Shown: one piece after another, positions 1 to 64,000 of the stretch
Numbering within the stretch: the stretch's first letter is position 1
Layout of the letters: each line of letters starts with the position of its first letter
Source of the DNA: a virus
IMG/VR virus record: IMGVR_UViG_3300033144_003327
Coordinates: 1 to 64,000 of that record
Length of the DNA stretch: 64,000 nucleotides
Direction: 5' to 3' (one strand)
Made by a program: the position numbers and the translations under genes
Notes under the pieces: model-generated
Seen by the model: the letters and a program-made list of their open reading frames with translations, nothing else
Told to the model about the DNA's origin: nothing
The model's database searches: none

Positions 1-1
1 C

Positions 2-1312
2 CGGAGACTAGAGCTAGGCAAGACAGATGTCATGCAACGAGGTGACTGGTCAGAAATCAGTAAACTGTGTGGCATACCTTTTAGTGGATACTATGACGCA
101 GATGACGGATCGCTACCCGGTGGGATGCAAGAGGGTGATCGATTCTATTTCCACTACTGTCTCGCTCACGCTAGAATGATTGATCCGATTGTTCATTATA
201 TGCAGTTGCCTATCGATGAACGTGAAGCAATGAATATGATGAAGTACAAAAGATTTTTATTGACTATGAGAGAGTTCAAGAATGATACAGGGATGCTTGA
301 CTTCAGTGACATGCTTGAGCACACTCTGAAGCACGGCCCCGCTACTGAAGTGAAGGTCGCTATCGTTGATGAAGCTCAGGACCTTAGCAAGATCCAGTGG
401 CAATTTGTCGAGACACTGTTCAGCGAAGTGGACGAACTGTATATCGCAGGCGACGACGATCAAGCTATTTATCGTTGGAGTGGTGCTGATCTTGACACGT
501 TCCTCAACCTCCAAGGTGAGCGTAAGGTGTTGGAAAGGTCGTGGCGTCTCCCGCGACAGATTTGGTCGTACTCCAATCAATTTACATCACGTATCAGCAA
601 TAGATATGAAAAGAAGTGGCGATCTGATGACCGTGACGGCGTCGTCAAGTTCTTAGAGGATCCGAAGTACGCGCCAGTGAGCGAGGGCGGCGAGTGGTTG
701 ATACTTGTCAGGAACATATATCAAATGAAAGGGATCGAAGAGCTCTGTGTCAATGGTGGCATACCCTACACAGCGAAAGGACGTGACGCTGTCAAAGAAC
801 CTCACATGCGAGCCATCAAGCATTGGGAGGGGTTACGTAAGGGGATGACAATTGGTAAGGGCGATGCCCAGAACCTCTATAACCATATGCGTGGAACGGT
901 TGACGTCAAAAGAGGTCACAAAGATTTTGAAGGCACTCATGCCGAAGAGTTCACGATGAATTCCCTGCAGGAGCACCACGGCCTGTTAGTGAATCCCGAT
1001 CACAATTGGTGGGACGCCCTGTCTAGGATCCCCATTGATGTGAGAGGCTACTACCGTAGGATCAGACGGAGAGGTGAGCAGATCGTCGGCAAGCCTCGTG
1101 TCAACATTTCAACCATCCACGGAGTGAAGGGCGGCGAAGCTGACAACGTTCTCCTGCTCAACTCGATGGCCTATCGTACACGAAAAGACTATGACAGGAA
1201 CCCCGACGATGAGCATCGAGTGTTCTATGTCGGTGCCACAAGGGCAAAGAAGAATCTCTACTTGGTACGAACTAAGGACAGAAATATATATCCATTCCCA
1301 CGATCGATTTAA
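2..1312 (+). CDS. SF1 (UvrD/Dda-like) DNA helicase, 5'-truncated by window edge
   Basis: Motifs DEAQD (II), AGDDDQAIYRWSGA (III), TIHGVKGGEADNV, VFYVGATRAKKNLYLV (VI); reading frame open to position 2, Walker A not seen so N-terminus lies upstream. Confidence 0.75.
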   Translation, partial: RRLELGKTDVMQRGDWSEISKLCGIPFSGYYDADDGSLPGGMQEGDRFYFHYCLAHARMIDPIVHYMQLPIDEREAMNMMKYKRFLLTMREFKNDTGMLDFSDMLEHTLKHGPATEVKVAIVDEAQDLSKIQWQFVETLFSEVDELYIAGDDDQAIYRWSGADLDTFLNLQGERKVLERSWRLPRQIWSYSNQFTSRISNRYEKKWRSDDRDGVVKFLEDPKYAPVSEGGEWLILVRNIYQMKGIEELCVNGGIPYTAKGRDAVKEPHMRAIKHWEGLRKGMTIGKGDAQNLYNHMRGTVDVKRGHKDFEGTHAEEFTMNSLQEHHGLLVNPDHNWWDALSRIPIDVRGYYRRIRRRGEQIVGKPRVNISTIHGVKGGEADNVLLLNSMAYRTRKDYDRNPDDEHRVFYVGATRAKKNLYLVRTKDRNIYPFPRSI

Positions 1313-1549
1313 CGTTAGAATAGATCTTATGAGGATCCTTGACATGACACAGAGCGAGATCGAGGCAGTCATATTCAATGGCGCAACGACCTGCGAACTT
1401 CGATCTCCTCTCGATTGTTTCACAGAAGAAGAGTTGTGCGCTCTCCCCCGAAGCTCTAATTGGAGCTCATTTGATTTGAAGTTCAAAAGTTGGATGTGGC
1501 AGACAATCGACGGAATCTATTCATACACAGAACCTTATAAGACTAAGAC

Positions 1550-2086
1550 ATGTTCAATCGACTCATCGATCTGATCATAGAGTTCGTTTCACTCTTTCAG
1601 TGCTGGGTATACATTGACCATTATGAACAAGCCGTTATTCTTCGCAGGGGTAAGTTCCACAGAGTTGTAAATCCAGGGTGGCGTTGGATATGGCCGCTGG
1701 CTTTTGAAGACGTGATTGCGGAGAACGTCAAGCCTGAACCGATGTTCCTTGAAGTTCAATCGTTGGTTACCAGGGACAATTACACAGTCAATATCTGCAT
1801 TGGAATTGAGTGGAAAATCGTTGACATATTCCTCTTCGTCCTTGAATTTGAATCATCTCCGACTACCGTCAGCATGTTAGCGAGCGGCGTTGTCACTGAT
1901 CGTGTCATAGGAAAGGCGTGGAACGATATCTCTTGCGAGGATTTTGTCAAGAAGTTACGCGCCCCTATGAACCGCAAGGTTAAGAAGCGAGGCGCTGAAA
2001 TCACTGAAGTTGTCATGATTGACTGTTCAAACGGTGAGTCTATCCGCTACTGGCATGATGGGATAGACATTGACTTGGGTGAATAG
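1550..2086 (+). CDS. SPFH/band-7 (prohibitin-like) domain protein
   Basis: N-terminal hydrophobic segment then YEQAVILRRGKFHRVVNPGWRWIWPL...TRDNYTVNI pattern typical of SPFH domain. Confidence 0.4.
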   Translation: MFNRLIDLIIEFVSLFQCWVYIDHYEQAVILRRGKFHRVVNPGWRWIWPLAFEDVIAENVKPEPMFLEVQSLVTRDNYTVNICIGIEWKIVDIFLFVLEFESSPTTVSMLASGVVTDRVIGKAWNDISCEDFVKKLRAPMNRKVKKRGAEITEVVMIDCSNGESIRYWHDGIDIDLGE

Positions 2087-2121
2087 CGTACAATAGGCGT
2101 ACCTTTTCAGAGGAGAATGAA

Positions 2122-2409
2122 ATGGAGACCATTTTAAACTTTCTACCGGCGATCCTACCGATCGTTATCCCACCACTTGTGGGCGTGGTCCGTAAACAGC
2201 TCGGTGATTTGATTCCAGCGAAGTATATCCCCATGGCCCTTGGCTTAGGTGGTGCCCTAATCGGCGGCCTGGCTGGGTTAGTCGGAGTTGAAGCAGGTGA
2301 CCTTGCCACCGCAGGTATTGATGCCTGGAATGGTGCAATCATCGGTCTTGCCAGTGTCGGTGTACATCAGCTCTACAAGAAGACAACGGAAGAGACGCCA
2401 CCGGCGTAA
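2122..2409 (+). CDS. small Gly-rich membrane protein (holin-like)
   Basis: 95 aa, two or three predicted TM helices with GxxxG repeats (LGLGGALIGGLAGLVGV), charged C-terminus; RBS GAGGAGAATGAAATG. Confidence 0.35.
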   Translation: METILNFLPAILPIVIPPLVGVVRKQLGDLIPAKYIPMALGLGGALIGGLAGLVGVEAGDLATAGIDAWNGAIIGLASVGVHQLYKKTTEETPPA

Positions 2410-2633
2410 AATGAAAATGGAAGCCAGCATTTCACAATTGGAGGACGTCATGACGTAACTGTAATCCTGTAGAGGAGCAATACTCATGGCTAGACCAAGT
2501 GATGGATCCGCCCCGAAGGGCGGGAAGAAGAATCGTAAGCACGGGCGCAACCGAAAATGGTGTGCAGCATACCGCCTACGTGGACAACGTGAAAAAAACA
2601 AAGTGAAAAAAGCCAAGCGAGAAAGGAGAAAGG

Positions 2634-2987
2634 ATGAAAAGCGGAAAGGTTTGGGGGCTCACTGAAGAGCTCTTAGCGAACGGCGTACTAGAGTTTCATA
2701 GAATAGAAGTCAAGGCTGGAGGGTTCTGCTCAAAACATAAGCATCGTTTCAAATGGAACGGGTTCTTTGTCGAGAGTGGCTCCCTCCAGATCCGTGTCTA
2801 CAAAGAAGCGTATGACCTAGAAGACGACACAGTACTCAACGAGGGCGACTTCATGCAGGTCCCTCCAGGCGAGTACCATGAGTTCAGAGCTCTTGAAGAC
2901 ACAGTCGCGTTTGAATTGTACTGGGCTGAATTCAATCACCAGGACATCGTAAGAGAGAACCATGGCGGAGTAGCCAGTGAACGATAA
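2634..2987 (+). CDS. cupin-fold protein (RmlC-like)
   Basis: 117 aa; G(d)FmqvPpGeyHef motif typical of cupin barrel. Confidence 0.45.
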   Translation: MKSGKVWGLTEELLANGVLEFHRIEVKAGGFCSKHKHRFKWNGFFVESGSLQIRVYKEAYDLEDDTVLNEGDFMQVPPGEYHEFRALEDTVAFELYWAEFNHQDIVRENHGGVASER

Positions 2988-3759
2988 GATCGTTTGCACT
3001 GCTATCAACCGAAAGTACTTTCCGGGCCTGGTAGCGTTGTGGCATTCTATCCAAGCCAATTCTCCCGAAGTGGTTTTCGTTGTTCTTGCTCACGGCGATG
3101 AAAAACTCGTGCAAGACATACGCGACCTTGGAATCAAGAACGTGCTGCTGAACACGGGCTTGGATAATACGAACATTCCTACATCGTCCGAGTGGCCGAA
3201 AAAGATTCCCGCGATGTATTCACGCCTCTGGATGCCAGAAATATTCGTTGATGTTGAACGTTCTGTATGGCTTGACGCAGACACAATTGTATTGGATAGT
3301 TTAATACCCCTGTTTAAGATGAACCTTGGAGAGTACCCGATAGCCAGTACGACGTCAACAGATCCGCAGGGGAATCCGCGGTTGGTCCATACTCAAGTTG
3401 ACGGCCTGTCGAAACAAAGAGGAAATTTCCGCGGCGTTACATCAGGCGTGATCGTATTCAATCATCAGTGGTACAAAGAGAAGAGAATACTTGAACAGTG
3501 TCGTGTCATCATGAATGATTGTAAGTTGAACTTGAAGTTCGTTGTCCAGTCAGTCTTGAACATGGCACTAAGAGGTGACTACTATCCTCTTGACGAATGT
3601 TGGCAGGTGATGGGCAATCGTAAGACGATGATTGACAAGCTACCAACCGCGAAGATCGTTCACTACGTCGGATTCCTTCCCTGGGAAGAACAGACCGCAC
3701 CACAACGCATCAGGAACACAGATATCTGGAGAGAATATGCTGGTCGTCACAGCCTGTAA
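2977..3759 (+). CDS. glycosyltransferase family 8-like (nucleotide-diphospho-sugar transferase)
   Basis: N-terminal VCTAINRKYFPG, DxD region LWLDADTIVLD; paralogous to next ORF. Confidence 0.55.
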   Translation: MNDKIVCTAINRKYFPGLVALWHSIQANSPEVVFVVLAHGDEKLVQDIRDLGIKNVLLNTGLDNTNIPTSSEWPKKIPAMYSRLWMPEIFVDVERSVWLDADTIVLDSLIPLFKMNLGEYPIASTTSTDPQGNPRLVHTQVDGLSKQRGNFRGVTSGVIVFNHQWYKEKRILEQCRVIMNDCKLNLKFVVQSVLNMALRGDYYPLDECWQVMGNRKTMIDKLPTAKIVHYVGFLPWEEQTAPQRIRNTDIWREYAGRHSL

Positions 3760-4504
3760 CCGCAGATATTTTCACGGCGCTCGTGTGCTGTGGAACTCGT
3801 TCCAACATCACCACCGGGGCACTGCGGACAGGTTCTGGTGCCTAGCGTTTGGAGACGAAGAACTCGTTAACGATCTCCGACATCTCGGGATGCCTGTCGC
3901 AGATAATCCCGTGTTCCCAAGTGACTGTGTCATGAAGCGAGAGCTTACATGGCTCAATCACAACATGTACGATGACGATGCGATCAAGGCACTGTATTCT
4001 AGACTCATGTTGCCAAACCTTTTCCCTGACAGTGAAAGAGTCCTGTGGGTTGATGCTGATTCGAATTTCATTGGACCGATCTCTGAGCTTGACGATTTCA
4101 ATATGCATGGCAAGGTAATCGCCGGGCCGTTGACAAATAAAGAAGACGGTCTCAAAAAGAGAACAGGTCGAGGTGGTCAACATATCAGGACGGGAACCCT
4201 GCTCTTTGACACACAGAAATTCGTTGAAGGCGACTATATAGAGAAGTGTTTCGACGTTATGCGCCACCACTCAGACTTGATCGATGGGTCAGCATCAGAG
4301 TTCGTTATCAATTACGTCTTTAGAAACCAGGCGGCGGACCTGCCGAAACGGTATTCGTACTCTGCTAAGAGACAGGACGTCGGTAAAGGTGTCAAGCTAA
4401 TCCATTGGAGTATTATGGAGCCGTGGAATGCCAAACATACTGAACCAAAGCCACAGAAGGCTAAGGATCAAGTGGAAAGGTACTGGAAACCGTATGACTA
4501 TTAG
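3737..4504 (+). CDS. glycosyltransferase family 8-like paralog
   Basis: MLVVTACNRRYFHG..., LWVDADSNFIGP DxD motif; start chosen at internal ATG 3737 after upstream gene stop (3759). Confidence 0.55.
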   Translation: MLVVTACNRRYFHGARVLWNSFQHHHRGTADRFWCLAFGDEELVNDLRHLGMPVADNPVFPSDCVMKRELTWLNHNMYDDDAIKALYSRLMLPNLFPDSERVLWVDADSNFIGPISELDDFNMHGKVIAGPLTNKEDGLKKRTGRGGQHIRTGTLLFDTQKFVEGDYIEKCFDVMRHHSDLIDGSASEFVINYVFRNQAADLPKRYSYSAKRQDVGKGVKLIHWSIMEPWNAKHTEPKPQKAKDQVERYWKPYDY

Positions 4505-4513
4505 GAGATCACA

Positions 4514-5425
4514 ATGAAAGTTTTAGTCACAGGCGGGCAGGGTTTCATCGGTAGATACGTTTGTCAAGAGCTGAAGGATCGGGGGCATCAACCCGTCATC
4601 TTTGATAGGTATCATCGACGATTGCTGCCACCGGCCTCGGAATTCTTTCTGGGTGATGTGACAAGTCCTGCTGATTGTGCCGAAGCGTTCGCTCACGTTG
4701 ACGCGTTCATACATCTGGCAGCGGTGTTAGGGACGCAGGAGACGATACAGAACCCGACCCCCGCTGCCCACACGAACATCCTGGGCGGTCTGAATATGCT
4801 AGACGCTGCGGCGCAGTACAAGACGCCTGGCGTCTATATCGGAGTCGGCAACCATTGGATGAACAATACCTACTCAATCACAAAGACAACGATTGAACGA
4901 TTCGTTGACATGTATAACAATGAACGAGGGACGTGCATCAACATCGTACGAGCGATGAATGCCTACGGCCCGAGGCAAGAGCCAGCCCAACCCTACGGCT
5001 CCGCTCGTGTACGAAAGATCACGCCGTCGTTTATATGTAGAGCATTGAACAACGATCCGATTGAAATCTATGGTGACGGGTCACAGATTAGTGATATGGT
5101 GTACGTGGGTGACGTTGCCAAGGCTCTTGTCTTGGCGATGGAGCGAGCAGTGGACGGTATTCGTCTCAATAGAACAGTAGAGATTGGTCCAGCTGTCAGC
5201 AACACCGTTCTTGAAGTCGCCGAAATGATCAAGAGGCTCACCGCCAGCAAGAGTAATATCGTTCACTTGCCGATGCGACCGGGTGAGATACCTCATTCAA
5301 TCGTGAGTGCTGACATTGATACGCTCGAACAGATAAACATGTATCCAGCTGATCTTGCTGATCTTGAGTGGGGCATGGAGCGAACAATTGAATACTATAT
5401 AGGATACCTCCATGCCCACTCCTGA
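4514..5425 (+). CDS. NAD-dependent epimerase/dehydratase (extended SDR)
   Basis: MKVLVTGGQGFIGRYV Rossmann GxxGxxG at N-terminus; YxxxK-type SDR architecture; RBS GGAGATCACAATG. Confidence 0.7.
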   Translation: MKVLVTGGQGFIGRYVCQELKDRGHQPVIFDRYHRRLLPPASEFFLGDVTSPADCAEAFAHVDAFIHLAAVLGTQETIQNPTPAAHTNILGGLNMLDAAAQYKTPGVYIGVGNHWMNNTYSITKTTIERFVDMYNNERGTCINIVRAMNAYGPRQEPAQPYGSARVRKITPSFICRALNNDPIEIYGDGSQISDMVYVGDVAKALVLAMERAVDGIRLNRTVEIGPAVSNTVLEVAEMIKRLTASKSNIVHLPMRPGEIPHSIVSADIDTLEQINMYPADLADLEWGMERTIEYYIGYLHAHS

Positions 5426-6389
5426 GGATATTCAAGTCCATGTTCTTGACATGGAAATCAACGGTGGATGCAATTACAAATGTCAGATGTGTCCCCAGTC
5501 AGTCGGTCGCGAGAAGGCCTTCCTAAAGAAACTTCCGATGAACGTCTTCACGAAAGTGATAGACGATGCGATGCAGTACGGGCTCAAGACGGTTACACTG
5601 CACGGCAGCGGCGAGCCGTCACTGAACAGAGACTTTCCCGACTACGTGAGGGAAGTCAAAGACAGAGGTCTGCAATGTATTTCGTTCACGAATGGGCTCC
5701 GCTTAAGAGAGAAGCTGAGCGAAGAGTTGATCGATGCAGGGATCGACATCCTCCGTCTCTCTTGCATCGGGTATGACAAGCGTACCTACACGAAGTGGAT
5801 GGCTGGCGGTGACTACGACATGGTCCGCGCCAATGCGCAACGATTCGTTGACATGGCTAGGGGAACGGCTACACAGATGCACATCAACCATCTTATCATT
5901 GACCAGGATGATCTCGAATACGAAGTCAGAACGTATAGAAAGAATTGGGGACGGCACACTGGAGCGTTCAGTGAAATCTGGCTCATGCACAATTGGGCCG
6001 ACAGCGATAAGATCGATATCAAATATCTACGGCGAGGCAAAAAGAGATCCTGCGGAAGACCGTTCTCTCCTCTCTTACAGGTCCGCGCTGGCGGACTTGC
6101 CGGTAGGAGAGCCGCCGTGGTTGCCTGCTGTATGGTTCTCGGACAGGACTCCAAGGGCGTCTTGGGACATCTTGACACTGACACCATCGCTGATGTCGTT
6201 AGTTCTGCAGAGTATCACAAACTTCGTCTGGCGCATACGGAAGAAAGATTCAACGACATAGAGGTCTGCAGAAACTGCGACCAGCTTTACGACGTACCAG
6301 AGTCATTGGTCTGGAGCGATATCCCTGGCCGCGCGTACGAGCAATCAAAGAACCTCGCCACTCTTAACTTCGGTGACTACCATAAATGA
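5412..6389 (+). CDS. radical SAM enzyme with Cys-rich (SPASM-like) C-terminal region
   Basis: CNYKCQMC (CxxxCxxC) near N-terminus, GSGEPSL glycine motif, extra Cys pairs near C-terminus (CGRPF, CCMV, CRNCDQ). Confidence 0.65.
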   Translation: MPTPEDIQVHVLDMEINGGCNYKCQMCPQSVGREKAFLKKLPMNVFTKVIDDAMQYGLKTVTLHGSGEPSLNRDFPDYVREVKDRGLQCISFTNGLRLREKLSEELIDAGIDILRLSCIGYDKRTYTKWMAGGDYDMVRANAQRFVDMARGTATQMHINHLIIDQDDLEYEVRTYRKNWGRHTGAFSEIWLMHNWADSDKIDIKYLRRGKKRSCGRPFSPLLQVRAGGLAGRRAAVVACCMVLGQDSKGVLGHLDTDTIADVVSSAEYHKLRLAHTEERFNDIEVCRNCDQLYDVPESLVWSDIPGRAYEQSKNLATLNFGDYHK

Positions 6390-6413
6390 TTTGGGGCTTA
6401 TGTAAAGTGAAGG

Positions 6414-6456
6414 CTTGTGTTCGTGAGTCAAGGCTATACTATTAGAACTGAAGCTA
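6414..6456 (+). promoter_or_regulatory. class-1 conserved promoter-like element (copy 1 of 4)
   Basis: CTTGTGTTCGTGAGTCAAGGCTATACTATTAGAACTGAAG; shared with 23211, 24845, 32118; -35 like TTGTAA / -10 like TACTAT/TATTAA, followed by AGAAAGGAAG RBS. Confidence 0.45.
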
Positions 6457-6480
6457 AATAAACGTTAAGGAGAAAGGAAG

Positions 6481-7224
6481 ATGGCTAAGAAGATGGTAAA
6501 TTTAATCGCGCATTGCGGCGCCAACTACGTAGAGCGAAATGCTCTGTCTGGTCCGGTACTGCCTGCGTCCACAGAAACATTCACGCCTATCGGGCATGAC
6601 TATTTCGTAGACCTGGTTGAAGATCAACTCAACGAACGCAACCTGAAAGTCGTTAACAGCGGTTTCGCTCTCGGCAATGAAGGTTCCAACATGTTTGGTG
6701 TGTTGGAAATCGGTCACGCTAAGAACGATGAGTACGCAACGATTATCGGTCTGCGTAACAGCCATATCAAATGGTTCGCAGCGTCTATCGCATGTGGAAG
6801 CGGCGTGTTCGTATGTGACAATATGGCCTTCAGTGGTGAAGTCACAGTCGGTCGAAAGCATACGTCACTCATTCTTGATGACCTGCCTTCGATTATCAAC
6901 GAGGCAATCGATGGAGTCATCACGTTGAAAGACGAGCAGGCTAATCGTTACGAGGCCTACAAAGGACGCCAGCTGGCAACCAATGAGGCTGAGTTCTTGG
7001 TAATCGAGATGCTGCGCCGGGGTGTTATCAACACCGGTCGCGTCGAGAAGGTCATCGCTGAGTGGGACGCACCCACGCATCGTCAGTTCTCAAAGACTGG
7101 TGACAGCGGTTGGAGAATGTTCAACGCAGCCACCGAGGCGCTGAAGGGATTGTCAATGAATGAGTTGGCACCCCGCACTCGGAACCTGCACACCTTGATG
7201 GACGAGGTCTGCATCGCTGCATAA
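6481..7224 (+). CDS. DUF932-like phage/plasmid protein (tentative)
   Basis: LRNSHIKWFAASIACGSGVFVCDNMAF resembles conserved NSH...G...C.N core of DUF932 family; otherwise uncharacterised. Confidence 0.3.
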   Translation: MAKKMVNLIAHCGANYVERNALSGPVLPASTETFTPIGHDYFVDLVEDQLNERNLKVVNSGFALGNEGSNMFGVLEIGHAKNDEYATIIGLRNSHIKWFAASIACGSGVFVCDNMAFSGEVTVGRKHTSLILDDLPSIINEAIDGVITLKDEQANRYEAYKGRQLATNEAEFLVIEMLRRGVINTGRVEKVIAEWDAPTHRQFSKTGDSGWRMFNAATEALKGLSMNELAPRTRNLHTLMDEVCIAA

Positions 7225-7498
7225 AGAAGTCTAAGGCGAGGCTGCCGTGTTCAGTCCGCATAGGCGATCAGCTGGCACCTTAGGGTAGCGGGGCGCACGG
7301 GCCCTGCCAGCACCAAGACTCGGGACCTACCTGGCAGAAGATTGAAGTCAGAATAGGATCCTATTAAACGGGGCTGGTCCTCCCAAGTAAAATGGACTTA
7401 GGTGGCCCCGACAAGAGCGGGAAGGGGATGGTTCGATAGGATAACTCGACCCAGTAACCGGACACTCAGGGGCCACCCCTTATTCACAAGGTAATGAT

Positions 7499-7792
7499 AT
7501 GTCTGAACTAACAAAAATTATCACCGTCACATGCCCCTCGAATGTTGATTGGGGGCTTGACTTCACGAGTGACAGCGGTGTTGAGTATCACATGACGTTC
7601 TCTTTGGAGCGCGGATACTCATGCAACTGCAAGGGCTTCACATATCGCGGCTGGTGTAAACACGTCAGGGATACGGAACTAACTCTACAGCGGTGTGGCT
7701 GGGGCGAAGATTCCTACGCGAACACTATACGTGATGACGAATTCTGTCCTGAATGTGGGGAGAAGACTCACGCATTCTACATTGGAGTCTAG
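7499..7792 (+). CDS. SWIM zinc-finger protein
   Basis: CNCKGFTYRGWCKH = CxCx(n)CxH SWIM signature; second CPEC pair at C-terminus. Confidence 0.5.
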   Translation: MSELTKIITVTCPSNVDWGLDFTSDSGVEYHMTFSLERGYSCNCKGFTYRGWCKHVRDTELTLQRCGWGEDSYANTIRDDEFCPECGEKTHAFYIGV

Positions 7793-7838
7793 TCTTGTAT
7801 TGACCGCTAGATTTCTGTACAGTGTCATCCAAAGTTAG

Positions 7839-8315
7839 GTGAAAGGAATAATGAGAAAGAAAGACTTAAAAGTGCGCCATTATATTATTGGTCGAGTCAA
7901 CCACAAGGTTGCTATCCTCGGTCACTGCTCGTCAGTTGACAATGCTACACGAGCCTCTATCGTGTTGGACGGGATACCCTGCTCCTTCCATACCGATCTC
8001 TACAACAGCCTAGATGCCGAAGATTTCTGGACCCTGTATGAAGACGTCATGGGAGTGAAATTGAGTAGACAACTCATCACAAACCAGATGGCAATCGATC
8101 TTTGGGACAAGTTAGAGGTGACAAAGATACCACACCTCATAAAACCCGGCGCCAAAAAAGTGCTGCGTGAACTCTACTCCTATCCTGGGATGAGTTGGTC
8201 AAAAGAAGAACTCATGATGTTCGTGGCCGGCGGCAAGTGGGACACGATTAGAACGGGTATGAGTGACATGAAATTTAAAATCAAAAAAGTAAGAGGTCAA
8301 TATGTTCGGCAATAA
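7839..8315 (+). CDS. hypothetical protein
   Basis: 158-aa ORF with RBS GAAAGGAATAATG; no recognisable motif. Confidence 0.3.
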   Translation: MKGIMRKKDLKVRHYIIGRVNHKVAILGHCSSVDNATRASIVLDGIPCSFHTDLYNSLDAEDFWTLYEDVMGVKLSRQLITNQMAIDLWDKLEVTKIPHLIKPGAKKVLRELYSYPGMSWSKEELMMFVAGGKWDTIRTGMSDMKFKIKKVRGQYVRQ

Positions 8316-9015
8316 TCCAATAAGAAAGCAGGACCTATCCTCGCCAAACCAGCTGTGGGTGCAAGAGGTGTTCCCTACCATACAGGGTGAGGGTCCCTTT
8401 GCTGGACTGCCCGCGATATTTGTTCGCCTTGCGGGGTGTAACCTCAGGTGCTGGTGGTGTGACACAGATTTCGAATCGTCTACATGGCGTCCAGACATAC
8501 CCGACCTGGTGCAATCAATTGTCGATGCGGGTGAACACATAAAGACTGACCTTGTCGTACTCACAGGAGGCGAGCCGTTCAGGCAAGACATATCAGAGCT
8601 CGTTCATGAGTTGTTAGGATTGAAGTACCGTGTCCAAATTGAAACAAACGGTATAGCCTGGATCCCAGATTTTGAAAGGTACCTCGTCACTGACAGGTGT
8701 ACCATTGTCGTGTCACCAAAAACGGGACGCGTCCATGACAAGATAGAGATGTATGCCAGGGCATGGAAGTACATCGTCAGTGCAAATGATTGTGACAAGG
8801 AAGATGGCCTCCCTGCTATGAGTACTCAACGCGCAGACAAGAGATTACATCTGGCGCGGCCACCAGAGGATGGCCCTGCAGAGATATACGTTCAGGCGTT
8901 GGACGAGTACGATGAAAAGAAAAACAAAGCGAACAACGATCACGCTGTGAGCCTAGTCAAGAAGTACGGTTACCGATTGAGCTATCAAATTCATAAACAT
9001 CTGGGGTTGCCATGA
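8302..9015 (+). CDS. queE: 7-carboxy-7-deazaguanine synthase QueE (radical SAM)
   Basis: FPTIQGEGPFAGLPAIFVRLAGCNLRCWWCDT matches QueE signature FxxxQGEGxxxGxPxxFxRxxGCNLxCxxCDT. Confidence 0.8.
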   Translation: MFGNNPIRKQDLSSPNQLWVQEVFPTIQGEGPFAGLPAIFVRLAGCNLRCWWCDTDFESSTWRPDIPDLVQSIVDAGEHIKTDLVVLTGGEPFRQDISELVHELLGLKYRVQIETNGIAWIPDFERYLVTDRCTIVVSPKTGRVHDKIEMYARAWKYIVSANDCDKEDGLPAMSTQRADKRLHLARPPEDGPAEIYVQALDEYDEKKNKANNDHAVSLVKKYGYRLSYQIHKHLGLP

Positions 9016-9311
9016 ACCTTAACACGATATCATTTGAAGAGGTTTTGAAATTCTACATGGGGTCGATCAAAGACTCTGGATTCTCTGAAGAACAACTCAG
9101 GGCCGCCGAGTTCGCATTCGTTGCTGGCATGAAAGCGGGGTGCGGCGTACAACAGAACAGGTTGGCCCGGTTAGTGTTAGAGATTCGCATGAAAGGTGAG
9201 GAAGAAAAGAAACGAATCTTCCCTGCGATGGCCGATGTGTGCGCAAAGGTCATGGTTGATTTGGAAAAATTAAATATGGATGTCTTAGGCATCCCCTATG
9301 GGACAGGATGA
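9012..9311 (+). CDS. hypothetical protein embedded in deazaguanine cluster
   Basis: 99-aa ORF translationally coupled (ATGA) between queE and queD. Confidence 0.3.
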   Translation: MNLNTISFEEVLKFYMGSIKDSGFSEEQLRAAEFAFVAGMKAGCGVQQNRLARLVLEIRMKGEEEKKRIFPAMADVCAKVMVDLEKLNMDVLGIPYGTG

Positions 9312-9775
9312 TGGAAACTAGAATCACAGCCACACGCTATCACGACTTCAGTTGTGGCCATAGGGTAGTCGGTCATGAAAGTAAATGTCGTTGGCTCCAC
9401 GGTCATAACTATCGAGTGACATTCAGTGTGGAGGCCGACTTCAATCCAGTCACAGGGCGCGGCAAGTTGGATCACGTTGGCCGTGTCGTTGACTTTAGTG
9501 TCATCAAATCTGAGCTGTGCCAATGGCTCGAAGATAATTGGGATCACCGTTTCCTAATGTGGAGAGAGGATCCGTACCTGAAAATCATTAACGAAGATGA
9601 CATGCCGAGCTGTGGTATCCAACCGGTCCCATTTAATCCAACGGCGGAGAATATGGGTGAGTTCTTGATCAACAATGTAGCACCGTCATTGCTATCGCCC
9701 TACCACGTGAAGTTGGTCAAAGTAATCGTAGAAGAAACGCGGAAGTGTTCCGCAGAGGTATCATTATGCGACTGA
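9308..9775 (+). CDS. queD: 6-carboxy-5,6,7,8-tetrahydropterin synthase QueD
   Basis: CGHRVVGHESKCRWLHGHNY (CxxH...HGH zinc motif of PTPS/QueD family). Confidence 0.8.
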   Translation: MMETRITATRYHDFSCGHRVVGHESKCRWLHGHNYRVTFSVEADFNPVTGRGKLDHVGRVVDFSVIKSELCQWLEDNWDHRFLMWREDPYLKIINEDDMPSCGIQPVPFNPTAENMGEFLINNVAPSLLSPYHVKLVKVIVEETRKCSAEVSLCD

Positions 9776-10173
9776 GAGAGAAGTTCCCCGGTAAAACTAG
9801 ATCCCGTGGGTTGAAGGGAAAGGTTTGCGCGGTAAGTTTGAATTCAACATCAAGTGAAGACTCGATAATACTCAGGATCACACTCAGTGAAGATCTCTTG
9901 AGTGAGATGGGATTGGCACTCGGTATGCGAGTCGATATGGATATTGCCGATGGCGTTGATCCGATAGAGATGCTCATCTACGGTGTGGAGGAGGGCGGCT
10001 GGAAGATCCTAGCCAGCGGTGTAACGGGTGACCATAAACACGGTATGATTGTTCCGGTGCTCGCAGTCAGTACCGCACCAGTCAAGAGTGAACGCGCAGA
10101 GATAAAATCCATCGCGGATTATCGTGTGCGCATTGTCGTACCACTGAAGGTTGCAGAGGCATTACAACTATGA
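9766..10173 (+). CDS. hypothetical protein embedded in deazaguanine cluster
   Basis: 136-aa ORF, ATG 9766 overlaps queD stop; coupled to queC. Confidence 0.3.
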
Positions 10174-10895
10174 ATCAGACAGGAAGGGATATAGACCGAG
10201 CAGTCGTCGTGTACAGTGGCGGCATGGATTCATTCACTGTTCTCCATGAGGCTATAGCACGACACGAAGAAGTCTTCGCAGTGTCGTTCAACTATGGACA
10301 ACGCCACAGCAAGGAACTCTCATTTGCTCACGTGGTTTGTGCGATGTATGACATCCCTCATCGTGTCGTTGACTTGCGAAACGTGAGTGGTTTGATTCAA
10401 GGCTCCTCGTTGACGTCTGACATTGACGTACCCGAAGGTCACTACAGTGAAGAGAATATGAAGGCGACGGTCGTTCCAAATAGGAACATGATTATGATCA
10501 GTTTGGCTGTCGGGTACGCCGTCAGCAAGGACTGCCGTAGTGTCTACGTCGGTGCCCACGCCGGTGATCATGCGATCTACCCGGACTGTCGTAAGGAATT
10601 CTTTGAGGCCTTAAACATGGCGACAGTCATCGCCAACTACACACCAGTCAGCATCTGCACACCATTCATTGATCTTTCCAAAGGCGACATACTAGCGACC
10701 GGAAAGGGACTAGGCCTTGAGGCGAAAGATTATCAACTGACTTGGACTTGCTACAACGGACGCGAACAAGCCTGCGGCAAGTGTGGCGCCTGCGTTGAAC
10801 GGTTGGAGGCGTTTGCTCAATGCGGATGGGACGATCCTCTAGATTACGAAGACCGAGAGTTCTGGGTCGACGCGGTGTCGAGAGCAGGGGTATGA
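10170..10895 (+). CDS. queC: 7-cyano-7-deazaguanine synthase QueC
   Basis: [11 protein letters not shown]-loop, C-terminal CxxC...CxxC zinc site ([11 protein letters not shown]). Confidence 0.85.
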
Positions 10896-11455
10896 GCGGA
10901 TCTCGTAACGGTAGGATGGGGGCGTGCCAATACCTCCTGCGGGCAATCGGTGAAGATCCAAAACGGGGTGGACTTGTTGAGACTCCGCAGCGGTTTGAAA
11001 AAGCGTGGGCCTTCTGGACAAAAGGATACGATGAGGACCCCGAAAAGATAATGAAAGTATTTGAAGACGGAGGAGAAAGTTATGACCAGATGGTCTTGGT
11101 TAGAAATATTCCGGTGTATAGTCATTGTGAGCATCATCTTGCTGCTATCTTTGGCGTGGCTCATGTGGGGTATATCCCAGACGGAAGGATCGTCGGACTC
11201 TCAAAACTCAACAGAGTTGTGGATTGCTTTTCACGCAGACTCCAAGTCCAAGAGCGACTCACTGATCAAATTGCAGGATCCATTCATGATGTACTGTCGC
11301 CAAGAGGAGTTGCTGTCCAACTGGTCTGTCGGCACTTGTGCATGGAAAGCCGTGGAGTCTGTCAACAAGGACACGAAACAGTCACCACCGCCCTTAGAGG
11401 ATTGATGAAGACAGATGAAGGAGCCAAGCGAGAATTCTTAGACCAAGTGAGGTAG
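10892..11455 (+). CDS. folE: GTP cyclohydrolase I FolE
   Basis: [31 protein letters not shown] motifs; start at ATG 10892 overlapping queC stop (ATGA). Confidence 0.8.
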
Positions 11456-11460
11456 AGGCG

Positions 11461-11862
11461 ATGCATAGAGTCATCAGTTGTCTGAAAGAGTTCCACGAGG
11501 CTTTTGGGTTGCCGACGGCAGATGAACCTGGCCTGGTGACGATAGAACGTCGGCACTTGAGGATGAAGCTACTTGAAGACGCCTACCACGAGTACAGGTA
11601 CGCAGCAAGAGCGGATAACTTGCTCAAGGTTGCCGAGTCACTCGCAGACATGGCATACGCTATCGGCGGCGCGGCCCTCGAGTACGGTATACCTATTGAC
11701 AAGATCTTTCTTGAGGTGCATAAGAGCAACATGAGCAAATTGATTGACGGACAACCAAACCTAAGAGAAGACGGGAAGGTGCTGAAGGTTCCCGGATATC
11801 ATAAACCAGACGTCGCGGCTGTGTTGTGCGACGAATTGTATGGAGAAGAAGATGCCCGGTGA
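11461..11862 (+). CDS. MazG-like nucleotide pyrophosphohydrolase
   Basis: 133 aa, EFHEAFGLP...E..E pattern of phage MazG/HisE-like all-alpha NTP-PPase. Confidence 0.6.
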   Translation: MHRVISCLKEFHEAFGLPTADEPGLVTIERRHLRMKLLEDAYHEYRYAARADNLLKVAESLADMAYAIGGAALEYGIPIDKIFLEVHKSNMSKLIDGQPNLREDGKVLKVPGYHKPDVAAVLCDELYGEEDAR

Positions 11863-12430
11863 TGATAAAGACGAGTTCGTGGACCACGTATGGATTACGA
11901 CGTTCACGGACAGGAAGTTCCACCTCCACGGTGATGACCCAGACGACATTGACATGGTTGATATCGCCCACGCCCTGAGTAACCAATGCAGGTTCACAGG
12001 TCACGTGAGACGATTCTATTCAGTGGCGCAGCATTCATGTCTGGTGGCCGACATTGTCCGATTGACGGGCGGCACGTTTGAAGAGGGCCGCTCTGCTCTG
12101 TTGCATGACGCGAGTGAAGCCTACCTTAGCGACTTGGCCGCACCTTTTAAGCGACAGGTCACAGGATACAAAGAAGTTGAACTGAAAATAGAGGCACGTA
12201 TTGAGGCCAAGTATAACCTTGTAGGGAAGACTGATGTCGTCAAGAAAGCTGACTGGCTCGCCTTGTTTGTTGAAGCTGAGAATCTTATCAACGCTGATCC
12301 TACACAGTGGGTCGGCTGGGATGAACACGGTGAAGAAGCCCTGGCACTACGGATAGAAATCATTGCTCAGTTGCCGTATTCAGCAGAGAATCAATTCCTA
12401 GACTACGCCAAGGAATTAGGTATCATATAA
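11840..12430 (+). CDS. HD-domain phosphohydrolase (YfbR-like 5'-deoxynucleotidase)
   Basis: VAQHS ... LLHDASEAYLSDL HD signature. Confidence 0.6.
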   Translation: MEKKMPGDDKDEFVDHVWITTFTDRKFHLHGDDPDDIDMVDIAHALSNQCRFTGHVRRFYSVAQHSCLVADIVRLTGGTFEEGRSALLHDASEAYLSDLAAPFKRQVTGYKEVELKIEARIEAKYNLVGKTDVVKKADWLALFVEAENLINADPTQWVGWDEHGEEALALRIEIIAQLPYSAENQFLDYAKELGII

Positions 12431-13122
12431 TGAGTGCACTCAAAGACAGCGTTGACAAAATTGTCACGACATACTTCACAGCGATTACGCGCAAGCCGTT
12501 CACGTATAAAGGGCAGTCTTATTTCCCTCAAGACGTTCGCGTATCGCCAGGCGTGTTTCGTGGGTATACTTGTCCTACGAATTGTGGTGGGTGTTGTCAT
12601 CGGTTCAGCCTTGACTACCTGCCTATTGAGCCTCGTCCTCCAGGAAACGATAGATTCAGTACGCGATTGGTTGAGTTCAACGGTAAAGAATTTGAAATCT
12701 ATTCTGATACGCAACAAGATCATGACGACCATCACTGCATCAATGTCAACAAAAAAGGTGATGGTCCGCAGGTCGTAGATCCAAAAGTGGGTCTCGGTCG
12801 GTGCCAAATACACGGACACCATCCGTTCACTTGCGACTTTGAGCTGTTAAGATTTTCGCACACTGCTAAACCTGAACGACCAAACTATATCAATCAACGA
12901 TTGTACGGACGCGGCTGGGCCATGCTTCGGGTAGATGGTGAGCGCGGTGCCAAATGTGAAATGATCACAGGTGACCCAACCTGGAGAGCCGATACTCAGA
13001 GAAGAATTGGTAGGTTGATGCACTGGGCAGACTTTTTTGGACTGGATCATTGCCTGCTAGAAATCATCGGTTGGGTGGCGACTGGTCCCCATACTGAACC
13101 ACTATTTATCAAGAACACATGA
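12430..13122 (+). CDS. Cys-cluster protein, CxxxCxxCC (YkgJ/UPF0153-like) - unassigned member of deazaguanine cluster
   Basis: [14 protein letters not shown] then [20 protein letters not shown]; located between HD hydrolase and queF. Confidence 0.35.
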
Positions 13123-13133
13123 AGGAGAATGAA

Positions 13134-13679
13134 ATGAACGACCAAACAAAGGGCCTGAAGGCTCTTGGATCAGGAGAAACGAACTATGAATACGAAGGCG
13201 CGAATGCTGATCTACTCGAAAAGTTCGTTTCCCCGTTCTGGGCGGCACCAAGGGAAGGTGACGACGATAATGACGAGCATCATATCGTTCGCAATCCAGT
13301 CGGAGCGGCCGGTAGTGTGCATATTGAAATCCCGGAGTTTACTTCGCTATGTCCGCTCACTGGTCAACCTGACTTCGCTACCATTATCATTGACTACCTT
13401 CCCCGTGAATGGTGCGTGGAATCTAAGTCTCTCAAACTGTATATTGGTTCGTTTCGTAATTCAGGGGAGTTCCATGAGAGCTGTACCTGTCGAATCATCA
13501 ACGATCTTGTGGCACTGCTAGATCCCTACAAGATCCAGGTCCAGGGCAGGTTCACGCCACGCGGTGGCATTCCTTTTTGGCCTGACGCGCAATGGATACA
13601 CCCTGACGTCCACACAGGTGGGCAGCCAGCACCGAAGTCGCAGATTCTAACACCGGGGCGAAACATCTTGAAAGCGTGA
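13134..13679 (+). CDS. queF: NADPH-dependent 7-cyano-7-deazaguanine reductase QueF
   Basis: [17 protein letters not shown] and [18 protein letters not shown] QueF motifs; start at ATG 13134 seven nt after AAGGAG. Confidence 0.8.
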
Positions 13680-13716
13680 ATTTCGTCTCGCGATGATTAT
13701 CAAATTAAGGATCCTG

Positions 13717-13863
13717 ATGGTATTAAAACTGAAAGAGATATGGGGTGACTGGAAATGCAAACTCTTCCACAAGACCCATTGGAAATGGAACGTAAGCAAG
13801 GATCTTCCCTTTGGAGGTAACTATTGGGAATGTCAAAAATGCGGTAGAGGCTGGCGCGTATGA
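13717..13863 (+). CDS. small zinc-ribbon protein
   Basis: 48 aa, CKLFH...CQKCG; ATGA overlap with downstream dpdA-like gene. Confidence 0.25.
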   Translation: MVLKLKEIWGDWKCKLFHKTHWKWNVSKDLPFGGNYWECQKCGRGWRV

Positions 13864-14783
13864 ATCTTTTCTTCTCAGGTGTTGGCAAAGGAGTTATTGA
13901 AGTTGATGAAAGACTCGGATCTCCCAGATTTCGGTTGTTTTCCTGTCATGGAGCGTATTTCAAATATGCCCAAAAAACGGGACCACTGGTCTCATCAATC
14001 GACGATAATTTTGAAATCATGCTTGACTCCGGAGCCTTTACTGCTTGGACGAAAGGAGATGAGGTTACACTTGACCACCTTATCCGTGACTATTCAACCC
14101 TCATTGAAGACTTTGGATATCCCATCGAAAAGATATGGCTCATCAACCTTGACAAGATTCCTGGCGCGCCGGGTCGAACGGCTAGCGAGGAAGAGGTGGA
14201 AGAAGCAATTAAAATCAGCGATGAGAATTTTAACAGACTAGAGGAGGTGTTCGGTGCGAGAGTCGTCCCGGTTTTTCACCAAAATGAGAATGAAGCCCGG
14301 TTGGCGGTGGTCGCAGACATGGCTCAATATATTTGCATTTCTCCTAGGAACGATCTTGGGGAGCGCCATCGTCGTACATGGTCTCAAGAAGTCCACGCCA
14401 AACTCCCTCCAGGAATCAGAACCCACGGTCTCGCAACCACAGGTTTCCCGATGATGACGAAAGTGCCGTGGCACAGCGTAGATTCCGCGACCTGGATTAT
14501 GATCGCGGCGTATGGACACGTCTATTTCAATCGACGTCTGCAGACGATGAGTATTTCGGACGACAGCCCAAATATCCATGAAGCCGATAAACACTACATG
14601 AATATCATAGATGAACAGAAAGAAGTGATGGAAGGCCTGATGAAAAAGTGGGGATTCACACATGACGGTCTCCGCAGCGATTTTGTTGAGAGGGCGATAT
14701 GGAATAGACTAATGATGAGCGAGTTGTATCGCTCCGTGGGTGATATCCACGTACCAATGCAAGAGGGGTTATTTGAGCTATGA
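13860..14783 (+). CDS. dpdA: DpdA-like 7-deazaguanine DNA transglycosylase (TGT superfamily)
   Basis: LDSGAFTAW resembles TGT catalytic DSGGFQ motif, TIM-barrel-sized 307 aa, no C-terminal TGT zinc motif, sits directly after queF in preQ1 cluster. Confidence 0.55.
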   Translation: MNLFFSGVGKGVIEVDERLGSPRFRLFSCHGAYFKYAQKTGPLVSSIDDNFEIMLDSGAFTAWTKGDEVTLDHLIRDYSTLIEDFGYPIEKIWLINLDKIPGAPGRTASEEEVEEAIKISDENFNRLEEVFGARVVPVFHQNENEARLAVVADMAQYICISPRNDLGERHRRTWSQEVHAKLPPGIRTHGLATTGFPMMTKVPWHSVDSATWIMIAAYGHVYFNRRLQTMSISDDSPNIHEADKHYMNIIDEQKEVMEGLMKKWGFTHDGLRSDFVERAIWNRLMMSELYRSVGDIHVPMQEGLFEL

Positions 14784-14877
14784 AGATGAACATTAAAATT
14801 GGAAACGTGACAGTGAACTGGGTATCGGTAGTTCTCGTGCTCGTGGCATGGGGCGTGATAATGTGGGTATCGTTCGC

Positions 14878-15351
14878 ATGAAGGCTTGGCTGAAAGTAAT
14901 TAAACTGGGCCTTTTTGGCAAGGTTGCGATTAAGATAGCGGCACCGTTCGTGGTGCCGTTCTTGTCACCTGAAGAAAGGATGGATCATCACTGGTTCGGT
15001 GTCAGGGATGCAACTGACGTCGGATACTGGAATATCGCGTTCAGAAACGCGGGCCATAACATGTTCACTAGACCGATGCCCAAATACACGACCACCGGGA
15101 ACACGGACGATCAGACACTTGAAAAACTAGACGGATTCCAATGGCGTTACCGCGTCAGCCTCAGTGGCCAATATGTCAGTTTTCGTATGACTTGGGGAGC
15201 ACCATCCAACAAAGGCAAAAAAGAGTTCTATATCGGGTGGGTGATGAATGAAACGAGTTATATGCGATTGTCCTTCTTCCAGTTTCGCCCAGGAATTTTC
15301 GGATGGATATTTATCGCTTGGTTGATTTACACCCTAACGGTGATTTTCTGA
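14878..15351 (+). CDS. hypothetical protein with C-terminal TM helix
   Basis: ORF 14848..15351, probable start MKAWLK; hydrophobic C-terminus IFGWIFIAWLIYTLTVIF. Confidence 0.3.
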   Translation: MKAWLKVIKLGLFGKVAIKIAAPFVVPFLSPEERMDHHWFGVRDATDVGYWNIAFRNAGHNMFTRPMPKYTTTGNTDDQTLEKLDGFQWRYRVSLSGQYVSFRMTWGAPSNKGKKEFYIGWVMNETSYMRLSFFQFRPGIFGWIFIAWLIYTLTVIF

Positions 15352-15423
15352 TGGCTGAGATACGAACGATCGTACACATTATGACACCATTTAGAGATAC
15401 GCTTGATGACTTGAGGAAAGCCA

Positions 15424-16251
15424 ATGCACGTCGTAATTCACGCAAACAACGTTCCGTGGCAGGTGGAGTACCTGGACCGGTTCATAAAGGGGTTCGAGAA
15501 ACACGGGATGACAGTGGGGACGGTTCCAAATGACGTAGCGATACCTGATGCGATAAACGTCGTCTTCGCCAACAACTCGTGGAAGAAGACAGTCGCTACC
15601 TGTAGCCTGACTGGAATCCCTCTGCTGACAGTCAACCGCTGCTTTTTTGGATCGCGCCACGATATGGTCGCTATAGGGTGGAAGGGGTTCAACGGTGACG
15701 CTGACTTCAGTCTCCAACCGTTCATGCCGGATGACAGGTGGCTGAAACACGGTTTTCAAATGCCTGAATGGCAGGAAGAGAAGGATGGATATGTCTTAAT
15801 CTGTGGTGAATTCAGAGACATGTCTAACTGGTATCGTTCCCTTGACAAAGAGTTGCAGGGGATGAATGTTCGGTTTAGGCCACATCCGTTCACGAACAAA
15901 ATACCCGCGGCGTGGGAACGTGCGCCAGGCAAATTACAGGACGATATCGAAACGGCGCTGGAAGGCGCGCGGGTCTGTATCACGTACGATTCAATCGCAG
16001 GCTGTGACGCAGTACTAGCCGGCGTACCGTCTGTCGCTTACGGCAGAAAGAGCATGGCACGACCAGTCAGTTGTTCCAGCTGGAAGGAGTACTTGGCTGG
16101 CAAGGCACTGCCGAAACGACTGCCGTGGGCGAGCCGGCTCGCATATTGCCAATGGGACCACGAGGAGATTGAAAATGGAGACTTTTGGACACATCTCAGT
16201 TCCGGAAAATCTTATACCCCAGCCGCCATTCGACATTCGGCCCGCCCTTGA
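15424..16251 (+). CDS. hypothetical protein (possible GT-B-type transferase)
   Basis: 275 aa; GYVLICGE...RPHPF...VCITYDSIAGCDAVLAGVPSV resembles C-terminal Rossmann half of GT-B/TagF-like transferases; weak. Confidence 0.3.
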   Translation: MHVVIHANNVPWQVEYLDRFIKGFEKHGMTVGTVPNDVAIPDAINVVFANNSWKKTVATCSLTGIPLLTVNRCFFGSRHDMVAIGWKGFNGDADFSLQPFMPDDRWLKHGFQMPEWQEEKDGYVLICGEFRDMSNWYRSLDKELQGMNVRFRPHPFTNKIPAAWERAPGKLQDDIETALEGARVCITYDSIAGCDAVLAGVPSVAYGRKSMARPVSCSSWKEYLAGKALPKRLPWASRLAYCQWDHEEIENGDFWTHLSSGKSYTPAAIRHSARP

Positions 16252-16498
16252 TCATCCTAATGAAGAGCATGAGCGCAGATGGAAGGATCGTGTATGGTTA
16301 AGGGATGAGGGTCGTTGTACGTGGTGCAGAAAGTTTGAAGAATATGTGAATCGAATAGAGGTACACCATTTGACTTATGAAAGATTCGGACGAGAAGAAC
16401 CAGGAGACGGATGCCTGCTCTGCGACACTTGCCACAGTGCTGTTACACAGGAAACCAGGACGCGGCGGCGGTTGCGGCAAAGCCAAGAAAAGATATGA
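16169..16498 (+). CDS. HNH endonuclease
   Basis: CTWCRK...EVHHLTYERF...CLLCDTCH = CxxC..HH..CxxC HNH signature; start uncertain (overlaps upstream ORF). Confidence 0.6.
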   Translation: MKMETFGHISVPENLIPQPPFDIRPALDHPNEEHERRWKDRVWLRDEGRCTWCRKFEEYVNRIEVHHLTYERFGREEPGDGCLLCDTCHSAVTQETRTRRRLRQSQEKI

Positions 16499-16636
16499 AT
16501 CAGCGAGAGCGGCCAGGTCCCAGCTCTTGAAATACGCCGCCAAAGAAAAGACACCTTTTGGATCGTGGTATTGGTGCAAATACTGCACATCGTATCACGT
16601 GACAAGTAAACCAGCTGATGGGAAGTTTAGACAATT

Positions 16637-17617
16637 ATGAATATGCTTGACACCTTAAACCTGGTCCGCGGCGCAGTCAATGATCGAAATCTCGTGTCAG
16701 TGCTGACTCACTTCTGTATCCACGAGGGACAGATATACGGCAGCAACGGCAAGATGTCGATCCAGGCGCCGTTCCCAATACTGCGTGAAGAGCCGATAAT
16801 CGTCAACGCTGACAAATTCCTGAAAGCGGTTGACAAGTGCGATGGCGATCCGATATTTGAGATCGTCGATGAGCACCTCATACTGAGGAGCAAACGTCGC
16901 AAAGCAAGAAAGATCCGGTTACCTTTGTCAACGGATGTCTACGCGAAACCGATCGTGTCAGGTAAACGGTATGAGCTCGAGGATGGATACCGCGCCGCAA
17001 TCATTAAGGTGAGAGATTTCGTATCAAAGGACGCGTCGCGTCCCTGGGCGATGGGCGTCCTGCACATGAACGATCATCTCTACGCCACCAACAATGTCGT
17101 GTTGGTGCGCACGAAGTATTCGTGGCCGCCCGAGTTTCCAGTATTTGGCCTCCCCGGCTTCACGGTAGATGAACTCTGCAGGATCAGCCTCGGCCTATCG
17201 CCAAAGTATCTCTGGCACGAAGACAATGCAATCGCATTTGAGTTCGAGGATGGAATTTGGCTGAGGTCCGTCTTGTATGCTGCTAATTGGCCAGACGTCG
17301 AGAAGATGATACCCGACATGAAAGATCTTCCAGAGTTGCCGAGTGACATGCGAGAGGTCACTGAGGATTTGGTTCCGTTCAATGAAGATGACAAGTTTCC
17401 CATCGTTCAGTTCAAAGGGCGGACCATAAAAACGTTAGACGGTGGAATGGTAGCGGAGGACGAGTTGGCAGGGGAGGTGGCAGAAGCCGCTTTTCACGCG
17501 ATTCCGCTCCAGATGGTTCTTTCCCAGGCTGAGAGAATGGATCTATCGCCTTATCCAAAGCCATGCCCATGGTTAGGTAGGGGGTTAGAAGGCATAATCA
17601 TAGGAGTTCGTACATGA
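16637..17617 (+). CDS. DNA polymerase sliding clamp (beta-clamp-like), tentative
   Basis: 326 aa immediately upstream of PolA; N-terminal LVRGAVNDRNLVSVLTHFCIHEGQIYGSNGKMSIQAPFP resembles DnaN domain I. Confidence 0.35.
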   Translation: MNMLDTLNLVRGAVNDRNLVSVLTHFCIHEGQIYGSNGKMSIQAPFPILREEPIIVNADKFLKAVDKCDGDPIFEIVDEHLILRSKRRKARKIRLPLSTDVYAKPIVSGKRYELEDGYRAAIIKVRDFVSKDASRPWAMGVLHMNDHLYATNNVVLVRTKYSWPPEFPVFGLPGFTVDELCRISLGLSPKYLWHEDNAIAFEFEDGIWLRSVLYAANWPDVEKMIPDMKDLPELPSDMREVTEDLVPFNEDDKFPIVQFKGRTIKTLDGGMVAEDELAGEVAEAAFHAIPLQMVLSQAERMDLSPYPKPCPWLGRGLEGIIIGVRT

Positions 17618-17788
17618 GCAAATTCAGTAGGTGGTGGTGGGGTTTGGATCTCGGGCCAGATTATTGGCGAGGTTTCAGGCGCCGCATGTTCGTGTACGCC
17701 GTCCTCGGATACATCATATTCTTCATTATCCCTGACATGTGGGAATGGTTCGTGATTAACTTCTCCTACCGTGGCGAGGTTTCATGAG
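17615..17788 (+). CDS. small membrane protein
   Basis: 57 aa, W-rich with TM helix (VYAVLGYIIFFIIP), ATGA overlaps at both ends. Confidence 0.25.
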
Positions 17789-19775
17789 TCGATGGGACTC
17801 TATTGGCGTGGCGTGGGAAACGCCCACCAAAGAGAAGAAGAAAGGCGGGGGATATATCAGCACAGTGAGACCAGCGATACCTGAGACACAGTGGAACAGG
17901 CCAACTGAATTTCCAAATCTATCAGCGGCGAAGATGATTGCAGTTGATTTAGAGACACGCGACCCGCAACTGCTACAAAAAGGCCCGGGTCCTCGACGCA
18001 AGGAGGAAGAAGGCGGGTTCATCGCAGGTATAGCGGTTGGCGTTGGCCCGCGTGATGGCGAACAATGGTACTTCCCGATGCGCCATGAAAGTGGCGGCGC
18101 CAATTTTGATCCAGATATGGTTCTTATGTGGGCCAGGGATCAATTATGCAGGCCTAATCAACCGAAACTAGGTGCCAACCTCATGTACGATTTGGACTGG
18201 CTCCAAGACGCGGACGTCCCTGTAGAAGGCCCGTTTTATGACGTCCAAGTAGCAGAACCCCTAATTGATGAGAACGCTTTCAGTTATGCTCTCGGCAAAC
18301 TGGCTGACAAGTATGTCGGCGAAGGAAAGACCGAAGACGCGATGTACGAGTGGCTCTCTCTCGCATTCGGCGGCCAGCCTACACGTAGAGACCAAGGCGG
18401 AAACATCTGGAGAGCTCCCGCACAACTCGCGGGACCATATGCGGAAAGTGACGTTAGACTACCCTTCCTGATATGGGAAGAACAACAGAAAATAATCAAG
18501 CACGAAAACCTGGAGAAGGTGCTTGATCTGGAGACTCGTTTGATTCCGCTCCTATTGGCGATGAAAATTCGCGGCGTAAGGGTTGACACAAGTCAAGCGG
18601 CTGAACTTGACGAGGTCCTGGTCAAAAAGGCAACCGAATTCAGAGAACGGCTCATGGAATTCAACCTTGATCCCCAGAGCCGAGACTCGTTGGAGGGATA
18701 TTGCAATGAGCGCGGCATAAAATTCAAACGAACACCTGCTGGTAACTCATCATTTCCTGGCAAGTGGTTAGAGAAACATCAAGACGAGAATCTGAATCTA
18801 GCATATCAAGTTAGGAGGTTAGAGAAACATGCGGGTACATTTATTGAAGGAACGGTGCTTGGGAACGCTATTAACAACAGAATTCACGGACAATTCCATC
18901 AACTGCGAAACGATGATTATGGCGCGGTATCAGGAAGATTCAGTAGCTCTAATCCCAATCTCCAAAATATCCCGGCGCGAGACGAAGAGCTTGGGCCTCT
19001 CATTCGCGGACTATTTCTGCCTGAGCCTGATGAGGTTTGGTACTGCGATGATTGGTCGCAAATTGAATACCGGCTCCTCGTTCATTACGCAGTTGGTGAT
19101 GGTGCCGATCGAACCAGACGAAAATATTGCGACGACCCGACGACCGACTTCCACAAATACGTCGCCCAAATAGCCGACATCGATCGCAAAGAGGCGAAGA
19201 ACATCAACTTCGGCCTCGTGTACGGAATGGGCGAGCCGGCAATGGCGGCCAACATGGGAAGGTCACTCAAAGAAATCAAACCGATATTCAACGAATACCA
19301 CAAAGAGCTCCCGTTTGTGAGAGAGACCTACAACAAGGTCCAGAAGAGAGCTGAACGGCGTGGGTACATTCACACTCTTTTCGGTCGCCGACGACGCTTC
19401 AATTTGTGGGAACCGAAGAATTGGAACGAAGCGCGGGCCAACACCGCCAAACCTCACGCGGTAGCGATCGAGAAGTGGGGCGAGCAGTGGATTAAAAGAG
19501 CTGGTGGCCACAAGGCGTTAAACGCTCTACTTCAAGGCGGCGCGGCTGACATCATGAAAGTAGCGATGGTCGACATCTGGGAGAGCGGCGTCTGTGACGT
19601 TCTTGGCGCACCTCTGCTGACTGTCCATGATGAATTGAACTGGTCAGCACCGCAGACAAAAGAAGCGGATGAAGCCCACCAGACTGCTTTAGAAATTATG
19701 GAAACCTGCGTAGACTTGCGCATACCGCTGAAAGTAACGACAGGAAAAGGAGACAGTTGGGGTGCCGCCAAATGA
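17784..19775 (+). CDS. polA: DNA polymerase I family A with 3'-5' exonuclease domain
   Basis: IAVDLETRD (exo I), RKEAKNINFGLVYGMG (motif B), LTVHDELNWS (motif C). Confidence 0.9.
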   Translation: MSRWDSIGVAWETPTKEKKKGGGYISTVRPAIPETQWNRPTEFPNLSAAKMIAVDLETRDPQLLQKGPGPRRKEEEGGFIAGIAVGVGPRDGEQWYFPMRHESGGANFDPDMVLMWARDQLCRPNQPKLGANLMYDLDWLQDADVPVEGPFYDVQVAEPLIDENAFSYALGKLADKYVGEGKTEDAMYEWLSLAFGGQPTRRDQGGNIWRAPAQLAGPYAESDVRLPFLIWEEQQKIIKHENLEKVLDLETRLIPLLLAMKIRGVRVDTSQAAELDEVLVKKATEFRERLMEFNLDPQSRDSLEGYCNERGIKFKRTPAGNSSFPGKWLEKHQDENLNLAYQVRRLEKHAGTFIEGTVLGNAINNRIHGQFHQLRNDDYGAVSGRFSSSNPNLQNIPARDEELGPLIRGLFLPEPDEVWYCDDWSQIEYRLLVHYAVGDGADRTRRKYCDDPTTDFHKYVAQIADIDRKEAKNINFGLVYGMGEPAMAANMGRSLKEIKPIFNEYHKELPFVRETYNKVQKRAERRGYIHTLFGRRRRFNLWEPKNWNEARANTAKPHAVAIEKWGEQWIKRAGGHKALNALLQGGAADIMKVAMVDIWESGVCDVLGAPLLTVHDELNWSAPQTKEADEAHQTALEIMETCVDLRIPLKVTTGKGDSWGAAK

Positions 19776-20622
19776 AATTGTTCCCAATATCTATCTTGGC
19801 GAAACTGGCGTCCTGCTCGCCTCCGGGCCTTCTCTTACAGAAGAGCAAGTGGAATTCATTCGTCCATACCACGAACGTGGCGAAATCCGTGTTTTCGGAC
19901 TCAATGACACCTACAAAATTTGTGACTTTCTCGATGTCTTTTATGCCTGCGACCCAAGGTGGTTCGAAGAGAACCTCGACGTTCTTGAGCATCCGTGTAC
20001 CCAAAAATGGACCCAAGATGAACGCGGTGCGGCGAAGTACAAAATTAACCGTATCAAAGGTAGTGGTGGGAAAGGACTCAGCAAAAAGGAAAATCATATC
20101 AATTTCGGATCCAACAGCGGTTTTCAGTTACTGAATCTGGCATGGCACTATGGCATACGACAATTCATTTTATTGGGATACAACATGGATGTCCCTACAG
20201 GGATGCAACAACATTTCTTCGGAAAACATCCCAAACCACTCAACCAAGGGAACAACTATAGAGGATTCGCGAGATCGTTCGCGCAAATTGAAAAATCCGT
20301 CAGTGACCTGATAATCAATTGTACCTACCCGTCTAAACTGGATTGTTTCAGGAAGATGGAATTAGAGGAAGCACTAAATGGAGAACACAGAAGTCGCGGA
20401 CCTGCTGAGCAAAGCACCCCCGAAAAATCAACCGTATCCGGACCATCCAATATCCCCCATCTTCAAGGGGTATACGGGGGTACTCGTCGCTACTGGACCT
20501 TCGTTAAACAGAGCACAATTAGACCTATTGAGAGAATTGCATACGGAGGACCTGGTCAAGGTCTTCTCGATCAACAATGTCTACCAGGTGTACCCGTGGA
20601 CGGATGTCCATCTGTCATGTGA
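19762..20622 (+). CDS. MptE-like / DUF115 (Maf-like) protein, paralog 1; C-terminal 75 codons overlap paralog 2 out of frame
   Basis: GVLLASGPSL motif, FFGKHPKPL; homology to paralog 2 ends near 20400 but no stop until 20622. Confidence 0.5.
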   Translation: MPPNEIVPNIYLGETGVLLASGPSLTEEQVEFIRPYHERGEIRVFGLNDTYKICDFLDVFYACDPRWFEENLDVLEHPCTQKWTQDERGAAKYKINRIKGSGGKGLSKKENHINFGSNSGFQLLNLAWHYGIRQFILLGYNMDVPTGMQQHFFGKHPKPLNQGNNYRGFARSFAQIEKSVSDLIINCTYPSKLDCFRKMELEEALNGEHRSRGPAEQSTPEKSTVSGPSNIPHLQGVYGGTRRYWTFVKQSTIRPIERIAYGGPGQGLLDQQCLPGVPVDGCPSVM

Positions 20623-21151
20623 CGGCCCGTGGTGGCGATGGTACTGGCCAAAAGAACCTGACCTAAGAAACCTGCCCTGCCCGAAATACACCTGGTACCC
20701 CGAAATTGCGAAAGCGTTCGGAATAGATTACATTAAGGCTATCGTGAAAGATGGCCTGTCAACCGATCCCGGCATCGTTCATATCAATCACGGATCAGGT
20801 CCGATGATGATGAACCTAGCGTACCTTTACGGCATCAGGAATGTGGTCCTGCTAGGCCACGATATGAAATTCGCCCCGGACTACAACGCAGCGAAAAGGG
20901 ATCCTGGATCATTTCCACGACACTATTTCGGTGAGTATCCGAAACCATTACAACATTGGCCTTCGGTCAAAGTAAAACCTGACGGAAAGCTAGAAGGTCT
21001 GATTGAGACGTACAGGAAAATGCCGTTCGATGAGCTCGGTATGACAGTCACGAATTGTACGCCTGAATCAGCATTAGAATTCAATTACATGGATTGGAAG
21101 GAGATGGCAGATGGAATTAGGACCGCATCGTCCGGTACACGGGGAGCCTGA
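20378..21151 (+). CDS. MptE-like / DUF115 (Maf-like) protein, paralog 2
   Basis: GVLVATGPSL, YFGEYPKPL; aligns along length with paralog 1. Confidence 0.5.
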   Translation: MENTEVADLLSKAPPKNQPYPDHPISPIFKGYTGVLVATGPSLNRAQLDLLRELHTEDLVKVFSINNVYQVYPWTDVHLSCDGPWWRWYWPKEPDLRNLPCPKYTWYPEIAKAFGIDYIKAIVKDGLSTDPGIVHINHGSGPMMMNLAYLYGIRNVVLLGHDMKFAPDYNAAKRDPGSFPRHYFGEYPKPLQHWPSVKVKPDGKLEGLIETYRKMPFDELGMTVTNCTPESALEFNYMDWKEMADGIRTASSGTRGA

Positions 21152-21800
21152 TTACAAGTGGTATCACCACAAGTTAAAGGGAGTAGATCGTGAACGATGG
21201 ATGCTACCTCAAGACGAAGGGATGTATCAAAACTCCTTTGGTTTCGTTCTGGACAACATTGAAAGAACCGTTAAACACATCCCCGAAGACGACAGACAAT
21301 TGTGCGTTCAAGCCGGCGGGTGTTTCGGACTCTGGCCCTACCTTTACTCACTCTATTTTGAGGAGGTCGTTACGTACGAGCCCATGCCTGTAAATCTCAA
21401 ATGCCTGAAAAGAAATATCAGCGACAGGAAAAACATCACTGCATTCAGAAATGCTCTCAGTGATAAAGAAGAAATGGTTGACATGACCTATTCCAAACCG
21501 AATTTGAACAGCTACGGCGCGCACCACACGAAGTCTGAGGGTAGAATACAGGCATGGCCATTGGACGAATTCTATTGGGAACGGCTCGATCATCTTCAGT
21601 TGGACGTAGAGGGTGACGAGTTGAAAGTCTTGAAAGGTGCGGAACGGGTCATCGGAGAGTTCACTCCCTTAATCACTCTTGAGGTTAGGAACCTGCCGCA
21701 CATGACGATCCCTGCCGCCCGAGCTGAAACATGGTTGAAAAAGACATTCGGGTACAGGGAAATTGATAGGTTTGCCGGAGATAGGTTGTACTCAGTATGA
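21111..21800 (+). CDS. FkbM-family SAM-dependent methyltransferase
   Basis: VQAGGCFG SAM-binding motif and LQLDVEGDELKVLKGAE FkbM signature. Confidence 0.65.
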   Translation: MELGPHRPVHGEPDYKWYHHKLKGVDRERWMLPQDEGMYQNSFGFVLDNIERTVKHIPEDDRQLCVQAGGCFGLWPYLYSLYFEEVVTYEPMPVNLKCLKRNISDRKNITAFRNALSDKEEMVDMTYSKPNLNSYGAHHTKSEGRIQAWPLDEFYWERLDHLQLDVEGDELKVLKGAERVIGEFTPLITLEVRNLPHMTIPAARAETWLKKTFGYREIDRFAGDRLYSV

Positions 21801-22486
21801 AAGAATCAATGACGAAAGAACAATGGCATAAAACATACGGATGGCAGGAACACAACCATACCTATTGGCCTGCCGATTTCAAGTTCTTATGGCCTAATGG
21901 CGATAAGCTACTCCACGGTGACATACCGACTTTGGCACATTTGGACGAATTTGTGTTTCCTCTCGTACCTGAGAAGCGTGTCGCAGTCCAAGCGGGTGGA
22001 GCTATGGGCATGTGGGCCAAGAGAATGGCCCAAGAATTCGGTGTCGTGTATACGTTTGAGCCAAATCCGCAGAGCTTCTATTGCTGTAGTTTCAATTGCC
22101 CGGAGGAAAATGTCGTGCCTTTCCATGCTGCCTTGGGAGCTGAGCCGGCTCTAATCAAAGTGAGCACGCCGCACCGTGAGCAGAATTACGGGGCCAACCG
22201 TGTCACTGGCGCGGGGCACGTTCCCGTCATGACTATCGACAGTCTAGAGCTTGAGCATTGCGACCTCCTGATGTTAGACATCGAGGGATACGAATTGTTC
22301 GCCTTGCAAGGTGCGTTGGAGACGATTAAGAGATGCAAACCTGTCATCGTTCTGGAGGACAAAGGATGCTCCACAGAGTTCGGATATCAAAAAGGGCGCG
22401 TTGAAAGATTCCTGCAGAGAAAGGCGAAGTACCGAACCCATTCACGATTCCATGGCGATAGGGATGTGATACTATGTCCAGAATGA
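21797..22486 (+). CDS. FkbM-family SAM-dependent methyltransferase (paralog)
   Basis: VQAGGAMG and LLMLDIEGYELFALQGA. Confidence 0.65.
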   Translation: MKESMTKEQWHKTYGWQEHNHTYWPADFKFLWPNGDKLLHGDIPTLAHLDEFVFPLVPEKRVAVQAGGAMGMWAKRMAQEFGVVYTFEPNPQSFYCCSFNCPEENVVPFHAALGAEPALIKVSTPHREQNYGANRVTGAGHVPVMTIDSLELEHCDLLMLDIEGYELFALQGALETIKRCKPVIVLEDKGCSTEFGYQKGRVERFLQRKAKYRTHSRFHGDRDVILCPE

Positions 22487-23208
22487 TCACTCAATCAACG
22501 TTGACCACCAACGGTGTCGATTTAAAAACACCTCCCCTGCCGGTGCCACCGCGCGTCACTTCCGGGCCTTCCCCAGCTCATGTGATCGTGGTGTGCGTCT
22601 GGTGGGGGAGTCAATACGGTGTGGAATATGTCGAGAAGCTGAGGAACTCTGTCGCGAGAAATCTCACGATACCCCATGATTTTCTCTGTGTGACGTCCCA
22701 CGTCGGCCCCGACGGTGTCACACGTATTAGTCCACCACGTGGAGGTGAAGGTTGGTGGCAAAAGGTGAACCTATTCGATCCCCTGATGTTCCCCTCCGGT
22801 GTACGAGTCCTCTATTTAGATTTGGATGTGGTCGTGGTTGGCTCTCTCGATAAGCTCGCCTCATCGAATGAACCATTCTGTATGATTGAGAATTACGGCC
22901 CCAACAAAGGCCACGCCGCGCACAATTCATCGATCATGTTGTGGACGCCCGATGAGAAGACCGCAAGGATCTACAACCTGTTCAGTGATGATGTCCCAAA
23001 ACAGCTACACGGTGACCAGTGTTGGATATGGCGCGTAATGAGAGACGACATAACTGATTTTCATCAGAACATGGCCGTGTCATATAAGTATGAAAAAGCG
23101 TCACCGAATTGGCATCACGCTGACGACAAGACTGCTGTCGTCGTGTTCCACGGGCAGCCAAAGCCCCACCAGGTAAAGGACCAAATGATTGTCCAGAATT
23201 GGCAATGA
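22474..23208 (+). CDS. putative GT-A-fold glycosyltransferase
   Basis: VIVVCVWWGSQYG N-terminal beta-strand and LYLDLDVVVVGSLD DxD-like motif. Confidence 0.35.
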   Translation: MSRMITQSTLTTNGVDLKTPPLPVPPRVTSGPSPAHVIVVCVWWGSQYGVEYVEKLRNSVARNLTIPHDFLCVTSHVGPDGVTRISPPRGGEGWWQKVNLFDPLMFPSGVRVLYLDLDVVVVGSLDKLASSNEPFCMIENYGPNKGHAAHNSSIMLWTPDEKTARIYNLFSDDVPKQLHGDQCWIWRVMRDDITDFHQNMAVSYKYEKASPNWHHADDKTAVVVFHGQPKPHQVKDQMIVQNWQ

Positions 23209-23210
23209 TT

Positions 23211-23250
23211 CCTTGTAATGGTGAGTCAAGGGTATACTATTAAATATGAA
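23211..23250 (+). promoter_or_regulatory. class-1 conserved promoter-like element (copy 2)
   Basis: CCTTGTAATGGTGAGTCAAGGGTATACTATTAAATATGAAG then CACACATAGAAAGGAAG RBS. Confidence 0.45.
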
Positions 23251-23272
23251 GCACACATAGAAAGGAAGATTC

Positions 23273-23932
23273 ATGAATGTACTAGCAACAAAGATATCAG
23301 ATTCATCAGCCAAGTACGGTGAAGACAAGGACTGCACCGTAGTAGCGTTGGCCGTCATACTTGACGGTGATTACCCCCGCGCCCACGCCGCCCTGAAAAA
23401 AGCCGGTCGAAAAGATGGGCGCGGTATGGCATCGTATTTGTGGGAAAAGGTCTACCCAAAGGTAGGGTACGCTCTCGATGTTGTGACGAATAATTTCAAA
23501 AGCAAAACCATTCGCGCTCTTGAAAAAGAGTTGGCCGAATTAGATGACGGACGAAAGTATGTCATCAACGTCAGTGGTCATGTCGCAGCGTGGGACGGCA
23601 AAGAATTAGTTGACTGGACGTCGGGTAGGCTACATCGTATTCAAGAAGTGTTTCATGCTCGTCCGATGAATGAAAAACCTATCCCCGTTAAGGCTCCTGA
23701 GCCCTTCGTCCGAAGCGACCTGACCGATTGTATTTTTATCGAGAAAGGCAGACGGGCCAACCATTACAAAATCATGATTCGTGAAAACGGAGTGATACGT
23801 CATTTAAACGACGCAATGGATTGTTACCATGCGGAATGGAAGGCGGAACACGCCGCACACAGACGAGGCATTGAAGACCTCAGCCACTCCACTCGTGGAG
23901 AGGTAGCAGCCTACCATTGGAACCGGTTTTAA
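23273..23932 (+). CDS. hypothetical protein (possible Cys/His hydrolase)
   Basis: 219 aa; DCTVVALAV ... SGHVAAWDG spacing reminiscent of papain-like Cys-His dyad; weak. Confidence 0.35.
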   Translation: MNVLATKISDSSAKYGEDKDCTVVALAVILDGDYPRAHAALKKAGRKDGRGMASYLWEKVYPKVGYALDVVTNNFKSKTIRALEKELAELDDGRKYVINVSGHVAAWDGKELVDWTSGRLHRIQEVFHARPMNEKPIPVKAPEPFVRSDLTDCIFIEKGRRANHYKIMIRENGVIRHLNDAMDCYHAEWKAEHAAHRRGIEDLSHSTRGEVAAYHWNRF

Positions 23933-23942
23933 GGAGAATACC

Positions 23943-24224
23943 ATGCCAATCTGTTACCAGTGTGACGAAGAAACAACGTACCTATTCGCTGACGCACGTT
24001 GTAAAGACTGCACACGACTCACGCCTGAAGAGGTGGTCGGCAACGTTGCAAAGTATGACCGAAACGAGCGGCGCATCGCCTGCTTGAAGCGAGCCCTGCG
24101 AACATTGGCTGCCGCCCAGCACATGAGAGGCGACATGCTTGAGATAGAAGCTATCATAACGGAGCTAGGTGGCAACGCCCGCGAGGCTCCTCACCGCGCA
24201 ATCATGAAAGGAATAGATCAATGA
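23943..24224 (+). CDS. hypothetical protein with N-terminal CxxC..CxxC zinc ribbon
   Basis: MPICYQCDEE...CKDC. Confidence 0.3.
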   Translation: MPICYQCDEETTYLFADARCKDCTRLTPEEVVGNVAKYDRNERRIACLKRALRTLAAAQHMRGDMLEIEAIITELGGNAREAPHRAIMKGIDQ

Positions 24225-24838
24225 AATTGTACCACGGAACATCAGCCCTGTACCTGGAATCGATTCTGGATCAGGGCATCCAACCACGTCTGACGCGCCC
24301 GTCTAATTGGGAGAAGTGCCCGAGCCGCGAGGACGTCGTGTACCTTACCAATGCCTACGGATTCTTCTACGCAGCAGAGGCCGCAAAAGAGAGCGCCATG
24401 CTCATAGTAGAGGTTGACGTTGACCTGGACGACCTGCTACCGGACGAGGATTGGTTAGAGCAGGTGAGCCGGAAACCAGACGATCTTCCAAGGGATATGC
24501 TCGCCAGGACGTGGGCATATCGTGACGCGCTCGATCAATATGGCGAGTATGCGATAGACAGTCTCGCGGGGCTCGGCAACGCCGCTCACTTGGGACCCAT
24601 CAGCAAGGACCAGATCACGGGGATGGCAGTCATAAGCGATGACGCATTCTCGTTCGCTTTCGATCCAACCATATGTCTGGCCAACTACAGCATCATGGGA
24701 GAGTACTACCGCAACGGCATGAGGTGGCTCTTCGATCCTGACTCTGAGTTGGAGGCGGGCGGGCTGTTCGCGGACAGGAACGCTTTCATCAAAGAACTCC
24801 CAAGAACTCATGTGAAACTCATTTCCGCATTAAGTTAA
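24221..24838 (+). CDS. hypothetical protein, possible ADP-ribosyltransferase-fold (H-Y-E class) protein
   Basis: N-terminal LYHGTS followed by VVYLTNAYGFFYAAE resembles H-x-S/T and Y motifs of ART/DarT/Tpt1-like folds; speculative. Confidence 0.3.
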   Translation: MKLYHGTSALYLESILDQGIQPRLTRPSNWEKCPSREDVVYLTNAYGFFYAAEAAKESAMLIVEVDVDLDDLLPDEDWLEQVSRKPDDLPRDMLARTWAYRDALDQYGEYAIDSLAGLGNAAHLGPISKDQITGMAVISDDAFSFAFDPTICLANYSIMGEYYRNGMRWLFDPDSELEAGGLFADRNAFIKELPRTHVKLISALS

Positions 24839-24844
24839 GAACCG

Positions 24845-24884
24845 CTTGTAACGGTGAGTCAGGTTGTTACTATTAAATATGAAG
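24845..24884 (+). promoter_or_regulatory. class-1 conserved promoter-like element (copy 3)
   Basis: CTTGTAACGGTGAGTCAGGTTGTTACTATTAAATATGAAG then CACATAGAAAGGAAAATGAAATG. Confidence 0.45.
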
Positions 24885-24910
24885 TTAACGCACATAGAAA
24901 GGAAAATGAA

Positions 24911-25306
24911 ATGATTGAAATCAAGCCAGCACCGCGTTCCAATCCAGACGGGTTACCGAACCTGCCTTGGAATATTTGGAAGGACGGTCGCAACACGAAC
25001 GTGAAGCCGAACAAGGAAGAGGCTGAAAGGGCCGCCGGTATTGTCGGCACTATCACGGGCCGTTGTCACGCACAACATGTCATGGAACATTATCCAGAGA
25101 AAGGGAATGGCTACTTTGAAGTCCCGCGTCCACGAGGTGCTCCAGAGCTTGGAGCGAAGATTGAGTACACCTACCTCGACGGATCGAAAGTTGAGGCGCG
25201 GGTGTCAGCGTATTTATCTACTCAGTTCATAATCGAGTATGAAACGCTCACTGGAACGAAGGAAGACGTCGTCCACCCCGGCGAAGACTACAAGGTGGTA
25301 GGATGA
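24911..25306 (+). CDS. hypothetical protein
   Basis: ORF 24854..25306; start placed at ATG after AGAAAGGAAAATGAA RBS. Confidence 0.3.
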   Translation: MIEIKPAPRSNPDGLPNLPWNIWKDGRNTNVKPNKEEAERAAGIVGTITGRCHAQHVMEHYPEKGNGYFEVPRPRGAPELGAKIEYTYLDGSKVEARVSAYLSTQFIIEYETLTGTKEDVVHPGEDYKVVG

Positions 25307-25548
25307 AACGTCAATCACAATTGTCATTCGCCACGCGGTACTACTTGATCGTGGCGTGGAGAGTGTTCAAGATTTCGTTGCCTTGGGCAATCGGCATCGG
25401 TTTAATCTTTGGGCTCGGATATTGGAGCGCATCATGGTAACGGAGAAGGCATTGAAGGAGCGCACCAAGGACACTCTTATACGATATATTGGTGCGCTGA
25501 GAGAGGAATTGTCACTCGTGTACGAAGCGAGGATCAAGGAGAAAGGAA

Positions 25549-25992
25549 ATGACGAACGTAGCAAATAAGGCAGCGGACATCGCCTACCGGGCATATGGCC
25601 GCGCTGGCGTGGACGGTTTCTACCACGCCTGTGAGTTGGCTCGCAAGGTAGCGGACGACAAGCGGGCCAGTACACGGCACGTGGCAATCGCCTACCTGTC
25701 GGGTGTCCTGAAAGACACCACTGTCACAGCCATTGATCTTTTGGAAATGGGTGTCGCCGGTGATGTCGTTAACGGTGTGAAGCGATTGAAACGCCACTAC
25801 GGTGAGTCGTTCATTGACTATATCATTCGAGTCAGCGAGGACCCCGATGCGAGCCTGGTCAAACTTCACGACCTTGAAATCGTTCGCGGTAAGGTCCCGG
25901 TGTCAAACTTTGACGTCGGTCGTCGGTTCTACCGATCCATTGACCTGATGCGCAAATCGATCCGTCGCAACTGCGAGCGGAGAACGATATGA
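25549..25992 (+). CDS. RelA/SpoT-type HD-domain-like protein with degenerate catalytic HD motif
   Basis: AADIAYRAYGRAG..YHACELA..VAIAYLSGVLKDTTVT..GVKRL..VKLHDLE aligns with SpoT AHxGQ..HPLxVA..AALLHDVVEDT..GVxKL..LADRLHNM, but HD replaced by SG. Confidence 0.35.
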   Translation: MTNVANKAADIAYRAYGRAGVDGFYHACELARKVADDKRASTRHVAIAYLSGVLKDTTVTAIDLLEMGVAGDVVNGVKRLKRHYGESFIDYIIRVSEDPDASLVKLHDLEIVRGKVPVSNFDVGRRFYRSIDLMRKSIRRNCERRTI

Positions 25993-26273
25993 GCCGCGCC
26001 GAGGCTGCCGCCGCACTGCATTACCTTATCAAGATGCGACCTGGCTCAATGACCAGGAACGGCTGTACTGTCTATGGCTTTGGTGGGCGCGAAGTGTACA
26101 TCGGATCGGGGCATCACATGTTTCGTCGTTTCGAGATTACTGTGATTAAGGAGAAAGCCCAAGGGCTGTCTATCCTTGACATGGCCGGCATAGAAAAGGC
26201 TGCTCGCAACGTTTGCAAGTTCAATTCTAATAGTGTAAACAGTGTTAAATATGAGCATACTTGTACGTCATGA
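25989..26273 (+). CDS. hypothetical protein
   Basis: 94-aa ORF coupled to upstream gene. Confidence 0.25.
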   Translation: MSRAEAAAALHYLIKMRPGSMTRNGCTVYGFGGREVYIGSGHHMFRRFEITVIKEKAQGLSILDMAGIEKAARNVCKFNSNSVNSVKYEHTCTS

Positions 26274-26441
26274 CGCACCGCCGAACACCGTCACCCACCT
26301 CGGGTGCAAGGTCGCGATTAGGACCCTGCTGGAGAGGCGCGGGCGGAGTTGGGTTCCAATGGTGCAACACATTACGCTCGAAGGACCAGAACAGAAGGTG
26401 TCGGAAATCCGGCCCACCCACTAGAAAGTAAGGAGAACGAA

Positions 26442-26876
26442 ATGGAAGAGAAGTTGCTCGTTAGAGCCGTCCCAAAATCTGCTATGCAGAAGATTCGTCA
26501 GTACACGAGCCTCCGGGCATTCGCTGAATTGGGACCAGATGGACATCCCATCAAGTATTTTATTCAAAGCGACGGCGTGGCACGTAGAGCGAAACCGAGG
26601 CCCAGTAGGACTACAGGTCGGGGTGGTAATTCCCCTGTCATTTCAGGTGCTACGTTTTTGGTTACTCAACCAGGTGCTGTTAAACAACCTTTTAATCGTA
26701 GCTCAAAATGCGGTCGAGCGTGGAGAGTCGTGAGGAACTTATTGAGTAATGATACTCATACACGGTCATATCTAGCGACTCATGTAGCCGACGAACTCAA
26801 TATCTCTTACAACGAGGCGAACAGCATAATGAGTGAGTTCTGCCAGCGCAAGAAACTGTTGGTGCCGCAACCATGA
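26442..26876 (+). CDS. hypothetical protein with C-terminal winged-helix-like segment
   Basis: start after GTAAGGAGAACGAA RBS; C-terminal SYLATHVADELNISYNEANSIMSEF HTH-like. Confidence 0.3.
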   Translation: MEEKLLVRAVPKSAMQKIRQYTSLRAFAELGPDGHPIKYFIQSDGVARRAKPRPSRTTGRGGNSPVISGATFLVTQPGAVKQPFNRSSKCGRAWRVVRNLLSNDTHTRSYLATHVADELNISYNEANSIMSEFCQRKKLLVPQP

Positions 26877-27072
26877 GCCTGGACTACAAGGTATTGAGTG
26901 TTGACGAGCTTCTGCATTATGGATCACTGGGCGAAATTGAGGGCCTGGACGCCGGCATCGCTGAACAACTGAAAAGGGAAATCGAACCTGATGACGATTG
27001 TGAAGGAGTTCGTACTAAACTTGCGGAGGCTGAAGATTGCCTTGAAGAAATTGCCAGGATGGCAGGAGGATA

Positions 27073-27414
27073 ATGATGGGAATTTGGGACAAACTAAAAC
27101 AGTGGGCAGGGAAAGACAAGAATGTCGCCCCTTCCAAAGCGTTAAAGAACGAAACGATTTCGTACGACGGTGCCAAGGTGTCGCCCACGAAGAAGTATTG
27201 CAACGGGAAAGAGCGCGGGCGGGCTCGTGCGATGCACCGGTTCAATGCAAGGCAGAACAGATCCGCACGGCGGAAGGTAAACGAGCAGTCGCCTTATCTA
27301 TCGTTCCAACAATTGGATGCGATAAAAAGACTCCACGGTAGGCGGGCAGGGCTGGCGTTGGCGGGTCTTGTTCGTAAACAGGAGATGACTTTCCGGGAGG
27401 CGATGGACTCATGA
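27073..27414 (+). CDS. hypothetical basic protein
   Basis: 113 aa, Arg/Lys-rich. Confidence 0.25.
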   Translation: MMGIWDKLKQWAGKDKNVAPSKALKNETISYDGAKVSPTKKYCNGKERGRARAMHRFNARQNRSARRKVNEQSPYLSFQQLDAIKRLHGRRAGLALAGLVRKQEMTFREAMDS

Positions 27415-27681
27415 TGATTCGATTCAGGAACGCGACCATCTGGCTGTGCATAGGCATGGTCCTCGCTTGGAACGACTGGGCCGTGGTGCAGGAAGCCATC
27501 GCGCTGGTACAATCGTGAGACCACTCTTCTCGCTTAGGGACATGACAATCGTGTTCCTTGGGGTTGTTGTGGTACTGCTATTGATGTCCTGGGCCTACGA
27601 CCAAGGCGTCGTTGACACCGACTCCTGGTACGAAGAAGAGTCCTGGGATTGCATTGAAACTGAAATGGAGCCCTGTGCGAC

Positions 27682-28875
27682 ATGATAATATTTGAGAACA
27701 ATGAAGAGATTGACGTTCGCGCGATAAAGACATTTGGCGTCAACGTCAAAGACAACGACGAAGCCATCGGCTATTTTGGCACGGGCCTGAAGTATGCGAT
27801 CGCAGTTATCTTGCGAGCCGGCTGCACGATAACCATCTGGTCTGGCATGACTGAATACGTGTTTGATACTATGCCAACTGAGATACGCGGCAAGCCTTTC
27901 CACATCGTTCGCATGAATGGTGAGGAATTAGGCTTCAGCACAGAGCTCGGAAAGAACTGGGAAATGTGGATGGCCTACCGTGAATTGCACTGTAACTGTA
28001 CTGATGAGGGCGGAAAACCACGTGAGAGTAACCTGAGCAGGCCGCTGCCCAAGGAAGGCGCCACATTGGTTACGGTCAAAGGTATGGCGTTTGAGAACGC
28101 ATTCAAAGATCGCCATTCCATTATCCTTGACAAGAAATTACTCGAGACCGGTGACCGGGTGACCGCACACGAAGGCAAATCAAACGGCATCTTCTACAAG
28201 AACATTCGTGTACATGAACTTGTCATGGTTGAGTCATTGATGACATATAATTTGACAGGTGACGTTGAACTGACTGAAGACCGGACATTGAAGTATCGAC
28301 ACCACGCGGACTACCCAATTATAGAATTGATCCTGAAAAACAACAACAAGGAGTTCATTCGTGAAGTGTTGTGTGCGCCGCGCGGGTTCTATGAGTACGA
28401 GATCGATTACCGCACCGGTATCCACGCGCCAGGGAAGACCTTCCTGGAGGCGGCAGGCGAGTTGCGTGAAGAGTTGTTCGATCAGGAGATGAACGGTTCA
28501 GCTATCAGTTTACATAAAGAGCACGTCATGAAATCAGTGCTACCGACAGACTCGGTCAAACTTAATGATGTCCAAGAGACGCAGTTAACCAAGGCCAAGA
28601 CATTCGTAAACGATATCCTGAGGTGCGATATGCACGCCTACCCGATTATCGTCCTTAACACGCTCGGTCGGAATATGCTGGGCCGTGCCGACGACGGAAA
28701 GATATACATCGCATTGGCGACTTTTGAACAAGGTACCAAATGGGTCGCGGCTGCACTCTACGAAGAATATACTCACCTGTTCGATGGCGTCAAAGATGAG
28801 ACGTTCGAGCAGAAAATAATCTACCTGACGAAGGTTTTGTCGTTGGGTGAGCAAATAAACGGAGAACCTTTATGA
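27682..28875 (+). CDS. hypothetical protein (397 aa)
   Basis: largest non-structural unknown; N-terminal GYFGTGLKYAIAVILRAG glycine motif of uncertain family. Confidence 0.35.
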   Translation: MIIFENNEEIDVRAIKTFGVNVKDNDEAIGYFGTGLKYAIAVILRAGCTITIWSGMTEYVFDTMPTEIRGKPFHIVRMNGEELGFSTELGKNWEMWMAYRELHCNCTDEGGKPRESNLSRPLPKEGATLVTVKGMAFENAFKDRHSIILDKKLLETGDRVTAHEGKSNGIFYKNIRVHELVMVESLMTYNLTGDVELTEDRTLKYRHHADYPIIELILKNNNKEFIREVLCAPRGFYEYEIDYRTGIHAPGKTFLEAAGELREELFDQEMNGSAISLHKEHVMKSVLPTDSVKLNDVQETQLTKAKTFVNDILRCDMHAYPIIVLNTLGRNMLGRADDGKIYIALATFEQGTKWVAAALYEEYTHLFDGVKDETFEQKIIYLTKVLSLGEQINGEPL

Positions 28876-29434
28876 CATACGTATTGTGGGGCATTGCTAC
28901 ACTGTTTTTCTTTGCAAGTTTTGGAACTGACGGCAAACAATCCGACACCTGCTTAATGGCGGCGGGGCTGTTCGCAATCGCAGCAAGGATGGGATGAAAA
29001 GAGAGGATGGCATGCTTGAACTCACTCGTGACGAGGTTATCTACTTGTGGCAGGAGGCCCATGGCGTGCCGTTCCCGAAGAACTTAGAAATTGGCAGGGC
29101 GGCCGAAGCATGTCTGCTGACCCTTGGCGCCGGAAAGATAGAGAGGATGTTGGACAATGACAGTGATCAGTGTTGATGTTAGACCTAAGCGGTTAGCTGA
29201 TGACTCGTGGACGTTATACGAATTCACGATTACAGATGAGATTGTCAACACTAGACATGGAAGAATAAATAGAGGGACGCGTCGTGTCTGGCCAGAAGCT
29301 AAACAAGAGAATGGCCGCGGCAAGAAGTTCCCGACACAGAAGAAGGCCATGCTGTTCTTTCTAGAATTTAAGGAAGACTTTTCGATAGCGAAAGGATCCC
29401 TGTTGCAAAAGAGATTAAAAAGGATGAAGTTGAT

Positions 29435-29746
29435 ATGAAGAAAAGAGATAAGGAAGCACAGTTCGCCACCGCGTGGGTGGCTGACGATCGACAGATACTC
29501 TGCTACGTCTGGCACGAGGAGGCGATGGGATACTACGTCGTGCACTTGAGCCAAGACCCGACATTGCGGCTGGCTTTCAACGTCGAGTTTGAGGGACCTG
29601 AAAAGGCCTGGACATATTTTGAGGGATTGAGATCCTCTCGTGATGAGGCTCGTCAATTAGTCGAGAACATCTTTGAAGGTTTATTTGAAGCGAAGGGGAA
29701 AGAGTACGCGGAAGAAGAGGTTCCGAGTGATGCCCCGTTATCTTGA
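29435..29746 (+). CDS. hypothetical protein
   Basis: 103-aa ORF, RBS AAAAGGATGAAGTTGATATG. Confidence 0.25.
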   Translation: MKKRDKEAQFATAWVADDRQILCYVWHEEAMGYYVVHLSQDPTLRLAFNVEFEGPEKAWTYFEGLRSSRDEARQLVENIFEGLFEAKGKEYAEEEVPSDAPLS

Positions 29747-29783
29747 TCAAGAACGGTGTATGTGCGGGGAGATTACTAACAAA

Positions 29784-30398
29784 ATGGAGATGGAAATGAG
29801 GACCGAAGAAGAAGAACAGGAAGGATTTTGGGGATACATTATATTGATCGTGATATTCTTGATATTTGCGATACCTGCGTTCGCGACTACGCCAAAGAAG
29901 AACCCAGAGGTGGTTGTTGACGTCGAACAGGATCAGCACCAACGGCAAGAGCAGGATCAGCAGCAAGACCAATCGCAATCACAGGTCACTGACTTGAGTC
30001 AGGCCAATGCGCAGAGCGTGACGTTTACGTCGCCGGACGACATCACCGTCAGGAATACGCCGTCCATTGCGCCACCGTCGGTGTACCCAACGGTGACGTG
30101 TTACACAGGAGTCTCTGGTGGGATATCGGTGGCAGGCTTTGGTGGATCCCTGGGTAAAGGCAAGATAGATCCCGCCTGCGTGATGCGTGAAGAGATACGA
30201 CTCGCCAGTGGTTTAGGCATGATGACCCAGGCGCGGAAGCTATTCTGCAATCGGCCGCACATCATCGAGGCGTTCGGTTCTGTAGAGGCTTGCCTGGACG
30301 ACGGGTTCAGCGTCAAACGTGTACCAGACAGTTGGACGACGGAAGAAGCTGACGAACGATGCGAACGGAAAGAAGAGGCATGTAAGGCATTCAAATGA
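29784..30398 (+). CDS. membrane-anchored protein with Gln-rich linker and Cys-containing C-terminal domain
   Basis: acidic N-term, TM helix YIILIVIFLIFAIPAFA, QDQHQRQEQDQQQDQSQSQ linker, 6 Cys in C-domain. Confidence 0.3.
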   Translation: MEMEMRTEEEEQEGFWGYIILIVIFLIFAIPAFATTPKKNPEVVVDVEQDQHQRQEQDQQQDQSQSQVTDLSQANAQSVTFTSPDDITVRNTPSIAPPSVYPTVTCYTGVSGGISVAGFGGSLGKGKIDPACVMREEIRLASGLGMMTQARKLFCNRPHIIEAFGSVEACLDDGFSVKRVPDSWTTEEADERCERKEEACKAFK

Positions 30399-30832
30399 GT
30401 GAATCCAACCTCTGGAATCGTCTCCGTACCAATATGGTAGGCAAGTATTGGGCGGAGGCGACGCGCCATGAAGACAAACTACAGCGGGGTATCGCCGACG
30501 TATCGTTCTGCCAAAACGGCGCTGGAGGTTGGATGGAGTTGAAGCATGTCAGTGACTGGCCTGCACGGCGTACGACAACCGTCAAGATTCCTCATTACTC
30601 GATTGACCAGAAAGAATTCTTGACGAAGAAAGGCAAGGCCATGGGCAATACTTGGCTCTTCATCCAAATAGGCAGCGACTTCGTGCTGTATGACCACATT
30701 GGTGCGCAGCACGTTGGCGAGTTAACCAAAGAACAGATGGTAGGGAACGTTTACTGCTATGCCTACTGGAGAGGGAAATTAGATTACAGTCAGTTCGCTC
30801 GGGCACTTGTGATCGGGGCTCAGAGTAGATGA
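30395..30832 (+). CDS. PD-(D/E)xK-fold nuclease-like protein
   Basis: IADVSF ... GWMELKH = D...(E)xK restriction-endonuclease-like core. Confidence 0.35.
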   Translation: MSESNLWNRLRTNMVGKYWAEATRHEDKLQRGIADVSFCQNGAGGWMELKHVSDWPARRTTTVKIPHYSIDQKEFLTKKGKAMGNTWLFIQIGSDFVLYDHIGAQHVGELTKEQMVGNVYCYAYWRGKLDYSQFARALVIGAQSR

Positions 30833-31022
30833 GTCATCAACGACTTGAAAAGCTGAAGCGTGACGTCTTCGATCAGATCGATGAGTTTGAGGACAAGACG
30901 GGTCTGTGTGTGGAGAAGATAACGACGACACATGACTGGACGTTGGTCCCCGACCCCGCCCGCAGGAACAGAGAAATACAAGTGAAACGATTGAAGACGA
31001 TCACGATTGAGGTGAATGAGAT

Positions 31023-31478
31023 ATGAACATTGAAGAAAAGATAATAGAATCGAATCGCATTGAAGGGATCAATCGCCCACCTAGAAAGGCTGAGATTGAA
31101 GAGTTCAAACGATTCATAAGGCTAGACGTGATTACGATAGAGGAGTTAGAAAGGTTTGTCGGCGTCTACCAGCCTGGGGCAAAACTCCGCAGTAGGCCAG
31201 GCGACGATTGTCGTGTCGGATCACATCACCCGATAGGCGGCGGCCCTGAGCTCCTACTTGTGTTGACTGAATTATTGACTGAAATTGAAAATAAAACGAT
31301 TCATCCTTTTCATGCTCACATCACCTACGAAACGATTCATCCGTTTATGGACTGCAACGGCAGGTCGGGGCGGATGTTGTGGTACTGGATGATGGCGCAG
31401 CGGTGGGGCGCGGTGTCAACTGACATCGGATTTCTCCATCGGTTCTATTATCAAACATTACATGCGATCCAGAAATGA
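31023..31478 (+). CDS. Fic/Doc-family protein with variant Fic motif
   Basis: HPFMDCNGRSGR vs canonical HPFx(D/E)GNGRxxR (G to C at one position). Confidence 0.55.
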   Translation: MNIEEKIIESNRIEGINRPPRKAEIEEFKRFIRLDVITIEELERFVGVYQPGAKLRSRPGDDCRVGSHHPIGGGPELLLVLTELLTEIENKTIHPFHAHITYETIHPFMDCNGRSGRMLWYWMMAQRWGAVSTDIGFLHRFYYQTLHAIQK

Positions 31479-31771
31479 GAGGCGTCGTTCAAATTATCCG
31501 ATGCAAAGACCATCTGTCAATCGGTGAGCACAATGCGGACGTGGGCAAACAACACGTCATCGCCGTTTGCGACGACGGGACGCTGTGGCACGGCATGATG
31601 TCTTACGACTACAAAGATGAGTTCACTACAACGGAGAAGGATTTAATAGTACAATGGACCCAACTAAACACACCACCCGACGGCGATCACTTGCCAAAGG
31701 ATACGCGGGGTAGGTGGGACAAAATTGAGGAACAGATTCGTGAAGAAGATGATTCAAATATCACTGACTGA
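31475..31771 (+). CDS. hypothetical protein
   Basis: 98-aa ORF coupled to fic. Confidence 0.25.
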   Translation: MRGVVQIIRCKDHLSIGEHNADVGKQHVIAVCDDGTLWHGMMSYDYKDEFTTTEKDLIVQWTQLNTPPDGDHLPKDTRGRWDKIEEQIREEDDSNITD

Positions 31772-32096
31772 CGCTGAACGTCTGTTTGCGGCGCGCCGTA
31801 CTGGAGACGAGAACCAACAAGCGGTCGCGGCGTCTGCAGGATTCCACCAGACGGCAATCTCCAAAATGGAGAAAGGAGAGATCCCTGTGAATCCGAGATT
31901 GATAAAGAGATTTCGTGATGACGATGATCTTCCCGACTACATCTATTTGTCGTTAGTGCGGCGCAGGTATCAATTCAAATTGGCTGAGGCGGCTGTGCAA
32001 TGCGGCATTGCCACCCACCGTTTGGGTGACATGGAACGTGGCCGCGTGGATCCTGATCCAGCATACGTGTCGTGGTTGGAATCCTTAATGAAATGA
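31725..32096 (+). CDS. XRE-family helix-turn-helix transcriptional regulator (two HTH-like segments)
   Basis: QQAVAASAGFHQTAISKMEKGE and FKLAEAAVQCGIATHRLGDMERGR. Confidence 0.5.
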   Translation: MRNRFVKKMIQISLTDAERLFAARRTGDENQQAVAASAGFHQTAISKMEKGEIPVNPRLIKRFRDDDDLPDYIYLSLVRRRYQFKLAEAAVQCGIATHRLGDMERGRVDPDPAYVSWLESLMK

Positions 32097-32117
32097 TTTT
32101 CAAGTTATGTTAAGAAA

Positions 32118-32159
32118 CCATTGTAACGATGAGTGAGGCTGTTACTATTATATATGAAG
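32118..32159 (+). promoter_or_regulatory. class-1 conserved promoter-like element (copy 4)
   Basis: CCATTGTAACGATGAGTGAGGCTGTTACTATTATATATGAAG then CACACAGAAAGGAAGAG RBS. Confidence 0.45.
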
Positions 32160-32541
32160 TTAACACACACAGAAAGGAAGAGATAAAATGGACAAATTAG
32201 ACATGGCATATTTCTTGGCACGTATTTCGTTCCGCAAAGGAAAGAACACGTTGCACGGCGAAACTGTCGCGGAGTGGACTAGCTATTACTTGACATTCAC
32301 TCACGCAGAATTGAAAAGTGAGGTGGCTTCTTATGGCTGCTAAAATGGAATTACGAAAGTTAAACAAAATGTCGTTCGTCGAGTACGAATGTGGCGCCTA
32401 CTACTACGATGAGCGAGAAGCTCTCGTTTGTGCGCCGATGAACGCTGACGACACTGTTGCATATGAGGATGAAATCATCGTCGCCGACTTTGATATACCT
32501 TTGTCTGCAGAGATTTTGAATCGAATAGAGGCGTTACTGTC

Positions 32542-32853
32542 ATGAACGACAATCCAGCAGATTTCAACAACGACCACACGGCACATTGTGATCGTTGCAA
32601 TTCCCGCCAAATGGGAACGGAGTTCTACTGCAACGACGCCATGGGCATGGCAACGCCTGTCTTGTGGGTTTGTCATCGTTGTGAGAACCCGCCGGCACTG
32701 GTGCGCGTCTATCGCGAGATTGTTCGTCGCGCCACCAACGCTTTCAACAAGGCGAAGTATTACGCGACGACGACGCCAGAGTATCGTGCCAAACGTCGCG
32801 CGCGGATGGAGCAAGCCCGTGGACGGATTGCCGCGCGGAGGGCTGCCCAATGA
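32542..32853 (+). CDS. zinc-ribbon protein with basic C-terminal tail
   Basis: HCDRCN ... CHRCEN. Confidence 0.25.
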   Translation: MNDNPADFNNDHTAHCDRCNSRQMGTEFYCNDAMGMATPVLWVCHRCENPPALVRVYREIVRRATNAFNKAKYYATTTPEYRAKRRARMEQARGRIAARRAAQ

Positions 32854-33272
32854 AGATTGGCATAACAGGAACACGTCGCGGCGCATCTACGGCACAGCTG
32901 GCGGCGTTGGAGGCTTGGTTCACTGACTGTCGTGCCGACGAGTTGCACCACGGTGACTGCCGCGGTGTTGATGAGGTCGTTGCCAAAATGGCTCGCCGCC
33001 ATAAGGTGCGCATCGTGTCGCATCCACCCAACATCGGTACATCGAGGGCCTACGTGCCCAGCGATGTCTATTTCAAGGTCTTGCCCTACATTGAACGCAA
33101 CCATGTTATCGTTGATATGACAGATGGTCTGATTGTCGTTCCTAACAGTCCGGCCGAACTTATACGAAGTGGTACTTGGGCGACTTGTCGCTACGCTAGG
33201 TCCAAAGGAAAACGGATCTGGATCATTTATCCAGATGGAACCTGGGAATACGAGGGCGATCATGAAACATAG
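32850..33272 (+). CDS. SLOG/DUF2493-like Rossmann-fold protein
   Basis: MKIGITGTRRG ... HHGDCRGVDEVV resembles DprA/SLOG-type phage nucleotide-binding domain. Confidence 0.35.
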   Translation: MKIGITGTRRGASTAQLAALEAWFTDCRADELHHGDCRGVDEVVAKMARRHKVRIVSHPPNIGTSRAYVPSDVYFKVLPYIERNHVIVDMTDGLIVVPNSPAELIRSGTWATCRYARSKGKRIWIIYPDGTWEYEGDHET

Positions 33273-33660
33273 AGCGGTGAAATTTGTGGTTACGGCGGTG
33301 CTGCTAGGGTCTCTAACGATTCAGGCAGATCCAATCAAGACTTGGTTCTGGGATGCTCCGACTGAGTACGAGAACGGCTCATTGATCCCAGGAGGCGACC
33401 TGATTAACTTCAGGTTGTACTGTGGGATGATAGAGGGCGGTCCGTATCCAGCGAGCAAGATATTTGAGATGCAGGTGGCGCCGTCTATAGAAGACATGGA
33501 CTTCGTCGTCGCAGGTCTTCCAGGGATGTATTACTGCGTATCGACTGTGGAGTCGCTCGCGCACATGACGATTTCTGGAGACTCTAATGAGGTCAATTTT
33601 ACTGTAGCGCCGGGCCAATTGGGATTTGTGCCGAAGCCACCGGTGCTGCACATCCAGTAA
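33262..33660 (+). CDS. secreted protein with signal peptide
   Basis: MKHRAVKFVVTAVLLGSLTIQA signal peptide; ATG 33262 in frame of ORF 33133..33660. Confidence 0.3.
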   Translation: MKHRAVKFVVTAVLLGSLTIQADPIKTWFWDAPTEYENGSLIPGGDLINFRLYCGMIEGGPYPASKIFEMQVAPSIEDMDFVVAGLPGMYYCVSTVESLAHMTISGDSNEVNFTVAPGQLGFVPKPPVLHIQ

Positions 33661-33696
33661 GGAAAGGATCAGGTTGTACTTAAAGGAGAAAGGAAG

Positions 33697-34185
33697 ATGT
33701 CTACTGAAAGGAAAGGAATGGGAACGTTCGGAGTCTTGACACTGTTGTTTATCGGTGGCTTGGCTTGGATGACGATTGAAAACGCTGTGTCGGAGTTTAG
33801 ATTTCCAGGTGCGGTGGTCGAGAGCGGCATCCACGCCAGCGACGACTGTTACGAACAGGACTCTGCTAACTGGCGCGTCGGCTTGTTTGGCGTCAATCAA
33901 GAGTCGATCCGCGACACTGACTGCGAGAAAAGAGAGGCTGCGCGATTAGCATCCGAGGCTGGTATGCCTGAGGTTTCAAAACGGATCATCTGCGGTTTGG
34001 CCGGCTCCATTGCGACGTTTGGCGACGCGGAAAGGTGCATGGCCCAGGTCGGTAACGCCACGACGGTTATCGTTGAGGTTGCCGACCGCGGCGTCTACTG
34101 CGACAAGCGATCCAAGAAGTGGTATAAACGGCTCACATTCAGGGTCAAGCACAATTACCGGAAGTGTATGCGAGGTGAGGTATGA
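33697..34185 (+). CDS. membrane-anchored Cys-containing protein
   Basis: N-terminal TM FGVLTLLFIGGLAWMTI; RBS AAAGGAGAAAGGAAGATG. Confidence 0.3.
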   Translation: MSTERKGMGTFGVLTLLFIGGLAWMTIENAVSEFRFPGAVVESGIHASDDCYEQDSANWRVGLFGVNQESIRDTDCEKREAARLASEAGMPEVSKRIICGLAGSIATFGDAERCMAQVGNATTVIVEVADRGVYCDKRSKKWYKRLTFRVKHNYRKCMRGEV

Positions 34186-34445
34186 AACTCTCCGGAACGG
34201 CGGCAGGATTTTGGATCGCCGTCACAATTATCGTGGTTGTGGGCATCGGGTTTGCTCCAGGTTATGTAAAACCAGAGCGATACGCAGAGAGATGCGTAGA
34301 GTCGCATTCGGTGATTGTGGATGGTACGTGGGTAGGGTGCGTCGGAGACAGCCAGACAGCAGGCAATCTGTGGATCCCGCCAAATGGCCCTGCCCCGATG
34401 GCTGACATAAAAGAACTGGATGATTCTTGGATGGACGGATCATGA
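34182..34445 (+). CDS. small membrane protein
   Basis: TM AAGFWIAVTIIVVVGIGF. Confidence 0.25.
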   Translation: MKLSGTAAGFWIAVTIIVVVGIGFAPGYVKPERYAERCVESHSVIVDGTWVGCVGDSQTAGNLWIPPNGPAPMADIKELDDSWMDGS

Positions 34446-34693
34446 AGACGATCGATGAACAACTGACGGAACTGAAAGAGTGGAGCGGCCAGGGATATTA
34501 CGCGGCGGCGGAGGAACAGATGGCTGGCGAGGCGGCTGCGACGATTGAATTGTTGCTGAAGGAAATAGAGCGCCTGCGTGGTGCAAGGAAGGATGATTGC
34601 GTTGACTTTTTTAGGTGGTGGTGGAATCAACCGGGAAATGATACGGAAGCTGGCTATGACACATGGTTAGCACTAAAGCAGGAGGAATCATGA
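34442..34693 (+). CDS. small RLRG/QEES paralog 1
   Basis: IERLRGARKD, ends ALKQEES with embedded GGAGGA RBS for next gene. Confidence 0.4.
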   Translation: MKTIDEQLTELKEWSGQGYYAAAEEQMAGEAAATIELLLKEIERLRGARKDDCVDFFRWWWNQPGNDTEAGYDTWLALKQEES

Positions 34694-34980
34694 GTAAAGA
34701 ATTTATGAGGGCTGACCGGGACAGGTGGCAGGCTATGGCAAATGATTTGAAAACCCAGAACAAGCGCCTGCGTGGTGAGCGGGACTTGTTGTGTCAAGTG
34801 CTTGAGCGTGGCGGGATTGACTCATCAGCAATTCTTGCCAGTCAAGACGATGGGGGGTTATGGCTTGACGAGAACAAGCGCCTGCGTGGTTTGCTGGATA
34901 GAACCTACGAGTTAGCCAACCACAACAGCGTGGATTGCTATAAGTGCGCAGAGGTAGCGGCACTGCAGGAGGAATCATGA
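34690..34980 (+). CDS. small RLRG/QEES paralog 2 (two RLRG motifs)
   Basis: KRLRGERDLL and KRLRGLLDRT; ends ALQEES; ATGA-coupled. Confidence 0.4.
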   Translation: MSKEFMRADRDRWQAMANDLKTQNKRLRGERDLLCQVLERGGIDSSAILASQDDGGLWLDENKRLRGLLDRTYELANHNSVDCYKCAEVAALQEES

Positions 34981-35207
34981 GTGATAAATATATAGCTCAT
35001 AAAGATTGCGGTATTCACGCTACATATGAGCAGAACCCCTGTCCTCACTGTAAACATGAGCGCCAGCAACAGGAAATCCTATGCCTGCGTGGTGAGGTCG
35101 AACTCTATAAGGCCGTGTATGACGCTGCCCACAAGATCGTCAAGGGCGAACAGTGGAGTCAAGTGCCATTGAAAGAGGCTGTGGATGCTTTGCAGGAGGA
35201 ATCATGA
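34977..35207 (+). CDS. small RLRG/QEES paralog 3
   Basis: CPHCKHE zinc knuckle, LCLRGEVEL, ends ALQEES. Confidence 0.4.
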   Translation: MSDKYIAHKDCGIHATYEQNPCPHCKHERQQQEILCLRGEVELYKAVYDAAHKIVKGEQWSQVPLKEAVDALQEES

Positions 35208-35449
35208 GTAAATTACAGAATGAGGGCATCATTAACTGGCTCAAAGCCACGGAGGATGATGCTATGGGTATGGAGTCTGGCGACAGGGCAATGGCGTATG
35301 CTGCCCGCCAACTGATTCTGGACTCACTTGAGGAAATAGAGCGCCTGCGTGGTGATCTTGCAGATGCGGAGCAGCGATTTCAGTTTATGTCCGATCAGGT
35401 AGAGGCCAAATGCAAAATCATTGAGGCACTAAAGCGGGAGGAATCATAA
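35204..35449 (+). CDS. small RLRG/QEES paralog 4
   Basis: IERLRGDLADAE, ends ALKREES. Confidence 0.4.
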   Translation: MSKLQNEGIINWLKATEDDAMGMESGDRAMAYAARQLILDSLEEIERLRGDLADAEQRFQFMSDQVEAKCKIIEALKREES

Positions 35450-35631
35450 TGTGGCGGATATTCAAGTTGCGGGTTTGCTTAATTGGTTGGTGGTATCACC
35501 GTGTGTGGGTCGGAAATTGCCTATATAAGCAGGAATGGATTGAGTTATATGAGGATATGCCAAACCCGAAAGAGGCATATGAGGAAGGCTGGTGCCGTGA
35601 ATAGCAAAGCACTAAAGCAGGAGGAATCATA

Positions 35632-35925
35632 ATGTGTGATGGACCGATGACATGGGATGAACTGGCGCACGAACATACGCTACAGAAAAAGGAAATAGTG
35701 CGCCTGCGTGGTGTCATCGCTGCGTGGTATGCCTACTGGCCTGAGCCGTGGGGTGAAGGCAGGGACGGTTTTGAAATGCAGGAGTTTGGCGAGAAGCATG
35801 GTATCCTAATTGCGGAAGAAAAGACTACGCCATGTGGTGAGGGGTGCAATTGCACTGAGTTTTTTGGTGACAACGAAACAGTGACTTGTTACCGACTCAA
35901 GCCAGAATTTGTGGAAGGTGCATGA
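35632..35925 (+). CDS. small RLRG paralog 5
   Basis: preceded by GCACTAAAGCAGGAGGAATCATAATG junction; IVRLRGVIAAW. Confidence 0.4.
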   Translation: MCDGPMTWDELAHEHTLQKKEIVRLRGVIAAWYAYWPEPWGEGRDGFEMQEFGEKHGILIAEEKTTPCGEGCNCTEFFGDNETVTCYRLKPEFVEGA

Positions 35926-36085
35926 AGAAGACTGATTTGGAAATGGATGTGGAGAAGAAATGGCCTAGGGTCATGTTGCTCGTATGTTTACATGGCAAGG
36001 CGAAGGTTTACGCGGCGCTTGACGCAATGAAATCGCAGGCGCTGGCCAATGGTTTACGCAAGAAAGTAGATAGGATGGTGGTGAA

Positions 36086-36310
36086 ATGAAAGCAAAATGG
36101 ATAGACCCAGAACAGCAGAAGCCCAAGGTCAAGGTACGGTTGCCACCGTGCTCAGCTAAGAGAACAACGACCTATTGGCGTGATCAACACGGGGACAATA
36201 TGTGCGCGAAGAGTGCCATCGTCAATATAGACGGCAAGGATTACTGTCATCAACACGGCTCTGGCATTGCTCTCAGGTATTTGGTGGCGGGTACGTTGCC
36301 GAAAACGTAA
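36086..36310 (+). CDS. small zinc-ribbon protein
   Basis: CSAKR...C..., CHQHG. Confidence 0.3.
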   Translation: MKAKWIDPEQQKPKVKVRLPPCSAKRTTTYWRDQHGDNMCAKSAIVNIDGKDYCHQHGSGIALRYLVAGTLPKT

Positions 36311-36333
36311 CGCGTTATTAAAAGGAGAAAGGA

Positions 36334-36576
36334 ATGACGTTTAAAATGAATCCAACGAAAGAGTATGTGCGGGAGATTGTCGCGTTCGCGAATGAGCAGG
36401 GTCCCGACGTTTTGGCGATCACTCCGAGCAAGGCTGTTACGCTACACGTTGTCGCTCGCCGGAAGGGCAAGGTACTTTTCAAAATGGATAAGGTGCAATT
36501 GGCGAAGGGGCAGGAGTTTCAGCTGACTGACTTCACTTTGAATATATCGGTCGGTGACATAGGGAAGGACGACTAA
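36334..36576 (+). CDS. hypothetical protein
   Basis: 80 aa, RBS AAAGGAGAAAGGAATG. Confidence 0.3.
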   Translation: MTFKMNPTKEYVREIVAFANEQGPDVLAITPSKAVTLHVVARRKGKVLFKMDKVQLAKGQEFQLTDFTLNISVGDIGKDD

Positions 36577-36782
36577 TGAATCATATTTATTTGTCAAGGA
36601 GGAATCTGCTGACCTTGCTCAATAAGCTGGCGCGGACTGGGAGTGCTCGGACTATCATCAAGAACGACACGGTGCATCCTGAATATCCGTGCACGACTGT
36701 GACGATGGTTACGGCTGTGGCAGACGAGGACTATTACGATGGGAGGGCGGCTGGCGTTGTTCATCCAGCGGACTTGCCGTAA
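36576..36782 (+). CDS. hypothetical protein
   Basis: 68 aa, ATGA-coupled. Confidence 0.25.
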   Translation: MNHIYLSRRNLLTLLNKLARTGSARTIIKNDTVHPEYPCTTVTMVTAVADEDYYDGRAAGVVHPADLP

Positions 36783-36783
36783 T

Positions 36784-36830
36784 GTGCCCTAGGACACACT
36801 TTGATTGATTCAGACTGCTATACTATGAGC
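36784..36830 (+). promoter_or_regulatory. class-2 intergenic element (copy 1): palindrome GTGCCCTAGGACAC + TATACT
   Basis: same motif as at 39167, 39492, 40208, 41062; followed by GAAAGGAAAAGGAAAACGAAATG. Confidence 0.45.
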
Positions 36831-36855
36831 TTGTAGAAAGGAAAAGGAAAACGAA

Positions 36856-37002
36856 ATGAGCAATCTAAACAAATTTTTGAAATCACTTGGACCGGATGCT
36901 TTGGATCGTGAAGACAATCGTACAGAGAAAGAGAAAGAAGAAGCTCGTCGTGAGGATATGCAAGAACAACGTGACGAATTGAAAACGGATCGCAGGGCCT
37001 AG
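36856..37002 (+). CDS. small acidic/basic protein (48 aa)
   Basis: below ORF-track threshold; strong RBS and class-2 element upstream. Confidence 0.25.
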   Translation: MSNLNKFLKSLGPDALDREDNRTEKEKEEARREDMQEQRDELKTDRRA

Positions 37003-37019
37003 AGAAAGGTGATTTGCGA

Positions 37020-37435
37020 GCTTAGGGTGATGTACGCATAACAAACTGAAATGACTTTTTTTATTTTAGGGAATATCCTGGTTTTATACCCTATGGGACT
37101 AGTTCCTATATAAATCAACACACGATAGAGCCTAGCAATAATTTACTTTAGCCTAAGGTACCTATATAACTGATTATCTTGGTGTAACTCAGCTTGGAAT
37201 TATCAGTTATGTTGTAGGTATGGTAATGTGGTAGAGCCTAGTGGTAGATGATTTGTGAGTAACAGGGATTCTTGTTCTGGTGCCGCGCGCATGTGAAGTT
37301 CACTTTTTATTTTTTTGAATTTGAGTCGTTACGTGTATAGGGCCTAAGTTCTGTCTCTTGGTGGATCGTTTTGGATTTGGGTCAGGGTGTGTTATCGTTG
37401 GTTTCCTGCTTATCTAGCTGAGGGAATCACTAGCG
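37020..37435. promoter_or_regulatory. AT-rich non-coding region upstream of terS with GCCTA(A)G repeats (candidate pac/late-regulatory region)
   Basis: ~415 nt with no ORF; repeats AGAGCCTAG x2, AGCCTAAGG, GGGCCTAAG; TATATAA boxes. Confidence 0.3.
37293..37316 (+). terminator. weak hairpin + T-run
   Basis: GTGAAGTTCAC followed by TTTTTATTTTTTT. Confidence 0.3.
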
Positions 37436-38029
37436 ATGGAAGCTCAAGAAGAACTGTTATCTGTCTCCGATCCGCAGGAGCCGGGCTTTAGGTGGACCCT
37501 AAAGAAGAAGAGGTTTGTTTCTAACTTCGTAAGGAATAACGGAAACGGCGCCAAGGCTGCTGTTGATGCGGGTTACACTGATCCGTCAGCGACAGGCCGT
37601 CTGCTTCAGCAAACGCTGGTTCGTCAGGCCATACATGACGAGCTCCGTGCCTGTCTACAAAAAGAGGGCGAAAATTCTGAGACAATAATCGCGAGATGGG
37701 CCAATATGGCTCAGGCCAATTTGGCTGACTATTTCAAAATGGATCAGGAGGGAGAATTGACGTTGGTGGACCTGACTCTCCTGACAAAAGATCAACAACT
37801 CAGGCTCAAGAAGATCACTGCTACGAGAAACCAGTACGGTCAGAACATCACTGTTGAGTTGCACGATGTCTTGAAAGCGAATGACCGATTGGCGGAGATT
37901 CACAATCTGTTGAAAGCTGAGCAAGGCTTCCTACCTCCTGATCAAACTGCCGCCGAAATACGCGACGCGATCAAGAAGATGGATGCTGTAGACGGGATAG
38001 AACGTCCCGCTGACGTCACTCTTCAATAG
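37436..38029 (+). CDS. terS: terminase small subunit (Terminase_2/P27-like)
   Basis: LKKKRFVSNFVRNNGNGAKAAVDAGYTDPSATGRLLQQ matches Terminase_2 N-terminal HTH pattern (LtpKQ..F..eYl..gNataAa..AGYs..tA). Confidence 0.7.
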   Translation: MEAQEELLSVSDPQEPGFRWTLKKKRFVSNFVRNNGNGAKAAVDAGYTDPSATGRLLQQTLVRQAIHDELRACLQKEGENSETIIARWANMAQANLADYFKMDQEGELTLVDLTLLTKDQQLRLKKITATRNQYGQNITVELHDVLKANDRLAEIHNLLKAEQGFLPPDQTAAEIRDAIKKMDAVDGIERPADVTLQ

Positions 38030-38040
38030 CCTCGCATTAT

Positions 38041-38620
38041 GTTAGATTACATAATACGCCTGAACTCCCTAGTGATTTAACATAACGTCTTAACATAATC
38101 TCGTTCATCAATTTGAGAGAAAAAGCGCTCCGCGTTCTCTTTCCCACGTTCGTGAAAAATACGCTCCGCGTTCTCTTTCTACAAAAACCGCTCCGCGTTC
38201 TCTTTCATATTCTCGTTGAGAGAGAGTCATTGGGATTACATAATGTCTTAACATAATCCGACTTAACATAATGTCTTAACATAATCCGATTGAGAGAGAA
38301 TCAGACTCAGTCTCATCATCATGATGTCTCACGATTTAACATAATGTCTCAACGAGAGAGGGCCTGTGGATAACTTATGCACAACTGTGGATAACTTTTG
38401 ATTTAACATAATCCTCAAACGAGAGCCAGAAGGACTCTTAACATAATGTCTTAACATAATCCCAGAAGTCTGAGAGATCATTATGTTTAATCAATGAGTC
38501 ATTTAACATAATGTCTTAACATAATCCTGAAACGAGTCCCAGACTCTCTTCGATCATGATCAGATAGAGAATGGTGGCGCACCCTCCCTCCTCCGTACCC
38601 GGCTTAGGTTTTACATAATG
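38041..38620. repeat. iteron array with two DnaA boxes (putative replication origin)
   Basis: ~13 copies of TTAACATAATGTC/TTAACATAATCC in 5 clusters; 3 copies of 18-bp CGCTCCGCGTTCTCTTTC (38125, 38162, 38189); two perfect DnaA boxes TGTGGATAA (=TTATCCACA) at 38366-38374 and 38386-38394; 10-bp IR TTACATAATG/CATTATGTAA near 38607. Confidence 0.55.
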
Positions 38621-38684
38621 ACGAACCTTTTAGAGGAACGACATTATGTAAAGTGTGATCAGCAACCCGGCCAGCGCGGCCCGT

Positions 38685-38987
38685 TTACTTAACAAAACGT
38701 GTCGCGATAATTTGTGCCGCTGCGCCAATTTCGTAATTGCTTATTTTGCTGTTGCGTCGAATCACTTCGCCGTCGTAAATTAACTGCATGGCCAATTCCA
38801 ACGTTGCACTATGCTGCTCCGCATATTCAACATTTTCAAAAAGGTCCGGCAAACACCCACCGACGTCGGCGGAGTATTCTTCGACTACTAATTCCGTAAG
38901 TGACAATTCCATTTTAAATATTCCTTTCGTGTAGTGTGAATATGCATAGTAACACAATTCCAACTCACTACAAGCGGTTTTTAACAT
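38685..38987 (-). CDS. hypothetical protein (minus strand, next to origin-like repeats)
   Basis: 100-aa ORF in otherwise non-coding stretch; one of very few credible minus-strand genes. Confidence 0.25.
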   Translation of the reverse strand: MLKTACSELELCYYAYSHYTKGIFKMELSLTELVVEEYSADVGGCLPDLFENVEYAEQHSATLELAMQLIYDGEVIRRNSKISNYEIGAAAQIIATRFVK

Positions 38988-39166
38988 AACGCCAAAATGA
39001 TTTGATTTAACATAATCCTGAAACGACTCCCAGATTGACTTAACATAATTGGACGGATCTCTCGCATTTTCTCGGGTAGACCTATACCTTGGTATTGGGA
39101 AGATTTGCGCGCCGTCAGCGTGGAATGAGTAATAATTTGCTCACAATTGCAGTGATATGCTATAAT

Positions 39167-39235
39167 GTGCCCTAGGACACAGTATGTCTCACTCAATCAT
39201 ATACAATGTGATTACACACTTAGGAAAGGAAAACG
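39167..39235 (+). promoter_or_regulatory. class-2 intergenic element (copy 2), preceded by consensus TATAAT at 39161
   Basis: GTGCCCTAGGACAC then degenerate hairpin, ACACTTAGGAAAGGAAAACGAAATG. Confidence 0.45.
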
Positions 39236-39237
39236 AA

Positions 39238-39486
39238 ATGAACGACACATACAAATCAGCTGAAACGGTTATACGTGGTTTCAAAGTAGAGCTGGAGATT
39301 GAAGGTGACGGCGACGACATAGTGTCCAGCTGTTTTGTTTACACCCCGGATCAAAATTACGGCAGCTCACTTGCACTGCTCATGGCCGAAGGTTTCATCG
39401 AACACGACAACGGATACGATGTGAAACGCATAAGGGACTACGTCCGCAACGAAATTGAAGATTGGGCACTGGAAAACGGATATTGA
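39238..39486 (+). CDS. small early-type protein
   Basis: 82 aa, acidic. Confidence 0.3.
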   Translation: MNDTYKSAETVIRGFKVELEIEGDGDDIVSSCFVYTPDQNYGSSLALLMAEGFIEHDNGYDVKRIRDYVRNEIEDWALENGY

Positions 39487-39491
39487 AAAAC

Positions 39492-39560
39492 GTGCCCTAG
39501 GACACAGTATAGCTGACTCATTCAGCTATACTGTGATTACACACTTAGGAAAGGAAATTA
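39492..39560 (+). promoter_or_regulatory. class-2 intergenic element (copy 3)
   Basis: GTGCCCTAGGACAC + perfect hairpin CAGTATAGCTGA-CTCAT-TCAGCTATACTG (39505-39533) containing TATACT. Confidence 0.5.
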
Positions 39561-39562
39561 AA

Positions 39563-39808
39563 ATGTCATCACCGAAAATGGTCAGTTACGTAACAAGCAA
39601 GCCGGATTGCCAAGCAATGATCAAAGCATTGCGCGCCGCCGGGCAGGATGTAATCAAAGATTCGCTGGGCGGCTACCACGCCAGCATGTACCAGTACGCT
39701 ACGAAGGACGGCGTGCGCACTGGAAAAGAGAGGCAAATCAAACTGTTCACAGCACTGCCGGGCCGCAACGGATATTTAGTTCGCCGCGTCGAAAATTTGT
39801 TCTCGTAG
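39563..39808 (+). CDS. small early-type protein
   Basis: 81 aa. Confidence 0.3.
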   Translation: MSSPKMVSYVTSKPDCQAMIKALRAAGQDVIKDSLGGYHASMYQYATKDGVRTGKERQIKLFTALPGRNGYLVRRVENLFS

Positions 39809-39873
39809 GTCTTGGGCTGGGCATTGCACTAGCAGTGCCCAGCGTTGGACACACACACAGAAAGGAAAACGAA

Positions 39874-40206
39874 ATGAACATAACACCACTTGAAGCGTTG
39901 GCCCTCAACCACTACGCATTTGACGAAATGAATCCCGTCAACGGTGCGCGGCCGGAAAGCGCTGACGATGTACACTGCTACGTTTGGATCGACGAGCTGG
40001 CGCCCCACTTGGACATTAGCATGTCGGCAGCGAAGGGCGTAGTCAGCTCACTTGTTAAAAAGGGGCTGGTGCAAGTTTCCAGCGACGAAGACCCGCAGGA
40101 GAGGGGGCTTAACTTTACTGAAGAGGGCTACCGCGTTTGGTGCACAATTGCCGACGCAGAGGACATTGCCGTCAGCTGGGAAATCAAAAACGCACATTGC
40201 GAGTAA
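39874..40206 (+). CDS. small winged-helix-like protein
   Basis: start after CACACAGAAAGGAAAACGAAATG; MSAAKGVVSSLVKKGLVQV recognition-helix-like. Confidence 0.3.
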   Translation: MNITPLEALALNHYAFDEMNPVNGARPESADDVHCYVWIDELAPHLDISMSAAKGVVSSLVKKGLVQVSSDEDPQERGLNFTEEGYRVWCTIADAEDIAVSWEIKNAHCE

Positions 40207-40207
40207 C

Positions 40208-40275
40208 GTGCCCTAGGACACAGTATAGCTGACTCATTCAGCTATACTGTGATTAACAAGTAAGCACACACAGGA
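40208..40275 (+). promoter_or_regulatory. class-2 intergenic element (copy 4)
   Basis: GTGCCCTAGGACAC + identical 12-bp-stem hairpin (40221-40249). Confidence 0.5.
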
Positions 40276-40353
40276 AAGCAAAATGTTAATTATCCAAAAA
40301 GTCATCAGCAAGTCAACTGGCAAAATCGTCACCATCAAATTGTGGGTGTCGTA

Positions 40354-40566
40354 ATGCTAATCAAAACCAAGTACACGTTCCAAACGCCCGGCGAGCACGT
40401 TGCCGCACTTGCACTGCTACAGCAGCAACCAGCCGCCCGCTACATTATTGACCGTTTGGAAATAACAGTCATCGCCCACATGCCGACAGTACGCTTGTTC
40501 AATGTTTCGCTAGTGCAAGCGCACATCACATATTTTAGAGGCGCCGAGCGCCCAGTGGAGAAATGA
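40354..40566 (+). CDS. small hypothetical protein
   Basis: ORF 40342..40566. Confidence 0.25.
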   Translation: MLIKTKYTFQTPGEHVAALALLQQQPAARYIIDRLEITVIAHMPTVRLFNVSLVQAHITYFRGAERPVEK

Positions 40567-40796
40567 AAATGAGCAGTCAATACATCACACACATAAGCCC
40601 GTTCACGCATATGTGCGAGGACTTGGATTGGTTCAAAGGAAATGGTTTTTACGTTTGCACGCCAGCCCTCAGTTCTGACGGAACAGGTTTGCAGCAACGC
40701 TGGGACGGCCCGTTTGTTGACGTCCAAGCCGCACGTTTGGAGTATGGCAATATTCGCTGCCACACACCAGCCCTCGGCAGCAGGAGTGGAGGATAA
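40563..40796 (+). CDS. small hypothetical protein
   Basis: 77 aa, ATGA-coupled. Confidence 0.25.
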   Translation: MKMSSQYITHISPFTHMCEDLDWFKGNGFYVCTPALSSDGTGLQQRWDGPFVDVQAARLEYGNIRCHTPALGSRSGG

Positions 40797-41008
40797 TGAG
40801 AAACGGATATTTGGAAAGACAGGACGAGGTGGTGGCCAAAATTAAATGGCGCATTGCTGCATTGGAGGAAGCCCGCATTGAGTGGGTACAGCAAGCCAAC
40901 GAAAGTAACAGCTGGAACGAGAACGGTGAACTGACCGAGGCTTGCGCTAACGAACGGGAGCAGGATGGCTTGCGCTACGCACTAGCACTGCTGGAGCGGA
41001 CGAAATGA
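40796..41008 (+). CDS. small hypothetical protein (coiled-coil-like)
   Basis: 70 aa. Confidence 0.25.
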   Translation: MRNGYLERQDEVVAKIKWRIAALEEARIEWVQQANESNSWNENGELTEACANEREQDGLRYALALLERTK

Positions 41009-41061
41009 ATTTTCCCAACCTTTCCGCGCTGGAAATATGGTTGCGGTGGAATAGCTAATCT

Positions 41062-41130
41062 GTGCCCTAGGGCACAGTATGGTTCACTCATTCAGCTATA
41101 ATGTGATTGAACAGTTAGCAAACACACACA
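41062..41130 (+). promoter_or_regulatory. class-2 intergenic element (copy 5, perfect palindrome GTGCCCTAGGGCAC)
   Basis: perfect 14-bp palindrome + degenerate hairpin + CACACACAAAGGAAAGGAACATG. Confidence 0.45.
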
Positions 41131-41435
41131 AAGGAAAGGAACATGGAAACTTTAAAAATCGAAACAATTACTCTCGTCGGCGAAAGCGTAACAGTAACCG
41201 AAGAAATCGTCTACGTTGAAAAAGTAATTTTGGAGGAAGTGTAAAATGGTCATCATCGCATTTTCATTCGCACTGTTTTTCGTATACGCAGTAATTTTTG
41301 AGTAAGGCTTGGGTGGTGCATTGCACTAGCAGTGCACCACGTTGGACTTACACACACAGAAAGGAAAATTGAAATGGAATATTACAGCATTGAAGATTAC
41401 CACTTTTGGACGTGGATTGATTCGTGGGGTGACTT

Positions 41436-41618
41436 ATGAGCACTGTGGTAGAGACAATCGACTGCACCCCAACGTGGGAAGCGGCAACACGGATTTACAT
41501 CGCAGTGTTGCGCAACCCAGACGCTGGCCTGGAAGCTCAAGCCGCCGCCGAAGAGGACCTCCTTGCACTAGCAAAGGCAATGGACGGAATTAAATCATCT
41601 AGGGAGGCTCAATCATGA
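41436..41618 (+). CDS. small hypothetical protein
   Basis: 60 aa; preceded by 21-codon mini-ORF with ATGA coupling. Confidence 0.25.
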   Translation: MSTVVETIDCTPTWEAATRIYIAVLRNPDAGLEAQAAAEEDLLALAKAMDGIKSSREAQS

Positions 41619-41929
41619 GTAACATGAGCTACTGCCGGTTTGAAAATACGTACAGGGACCTCGTGGATTGTCAAGAGGCGCTGGACGAGCTGGGCAACAG
41701 CTACAGCATCCAATGTCAAATGAAGGCCAAAACCAAAGAGCTGGAGGCAGCCCACGCAGCGGATGATGTAGACCTGGTCGATAAGTTGGGATGCGAAGTG
41801 GACGACCTCCGTGACCAGCTGGGCGCACTCAGTGAAAGTGAGCACCAGTACGCTGTGCAGTTGCTTTTACTGTGCCAAGAGATGGTGGACCAGTTTGACC
41901 CGGACGACATTATTGCGGAGGACGGATAA
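41615..41929 (+). CDS. small acidic hypothetical protein
   Basis: 104 aa. Confidence 0.3.
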   Translation: MSNMSYCRFENTYRDLVDCQEALDELGNSYSIQCQMKAKTKELEAAHAADDVDLVDKLGCEVDDLRDQLGALSESEHQYAVQLLLLCQEMVDQFDPDDIIAEDG

Positions 41930-42052
41930 TGTACCAGGTACTAGATAGCCAGGGGCGTGTAGCTACTACGCACGCCACCCTGGCCAGTGCTCAAGCGTGG
42001 ATTGTCATAGTCGGCACTGCCGATAAGCAGTACACGATACAGGAGGTGCCCA

Positions 42053-42253
42053 GTGCATAACCACTCTATCACCACCGTGTATGATGATGGTACCCAGCTG
42101 TCTATGCAGTGCACTAGCACAGAAGACAATGCGGATCAGCGTACAGCAGTACACCTTAAAGACAGGCAACGTGATGCACAGCGTACAGACCTTGGTATAC
42201 TGCACTACGTGGTGACGTTTAACCACGAGGTACATGTACTGATACAGGATTAA
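42053..42253 (+). CDS. small hypothetical protein
   Basis: 66 aa. Confidence 0.25.
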   Translation: MHNHSITTVYDDGTQLSMQCTSTEDNADQRTAVHLKDRQRDAQRTDLGILHYVVTFNHEVHVLIQD

Positions 42254-42299
42254 CCTAGTGTGTGTGTGCTTAGGCAGTACTGTATAGACATACAGTACT

Positions 42300-42560
42300 G
42301 TCTTTTTTTATCTACGGCTCTTAACATAACGTTATTACATAATACGAGCCTCTCTATCTCTCTTATTTAACATAACGTAGTTACATAATACCATCCTCTC
42401 TATCTCTCTATCTCTTAACATAATGTAGATCATAGATAGTCATGATCATCTATCAGATAGAGAGACAGATCATAGAGAGATTATGTTAAGACGTTATGTA
42501 ATCTCGTATTATGTAAAGACATTATGTTAAGATTACATAACGTTATTACATAAGCCCCAC
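42300..42560. repeat. second iteron region: imperfect large palindrome with TTAACATAA / TTATGTTAA in opposite orientations
   Basis: TTAACATAACG / TTACATAATAC repeats on left, TTATGTTAAGA / TTATGTAA on right, CTCTCTATCTCTCT tracts, centre near GATAGTCATGATCATCTATC. Confidence 0.45.
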
Positions 42561-42643
42561 CACCCCACCACCACGAATTTCATTTAATGTACCCAAGATC
42601 GCGGAGACAGTACTCAGCGATCAGTATTGACCACCAGACGGTA

Positions 42644-42820
42644 TTAAAACCTGAGTGATGCTTTGTCCGGTGGCCTCTTAGGATCATGATCGACAATCTT
42701 GACTGATTGGAACCCGCCCAAAACCAGGGCATCGGCTTTGGCGGACGCCGCCTCCATCGCCATGTTCTTCCCGAACCTCATCCGGCCACTTAGGCCAATG
42801 GCAGTAACATCGTATCGCAT
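42644..42820 (-). CDS. small protein (58 aa) on minus strand with phage-consensus RBS
   Basis: reverse complement reads GAAGATAAGGAGAAAGGAAG-ATG CGA TAC ...; RBS identical to consensus of + strand genes; not in ORF track (<60 aa). Confidence 0.35.
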   Translation of the reverse strand: MRYDVTAIGLSGRMRFGKNMAMEAASAKADALVLGGFQSVKIVDHDPKRPPDKASLRF

Positions 42821-42961
42821 CTTCCTTTCTCCTTATCTTCAGTTTTAATAGTAACACAATCACTCAGCCATACAACCACTTCGTTACATAATCCCCAAAT
42901 GAACTAGCGATATGAGCGAGACAGATGTATCATCAGGAAAAGCCAGCCACACGGTATTAAA

Positions 42962-44386
42962 ATGTCACTAAGACTTGACCACGAAACAGAATTAACCAGT
43001 CGCTGGACCCCTATGCGGTATCATGCGGAGCAATCCCGTCTCTGCAGAAGCCAGGCCAGGTTCAAAGTCGTACCCGCCGGACGCCGTAGTGGCAAGACAG
43101 AGAGAGCCAAACGTCAAGTCGTGAAAGCGGCCTTGAGTTCCACAGGACCGAGTCCAGCTTATTTTTGCGCGGCACCAGTCAGAGATCAAGCGAAGAGAAT
43201 CTATTGGGATGATCTAAAACTCCTGGTAGGTCAGCGATACATGATGCGGCGCCCGAGTGAGAGCGAGCTCACAATTTGGACAGTAAACGGTGCGAAGATT
43301 GTCGTGATTGGAATGGACAGGCCGGAGAGGATCGAGGGAACACCTTGGGACGGTGGGATTCTAGATGAGTACGGAAACATGAAAGAGACGGCGTGGATGG
43401 AGAACGTACGGCCAGCATTGGCGGACCGGATGGGGTGGTGCTGGTTGATCGGAGTGCCCGAGGGTAGGAACCACTATTACGAGAGATATCGGTTCGCTCA
43501 GGGACCAGGGAATGTCAAGAACGGAGGTGAGTGGGACGCGTTTACTTGGTTCAGTTCTGATATCCTGACGCCGGAGGAGATAGCTGCGGCCCGCGCGGAC
43601 CTCGACCTACTAACCTACCAGCAGGAATACGAGGCGTCGTTCATTAACTTCACGGGTCAGTGTTATTACCCGTTTGATGAAAAAGTCCACTGCACAAACC
43701 TGAAACAGAATTACAATCCGAATAGGGACCTGATCATCTGTTTCGACTTCAACGTCGATCCCGGCGTGGCAGTCATCTGTCAGGAAATGGCATACCCGCG
43801 CATCATCCTACCCATCAAAGGCCTGAAGGTAGACAACAGGACGATGTTCCGCGACAGTGTCATCGACGTGGCACCCGCGGGCACGGCAGCGATTGGTGAA
43901 GTCCATATTCCAAGAAATAGCAATACCCGGGCCGTATGCCGTAAACTAATTCACGATTGGGCCGAGCACCAAGGAAGAATTTTGATTTATGGTGACGCGA
44001 CGGGCGGAGGTAGGAGTACCACGTCGGACCAACCAGGTGAGAATGATTGGGATATCGTCAAGAATGAACTCTATGGATTCTTCGGAGCAACACGAGTGTT
44101 GATGCACGTACCAGGCAAGAACCCGACAGAGCGATCACGAGTGAACTCGATGAATACGAGATTAAGGACGGGCGATGATACGATACGTCTGATGGTAGAT
44201 CCTGCAGAATGCCCCAGCCTGGTACATGACCTTGAGGGCGTGAGACTCTTGGAAGGCGGAAGCGGCGAGATTGATAAGAAGGCAGACCCAAAATTGACCC
44301 ACTTGACCGACGCTCTCGGATATTACATCGTGGCAGAGTTCCCGGTCAGGCAGGAAGTGTTCAGCATCAACGAATTGAGGGCATGA
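42962..44386 (+). CDS. terL: terminase large subunit
   Basis: Walker A VVPAGRRSGKTE near N-terminus, nuclease-domain acidic residues downstream; 474 aa. Confidence 0.85.
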   Translation: MSLRLDHETELTSRWTPMRYHAEQSRLCRSQARFKVVPAGRRSGKTERAKRQVVKAALSSTGPSPAYFCAAPVRDQAKRIYWDDLKLLVGQRYMMRRPSESELTIWTVNGAKIVVIGMDRPERIEGTPWDGGILDEYGNMKETAWMENVRPALADRMGWCWLIGVPEGRNHYYERYRFAQGPGNVKNGGEWDAFTWFSSDILTPEEIAAARADLDLLTYQQEYEASFINFTGQCYYPFDEKVHCTNLKQNYNPNRDLIICFDFNVDPGVAVICQEMAYPRIILPIKGLKVDNRTMFRDSVIDVAPAGTAAIGEVHIPRNSNTRAVCRKLIHDWAEHQGRILIYGDATGGGRSTTSDQPGENDWDIVKNELYGFFGATRVLMHVPGKNPTERSRVNSMNTRLRTGDDTIRLMVDPAECPSLVHDLEGVRLLEGGSGEIDKKADPKLTHLTDALGYYIVAEFPVRQEVFSINELRA

Positions 44387-44387
44387 C

Positions 44388-46184
44388 GTGGCGCACAAGA
44401 AAGCACCTGTAGCGAAACCGAACGACGAATACAATGTGATGTCGTTGTTTTGGCATTTAACAGCCAGCCTCCGTGGTGGCACGCCAGCGATGCGCGGCGC
44501 CGGGCGGACGTACCTGCCCCAGGAGCCCGCTGAGAGTGAAGAGGCATACAAGAACCGTGCGCTGAGATCAGTCCTGACAAACCTTTACAAGAAGACAGCT
44601 GATAAGCTGGTGGGCAAGCCTTTGAAGAAAGGGGTGAAACTTTTAGAAGACGTCCCGCCAGAGATACGCAAGTTTGAGCCGAACATCGATAACCAGGGCA
44701 CCAATCTCAACGTATTTGCGAGAAACGTATTAGATTCCGCGGTTGACGACGGGGTGACCCACATTCTCGTTGATTTCAGCGATACTCAGAGCGTAGACGG
44801 TGAGTTCCCAGACGGAAGCCTGACATTGGCGCAAGAACAGAGGCTCGGAGTGCGGCCATACGCGCGACACGTCAGGGCCGCGGACTTGATAGGTTGGAAA
44901 AGTGAGCTCGTCAACAACAGTAAGGTCCTGACTCAGATCAGAATACAAGAGTTCGTGAAAGTGCAGGATCCGGATGATGAGTTCTCCCAAATCATGGTTG
45001 AAAGAATTCGGGTGGTGGAGCCTTTCCTGCAGAGGGTCTACGAGAGACAGACGAAAGAGAACGTCGGTGATGATAAGGATGAATACGTCCTAATTGAAGT
45101 GAAACCGACGACCATGCCTGTCATACCGTTAGTAACTTTCTACACTAATAAGAAAGGATTCATGCAAGGTGAGCCACTCTTGCTGGACATCGCGTACCTG
45201 AACGTGGCGCATTGGCAGAGTGACAGTGATCAACGTAACATTCTACACATCGCGCGGATTCCCATACTGTTCGCGACTGGTTTTGGCGATGACGACAGTC
45301 AAATCACGATAGAAATCGGTTCTAATACCTTCGCGAGAGCCCCGAAGGGCGCGACGTTGAGTTACGTGGAACATACGGGCAAGGGCATTGAGGCGGGAGC
45401 AAAAGACCTCAAGGATCTAGAAGAAAGAATCGTCCTCTTAGGAATGGAGATGTTGACGAAGCGACCACAGGGTAACGTGACGGCAACAGCACGGTCCATG
45501 GATCAGGTAGAAGCGGATAGCATCATTGGGCTAATCGCTAAAGAATTAGAAAACGCCATGGATGCGATGTTAGACTTGTTCGGAAGATGGTTGAACCTGG
45601 GCGTTGACTCCGGCGGCAGGACCGAAGTGTTTAAAGACTTCGGAATCGAGAGCGAAGATCTACAGGATGTTGAAATACTCCTTAGAGCTCGCATGGCCGG
45701 TGAAATTAGTCAGACAACGTTCTGGGATGAGATAAAACGTAGAGGACTCTTGAGTGACAGTTTTGATCCGCGCACGGAAATCGACCTCCTTGATATCGAG
45801 TCGGGTGGGTCGGTCAACATCACGGACAGCGGCCAAGGTGAGGATCCTGAAGAAGGGCTTCCAGGGGCGGCGCCTGAAAGACGCAACCGCGTCGGGGATA
45901 CCACTGCGGAAACCGACGGGCATACGCACGTCCTTCAAAGCGGGGACGTAACGGACACCGTCACAAATGAAGATGGTGAAAGTCACTCACATACGTGGGA
46001 CGAGCTAGGCATTAGAACATCAGTCGAAGATGCACATTCGCATCTTTTAGTCGTTAGAGCTGCCGCCGGCAGCCATGTAGGAGCAGAGGAAGATGAGCCA
46101 GAAGACAGTAGTGAAGGGGAGCAACCGCCAGGCCAGGCGCCAACCGGGTCAAGCCAGCAAAACAATCAATCGTCGGGCGCCTAG
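44388..46184 (+). CDS. portal protein (tentative)
   Basis: 598 aa directly after terL; acidic, His-rich C-terminal tail. Confidence 0.5.
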   Translation: MAHKKAPVAKPNDEYNVMSLFWHLTASLRGGTPAMRGAGRTYLPQEPAESEEAYKNRALRSVLTNLYKKTADKLVGKPLKKGVKLLEDVPPEIRKFEPNIDNQGTNLNVFARNVLDSAVDDGVTHILVDFSDTQSVDGEFPDGSLTLAQEQRLGVRPYARHVRAADLIGWKSELVNNSKVLTQIRIQEFVKVQDPDDEFSQIMVERIRVVEPFLQRVYERQTKENVGDDKDEYVLIEVKPTTMPVIPLVTFYTNKKGFMQGEPLLLDIAYLNVAHWQSDSDQRNILHIARIPILFATGFGDDDSQITIEIGSNTFARAPKGATLSYVEHTGKGIEAGAKDLKDLEERIVLLGMEMLTKRPQGNVTATARSMDQVEADSIIGLIAKELENAMDAMLDLFGRWLNLGVDSGGRTEVFKDFGIESEDLQDVEILLRARMAGEISQTTFWDEIKRRGLLSDSFDPRTEIDLLDIESGGSVNITDSGQGEDPEEGLPGAAPERRNRVGDTTAETDGHTHVLQSGDVTDTVTNEDGESHSHTWDELGIRTSVEDAHSHLLVVRAAAGSHVGAEEDEPEDSSEGEQPPGQAPTGSSQQNNQSSGA

Positions 46185-46499
46185 CCCTGCGGTGAATGGT
46201 GGCAGCGGTAGTGGCAACCAGGGCAGTAACATGACTGGTGCCGGATCAAACGCAGGACCTATCGGTAGCGCATAGCGTGGCACGCCGCGCACGATTAGGC
46301 GTCAGCAGTCTTACCCGACAGCGGATAAAACCGCTTAGGCGTGTCGGAAAGAACACATTCAGGTCGTTCTCCGGCACGCCTAATTTCCGCGCAGGACGTC
46401 AAAGAGTCAAATTCGCAAGAAAGAGACGACCTTTCAGAGCCCTTAGGAGGTAGTCGTGGCCCAGTACAAGAAACGCCGTAAAGGCAAAAAGAAAAAGAG

Positions 46500-46826
46500 G
46501 TGAGTGTCAATGAAGATATCAGAGATGACCTCGTTGCCCATGACATCGATCTCCGCAGAGTCGACGGTGATGTTCGGAATAGAATTGACAAACGTCTCGA
46601 GGTGCTTGGTAGAGAACTTTCCGGAATCATCGCTCGTCACGACCCTAACGGAGCCGTTCGTAAGCGTACACGCGAAAAACGCACCGTTGAACTTCAAAAA
46701 GATGCTCGCCAAACCATTAACGAAGCCTTTAGAGAGATCCATGCGATGCTTCGGGCAGCCCTTAAGGGGGTCGCCCGTCTCGAATCTACCGTTGTTGTAG
46801 ACGCGATCTCGGAGAGTTTGCCATGA
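46500..46826 (+). CDS. hypothetical protein
   Basis: 108 aa, Arg-rich. Confidence 0.25.
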   Translation: MSVNEDIRDDLVAHDIDLRRVDGDVRNRIDKRLEVLGRELSGIIARHDPNGAVRKRTREKRTVELQKDARQTINEAFREIHAMLRAALKGVARLESTVVVDAISESLP

Positions 46827-47131
46827 AACAAAGTACGAAAGTCGCCGGCGGAGTCGCCGGCATTGGTGCGGCCCTCGCGATGGTGCTTAGCATTTTTTCA
46901 CTAGATGCGCGATACATGAAAGATGCCATCGCAGATGAGGAACATCTGAAAGAGGCTACAAGCCGCGAAGCAGCAAGCGTTGACGTGAATATTAAAGTCC
47001 TGATCCTCGAGATCCAAGTCTTGAGCACGATAGTCGCTCCCACCCCTGTTGAACGAGTTCGTCTCGATAACGCCAAACTTCAATTGGCAGCGTACCTAGA
47101 ACGGCAGGGTGAACTTGCAAAGCCTAAATAA
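46823..47131 (+). CDS. hypothetical protein with N-terminal TM helix
   Basis: VAGGVAGIGAALAMVLSIF. Confidence 0.25.
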   Translation: MKQSTKVAGGVAGIGAALAMVLSIFSLDARYMKDAIADEEHLKEATSREAASVDVNIKVLILEIQVLSTIVAPTPVERVRLDNAKLQLAAYLERQGELAKPK

Positions 47132-47241
47132 TCTCATGGCGCAGGTAGCGGGATTTCTTATCCCGACGTGGACGGCATTTGTCGTTCTCACAGTTGCGGT
47201 CTTCATCACAGGATGGTCAGTTAGGCAATGGATAATCTGGT

Positions 47242-48027
47242 ATGGGCGACATAATAGATTCGGAAGACAACGAGATACCCGCCAGTCTGGCAAGTGCGAT
47301 TGCGATTGCCACTCTGGTCGAGGGAGCAAGGACTAGCCTTTGGAAGAGACGACTCTCTCAAACCCTGCTGAACGATATGATGGACGCTATCAGAGAATCG
47401 CTGGCAAATGGAGAGAACGTCAGTCAGGCTATTACTCGGGTCGTGGGCGGGAACGTCGAAGGCGTCCCAGTTACCGGAGCCCTTCAGAAGGTTCAACGAC
47501 AGACCTCGACGATAGTCAGCACAGCAATCGCGGCGATCTCAAACGCAGCACGCCTGGCGACGTTTCAGAAGAACACTGATGTCATCAAAGGATTACAACA
47601 GGTCAGCACTCTTGACAACAGGACGAGCAGAATTTGCATCTCGTACAGCGGGCAAGCGTGGGACGTTGAAACTTTGGAGCCCATCCTTGGCTCCACCTTA
47701 CCTTTCAACAACGGACCACCAAGGCACTTCAACTGTCGGTCGACACTCATACCGGTTCTTCGATCCTGGGAAGAGTTAGGCATACCCGTCACATCGTTGT
47801 CAGTTGGTCAACGTGCCAGCATGGATGGCGCACTCCCTGGAAACATCACTCTTGATCAATGGTTGCGAGGTAAGAGCAACCGTTTCCAAGATAACCTATT
47901 AGGACCCGCAAGAGCAAGGTTGTGGAGAGGCGGTAGGATAACGTTGACACAGTTAGTAGACATGCGGGGTAACCCTATGACGTTGGAACAACTAAGAGAC
48001 AAGATTGGGCGTCGGCGTCAAAGATAG
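47242..48027 (+). CDS. head morphogenesis protein (Mu F / SPP1 gp7 family)
   Basis: PPRHFNCRST matches conserved PxxHxNCRC motif of the family. Confidence 0.6.
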   Translation: MGDIIDSEDNEIPASLASAIAIATLVEGARTSLWKRRLSQTLLNDMMDAIRESLANGENVSQAITRVVGGNVEGVPVTGALQKVQRQTSTIVSTAIAAISNAARLATFQKNTDVIKGLQQVSTLDNRTSRICISYSGQAWDVETLEPILGSTLPFNNGPPRHFNCRSTLIPVLRSWEELGIPVTSLSVGQRASMDGALPGNITLDQWLRGKSNRFQDNLLGPARARLWRGGRITLTQLVDMRGNPMTLEQLRDKIGRRRQR

Positions 48028-48090
48028 TTGTATTTCCTGAATCGTATTATGTAAAATCTTTTCAGTCAGCGAGAAGCTGTCTCGGCAATT

Positions 48091-48930
48091 ATGGAGGGAA
48101 TCCTTATGCCACTTGAAGCCACAGTTAGTTCATTAGAAGGTTTGAGCGAAGAAGTCTCACAACTCTACTCCGAGAAGGAGGGAGGAGGTTTCCAGCTTGC
48201 ATTACTGTCCAACTATGTCAGCAAAGAGGACGTTGAAGACACAGGTGGATTGAAATCAGCTCTTACTAAAGAACGTGATAACGTTCGAGAGTTGACAAGA
48301 AAGAACCAAGCGATATCGGAAAAGTTCGCTGGGTTCGACGTTGAAGAATTCAACGAGATGAAGAAGCATCAGCAAGACGCTGAAGAAGCTGAATCTGAAA
48401 AGAAAGGTGAATGGGACAAACTGAGGGATCAGATGCGTACCCAACAGAACGAAGCACTCGGTAAAAAGGACACCGAGATTGTTCGTTTGAAAAAGGAATT
48501 AGAGCGTCATTTAATCGACGCTCAAGCCACCGGGGCTATAAACGAGGAGGATGGAAACGTGATGCTTCTACTTCCACATGTTAAGTCTCTGGTGAAGCTG
48601 GTTGAAGAGGACGGGGCCTACAAGCCCCAAGTCGTAGACGCCTCCGGTAGCCCACGGGTAGATGCCGATGGTAATCCTCTTTCAATTAAGGCCCTGGTTA
48701 GCGAGATGCGAACCCAGGATGGTTTTGCAGGAGCCTTTAAAGGCACCGGTGCCGCAGGTGGTGGGACACCCCCAGCGGATGGTGGCGAAGGGAATTCTGC
48801 AGCCAACGGTGGTGGGACGCCTCCGGGAAACAGTGTCGAAGGAAAGCCGCGTTCAACGATGTCGCCACGCGAAAAGGTGGATTACATCAACGAACATGGC
48901 AACGACAAGTTTATGGCGTTGCCCGATTAG
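48091..48930 (+). CDS. scaffolding protein
   Basis: coiled-coil Glu/Lys-rich 279 aa between MuF-like and capsid genes, Gly-rich C-terminus. Confidence 0.5.
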   Translation: MEGILMPLEATVSSLEGLSEEVSQLYSEKEGGGFQLALLSNYVSKEDVEDTGGLKSALTKERDNVRELTRKNQAISEKFAGFDVEEFNEMKKHQQDAEEAESEKKGEWDKLRDQMRTQQNEALGKKDTEIVRLKKELERHLIDAQATGAINEEDGNVMLLLPHVKSLVKLVEEDGAYKPQVVDASGSPRVDADGNPLSIKALVSEMRTQDGFAGAFKGTGAAGGGTPPADGGEGNSAANGGGTPPGNSVEGKPRSTMSPREKVDYINEHGNDKFMALPD

Positions 48931-48973
48931 CTTTCCTTCATAGATTTTTATCTGAGTCTAGGAGGACTTAACC

Positions 48974-50029
48974 ATGCCAGCAGGTGGACGTCAACAGTGG
49001 GCCGGCAGCGGTGCCGCTGGTCATTTACCCCAAGGTCTTATCTACCCGGAGCTCGTACATTCCGGCCTAAGTGAAACTTTGGTCCAAAACACAGATGCCT
49101 TTAACGAAGCATCTCGCAACACGATTCGTCTTGTCACGTCAAGACGTCGCGGTGACTTTGCTCAAGAGTCATTCTTCAAGAACGTCAGTAACATTGTCCA
49201 GCGCAGGCTGGTCAGTTCTACGTCTCCTGAGAATCAGGCCGCAACGCCTTCCAACGTGCCGATGGACGAGCACATCTCAGTCAAGCTGAACCGACGTATC
49301 GGTCCTATTGACCAGACGTTCGATTCGTTCCGCAAACTCGGTGATGACGTTGACCTGGAAGTTTTATCCTTCCTGCTCGGCGGACAGATCGCGAAAGCGG
49401 TACAGGTCGATCAGCTGGAGGCTGGACTCACTGCATTGGTTGCCGCACTTAGCAATCAGGCAGGCGTGCTCGTTGATATCGGACCTGGCGCTTCACCACA
49501 GGCTACTATCCAGACCACGACTCTTGTCGACGGTTTGAATACGTTCGGTGACGCAGCAGGTCGTATCAGTATGTGGGTGATGCACTCAAAGGTGTATTTT
49601 GATCTTGTCAAAGAACAGATCAACGCCAACATCGACGGCGTGTCAAACTTCAACGTGGCGCAGGCTACGCCAATCACGTTGAATCGCCCAGTGCTTGTTA
49701 CTGACAGCGCAGCATTGATTGCCGCTGCACCGGTAGTGTCTCCGGACGTTGGTGCAAGGTACATCACGCTTGGCCTAACCGAAAACGCCGTTACGCTTGA
49801 AGACAGCGAAGAAGAGCTGTTGTATACGGACGTTATCACAGGTAACGAAAATATCGTTGCTCGTCTGCAAGGTGAGTTCGCTTACAATGTAGGCTGCAAG
49901 GGCTTCCGATATGATCCGGCCAACGGCGGCGTTAACCCTGATGATACGGCGCTCGGAACAGGCACCAACTGGGATGTTGTCATGGACAGCACGAAAGATC
50001 TCGGTGGTTGCGTAATCCGTACGCTCTAA
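48974..50029 (+). CDS. major capsid protein (tentative)
   Basis: 351 aa following scaffold, followed by strong terminator; RBS CTAGGAGGACTTAACCATG. Confidence 0.5.
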   Translation: MPAGGRQQWAGSGAAGHLPQGLIYPELVHSGLSETLVQNTDAFNEASRNTIRLVTSRRRGDFAQESFFKNVSNIVQRRLVSSTSPENQAATPSNVPMDEHISVKLNRRIGPIDQTFDSFRKLGDDVDLEVLSFLLGGQIAKAVQVDQLEAGLTALVAALSNQAGVLVDIGPGASPQATIQTTTLVDGLNTFGDAAGRISMWVMHSKVYFDLVKEQINANIDGVSNFNVAQATPITLNRPVLVTDSAALIAAAPVVSPDVGARYITLGLTENAVTLEDSEEELLYTDVITGNENIVARLQGEFAYNVGCKGFRYDPANGGVNPDDTALGTGTNWDVVMDSTKDLGGCVIRTL

Positions 50030-50046
50030 ACAGCAGAGGGAGAAGT

Positions 50047-50076
50047 AAGGGGTGAGGCAACTCACCCCTTCTCTTT
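50047..50076 (+). terminator. intrinsic terminator after capsid gene
   Basis: perfect 10-bp stem AAGGGGTGAG/CTCACCCCTT, loop GCAA, then CTCTTT. Confidence 0.55.
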
Positions 50077-50095
50077 AGACAATGAGGTATTAGAA

Positions 50096-50683
50096 ATGGC
50101 TGAAGGAAAACCAGTAGAACAACCAGCATCCGTTATCTACTTTCGTGAAGACAGTGGAACAATGGCCAAGGGCCTTGGTTTACGTATAAGAGATCAAGGT
50201 GCTCTCACAAGGCTCGTTTGGGCACACCTGTTCAAAGGACCAGACCAAATAATTGACAACGCAGGCGCTGTCGTTATTGAAACCGCTGCTCCCAACGCGT
50301 CATTGATTGCTAGAAGCTACGAACGATTTGCCCACGATGTGGAGATACACTATGTTGACTCAGACGGAAAATTTGTCGAAGAACCCGATAATATCAGAGA
50401 AGAACGTCGAGCCAACTCCGTTATTCAAACGGATACCATCGTCGATCCCAAAGCGGCACTCGCTAGTCTTGCAGCCGCGGAGCCAGAACCTGAGCCTGAG
50501 CCTGATCCACCAAAATTCGAACCAGCGAACGAGCAAGATCCTGCTGGTGAGGTCAGCGGCGAAGATGGTCCATCCGAACCTGAAGTCAGTGATACAGTTG
50601 GGGGTGACGGGGTCAGTGAAGGAACTGAACACGATAGCGGAGTACGTAGCGAAGAGGTTCCGTCGACCAACGATAGCGATTGA
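50096..50683 (+). CDS. hypothetical virion-module protein with acidic Pro/Glu-rich tail
   Basis: 195 aa; AAAEPEPEPEPDPPKFEP low-complexity C-terminus. Confidence 0.3.
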   Translation: MAEGKPVEQPASVIYFREDSGTMAKGLGLRIRDQGALTRLVWAHLFKGPDQIIDNAGAVVIETAAPNASLIARSYERFAHDVEIHYVDSDGKFVEEPDNIREERRANSVIQTDTIVDPKAALASLAAAEPEPEPEPDPPKFEPANEQDPAGEVSGEDGPSEPEVSDTVGGDGVSEGTEHDSGVRSEEVPSTNDSD

Positions 50684-51052
50684 TTCGTTCGAAGGGTTTG
50701 AATCATCTGTACTTGACGGGAAGAATATAGCGACGCGGGGCCACTACCGTACCCCGCCGTCGGTTCACTCATTCGTAGAGTTGAGAAAAAACCTTCCCGA
50801 AATCGTTGATCCTATAGCCTTCGTGCATATCTGGAATCAGAGTTTAATCGAAAATCTGGTGCCTTATTTCGATCACATCGTTGATGACACCGTTGTTGTC
50901 GGTAGCATTGACGCACTGCAAGAGTTGGGTGAGAAGGCAAATCTTGAATATAGACCATTGTGCTATTTCAATGAATTTGTTGCTGTCAGAGTAATCTCGT
51001 CGTAGACTTAGGTTGATGACTATGTCGTCAGAAAAAGCCAAGAGGTATTGTC

Positions 51053-51334
51053 ATGAAAACTGAATTTTCTGCGTATAAAGAATTGGTTCTCGATGAAGAT
51101 GAGAACGGCGGGACCTGGATCGGTCGTATTTACAAACGAAAGGGTCCGGCTACAATGCTCGCCACCGCAAGTGGTAGCGCGAAAGATTTAGAAGCGGCAA
51201 GAGACGCCGCAGTAGAATGGGCTGACGCGGAACTTGAGAAGTACCGTATCGCGCCGGCACCAGTATCGTCCTTGGACGCTAAGAGGGCAAAGAGCGGTCG
51301 AGATATTGTCGGCATAATTCGTAAGACATTTTAA
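51053..51334 (+). CDS. hypothetical protein
   Basis: 93 aa. Confidence 0.3.
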   Translation: MKTEFSAYKELVLDEDENGGTWIGRIYKRKGPATMLATASGSAKDLEAARDAAVEWADAELEKYRIAPAPVSSLDAKRAKSGRDIVGIIRKTF

Positions 51335-51346
51335 CGAGGGAAGATC

Positions 51347-51781
51347 ATGGCTTTAGGATTCACAGCAGTATTACAACGCAACAGGCTGGATGAAATCACA
51401 GCCTTGATTAACGCAGTCGCAGATGGTTTGATTCGCATCTACAGCAATGGCAGACCGCTGAACGCAGACACTGCGATCACAGTCCCATCTCCGTTGCCTG
51501 TGCTATTGGCTGAACTGACGTTCGCCACCGCGAGTTTCCCGGCAGCATCGGGCACTCCAGGATCGATGACGGCCAACGCCATCGCGCCGGACACTTCGGC
51601 GGATGCGACAGGTGTCGCCACGTGGTTTAGGGTCAGCGATTCATCTGGCGCAGCCGTGTTTGACGGCGACGCGGGTATCGCTGGTTCGCCAACACCTGAC
51701 CTGGTCTTGAACTCCGCAACCATTAACTCTGGTGTGCAGGTTTCAATCAGCTCATTTGTTATAACCGCTGGTAACCAGTAA
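51347..51781 (+). CDS. hypothetical structural protein
   Basis: 144 aa Ala/Ser/Thr-rich. Confidence 0.3.
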   Translation: MALGFTAVLQRNRLDEITALINAVADGLIRIYSNGRPLNADTAITVPSPLPVLLAELTFATASFPAASGTPGSMTANAIAPDTSADATGVATWFRVSDSSGAAVFDGDAGIAGSPTPDLVLNSATINSGVQVSISSFVITAGNQ

Positions 51782-51791
51782 GAATTAGGAC

Positions 51792-51826
51792 GGCGCGCTT
51801 CATCTGGAGCGCGCCTCCTTTCAATT
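51792..51826 (+). terminator. hairpin terminator
   Basis: GGCGCGCT-tcatctgg-AGCGCGCC then TCCTTTCAATT. Confidence 0.45.
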
Positions 51827-51867
51827 CGCCTCTTGGCGTTGCCTCTAGGTGACACAGGAGGTTTGGA

Positions 51868-52149
51868 ATGCCCTGTTCCGGGAATTCAAGTGATCATTGC
51901 TGTTGGGTCAGCGGCAACCCGTGTGCGTTGCTCATAGAAAATCACGTAGATGAAACGGGCTACCTTCGCAGGTGGGCTTGTTCGCTGCGGGCCAAACTAG
52001 GCAATTGGGATGATGTAATCGTGCATCCGGATTATTTAGAAGCAACCAAAGGTGCGTGGACTAACGGCCTGAACTGTCGTGATTGGCCTGATGGTGAAGG
52101 TGCGAACCACGGCACCTGTGAGGATATGCGTTGCAGGGTGATTAGCTGA
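51868..52149 (+). CDS. Cys-rich small protein (9 Cys/93 aa)
   Basis: MPCSGNSSDHCCW...CALL...CSL...CRDW...CEDMRC. Confidence 0.3.
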   Translation: MPCSGNSSDHCCWVSGNPCALLIENHVDETGYLRRWACSLRAKLGNWDDVIVHPDYLEATKGAWTNGLNCRDWPDGEGANHGTCEDMRCRVIS

Positions 52150-53663
52150 TGGCTTTTTTTGACATCACAGTAACAGCCCAATCCGGACGCGCCGCCGGTA
52201 ACACTGGTAGCAGTAGTTTTTCTGAGCCGGGTGATTTTGATGGCGCGACGATTGACAGTGTCGCTATTATTGGCTCCCCTAACACTGTCACTTCTGATGG
52301 TGTTACCGACGATACCATAGGTGTTCGTTTCTGGATTGAAACAACTGGCGGTGGCGCAGATGTTTACGGCAGTAGCGGTTCGGATGCTGCATCCCTTTGC
52401 TTTGCTTCAGTAGGAGATTCAGCTTCTAGTGACATTATAACAGATGGAGCATCACCCAGCCCCGGTCCAACTATTGCAGTCGGAGCAGATTGGACCCGCG
52501 TAGGTTTCGCAATTAACTACAGCGCCAACATGAAGGATGATGGCGAGACTGTCTCTTGGTCAGCCTTCACCATCCGCGTTACTTATACCCCGATTCCTCC
52601 ACCAGACCTTCAGCAAGAACACTATCGTTTCGCTACGCCTATTACTGGCGCTGCGCATGAAGCATGGACGCTGGTTGGTAGTGAAGATACTAGTTTTGAG
52701 ATTGTTCTGGATGATGATTATGCGCTGATTGTTAAGCTAGGAAATGACGGGTCCGCCTCCGGCTTTCAAGGTTGGCAACTTGAATACAATGTTGATGGTG
52801 GTGGGTGGAATGCTGTCATTGATTCATCTAGCAATGTCCGTCTCACGGCATCTGGCGATGTAGATGGCGCGTTATCTGGGACTGAACGATTAACAGCATC
52901 AGCAAGAACTTTTCAGGCTAGCATCTTAGAAGAATTCGGCGGTGCCGCACTATCCTCAATATCAAACGCTGATAGTGACGTTGAACGTTACTATGCAATA
53001 ACGTTCCGCTCAGTGGACTTGAGTGGTGGGGAATCAATCCAGTTCAGAGTTACGACAACGGAGTCGGTCACTTATGACATAACGCCGACCGCAACTGTCC
53101 CGGGCGGCGTACACACCGTCACCGTCTCTGGCACAATCACAGAGAACCTATCCCCGGCTGGCTCATTGGAATCGCAAGTCCTTGGAAGTCCCGAACTCAC
53201 GATTATCCTGACGTTAGATGGCACGACGTGGGTCCCTGCAAGCGGCTCGCCGAACTTTGATGACAATCGACAGGCAATCATTGACGGCTTTGATTCGGAT
53301 GGCATAGAGAAACGAGGATGGAACACCGAGATTCGCGATGCATTAAACGTCGCGAACGTCGTGCGAACGTCTGACACTGTCGTCACGATCACGCTGGACG
53401 CGACAGATATCGGTGATTATTCGATCATCACTGACGAGACAATCACCTTCACACTTGAGCCATCAACACACATAGACGCAAGCGCATCCCCGTTCGACAC
53501 TGGTGTACCTCCGTTCACGATCACCGCAGAATGCAGTGAAGTGCTCCCGCCCGATGCTATAGTCACACAGCAAAACCTGTCCGGTGTCGTTGGCGACATC
53601 GACGAACCAGTCGTGTCCCCGGAAGGCTCCGACTGGTTAATTTTCGATCCACCTCCACTGTAG
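52149..53663 (+). CDS. structural protein (fibre/decoration-like), 504 aa
   Basis: Thr/Ser/Gly/Asp-rich, beta-rich composition. Confidence 0.4.
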   Translation: MAFFDITVTAQSGRAAGNTGSSSFSEPGDFDGATIDSVAIIGSPNTVTSDGVTDDTIGVRFWIETTGGGADVYGSSGSDAASLCFASVGDSASSDIITDGASPSPGPTIAVGADWTRVGFAINYSANMKDDGETVSWSAFTIRVTYTPIPPPDLQQEHYRFATPITGAAHEAWTLVGSEDTSFEIVLDDDYALIVKLGNDGSASGFQGWQLEYNVDGGGWNAVIDSSSNVRLTASGDVDGALSGTERLTASARTFQASILEEFGGAALSSISNADSDVERYYAITFRSVDLSGGESIQFRVTTTESVTYDITPTATVPGGVHTVTVSGTITENLSPAGSLESQVLGSPELTIILTLDGTTWVPASGSPNFDDNRQAIIDGFDSDGIEKRGWNTEIRDALNVANVVRTSDTVVTITLDATDIGDYSIITDETITFTLEPSTHIDASASPFDTGVPPFTITAECSEVLPPDAIVTQQNLSGVVGDIDEPVVSPEGSDWLIFDPPPL

Positions 53664-53672
53664 GAAATTAAA

Positions 53673-53978
53673 ATGGCTTTCAAGGTCGAGAGAGAAAACA
53701 CAAGACTCCAAGACATCCAAGTCGGTGCGCAGAACTACAACACAGGCGAGCAGGCGTTCCGAGCGGCTATGGGGAACATGACCAAGTTCATCACTGATCA
53801 TTGGGATGCGGCGAACGGCATCGCCAATCGTGACGGTCCGATGAACGACGCGAAGTTCAAGGTCTACGTTAACCGACGTCCGGGAACGGCAGAGATAAAC
53901 CTGCGTTATGACTACGGTTTCGGATCTCCTGAAGTGTGGGAAACGAATAACATCTTTTGGCGGATCCTTGAGGTTTAA
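53673..53978 (+). CDS. hypothetical protein
   Basis: 101 aa. Confidence 0.3.
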   Translation: MAFKVERENTRLQDIQVGAQNYNTGEQAFRAAMGNMTKFITDHWDAANGIANRDGPMNDAKFKVYVNRRPGTAEINLRYDYGFGSPEVWETNNIFWRILEV

Positions 53979-53981
53979 GTC

Positions 53982-55460
53982 ATGCCAATTTTAGATATCA
54001 TACGGACAGTAGGTGATCGTGTAGCCAGCACTGCTTCAGGTTGGGTGAGAACACACGCGATCGGCATCGGCGGAAACACTGTGCATTCTGACGGCACAGC
54101 AGAATTTTTCTGTATTACGACGGGAATTTTCGGTGGGGACAGCACTGTCACAAATGATTACGAACTGGTGCTGCGGGATGGCGACACCGACATTGAACAC
54201 ACAAGATGTTTGTTGGAACCTCCAGTGGCAAGCACCACTTTTCTCGGGGCACATTATGCCTTCGGGACGAAAATTACAAAATTGCGGACGTCGCCGCGGA
54301 CGTCGCCGCTTCCTGATATCGCATTGTGGATGAGAGTATCGACAGCTGATCGAGTTGCAAGCTGTGTGGTTGACTCGTGGCTCATTCCACTTGATGATTT
54401 AGTAGAGGGGCAAGACTGGTTGTCAGCTGAAACCTCCCCAGTAGGGAACGCGCCTCAAACATACACAGACGGGGCAAGCATACAATTGCCGGGGGGCATC
54501 TCTCCCGAAGACGATTGGGTCATTTTTGCTACAACACATTGGCTTGTTGATAGCACAAACGCTGATATGTCAATGAGAATAGTTGACGGTGACGAGTCTC
54601 CGGAGGGGCATCACACAGAGGCGCGTTTTGAAGGCGAGGACACCAGTAATCAGCATTCTTTCATGACCACAAAACTCACGAAAGGATCTCCGGCAGGATC
54701 TCCGGAGAAAGTGGTTAAAGTTCAATATAAAAATAGTGCGAATAACAATGATTGCGACCACACAGAAATCTTCGCGCTACGATTGAATATATTCAAAAAT
54801 TACATGATAGATCAGACCGCTGTTGGCGCACCGTTGAACACGTTTGGTGGACCGTTCAGTCCAACGCCTCCAGATGCAGACCCACTTGTCACTGAGTTCG
54901 ATATAGTCGGCATTACAGCGAGCCCGGATACGCAATTTATGACGATGGCTTTTGGAAGATTCACGGGCACTGACGACAATAATCAAAGAGAAATCCTGTC
55001 GCGAGTTTTCGACCAGATCGGTTCTCCCAGTCGTGCGGCACAATCGCCCTATTCATTAGAACTCTCGCCGCAACATTTTCAATCAGCTGGTGACTTCACT
55101 ATTGGACAGATGGGAAATAACGCCAGTACTGAACTGCATCCGGTGTTTAAAATAAGTCGTAAAGATTCTTTGGATTCCGGGCAGTTTGATCAGACACTGA
55201 CGACGATGTCCGTTCCGAGTGTCGCTAATGTCGGCGATCCCGTCGCGGAAGATGTTGATTTTTGGCATTGCACGTTCGGTCGTGAGCTTGCAGAAGGCGT
55301 CCCGTCTCCACAATCTCCGCAGGGCGGCGGCGGATCCCCAACGCCTGTATCCCTCACCTCTGACGACTTCCGTTTCAGAGAGAACGACGGCAGCGAGTCA
55401 GCCGCAACGTGGATCGCAGCGCAGGACACTGACATCACGAGGCCGCAGGGGCAAACGTAA
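53982..55460 (+). CDS. structural protein, 492 aa
   Basis: ATGA-coupled to giant repeat gene. Confidence 0.4.
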   Translation: MPILDIIRTVGDRVASTASGWVRTHAIGIGGNTVHSDGTAEFFCITTGIFGGDSTVTNDYELVLRDGDTDIEHTRCLLEPPVASTTFLGAHYAFGTKITKLRTSPRTSPLPDIALWMRVSTADRVASCVVDSWLIPLDDLVEGQDWLSAETSPVGNAPQTYTDGASIQLPGGISPEDDWVIFATTHWLVDSTNADMSMRIVDGDESPEGHHTEARFEGEDTSNQHSFMTTKLTKGSPAGSPEKVVKVQYKNSANNNDCDHTEIFALRLNIFKNYMIDQTAVGAPLNTFGGPFSPTPPDADPLVTEFDIVGITASPDTQFMTMAFGRFTGTDDNNQREILSRVFDQIGSPSRAAQSPYSLELSPQHFQSAGDFTIGQMGNNASTELHPVFKISRKDSLDSGQFDQTLTTMSVPSVANVGDPVAEDVDFWHCTFGRELAEGVPSPQSPQGGGGSPTPVSLTSDDFRFRENDGSESAATWIAAQDTDITRPQGQT

Positions 55461-58400
55461 TGGCCGCTGATACCTTTTTCCGGTTACGCATAGGCGTCCG
55501 CAACGACGGCGGAGCGATAGACCAGACGTATACGTTGCAAGTGAGCGACGATGTTGGTGGCAGTTGGACGGATGTAACCGACTCTTCGGACACTTGTCGA
55601 TTGGTAGCAGTCGGATCCCCGGCGTACTTCGCAGACCTTGATGCAACGACAGAACAGCTCGCAGGATCGGGAACATTCATCGCGGGTGAGATGATCGAGG
55701 GCACCGGTACGGCTGTCACCAGTTCGGTACTCCTGCAACTCGGCGAAGAGACAGAATTCGAATTTTTGCTGGAGGCGCACAACAACATACAAGGCGCGAC
55801 GCTCTCATTTCGTTTGGTGGGAAGTGTAACGTCTCCGATAGCGGTGCCACAGACAGTTGTCCCGGACTACACGATCGACAGCAGTGCCGCAGAGACAATC
55901 TGTGATGTATCTTTCCCGACACCGGCTGTTGCGCCGTACTTTGAAAGTGATTCACCCGAAACGCCGAAACAGGTGTTCAAATGGGAGCTGCGAAAAGATA
56001 GTCTGAACTCGGGCACCGGAACACCGACTGCTGATTTCTTCCTGTATGAAGGCGGCGTACTTCGGGAGACATTAACGCAGGGCGTTTCAATAACCGATGC
56101 CGTGCGGCAGATCGTGACAGTCACATGGGATGCGAAAAACCTTGTTGATCCTACAGGCGCAGATGTTGAAGCCCGGATGCGTGGCAACGTCGGCGGGAGT
56201 GGCGTTCAACAAAGAACCGTTGAAGTTGGCGCCGTTGAGTGGTGTGTAGAGCACGCCTTACCGACAGCGAATGTCACTGGCACCGTCAACGTAACGCTCG
56301 GCGACGATACGCTTGCCGCATCCGGTGATCGGTCATTCCTTGGCACTGTTGCAGTAACGCTGGGTGATGACACCCTAGTCGCAGCGGGCGGAATTGAAGT
56401 TTCAGGATCCGTTGCCGTAACGCTTGGCGACGACACTCTCGTCGCAGCAGGGACGCCAGAGATAATTGGCACCGTCGCTGTAACCGAAGGTGATGACACC
56501 CTCGCGGGCGCGGGCGAGCTTGAATACATCGGCACCGTCGCAGCAACCCTCGGAGATGACACGCTGGTTGCGGCTGGCGAGCTGGAAGTATCCGGCACCG
56601 TCGCAGCGACAACGTTAGACGATACTCTCGCGGGCGCGGGCGAACAAGACAACCGTGGAACAGTAGCGTCCACAACGTTAGATGATACGCTTGCCGCAAC
56701 AGCCATCGCCGCGATTACCGGAACCGTCGCAGCAACAACGTTAGACGACACGCTAGTCGCTACTGGTGCACAAGACAATCAAGGAACCGTCGCAGCAACA
56801 ACGTTAGACGACACGCTCGTAGCTTCGGCCGAACAAGACAACCGCGGAACCGTTGCAACGACAACGTTAGACGACACGCTAGTCGCCGCCGCGTCAACGG
56901 GAGACGTAACCGGAACCGTTGCAACGACAACGTTAGACGACACGCTCGTTGGATCAGCTGAGCAAGACAACCGCGCAACAGTCGCAGCGACAACGCTAGA
57001 TGACACGCTAGTCGCCGCCGGTCTCACTGGTGATATACTCGGTACCGTTGCAGCGACGACTCTCGATGACACGCTTGTCGCGGCAGGTGAGCAAGACAAC
57101 CGCGCAACAGTCGCAGCGACAACGTTAGACGACACGCTTGTCGCAGCCGGTGACATTGAAGTCGTCGGCGATGTTGACGTCAATCTTGATGCCACCGAAG
57201 GTGATGACACGCTTGTCGCAGCCGGTGATCTTGAATATGTAGGTACTGTCGCAACAACGACGTTAGACGATATTCTTGTCGCCGCAGCCGAACAAGACAA
57301 CCGTGGAACAGTAGCGTCCACAACGTTAGACGACACGCTCGCCGCTGCCGGTGCAATAGAAGTTGACGGCACGGTCGCAGTTACCCTGGGCGACGACACT
57401 CTTGTCGCAGCCGGTGACGTAGCTTCAGAGACCACTGGAACAGTCGCAACCACGACCCTTGACGACACTCTTGTCGCTTCTGGTGAACAAGACAACCGCG
57501 GAACAGTCGCAGCGACGACGTTAGACGATATTCTTGTCGCAGCCGGGTTGACAGGTGACGTAACAGGTACCGGTAGTGTTACATTAGGTGACGACACGCT
57601 CGTCGCTTCTGGTGAACAAGACAACCGCGGTACCGTTGCAGCGACGACGTTAGACGATACGCTTGCGGCGACCGGTAGTGTTGATGTCGTCGGTGACGTA
57701 GACGTCAATCTTGATGCTACTGAAGGCGACGACACGCTCGTTGCCGCTGGTGACCTTGAATACGTAGGTTCTAGTGCAGTCACATTAGGTGATGATACTC
57801 TTGTCGCAGCCGGTGCCCTTGAATACATCGGCACCGTTGCATCCACGACCCTTGACGATACTCTCGCGGCCGCAGGATTGACAGGAGACATACTCGGTAC
57901 CGTCAGCGTAACGTTGGGTGATGATACTCTTGTCGCTTCGGCTGAACAAGACAACCGGGGTACTGTCGCAGCGACAACGCTAGACGATACTCTAGTCGCA
58001 GCTGGTGTTAACGGGACTGATGCGACAGTCGCAGCGACGTTGGGTGACGACACACTCGCGGGTGCCGCCGAACAAGACAACCGCGGAACAGTCGCAGCGA
58101 CAACGCTAGACGATACTCTAGTCGCAGCTGGTGAACAAGACAACCGGGGTACTGTCGCAGCGACAACGCTAGACGATACTCTAGTCGCTTCTGGTACAAC
58201 GGGTGACGTGACTGGCACCGCTAGTGTCACGTTAGGTGACGACACGCTCGCCGGATCAGCCGAACAAGACAACCGGGGTACTGTCGCAGCGACATTAGGT
58301 GATGACACTCTCGTCTCCGACGGTGACGTTGAAGTCGTCGGCGATATTGACGTCGATCTCGATGCTACTGAAGGCGATGATACTCTTGTCGCAGTCGGCG

Positions 58401-60367
58401 AACAAGATAACCGAGCGACAGTCGCAGCAACATTAGGAAATGACACGCTTGCGGCGACTGGAGGCCAAGGCCTAGACGGCGCCGTAAACACAACAACGTT
58501 GGATGACACTCTTGTCGCGGCGGCAACGACAGGCGACATACTAGGTACCGTTGCTGTCACGTTAGGTGATGACACTCTTGCCGCTTCAGCTGAACAAGAC
58601 AACCGCGGAACAGTCGCGGCAACGACGTTAGACGATACTCTAGTTGCCACCGGTGACGTTGAGGTCATCGGTGATGTAGACGTTAACCTAGATGCCACTG
58701 AAGGTGATGACACGCTCGTTGCAGTCGGTGATCTTGAATACATTGGATCGGTCGCAGCAACGACGTTAGACGATACTCTAGCCAGTTCAGCTGAACAAGA
58801 CAACCGCGGTACTGTCGCGGCAACAACTCTTGATGATACTCTAGTCGCTTCAGGAGCGACGGGAGACGTAGCGGGCACAGTCGCAGTCACGTTAGGTGAC
58901 GATACTCTAGCCAGTTCAGCCGAGCAAGATAACCGCGGTACTGTCGCAGCAACGACGTTAGACGATACTCTAGCCGCCGCCGGTGATGTTGAAGTCATCG
59001 GCGACATTGATGTCAACCTTGATGCTACAGAAGGTGATGATACTCTCGTCGCAGCTGGTGACCTTGAATACATTGGCACTGTAGCATCCACGACCCTTGA
59101 CGACACGCTAGTCGCTTCGGCTGAACAAGATAACCGTGGAACTGTTGCCGCCACAACGCTTGATGACACGCTCGTCGCATCAGGCGAGGTAGCCGGCGAC
59201 ATAACAGGATCGGTCAGCGTAACGCTAGAAGATGACACGCTAGTCGCTTCGGCTGAACAAGATAACCGTGGAACTGTTGCCGCCACAACGCTTGATGACA
59301 CGCTTGTCGCATCAGGGTCAACTGGAGACGTATCGGGAACCACCTCTGTAACGTTAGGTGACGACACGCTCGTTGCAACCGGTAGCGTTGAAGTCATCGG
59401 CGACATTGATGTCAACCTTGATGTCACTGAAGGTGACGACACGCTCGTTGCAACCGGTAGCGTTGAAGTCGTCGGAGATGTCAACGTTGACCTTGACGTT
59501 ACTGAAGGTGATGACACCCTAGTTTCATCTGGTGCTATTGACAATCAGGGAACAGTCGCAGCGACAACGTTAGACGACACGCTCATCGCTTCAGCATCAC
59601 AAGGCCTAGACGGCGCAGTCAATGCAACGCTGGGAGATGACACCCTTGTAGCCTCAGGTGAACAAGACAACCGCGCAACGGTTGCCGTCACATTAGAAGA
59701 TGACATCCTTGTAGCGTCTGGCGCAACAATTGTCTCCGGCACACTGAGTGTTACACTTGAGAACGACACTCTTGCTGCGTCTGGCTTAGCTGAGTTTGTC
59801 GGAACGCTATCAGTCACGCTAGAAGACGATGTCCTAGTCGCTTCAGCTGACCTTGAATACATAGCGGCAGCAGATATCACACTCGGAGATGACACCCTTT
59901 CTGCAGACGCTGCGATAGACATCCAGGGAACGGTCACCGCAACACTTGACGATGATACCACAGTCATTGCAGGTGTATCTGGCAACCCAGTCACAGGAAC
60001 CGCCGCCGCAACACTTGACGATGATACCACAGTCATATCTTCTGATCAGGCAGTAATCGGCTCTATTAGTCAAATACTCGATGACGATATTGGCGCAGCT
60101 AATGGCTCACTTGAGGTCATTGGTCTCGTAACCAACACTCTTGAAGATGACGTATCAGCATTCTTTGGTGAGATACAACTCTCTGGAACCATCGGTGTCG
60201 TACTGGAACGCGACACCGCAGTGGTTGGTACAGTGGTTGGTTTCTTTGAAAACTTCGTTGATATCACAGGCAAGGTCACAACGCGAGTCGTTATCAACGG
60301 ACAAGTCGTAACTGAGACTGAGATAATCGGTGAAGTCGTGACCCAAGTCGAAGTAGAAGCGGGATGA
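55460..60367 (+). CDS. giant (1635 aa) tandem-repeat structural protein (fibre-like)
   Basis: 270-aa unique N-terminus then dozens of ~20-aa repeats (GTVAATTLDDTLVAAGEQDNR / TLGDDTLVAAGDLEYIG variants); no in-frame stops over 4.9 kb. Confidence 0.6.
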   Translation: MAADTFFRLRIGVRNDGGAIDQTYTLQVSDDVGGSWTDVTDSSDTCRLVAVGSPAYFADLDATTEQLAGSGTFIAGEMIEGTGTAVTSSVLLQLGEETEFEFLLEAHNNIQGATLSFRLVGSVTSPIAVPQTVVPDYTIDSSAAETICDVSFPTPAVAPYFESDSPETPKQVFKWELRKDSLNSGTGTPTADFFLYEGGVLRETLTQGVSITDAVRQIVTVTWDAKNLVDPTGADVEARMRGNVGGSGVQQRTVEVGAVEWCVEHALPTANVTGTVNVTLGDDTLAASGDRSFLGTVAVTLGDDTLVAAGGIEVSGSVAVTLGDDTLVAAGTPEIIGTVAVTEGDDTLAGAGELEYIGTVAATLGDDTLVAAGELEVSGTVAATTLDDTLAGAGEQDNRGTVASTTLDDTLAATAIAAITGTVAATTLDDTLVATGAQDNQGTVAATTLDDTLVASAEQDNRGTVATTTLDDTLVAAASTGDVTGTVATTTLDDTLVGSAEQDNRATVAATTLDDTLVAAGLTGDILGTVAATTLDDTLVAAGEQDNRATVAATTLDDTLVAAGDIEVVGDVDVNLDATEGDDTLVAAGDLEYVGTVATTTLDDILVAAAEQDNRGTVASTTLDDTLAAAGAIEVDGTVAVTLGDDTLVAAGDVASETTGTVATTTLDDTLVASGEQDNRGTVAATTLDDILVAAGLTGDVTGTGSVTLGDDTLVASGEQDNRGTVAATTLDDTLAATGSVDVVGDVDVNLDATEGDDTLVAAGDLEYVGSSAVTLGDDTLVAAGALEYIGTVASTTLDDTLAAAGLTGDILGTVSVTLGDDTLVASAEQDNRGTVAATTLDDTLVAAGVNGTDATVAATLGDDTLAGAAEQDNRGTVAATTLDDTLVAAGEQDNRGTVAATTLDDTLVASGTTGDVTGTASVTLGDDTLAGSAEQDNRGTVAATLGDDTLVSDGDVEVVGDIDVDLDATEGDDTLVAVGEQDNRATVAATLGNDTLAATGGQGLDGAVNTTTLDDTLVAAATTGDILGTVAVTLGDDTLAASAEQDNRGTVAATTLDDTLVATGDVEVIGDVDVNLDATEGDDTLVAVGDLEYIGSVAATTLDDTLASSAEQDNRGTVAATTLDDTLVASGATGDVAGTVAVTLGDDTLASSAEQDNRGTVAATTLDDTLAAAGDVEVIGDIDVNLDATEGDDTLVAAGDLEYIGTVASTTLDDTLVASAEQDNRGTVAATTLDDTLVASGEVAGDITGSVSVTLEDDTLVASAEQDNRGTVAATTLDDTLVASGSTGDVSGTTSVTLGDDTLVATGSVEVIGDIDVNLDVTEGDDTLVATGSVEVVGDVNVDLDVTEGDDTLVSSGAIDNQGTVAATTLDDTLIASASQGLDGAVNATLGDDTLVASGEQDNRATVAVTLEDDILVASGATIVSGTLSVTLENDTLAASGLAEFVGTLSVTLEDDVLVASADLEYIAAADITLGDDTLSADAAIDIQGTVTATLDDDTTVIAGVSGNPVTGTAAATLDDDTTVISSDQAVIGSISQILDDDIGAANGSLEVIGLVTNTLEDDVSAFFGEIQLSGTIGVVLERDTAVVGTVVGFFENFVDITGKVTTRVVINGQVVTETEIIGEVVTQVEVEAG
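56270..60130 (+). repeat. ~60-bp tandem repeat array inside giant structural gene
   Basis: recurrent GGAACAGTCGCAGCGACAACGTTAGACGACACGCTCGTCGC-type units. Confidence 0.7.
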
Positions 60368-60411
60368 TAAACTGTAGTATAATTCTGGATGAATATTCTT
60401 GGAGTATGTGA

Positions 60412-60789
60412 ATGGCCATTAAAGCTGATCTTGGAGGGAACCCTGTTTACTTCTCAGGAGACACTCTTAAAATCCAAGTCACTGTGAAAGATGGCGATGC
60501 CTCTCCGCAAGTGTCACCGGAACCGCCCCTTGATTTGACGTTGGTGACGACAGTTACGTGGGTTCTTGCTAGGGCACAAGGACGAGCACCGATACTCACG
60601 AAGACTAATGGATCGCCCGACGGCATAACTATCATCGATGCCGTGAACGGCAGGCTTGACATTCAACTTGATAACGCTGACACGGCTAACTTGAAAGGAA
60701 CGTTCTATCACGAGTTACAGATTGAACCTGGACCCAGCACAGCTCTATACGGCGCCTTCGTCATACAAGACGACTCCGCTCCACCTTAA
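60412..60789 (+). CDS. hypothetical beta-rich protein (Ig-like?)
   Basis: 125 aa. Confidence 0.3.
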   Translation: MAIKADLGGNPVYFSGDTLKIQVTVKDGDASPQVSPEPPLDLTLVTTVTWVLARAQGRAPILTKTNGSPDGITIIDAVNGRLDIQLDNADTANLKGTFYHELQIEPGPSTALYGAFVIQDDSAPP

Positions 60790-60796
60790 GGATTGA

Positions 60797-61390
60797 ATGA
60801 TGACTTTGGTTATTGAAGACGGCACCCAAGGGGTCAGCAGCCCAACGCCTAATTCGTATGTGACAACGGAAGAACTAACGACCTTCACTACTGATAGAGG
60901 TTTATTCGATGTCGCTGATTCTGGTGATGGCGAGCAAGAGTCTGCCTTGTTGAAAGCCGCTGATTATATGACGCAGAAATATCGACTGGTTTGGAAGGGT
61001 TCACGTGTCCAGGCATTCCAACCGATGGATTGGCCCCGTCGTGGTGTCGACGTCCCTGATTTCTTTGATCCGTTTTTCAAACAAACGAATGTCCCCATCA
61101 GCTTCCAGGACACTCTTTTCATCCCTGAAGATGTAGTTCCTCAAGAAGTAAAGACAGCTCAGATGTTACTCGCCATTGCGACGTACAGTGGTGACGTCAG
61201 TACGGGTAACCTGCAACCCAGCCTAAGTCGTACAACGAAACGAGAAAAATTAGGTACGTTGGAGGTTGAGTACATGGGTGCGGATGATGGTCATACGAGG
61301 GTAACGGTAACCTACTGGGATTCAAAGCATACGATTGAACCCTTCCTGCTAGCCAGTCATCCGTTCACAGGTCAGATGGTACGCTCATGA
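60797..61390 (+). CDS. head-tail connector (gp6-like adaptor), tentative
   Basis: YVTTEELTTFTTDRG...ESALLKAADYMTQKY resembles Phage_connect_1/gp6-like N-terminal pattern. Confidence 0.45.
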   Translation: MMTLVIEDGTQGVSSPTPNSYVTTEELTTFTTDRGLFDVADSGDGEQESALLKAADYMTQKYRLVWKGSRVQAFQPMDWPRRGVDVPDFFDPFFKQTNVPISFQDTLFIPEDVVPQEVKTAQMLLAIATYSGDVSTGNLQPSLSRTTKREKLGTLEVEYMGADDGHTRVTVTYWDSKHTIEPFLLASHPFTGQMVRS

Positions 61391-61782
61391 CACAGTTCGA
61401 TGATCTCTTTGCAGCCGCTGGTGGAGTAGCAGAGAGACTTCATAACCAGTTTGGCACTAATGCTATCTTGCGACGTGAGTCAAAGGTGTACGATCCTATT
61501 GAGGGCAAGAACACCGTAACCACAACAGACTTCTCGATTAAGATCACACCACCCATCGCTGGCGTCGATACCGTTGGCGCGTATCGTAAAGATGTCATTC
61601 AAAGTACGACGGTCCCTATTAACGAGATAACCGTCTCATTCGCGGCTGTCGGGCTTTCTATAGAGCCCAATGCAACGACGGATAAACTCGTCTATCGTGG
61701 CAGTGTCTACCAGATAGTGCGAGTCTTGCCGGTAGTCAGTGGTGATGATATCGCGATGTGGCAAGTGCAGGCAAAACAATGA
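61387..61782 (+). CDS. head-tail joining (head closure) protein
   Basis: ILRRESKVYDPIEGKN...KLVYRGSVYQIVRV...DIAMWQVQA matches Phage_H_T_join pattern (..R...D..g.....t.R..R..y.I..v....rr..l.l). Confidence 0.5.
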   Translation: MTQFDDLFAAAGGVAERLHNQFGTNAILRRESKVYDPIEGKNTVTTTDFSIKITPPIAGVDTVGAYRKDVIQSTTVPINEITVSFAAVGLSIEPNATTDKLVYRGSVYQIVRVLPVVSGDDIAMWQVQAKQ

Positions 61783-62243
61783 CAATAGGACGCATCAAAG
61801 TAACGAACGGTCGCCAATTTGATTTGGTTCTGAATGATTTTGGCAAGAATGTCGTACCCAAACAACATCTGAAGTTCCAAAAGAAGGTTGCTTTTAAAGT
61901 CTTGTCCAGCGTAGTTCTGAGGACCCCAGTTGGCAACCCGAGCCTGTGGGCACCCTCATCCCTACCGCCACCACCTGGATACGTCGGTGGCAGAGCGAGA
62001 GGCGGATGGCAGGTGTCGTTAAATGTTCCAAGAGAAGCCGACCTTGAAAACGTAGATCCAAATGGCAGCAAGACTATCGCAGCAGGGGTAGGTGCCATGT
62101 CAAGTGCGAGACCGTTTGGCATAATATGGGTTTCAAACAATACGCCGTATATTCAGCCGTTGGAAGTCGGATGGAGTAGCCAAGCTCCCACGGGTATGGT
62201 ACGTGTCGCTCTCGCTGAAATCGCAACGTTTGGGGGAGTGTAA
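61779..62243 (+). CDS. HK97 gp10-like tail-component/neck protein
   Basis: VSNNTPYIQPLEVGWSSQAPTGMVRVALAE resembles gp10-family NvpYA.a.EyGh...P.G motif. Confidence 0.5.
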   Translation: MTIGRIKVTNGRQFDLVLNDFGKNVVPKQHLKFQKKVAFKVLSSVVLRTPVGNPSLWAPSSLPPPPGYVGGRARGGWQVSLNVPREADLENVDPNGSKTIAAGVGAMSSARPFGIIWVSNNTPYIQPLEVGWSSQAPTGMVRVALAEIATFGGV

Positions 62244-62665
62244 TGGGATTTGACGCAACATCATCAGTCATTAGATCAAGGTTCAATACGCAGTGGCCTG
62301 GTCTTCAACCTAATGTTCCGTTCCAGCTTGATAACCAGGGACAGAACGAAGAAGACTTTCCGACACGTGATGAGCCCTGGGTTCGCTTGACCATTTTAGA
62401 CGGCGATGCTGCACAAGTTGAGATGGGCAACACGAGACGTTGGCGTAGACCGGGCGTCGTAGAGGTGCAGATCTTTGTTCCTGCGGGTGATGGCGACGGT
62501 CGTTCAGCCGAACTTGCAGATAGTGTGCGTGATATATTTGAAGGGCGTACAATCAGTGGAGTCATCTTCCGAGCTACGAGTCGGCAGAGAGTTGGACGTG
62601 GAAGAGATGCTGCGTGGATGCAGTGGAACGCAACGACTCCTTTCCAAGCAGATGAGTTGAGGTAA
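62243..62665 (+). CDS. tail terminator-like protein
   Basis: 140 aa; WPGLQPNVPF...WVRLTILDG...RPGVVEVQIFVPAGDG pattern of tail-terminator/DUF3168-like proteins. Confidence 0.35.
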   Translation: MGFDATSSVIRSRFNTQWPGLQPNVPFQLDNQGQNEEDFPTRDEPWVRLTILDGDAAQVEMGNTRRWRRPGVVEVQIFVPAGDGDGRSAELADSVRDIFEGRTISGVIFRATSRQRVGRGRDAAWMQWNATTPFQADELR

Positions 62666-62680
62666 CCGAGGGAATTAGTC

Positions 62681-63913
62681 ATGTCAGACGCTTCAAGTAC
62701 ACAATTATTCTATAGGCCTGAGACTACGTGGGGTGAAGACCCAACCGTAGCTTCACCCCAAGCGCCGCTTCGTGAATTTAGATTTACGAATGAGTCATTA
62801 AACTTCACAGCCAACACTGAAGTGTCGGAAGAGATACGAAGTGATCGCCAGGTAGCTGACATCATACGTACTGGCGTGGAGAGTGGCGGTGATGTCGGAA
62901 TCGAGTTCAGCTTCTCGGCCCACGACGATTTGTTTGAAGGCGCGCTCTATAACAACTGGACAGCCGTTCAAGATTCGAACACAGTGTCACCACTGGCTAC
63001 GACATTCCTTGTGGCAGGCTCCCCTGACGGAACAACCATTTCAGTTGGATCACCGACAGCCGGCGAGATTGCTTTCCTAGACGGTCTTACAGTCGGCGCG
63101 TTCATTGAGCTGACCGAATCAATTGCTTCGCCGACTAATAACGGATTCACTCGTGTTACGGCTAACAGCGGCGCCGGTTCAATTACAGTCAGTCCAGCGA
63201 TCCCCGGCATCGGACAAGACACGTTCCGTATTCGTGAAAGTCATTTACGGAACGGAACAACGTTGAAATCATTCCTGCTCGAAAAGTCGTTTACTGACAT
63301 CGGTGAGTTCATTAGTTTCAGTGGTATGCGAGTCGGTAACGCTCAGTTGAACATTGCGCCAGGAAGCATCTTGAACGGACAATTCAGCTTCCAGGGTGAG
63401 ACAGCAACCGCACAGTCAGCCAGTATCATTGCTGGAGCGATATCGCCGGAGACTGTACCCGTTGCTGCTAACGATGTATTCAACGCGATTGACAACATCG
63501 GCGACATACTCATAGACGGTGTTGAAGATCCTACCGTCTGCTTCACAGAGGTATCGTTCACGATTGAGAACAACCTTCGCAACCAACCCTGTATCGGTCA
63601 GTTAGAAAACAGCGGTATTGGTGTCGGACGAACGAACGTCACAGGCACGTTGTCTGCCTACTTCGTGAATCGTAACCTGTATGATTCCTATCTAAACTTT
63701 GACACCGTGTCGTTGTCGTTCACAGTAACGCTCGGTGGTAATACCTACTTGTTTGATTTTCCATCGTTCAAGTTCACGAACGGAGAAGTCGTGGCCGGCG
63801 GAAATGATCAAGACGTGCTTGTCACAATGGAGTTCACAGCGAAACGTGATCCGACGCTGGGCTTCACGATGGGCATCAACCGCTTTGGTACAATACCAAC
63901 GCTAGTGCAATAA
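62681..63913 (+). CDS. major tail protein or tail sheath protein
   Basis: 410 aa, first large gene after connector/terminator set; RBS GAGGGAATTAGTCATG. Confidence 0.35.
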   Translation: MSDASSTQLFYRPETTWGEDPTVASPQAPLREFRFTNESLNFTANTEVSEEIRSDRQVADIIRTGVESGGDVGIEFSFSAHDDLFEGALYNNWTAVQDSNTVSPLATTFLVAGSPDGTTISVGSPTAGEIAFLDGLTVGAFIELTESIASPTNNGFTRVTANSGAGSITVSPAIPGIGQDTFRIRESHLRNGTTLKSFLLEKSFTDIGEFISFSGMRVGNAQLNIAPGSILNGQFSFQGETATAQSASIIAGAISPETVPVAANDVFNAIDNIGDILIDGVEDPTVCFTEVSFTIENNLRNQPCIGQLENSGIGVGRTNVTGTLSAYFVNRNLYDSYLNFDTVSLSFTVTLGGNTYLFDFPSFKFTNGEVVAGGNDQDVLVTMEFTAKRDPTLGFTMGINRFGTIPTLVQ

Positions 63914-63947
63914 TACCCATTAGTGGGTACACATTGGAGGCCACGAT

Positions 63948-64000
63948 ATGGATCTTTCTCAGTTAGAGACTGACCGAACGCTTGAGATTGAAGGTGTTTG
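63948..64000 (+). CDS. start of next tail-module gene (3'-truncated by window)
   Basis: ATG 63948 preceded by GGAGG; MDLSQLETDRTLEIEGV... Confidence 0.25.
   Translation, partial: MDLSQLETDRTLEIEGV

Follow-up and report, generated by a model that had tools for sequence, protein, structure and literature searches.

A candidate phage fibre with a predicted beta-solenoid shaft and basal domains divided among adjacent genes

The fibre gene and its repeat array

The window analysed here, the whole 64,000-nucleotide stretch of DNA from an uncultivated siphovirus, contains a structural module in which the genes run TerL, portal, SPP1 gp7-like, scaffold, major head protein, seven uncharacterised ORFs, Ad1, Hc1, Neck1, tail terminator and tail tube. 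One of the seven uncharacterised ORFs, located after the major head protein and before the head-tail adaptor Ad1, is ORF2 (55460..60367, plus strand, as are the neighbouring features placed below), which starts with ATG and encodes a candidate fibre protein of 1635 aa (162.6 kDa, pI about 4.05) that is strongly acidic (295 D+E vs 37 K+R). A sequence-only reading had singled out this ORF as a structural, fibre-forming protein and the window's largest gene. Its extent and rank were borne out, the runner-up having 663 aa, and its structural role is supported by its place in the structural module and by relatives at the same place in unrelated phages.

The N-terminus of ORF2 consists of two conserved domains, A and B. 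Domain A, which lacks its first two strands, occupies 55460..55876 (aa 1-139), begins MAADTFFRLRIGVRNDGG and was compared with continuous homologues in alignment A1, while domain B, a predicted CBM-like (galactose-binding-like) jelly roll lacking a ~33-aa N-terminal segment that we term the plug, occupies 55877..56254 (aa 140-265). An array of about 60 repeat units follows (56276..60208, aa 273-1583), and the C-terminal ~52 aa (60209..60364) comprise one degenerate unit followed by a beta-rich end without repeats, FFENFVDITGKVTTRVVINGQVVTETEIIGEVVTQVEVEAG, for which no homologue was found among the 172 fetched proteins. Domains A and B are 39-47% identical over about 300 aa to P0023, P0025, P0026 and P0031, and phmmer E values for homologues of the N-terminus range from 3e-153 to 1e-34. 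The homologues retain both domains and have the distal part exchanged for other repeat types, LamG-like domains or RHS repeats, which makes the N-terminus the conserved end. The N-terminal ~270 aa are non-repetitive, as had been read, but are not unique, since they are made of two domains with many metagenomic homologues; that these domains are split between genes had been overlooked. No relative of ORF2 was found in isolated phages by tblastn against 50,697 records.

Sixty DDTL-type anchors recur in ORF2 at a spacing of 21-25 aa, and TRF reports scores of up to 1036, at periods of 63, 126, 189 and 330 bp; given these anchors and scores, the repeats are not a product of chance. Most units (42) are 21 aa long, with eight of 22, three of 23 and seven of 25 aa, and the consensus is xGTVA(A/V)T(L/T)(G/L)DDTLVA(S/A)G(E/D)x(D/E)x, in which G2, T7, D10, D11, T12 and L13 are conserved. 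The core TVAATTLDDTL had been correctly recognised from the sequence, but in tandem repeats of ~20 aa and 60 bp, whereas the unit is 63 bp (21 aa). Nor are the units near-identical, as had been supposed: the 21-mers share a mean pairwise identity of 56% at the nucleotide and 51% at the amino acid level (maximum 87% nt), and the longest exact DNA repeat within ORF2 is 71 bp. Moreover, the invariant D-D-T-L positions are encoded by mixed codons (GAC/GAT, ACG/ACT/ACC and CTT/CTC/CTA), implying that the array is old and has been kept by selection on the protein.

Beta-solenoids are built of tandem repeats of ~12-30 residues, one per coil, and the 60 units of ORF2, at 21 aa with variants of 22, 23 and 25, fall within this range. 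AF2 models were judged by pLDDT, secondary structure and fold matches. With a 25-sequence alignment, the repeats were modelled at pLDDT 67-75, each unit comprising a 9-residue strand, an LGDDT turn and a 4-residue strand. The repeats would form a single-chain beta-solenoid in which one unit makes one turn, and a rise of 0.48 nm per turn over 60 turns would give a shaft of ~29 nm, whose Thr ladders and conserved Asp-Asp turn may bind Ca2+ in the style of RTX-like beta-helices. A PDB sequence search with ORF2 returned, as its second-best but non-significant match (E 0.098), 3p4g, domain RIV of the Marinomonas primoryensis antifreeze protein, an RTX-like Ca2+-dependent beta-helix with a period that reads as 19 aa, compared to 21 aa in ORF2. 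The classical RTX period is 9 or 18 aa, the RTX likeness of ORF2 is limited to its GDDTL turn, comparable to GNDTL, and no Pfam hit to PF00353 (HemolysinCabind, nonapeptide GGxGxDxUx) was obtained at E <= 0.1. Other beta-helix adhesins (tapirins, autotransporter passengers, TpsA/FHA and Candida Awp) are cellular, secreted proteins with repeat sequences and anchoring unlike those of ORF2. The 21-residue predicted beta-solenoid repeat is widespread and unannotated: metagenomes contain about 1600 representatives, isolated phages none.

Basal domains divided between neighbouring genes

ORF1 (53982..55460), a 492-aa partner protein identical to P0019 and homologous to P0020, P0021 and P0022, meets ORF2 in a TAATG stop/start overlap (55458..55462) that places ORF2 in the -1 frame, and AGGGG stands 9-13 nt upstream of the ORF2 ATG. 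The first ~30 residues of domain A, contiguous with the rest in continuous homologues, are here the last residues of ORF1, with the first two strands at its C-terminus (aa 461-492, DDFRFRENDGSESAATWIAAQDTDITRPQGQT, 55362..55457). Compared with four homologues in which domain A is continuous, alignment A1 contains a 6-residue insertion (GQT/MAA) precisely at the ORF boundary. The TAATG split recurs in a second assembly of this phage, obtained from another sample, and in a relative (contig L002) with an ORF1 of just 39% identity. An AF2 model of the ORF1 tail fused to domain A was poor (pLDDT 52).

The ~33-residue plug of domain B, carried by same-chain homologues, is missing from ORF2 and present at the extreme C-terminus of o504 (52149..53663, 504 aa), in which an N-terminal domain is followed by a complete domain A (starting at about aa 158), a further domain of ~130 aa and, at the C-terminus, the plug (aa 466-504, LPPDAIVTQQNLSGVVGDIDEPVVSPEGSDWLIFDPPPL, 53544..53660). 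When the C-terminus of o504 was joined to ORF2 from aa 140 onward, the product aligned without gaps with same-chain homologues (DWLIF joined to DSSAAETICDVSF, vs AWLTAISNNANSICRVSF), and AF2 gave pLDDT 85-98 over both parts of the plug-domain B fusion. This model is an artificial single-chain fusion whose confidence derives from the same-chain homologues in the alignment; as a prediction, it places the plug within the fold of the same-chain proteins and does not imply that o504 binds ORF2. By Foldseek, plug plus domain B resembles the jelly rolls of CBM4, CBM36, CBM27, APC10 and muskelin (probability about 1.0, E about 1e-3) at 8-16% identity, and domain B had no Pfam match. The likeness to family 4, 27 and 36 CBMs and to galactose-binding-like jelly rolls is one of predicted fold, with sugar binding putative. 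Certain proteins with domain B are cellular ones bearing signal peptides, indicating that this is not a dedicated capsid-binding domain.

An HMM of the plug, built from same-chain N-termini only, matched exactly one site per locus in eight of eight distinct fibre loci (the window, L002, L019, L020/L021, L022, L030, L031 and L032), with E values from 4e-6 to 4e-16, and gave no match on three control loci. Each matched site is the very C-terminal end of an ORF that lies upstream of the fibre gene. ORF2, with domains A and B followed by repeats and with its plug on a separate protein, belongs on both counts to what we define here as the plug-and-socket fibre family. Where (W)LTA is found in same-chain proteins, ORF2 still has a YTI strand of its own; it lacks only the first ~30 residues, and a domain truncated in this way might be stable alone.

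Virion location and alternative readings

ORF2 lies within the head-morphogenesis module, as expected of a capsid fibre gene. In Tunturi_4, the closest isolate by major head protein (38.8% identity), the adaptor gene directly follows the head protein gene. Same-chain fibre genes recur in comparable places: in L004, a gene with plug and domain B has an HK97-type capsid gene on one side and a PF24163 (HCP) gene on the other; in L018, the fibre gene follows a head protein gene; and in L017, it comes after TerL, portal and a gp7-like gene and directly after a member of phrog_3758, the 'virion structural protein' family to which o144 of the window (51347..51781, 144 aa) also belongs. Immediately upstream of ORF1 is o101 (53673..53978, 101 aa), which is 71% identical in three related contigs representing two distinct loci and always lies just upstream of an ORF1-like gene, and o125 (60412..60789, 125 aa, phrog_1084) separates the fibre gene from the head-tail adaptor gene. 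The location of ORF2 on the particle can be read from gene order only, and is most probably the capsid or neck.

It is possible that ORF2 is instead a tail-associated fibre, on the side, collar or neck, and owes its position in the head module to gene mobility. In unrelated phages, however, same-chain relatives recur just after the capsid gene or genes for small head proteins, and ahead of connector genes, which argues against it, as does the lack of tape-measure and tail-tip genes in the window, which ends just after the tail tube gene. The fold matches are generic, and we consider a tail location unlikely. A different objection concerns the ORF1/ORF2 boundary, which might be bridged by a programmed -1 ribosomal frameshift, for instance by tRNA-Gly slipping on GGGG at 55448-55451, making the two ORFs one gene for a ~2,130-aa product with an intact domain A, alongside the shorter 492-aa protein. 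A junction peptide would then be, for example, ...TRPQGANVMAADTFFR, vs (M)AADTFFR as the N-terminal peptide of ORF2 itself. Some phages do add C-terminal extensions to structural proteins by such frameshifts, domain A is unbroken in other homologues, and the frame and overlap are suitable: ORF2 occupies the -1 frame of ORF1, this frame is open from 55433 up to the ORF1 stop (55458-55460), and the permissive stretch contains G4 in the window and, in L002, A_AAT. However, no X XXY YYZ heptamer occurs in 55433-55457, the candidate slip sites of the window and L002 differ in kind and position, and conservation across a junction that is elsewhere 85% identical is lowest in this 25-nt stretch. Stimulatory RNA structure downstream was likewise not significant (z = 0.54 in the window, -1.39 in L002), and both lineages have kept an ATG overlapping the stop (TAATG) after AGGGG or GGGAG, which a frameshift extension would not need. 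Frameshifting across the boundary therefore appears improbable to us.

The array itself could be partly an assembly artefact, in which case the gene would be real and its 1635-aa length wrong, through an incorrect number or order of units. The second assembly of this phage (L029) stops within the array, where it has a 1-nt deletion, the contig of the relative L002 also terminates inside its own array, and a frame change within the repeats breaks the fibre gene of L019. Furthermore, all unit lengths are multiples of 3 nt, so that the intact frame of ORF2 is no proof of a correct count, and its distal 2.4 kb is supported by a single contig. Conversely, L029 and the window remain collinear for 7.4 kb, up to window position 57960, a region that includes the N-terminal domains and approximately the first 27 repeats (the first ~2.5 kb of ORF2), and the synonymous diversity at conserved positions speaks against recent duplication or collapse. 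The earlier suspicion of an unstable, mis-collapsed array is therefore upheld insofar as contigs end inside such arrays, but the repeats, at the divergence given above, are too dissimilar for simple collapse, and we think there is only a small chance that the length is in error. That reading had also held the Thr-rich repeats to be an obvious substrate for glycosylation, and they might indeed serve mainly as an O-glycosylation scaffold for the phage's GT8 and FkbM enzymes, yielding a glycan-coated fibre. Among the window's genes are those for GT8 proteins at 2977-3759 and 3632-4504 and for a third, weak one, together with genes for an NAD-dependent epimerase and for two FkbM methyltransferases, and virion glycosylation has reportedly been found in mycobacteriophages. 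The Thr residues are nevertheless fixed within the unit (position 7 in 41/42, position 12 in 37/42), as in the Thr ladders of beta-helices, and Ser-Pro enrichment, the only candidate sequon signal, occurs in ORF1, o504, o125 and the tail tube, whereas the three Ser-Pro pairs of ORF2 are all read in the N-terminal domains, with 0 in the repeats. QueC and radical SAM genes also point to modification of DNA. The claim of an obvious substrate is not supported, and we regard a mainly glycan-bearing role as very unlikely.

Proposed docking and comparison with known systems

Based on the data presented above, ORF2 is probably, though far from certainly, the shaft subunit of a virion-surface fibre that docks to two partner proteins by fold complementation. 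It would be encoded in an 8-kb fibre cassette (o504, o101, ORF1 and ORF2; 52149-60367) inserted into the head-morphogenesis module. ORF1 would donate the missing strands to domain A and o504 those to domain B, so that the split-domain principle would be used twice on one fibre, at its base, and the resulting complex of ORF1, o504 and ORF2 may either tie the rod to the particle or hang accessory binding domains on it. The fibre may serve in reversible primary adhesion to the host surface. More tentatively, and with somewhat less than even confidence, we propose that a family of uncultivated tailed phages joins fibres to partners by such plug-and-socket complementation, the first strands of the basal beta-sandwich being encoded as the C-terminal tail of another gene, upstream; the same-chain relatives would then represent the ancestral, unsplit state.

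A comparable principle is the donor-strand complementation of chaperone-usher pili, and split-protein complementation more generally: a beta-sandwich that lacks a strand receives it from another polypeptide, and the resulting non-covalent joint is very stable. The same is proposed here for ORF1 with domain A and o504 with domain B. A pilus subunit, however, is completed by the N-terminal extension of the subunit next to it, which is identical or similar, whereas the putative donors here, as identified by sequence comparison, are C-terminal tails of unrelated upstream proteins. No description of fibre attachment by a split anchor of this kind was found.

Among phage fibres, the head fibre gp8.5 of Bacillus phage phi29 is encoded right after the major capsid gene, has an N-terminal base and a repetitive shaft, and is a non-essential decoration that helps adsorption (PMC12796354, citing the structure paper as ref. 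22; phi29 assembly, PMC6542822). It is a trimer of about 280-aa chains with a supercoiled helix-turn-helix shaft, whereas the shaft of ORF2 is predicted to be a beta-solenoid and its base is split over three genes; ORF2 had no match to gp8.5 in PHROG, Pfam or NCBIfam, and tblastn of the 50,697 phage records was empty. The 2,799-aa, repeat-expanded gp76 of Caulobacter phage phiCbK, encoded closer to head than to tail genes, was put forward as a candidate head filament by similar genomic reasoning (PMC3556154), but is Gly/Ala/Pro-rich and predicted to be flexible, with a ConA-like domain. In Agrobacterium phage 7-7-1, capsid-vertex fibres bind flagella, and the proteins forming them are still unknown (PMC12796354); the ORF2 locus, in contrast, gives no sign of flagellotropism.

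Phage fibres set host range and first host contact, and capsid fibres have been seen on several phages, with their proteins and mode of attachment mostly unknown. This locus, in which gene boundaries cut through domains, offers a concrete, testable attachment mechanism, and the natural split and unsplit pairs make the complementation hypothesis directly testable. If the hypothesis is true, shafts and adaptor or receptor-binding modules could be swapped in modular fashion, by recombination at domain-internal gene boundaries. If confirmed, plug peptides and their sockets could act as orthogonal protein-coupling tags, and could help to predict which metagenomic phage genes assemble together.

The fibre gene and its repeat array

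The ORF listing of the window contains a single plus-strand ORF at 55460..60367 with an ATG start and a product of 1635 aa (ORF2). As the sequence-only reading had stated, it exceeds every other ORF in the window in size, the second largest being 663 aa. Between ~56470 and 59520, Tandem Repeats Finder detected overlapping arrays whose periods are 63, 126/129, 189 and 330 bp; matches are only 56-85%, and the top score is 1036. When repeat units were counted by the protein anchor motif [DEN]D[TIV]x, 60 were found between aa 273 and about 1583 (42 of 21 aa, eight of 22, three of 23 and seven of 25), with the consensus xGTVA(A/V)T(L/T)(G/L)DDTLVA(S/A)G(E/D)x(D/E)x. Pairwise identity among the 21-aa units averages 51% for amino acids and 56% for nucleotides, reaching at most 87% for nucleotides; exact repeats within the gene reach 71 bp at most, and synonymous codons are mixed at invariant residues. 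The gene and its repeats are therefore real, far beyond chance, and the units are old and diverged with a period of 63 bp, not near-identical units of 60 bp as had been read. Overall, the earlier observation is partly confirmed and its interpretation partly supported.

The repeat region is composed of T (17%), A (15%), D (15%), V (12%), G (11%) and L (10%), with zero Lys, and the whole protein has a mass of 162.6 kDa and a pI of about 4.05. A relative of the C-terminal 65 aa was sought among the fetched proteins, and none was found. The 921-aa minus-strand ORF running through the array (56779-59544) was rejected as a gene, as were those of 190 aa (56206-56778) and 163 aa (59545-60036) on the same strand; these are by-products of the stop-free repeats.

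The suspicion that the array may be mis-collapsed in the assembly holds in part. A second assembly of the same phage from a different JGI sample (L029, 7,410 bp) is 99.99% identical to window 50550-57960, spanning the junction between ORF2 and the upstream ORF1 and the first ~2.5 kb of ORF2. Because L029 is collinear and then terminates inside the array, the proximal array is independently confirmed, and a single contig supports the distal 2.4 kb and hence the exact number of units. In a relative, L002, the contig likewise breaks off inside the array, and in another relative, L019, the reading frame shifts within the fibre-gene repeats. At L029 position 7073 (window 57622) one C is missing (GAACAAGACAACC to GAACAAGAAACC), cutting the gene call to 730 aa; this deletion of 1 nt, near the contig end, is probably an assembly error.

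Divided domains at the fibre base

The N-terminus of ORF2 had been described as unique, yet it comprises two domains, A and B, that are known elsewhere and have homologues. A word-indexed search with aa 1-280 returned 18 proteins, all matching only aa ~145-270 (domain B) and carrying this domain at their own N-terminus ahead of repeats of quite different sequence. An exhaustive phmmer search with aa 1-1200 gave 1622 representatives at E <= 1e-3, most of which have the 21-aa repeat in common, behind various N-terminal domains. Both domains are present in four fetched homologues (P0023, P0025, P0026 and P0031). Viral contigs yielded zero matches when scanned with the ORF2 N-terminus as a single sequence, and only loci with same-chain domain B, in which its opening segment and the rest form one protein, when scanned with a profile; hits from the metagenome scan were mostly short pieces of domain A, and the genome scan gave just one MAG fragment, which therefore provides no clue to the host. 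Elsewhere, domain A is a tandem module (in protein P0037) or the N-terminus of other proteins, and is unsplit every time. Domain B is also present in some cellular, secreted proteins and is therefore not capsid-specific. Many same-chain fibre proteins bear a short, strongly basic tail (...RRPRR, ...GGRRR, ...TTRRRR, ...WRKR; loci L009, L010 and L017, proteins P0003, P0024, P0027, P0036 and P0072) that ORF2 does not have, and which might mark the end touching the particle or DNA.

In the four proteins with both domains, domain A starts with ...AFRFVDDDGSESGSTFLAALNTDYTGDRDTVYRCRLGIDNPGG.... The window has this stretch divided between two ORFs: ORF1 (492 aa, 53982-55460) carries the first half as its C-terminus, ...DDFRFRENDGSESAATWIAAQDTDITRPQGQT up to the stop codon, and ORF2 carries the second as its N-terminus, MAADTFFRLRIGVRNDGG.... 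When the boundary was aligned with homologues having a continuous domain A, a 6-residue insertion fell exactly on it. ORF2 lies in the -1 frame, and the ORF1 stop and ORF2 start overlap as TAATG. Since this arrangement recurs in L029 and in L002, whose ORF1 is only 39% identical, sequencing error is ruled out as the source of the split. ORF1 and ORF2 could instead be joined by a programmed -1 frameshift, giving a junction peptide such as ...DITRPQGANVMAADTFFR; the permissive stretch, 55433-55457, has a GGGG run, and that of L002 has A_AAT elsewhere in it. However, the canonical heptamer is absent from this stretch, which is the least conserved part of a junction otherwise 85% identical, and downstream RNA folds no better than shuffled controls. 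Moreover, both lineages retain the ATG preceded by AGGGG or GGGAG. We therefore regard a fusion as unlikely and favour, with good confidence, two polypeptides made by coupled translation. An AlphaFold2 model of the ORF1 tail with domains A and B, built from 5 sequences, had a pLDDT of 52, too poor for use. Another partial domain A was seen at the C-terminus of P0022, an ORF1-like protein of 803 aa (L003, 2670-5081) that ends ~65 residues into the domain; the next gene is unrelated, and the locus also has a PA14 protein.

Domain B is divided as well. Its same-chain homologues open with a conserved segment of ~33 aa, (M)xERxxPDAILxQTNLxGxVxDIDDDPDSPDGNWL, hereafter the plug, which is absent from ORF2. 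A tblastn search placed it at the C-terminus of o504 (504 aa, 52149-53663), which ends in ...ECSEVLPPDAIVTQQNLSGVVGDIDEPVVSPEGSDWLIFDPPPL at its stop codon, and the o504 tail joined to ORF2 from aa 140 onward aligns without gaps to the same-chain proteins. AlphaFold2 modelled this fusion from a 25-sequence alignment with a mean pLDDT of 80, and of 85-98 for plug and domain B, and Foldseek matched the latter pair to CBM4, CBM27, CBM36, HpiC1 cyclase, APC10 and the muskelin discoidin domain, all galactose-binding-like jelly rolls.

This model predicts that each fibre gene with a plug-less domain B has a plug-bearing gene nearby. The pattern had already been seen in L019 and L020/L021, and it held in L030, L031 and L032, fetched as a test, as well as in L002 and L022. 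An HMM of the plug built from same-chain N-termini only matched exactly once per locus, each time at the very C-terminal end of an ORF located upstream of the fibre gene, with E-values from 4e-6 (window) to 4e-16, and had zero matches in three control loci. The plug thus co-occurs with fibre genes and, in same-chain proteins, belongs to the domain B fold. Its carrier is o504-like in the window, L002, L019 and L030-L032, and ORF1-like (P0021) in L020/L021; because the carrier varies, ORF1-type and o504-type proteins appear to be alternative partners with complementing C-terminal peptides. At the fibre base, sockets (domains lacking their first strands) are cut off from those strands by gene boundaries, an unusual and well-replicated genomic feature. 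We infer that the separate chains bind through the plug, and there is roughly an even chance that the fibre would dock by fold complementation of its sockets. A literature search on strand complementation in phage fibres found nothing relevant. In L019, two paralogous proteins of 310 and 476 aa (86-2448) lie upstream of the plug gene, and the N-terminus of the latter looks like right-handed beta-helix (pectate-lyase-like) tailspikes, a hint that fibres of this kind may carry enzymes.

The predicted shaft and candidate modification sites

In the AlphaFold2 model of the fusion, each ORF2 unit consists of two strands, of 9 (xxxGTVAVT) and 4 residues (LVAA), separated by a 5-residue turn (LGDDT) and followed by one of 3 residues, with pLDDT of 67-75. 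The model matched the folds of Candida Awp adhesins, autotransporter and TpsA passengers, LpxD-type left-handed helices and phage tailspikes. These solenoid-type matches appear to belong to the repeats, since a jelly roll cannot give them and the alignments are as long as the eight modelled units. The GDDTL turn resembles the GNDTL of RTX proteins, but Pfam finds no RTX repeat in ORF2, which is therefore not an RTX protein; the antifreeze domain RIV of Marinomonas primoryensis (3p4g) was the second-best PDB sequence match, at a non-significant E of 0.098. We consider ORF2 to be, quite probably, a virion beta-solenoid fibre. The canonical rise per beta-solenoid coil is 0.48 nm, and 60 coils would form a rod of about 29 nm.

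The window does encode the glycosyltransferase and methyltransferase toolkit for which the repeats had been called an obvious substrate: two clear GT8 genes (2977-3759 and 3632-4504) and a weak one (22474-23208), an NAD-dependent epimerase/dehydratase (4514-5425) and two FkbM methyltransferases (21111-21800 and 21797-22486), together with a radical SAM/SPASM gene (5412-6389). The substrate claim fared less well, as the Thr at unit positions 3, 7 and 12 seem to fit structural ladders better than glycosylation sites, and the repeats contain no Ser-Pro. This dipeptide strongly exceeds expectation in ORF1 (53982-55460; 15 observed, 3.0 expected), o504 (52149-53663; 8 and 3.0), the tail tube protein (62681-63913; 7 and 1.7) and o125, a 125-aa ORF (60412-60789; 3 and 0.5); none was found in the portal, gp7-like protein, Neck1 or terminator, and ORF2 has only 3, in its N-terminal domains as read. 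Ser-Pro often stands after a Gly, as GSP, the pattern is shared by homologues in L019 and L002, and, because codons are mixed, selection acts on the protein. Ser-Pro may be a modification sequon; if so, it points away from the ORF2 repeats. Separately, a radical SAM protein (8302-9015) and QueC (10170-10895) suggest 7-deazaguanine (preQ0-type) DNA modification.

Gene neighbourhood and proposed place on the particle

PHROGs and Pfam identified the module genes as large terminase (42962-44386), portal (44388-46184), SPP1 gp7-like protein (47242-48027), scaffold (48091-48930) and major head protein (48974-50029), then seven ORFs without known function, in order 195, 144 (phrog_3758, 'virion structural protein'), 504, 101, 492, 1635 and 125 aa (phrog_1084), and after these adaptor Ad1, head closure Hc1, Neck1, tail terminator and tail tube. 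ORF2, ORF1, o504 and the 101-aa o101 had no real match in PHROGs, Pfam or NCBIfam; Pfam lines of PBP5_C, NifZ and WDR19 for ORF2 were discarded as repeat-composition noise with no individually significant stretch, and a look-up of ORF2 by exact sequence gave no record. Because the window stops at 64000, just past the tail tube gene that begins at 62681, and its source contig measures about 66.4 kb, genes for the tape measure and tail tip are missing, and the phage genome is probably incomplete. The C-terminal half of the 195-aa protein (50096-50683), encoded after the major head gene, is very acidic and rich in Pro and Glu (EPEPEPEPDPPKFEPANEQDP...); this protein has no family match and is 35% identical to its L002 counterpart. 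The o101 product (53673-53978) is 71% identical in L002 and in L020/L021, whereas the ORF1-like gene it always precedes is only 39% identical; o101 may act in the cassette as a chaperone or as a structural adaptor.

By major head protein, the nearest isolate is Tunturiibacter phage Tunturi_4 (38.8% identity), in which the adaptor gene directly follows the head protein gene. The metagenomic relative L002 has a head protein 70% identical and the gene order of the window, with homologues of o144 (the 144-aa ORF), o504, o101, ORF1 and ORF2. No match emerged when the DNA of the structural module was compared, at near-identity, with 50,697 phage records, nor when the ORF2 N-terminus, the repeats and a same-chain domain B were run by tblastn against phages; thus no isolated phage matches the module as DNA or ORF2 as protein.

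In unrelated phages, same-chain plug-B fibre genes have head genes as neighbours. L004/L007 has, in order, an HK97-type capsid gene, three small genes, the fibre gene and a PF24163 (HCP) gene; the fibre gene comes after TerL, portal, a gp7-like gene and phrog_3758 in L017, and after a head protein gene in L018. Across homologues, the N-terminal domains are constant and the distal part varies, with other repeats, LamG-like domains (L018), a globular C-terminal domain (P0048) or RHS repeats (P0112). A conserved anchor with a variable business end is the usual pattern, and the N-terminal complex is therefore probably proximal, with the capsid or neck as the likely site on the particle. The capsid, as opposed to neck or tail, is evenly balanced in our estimation; the reasoning is from gene order, as it was for phiCbK gp76 (PMC3556154). 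By analogy with the fibres of phi29, phiCbK and 7-7-1 (PMC6542822, PMC3556154, PMC12796354) and with beta-helix adhesins, this uncharacterised, widespread type of fibre may serve reversible adhesion to the host surface.
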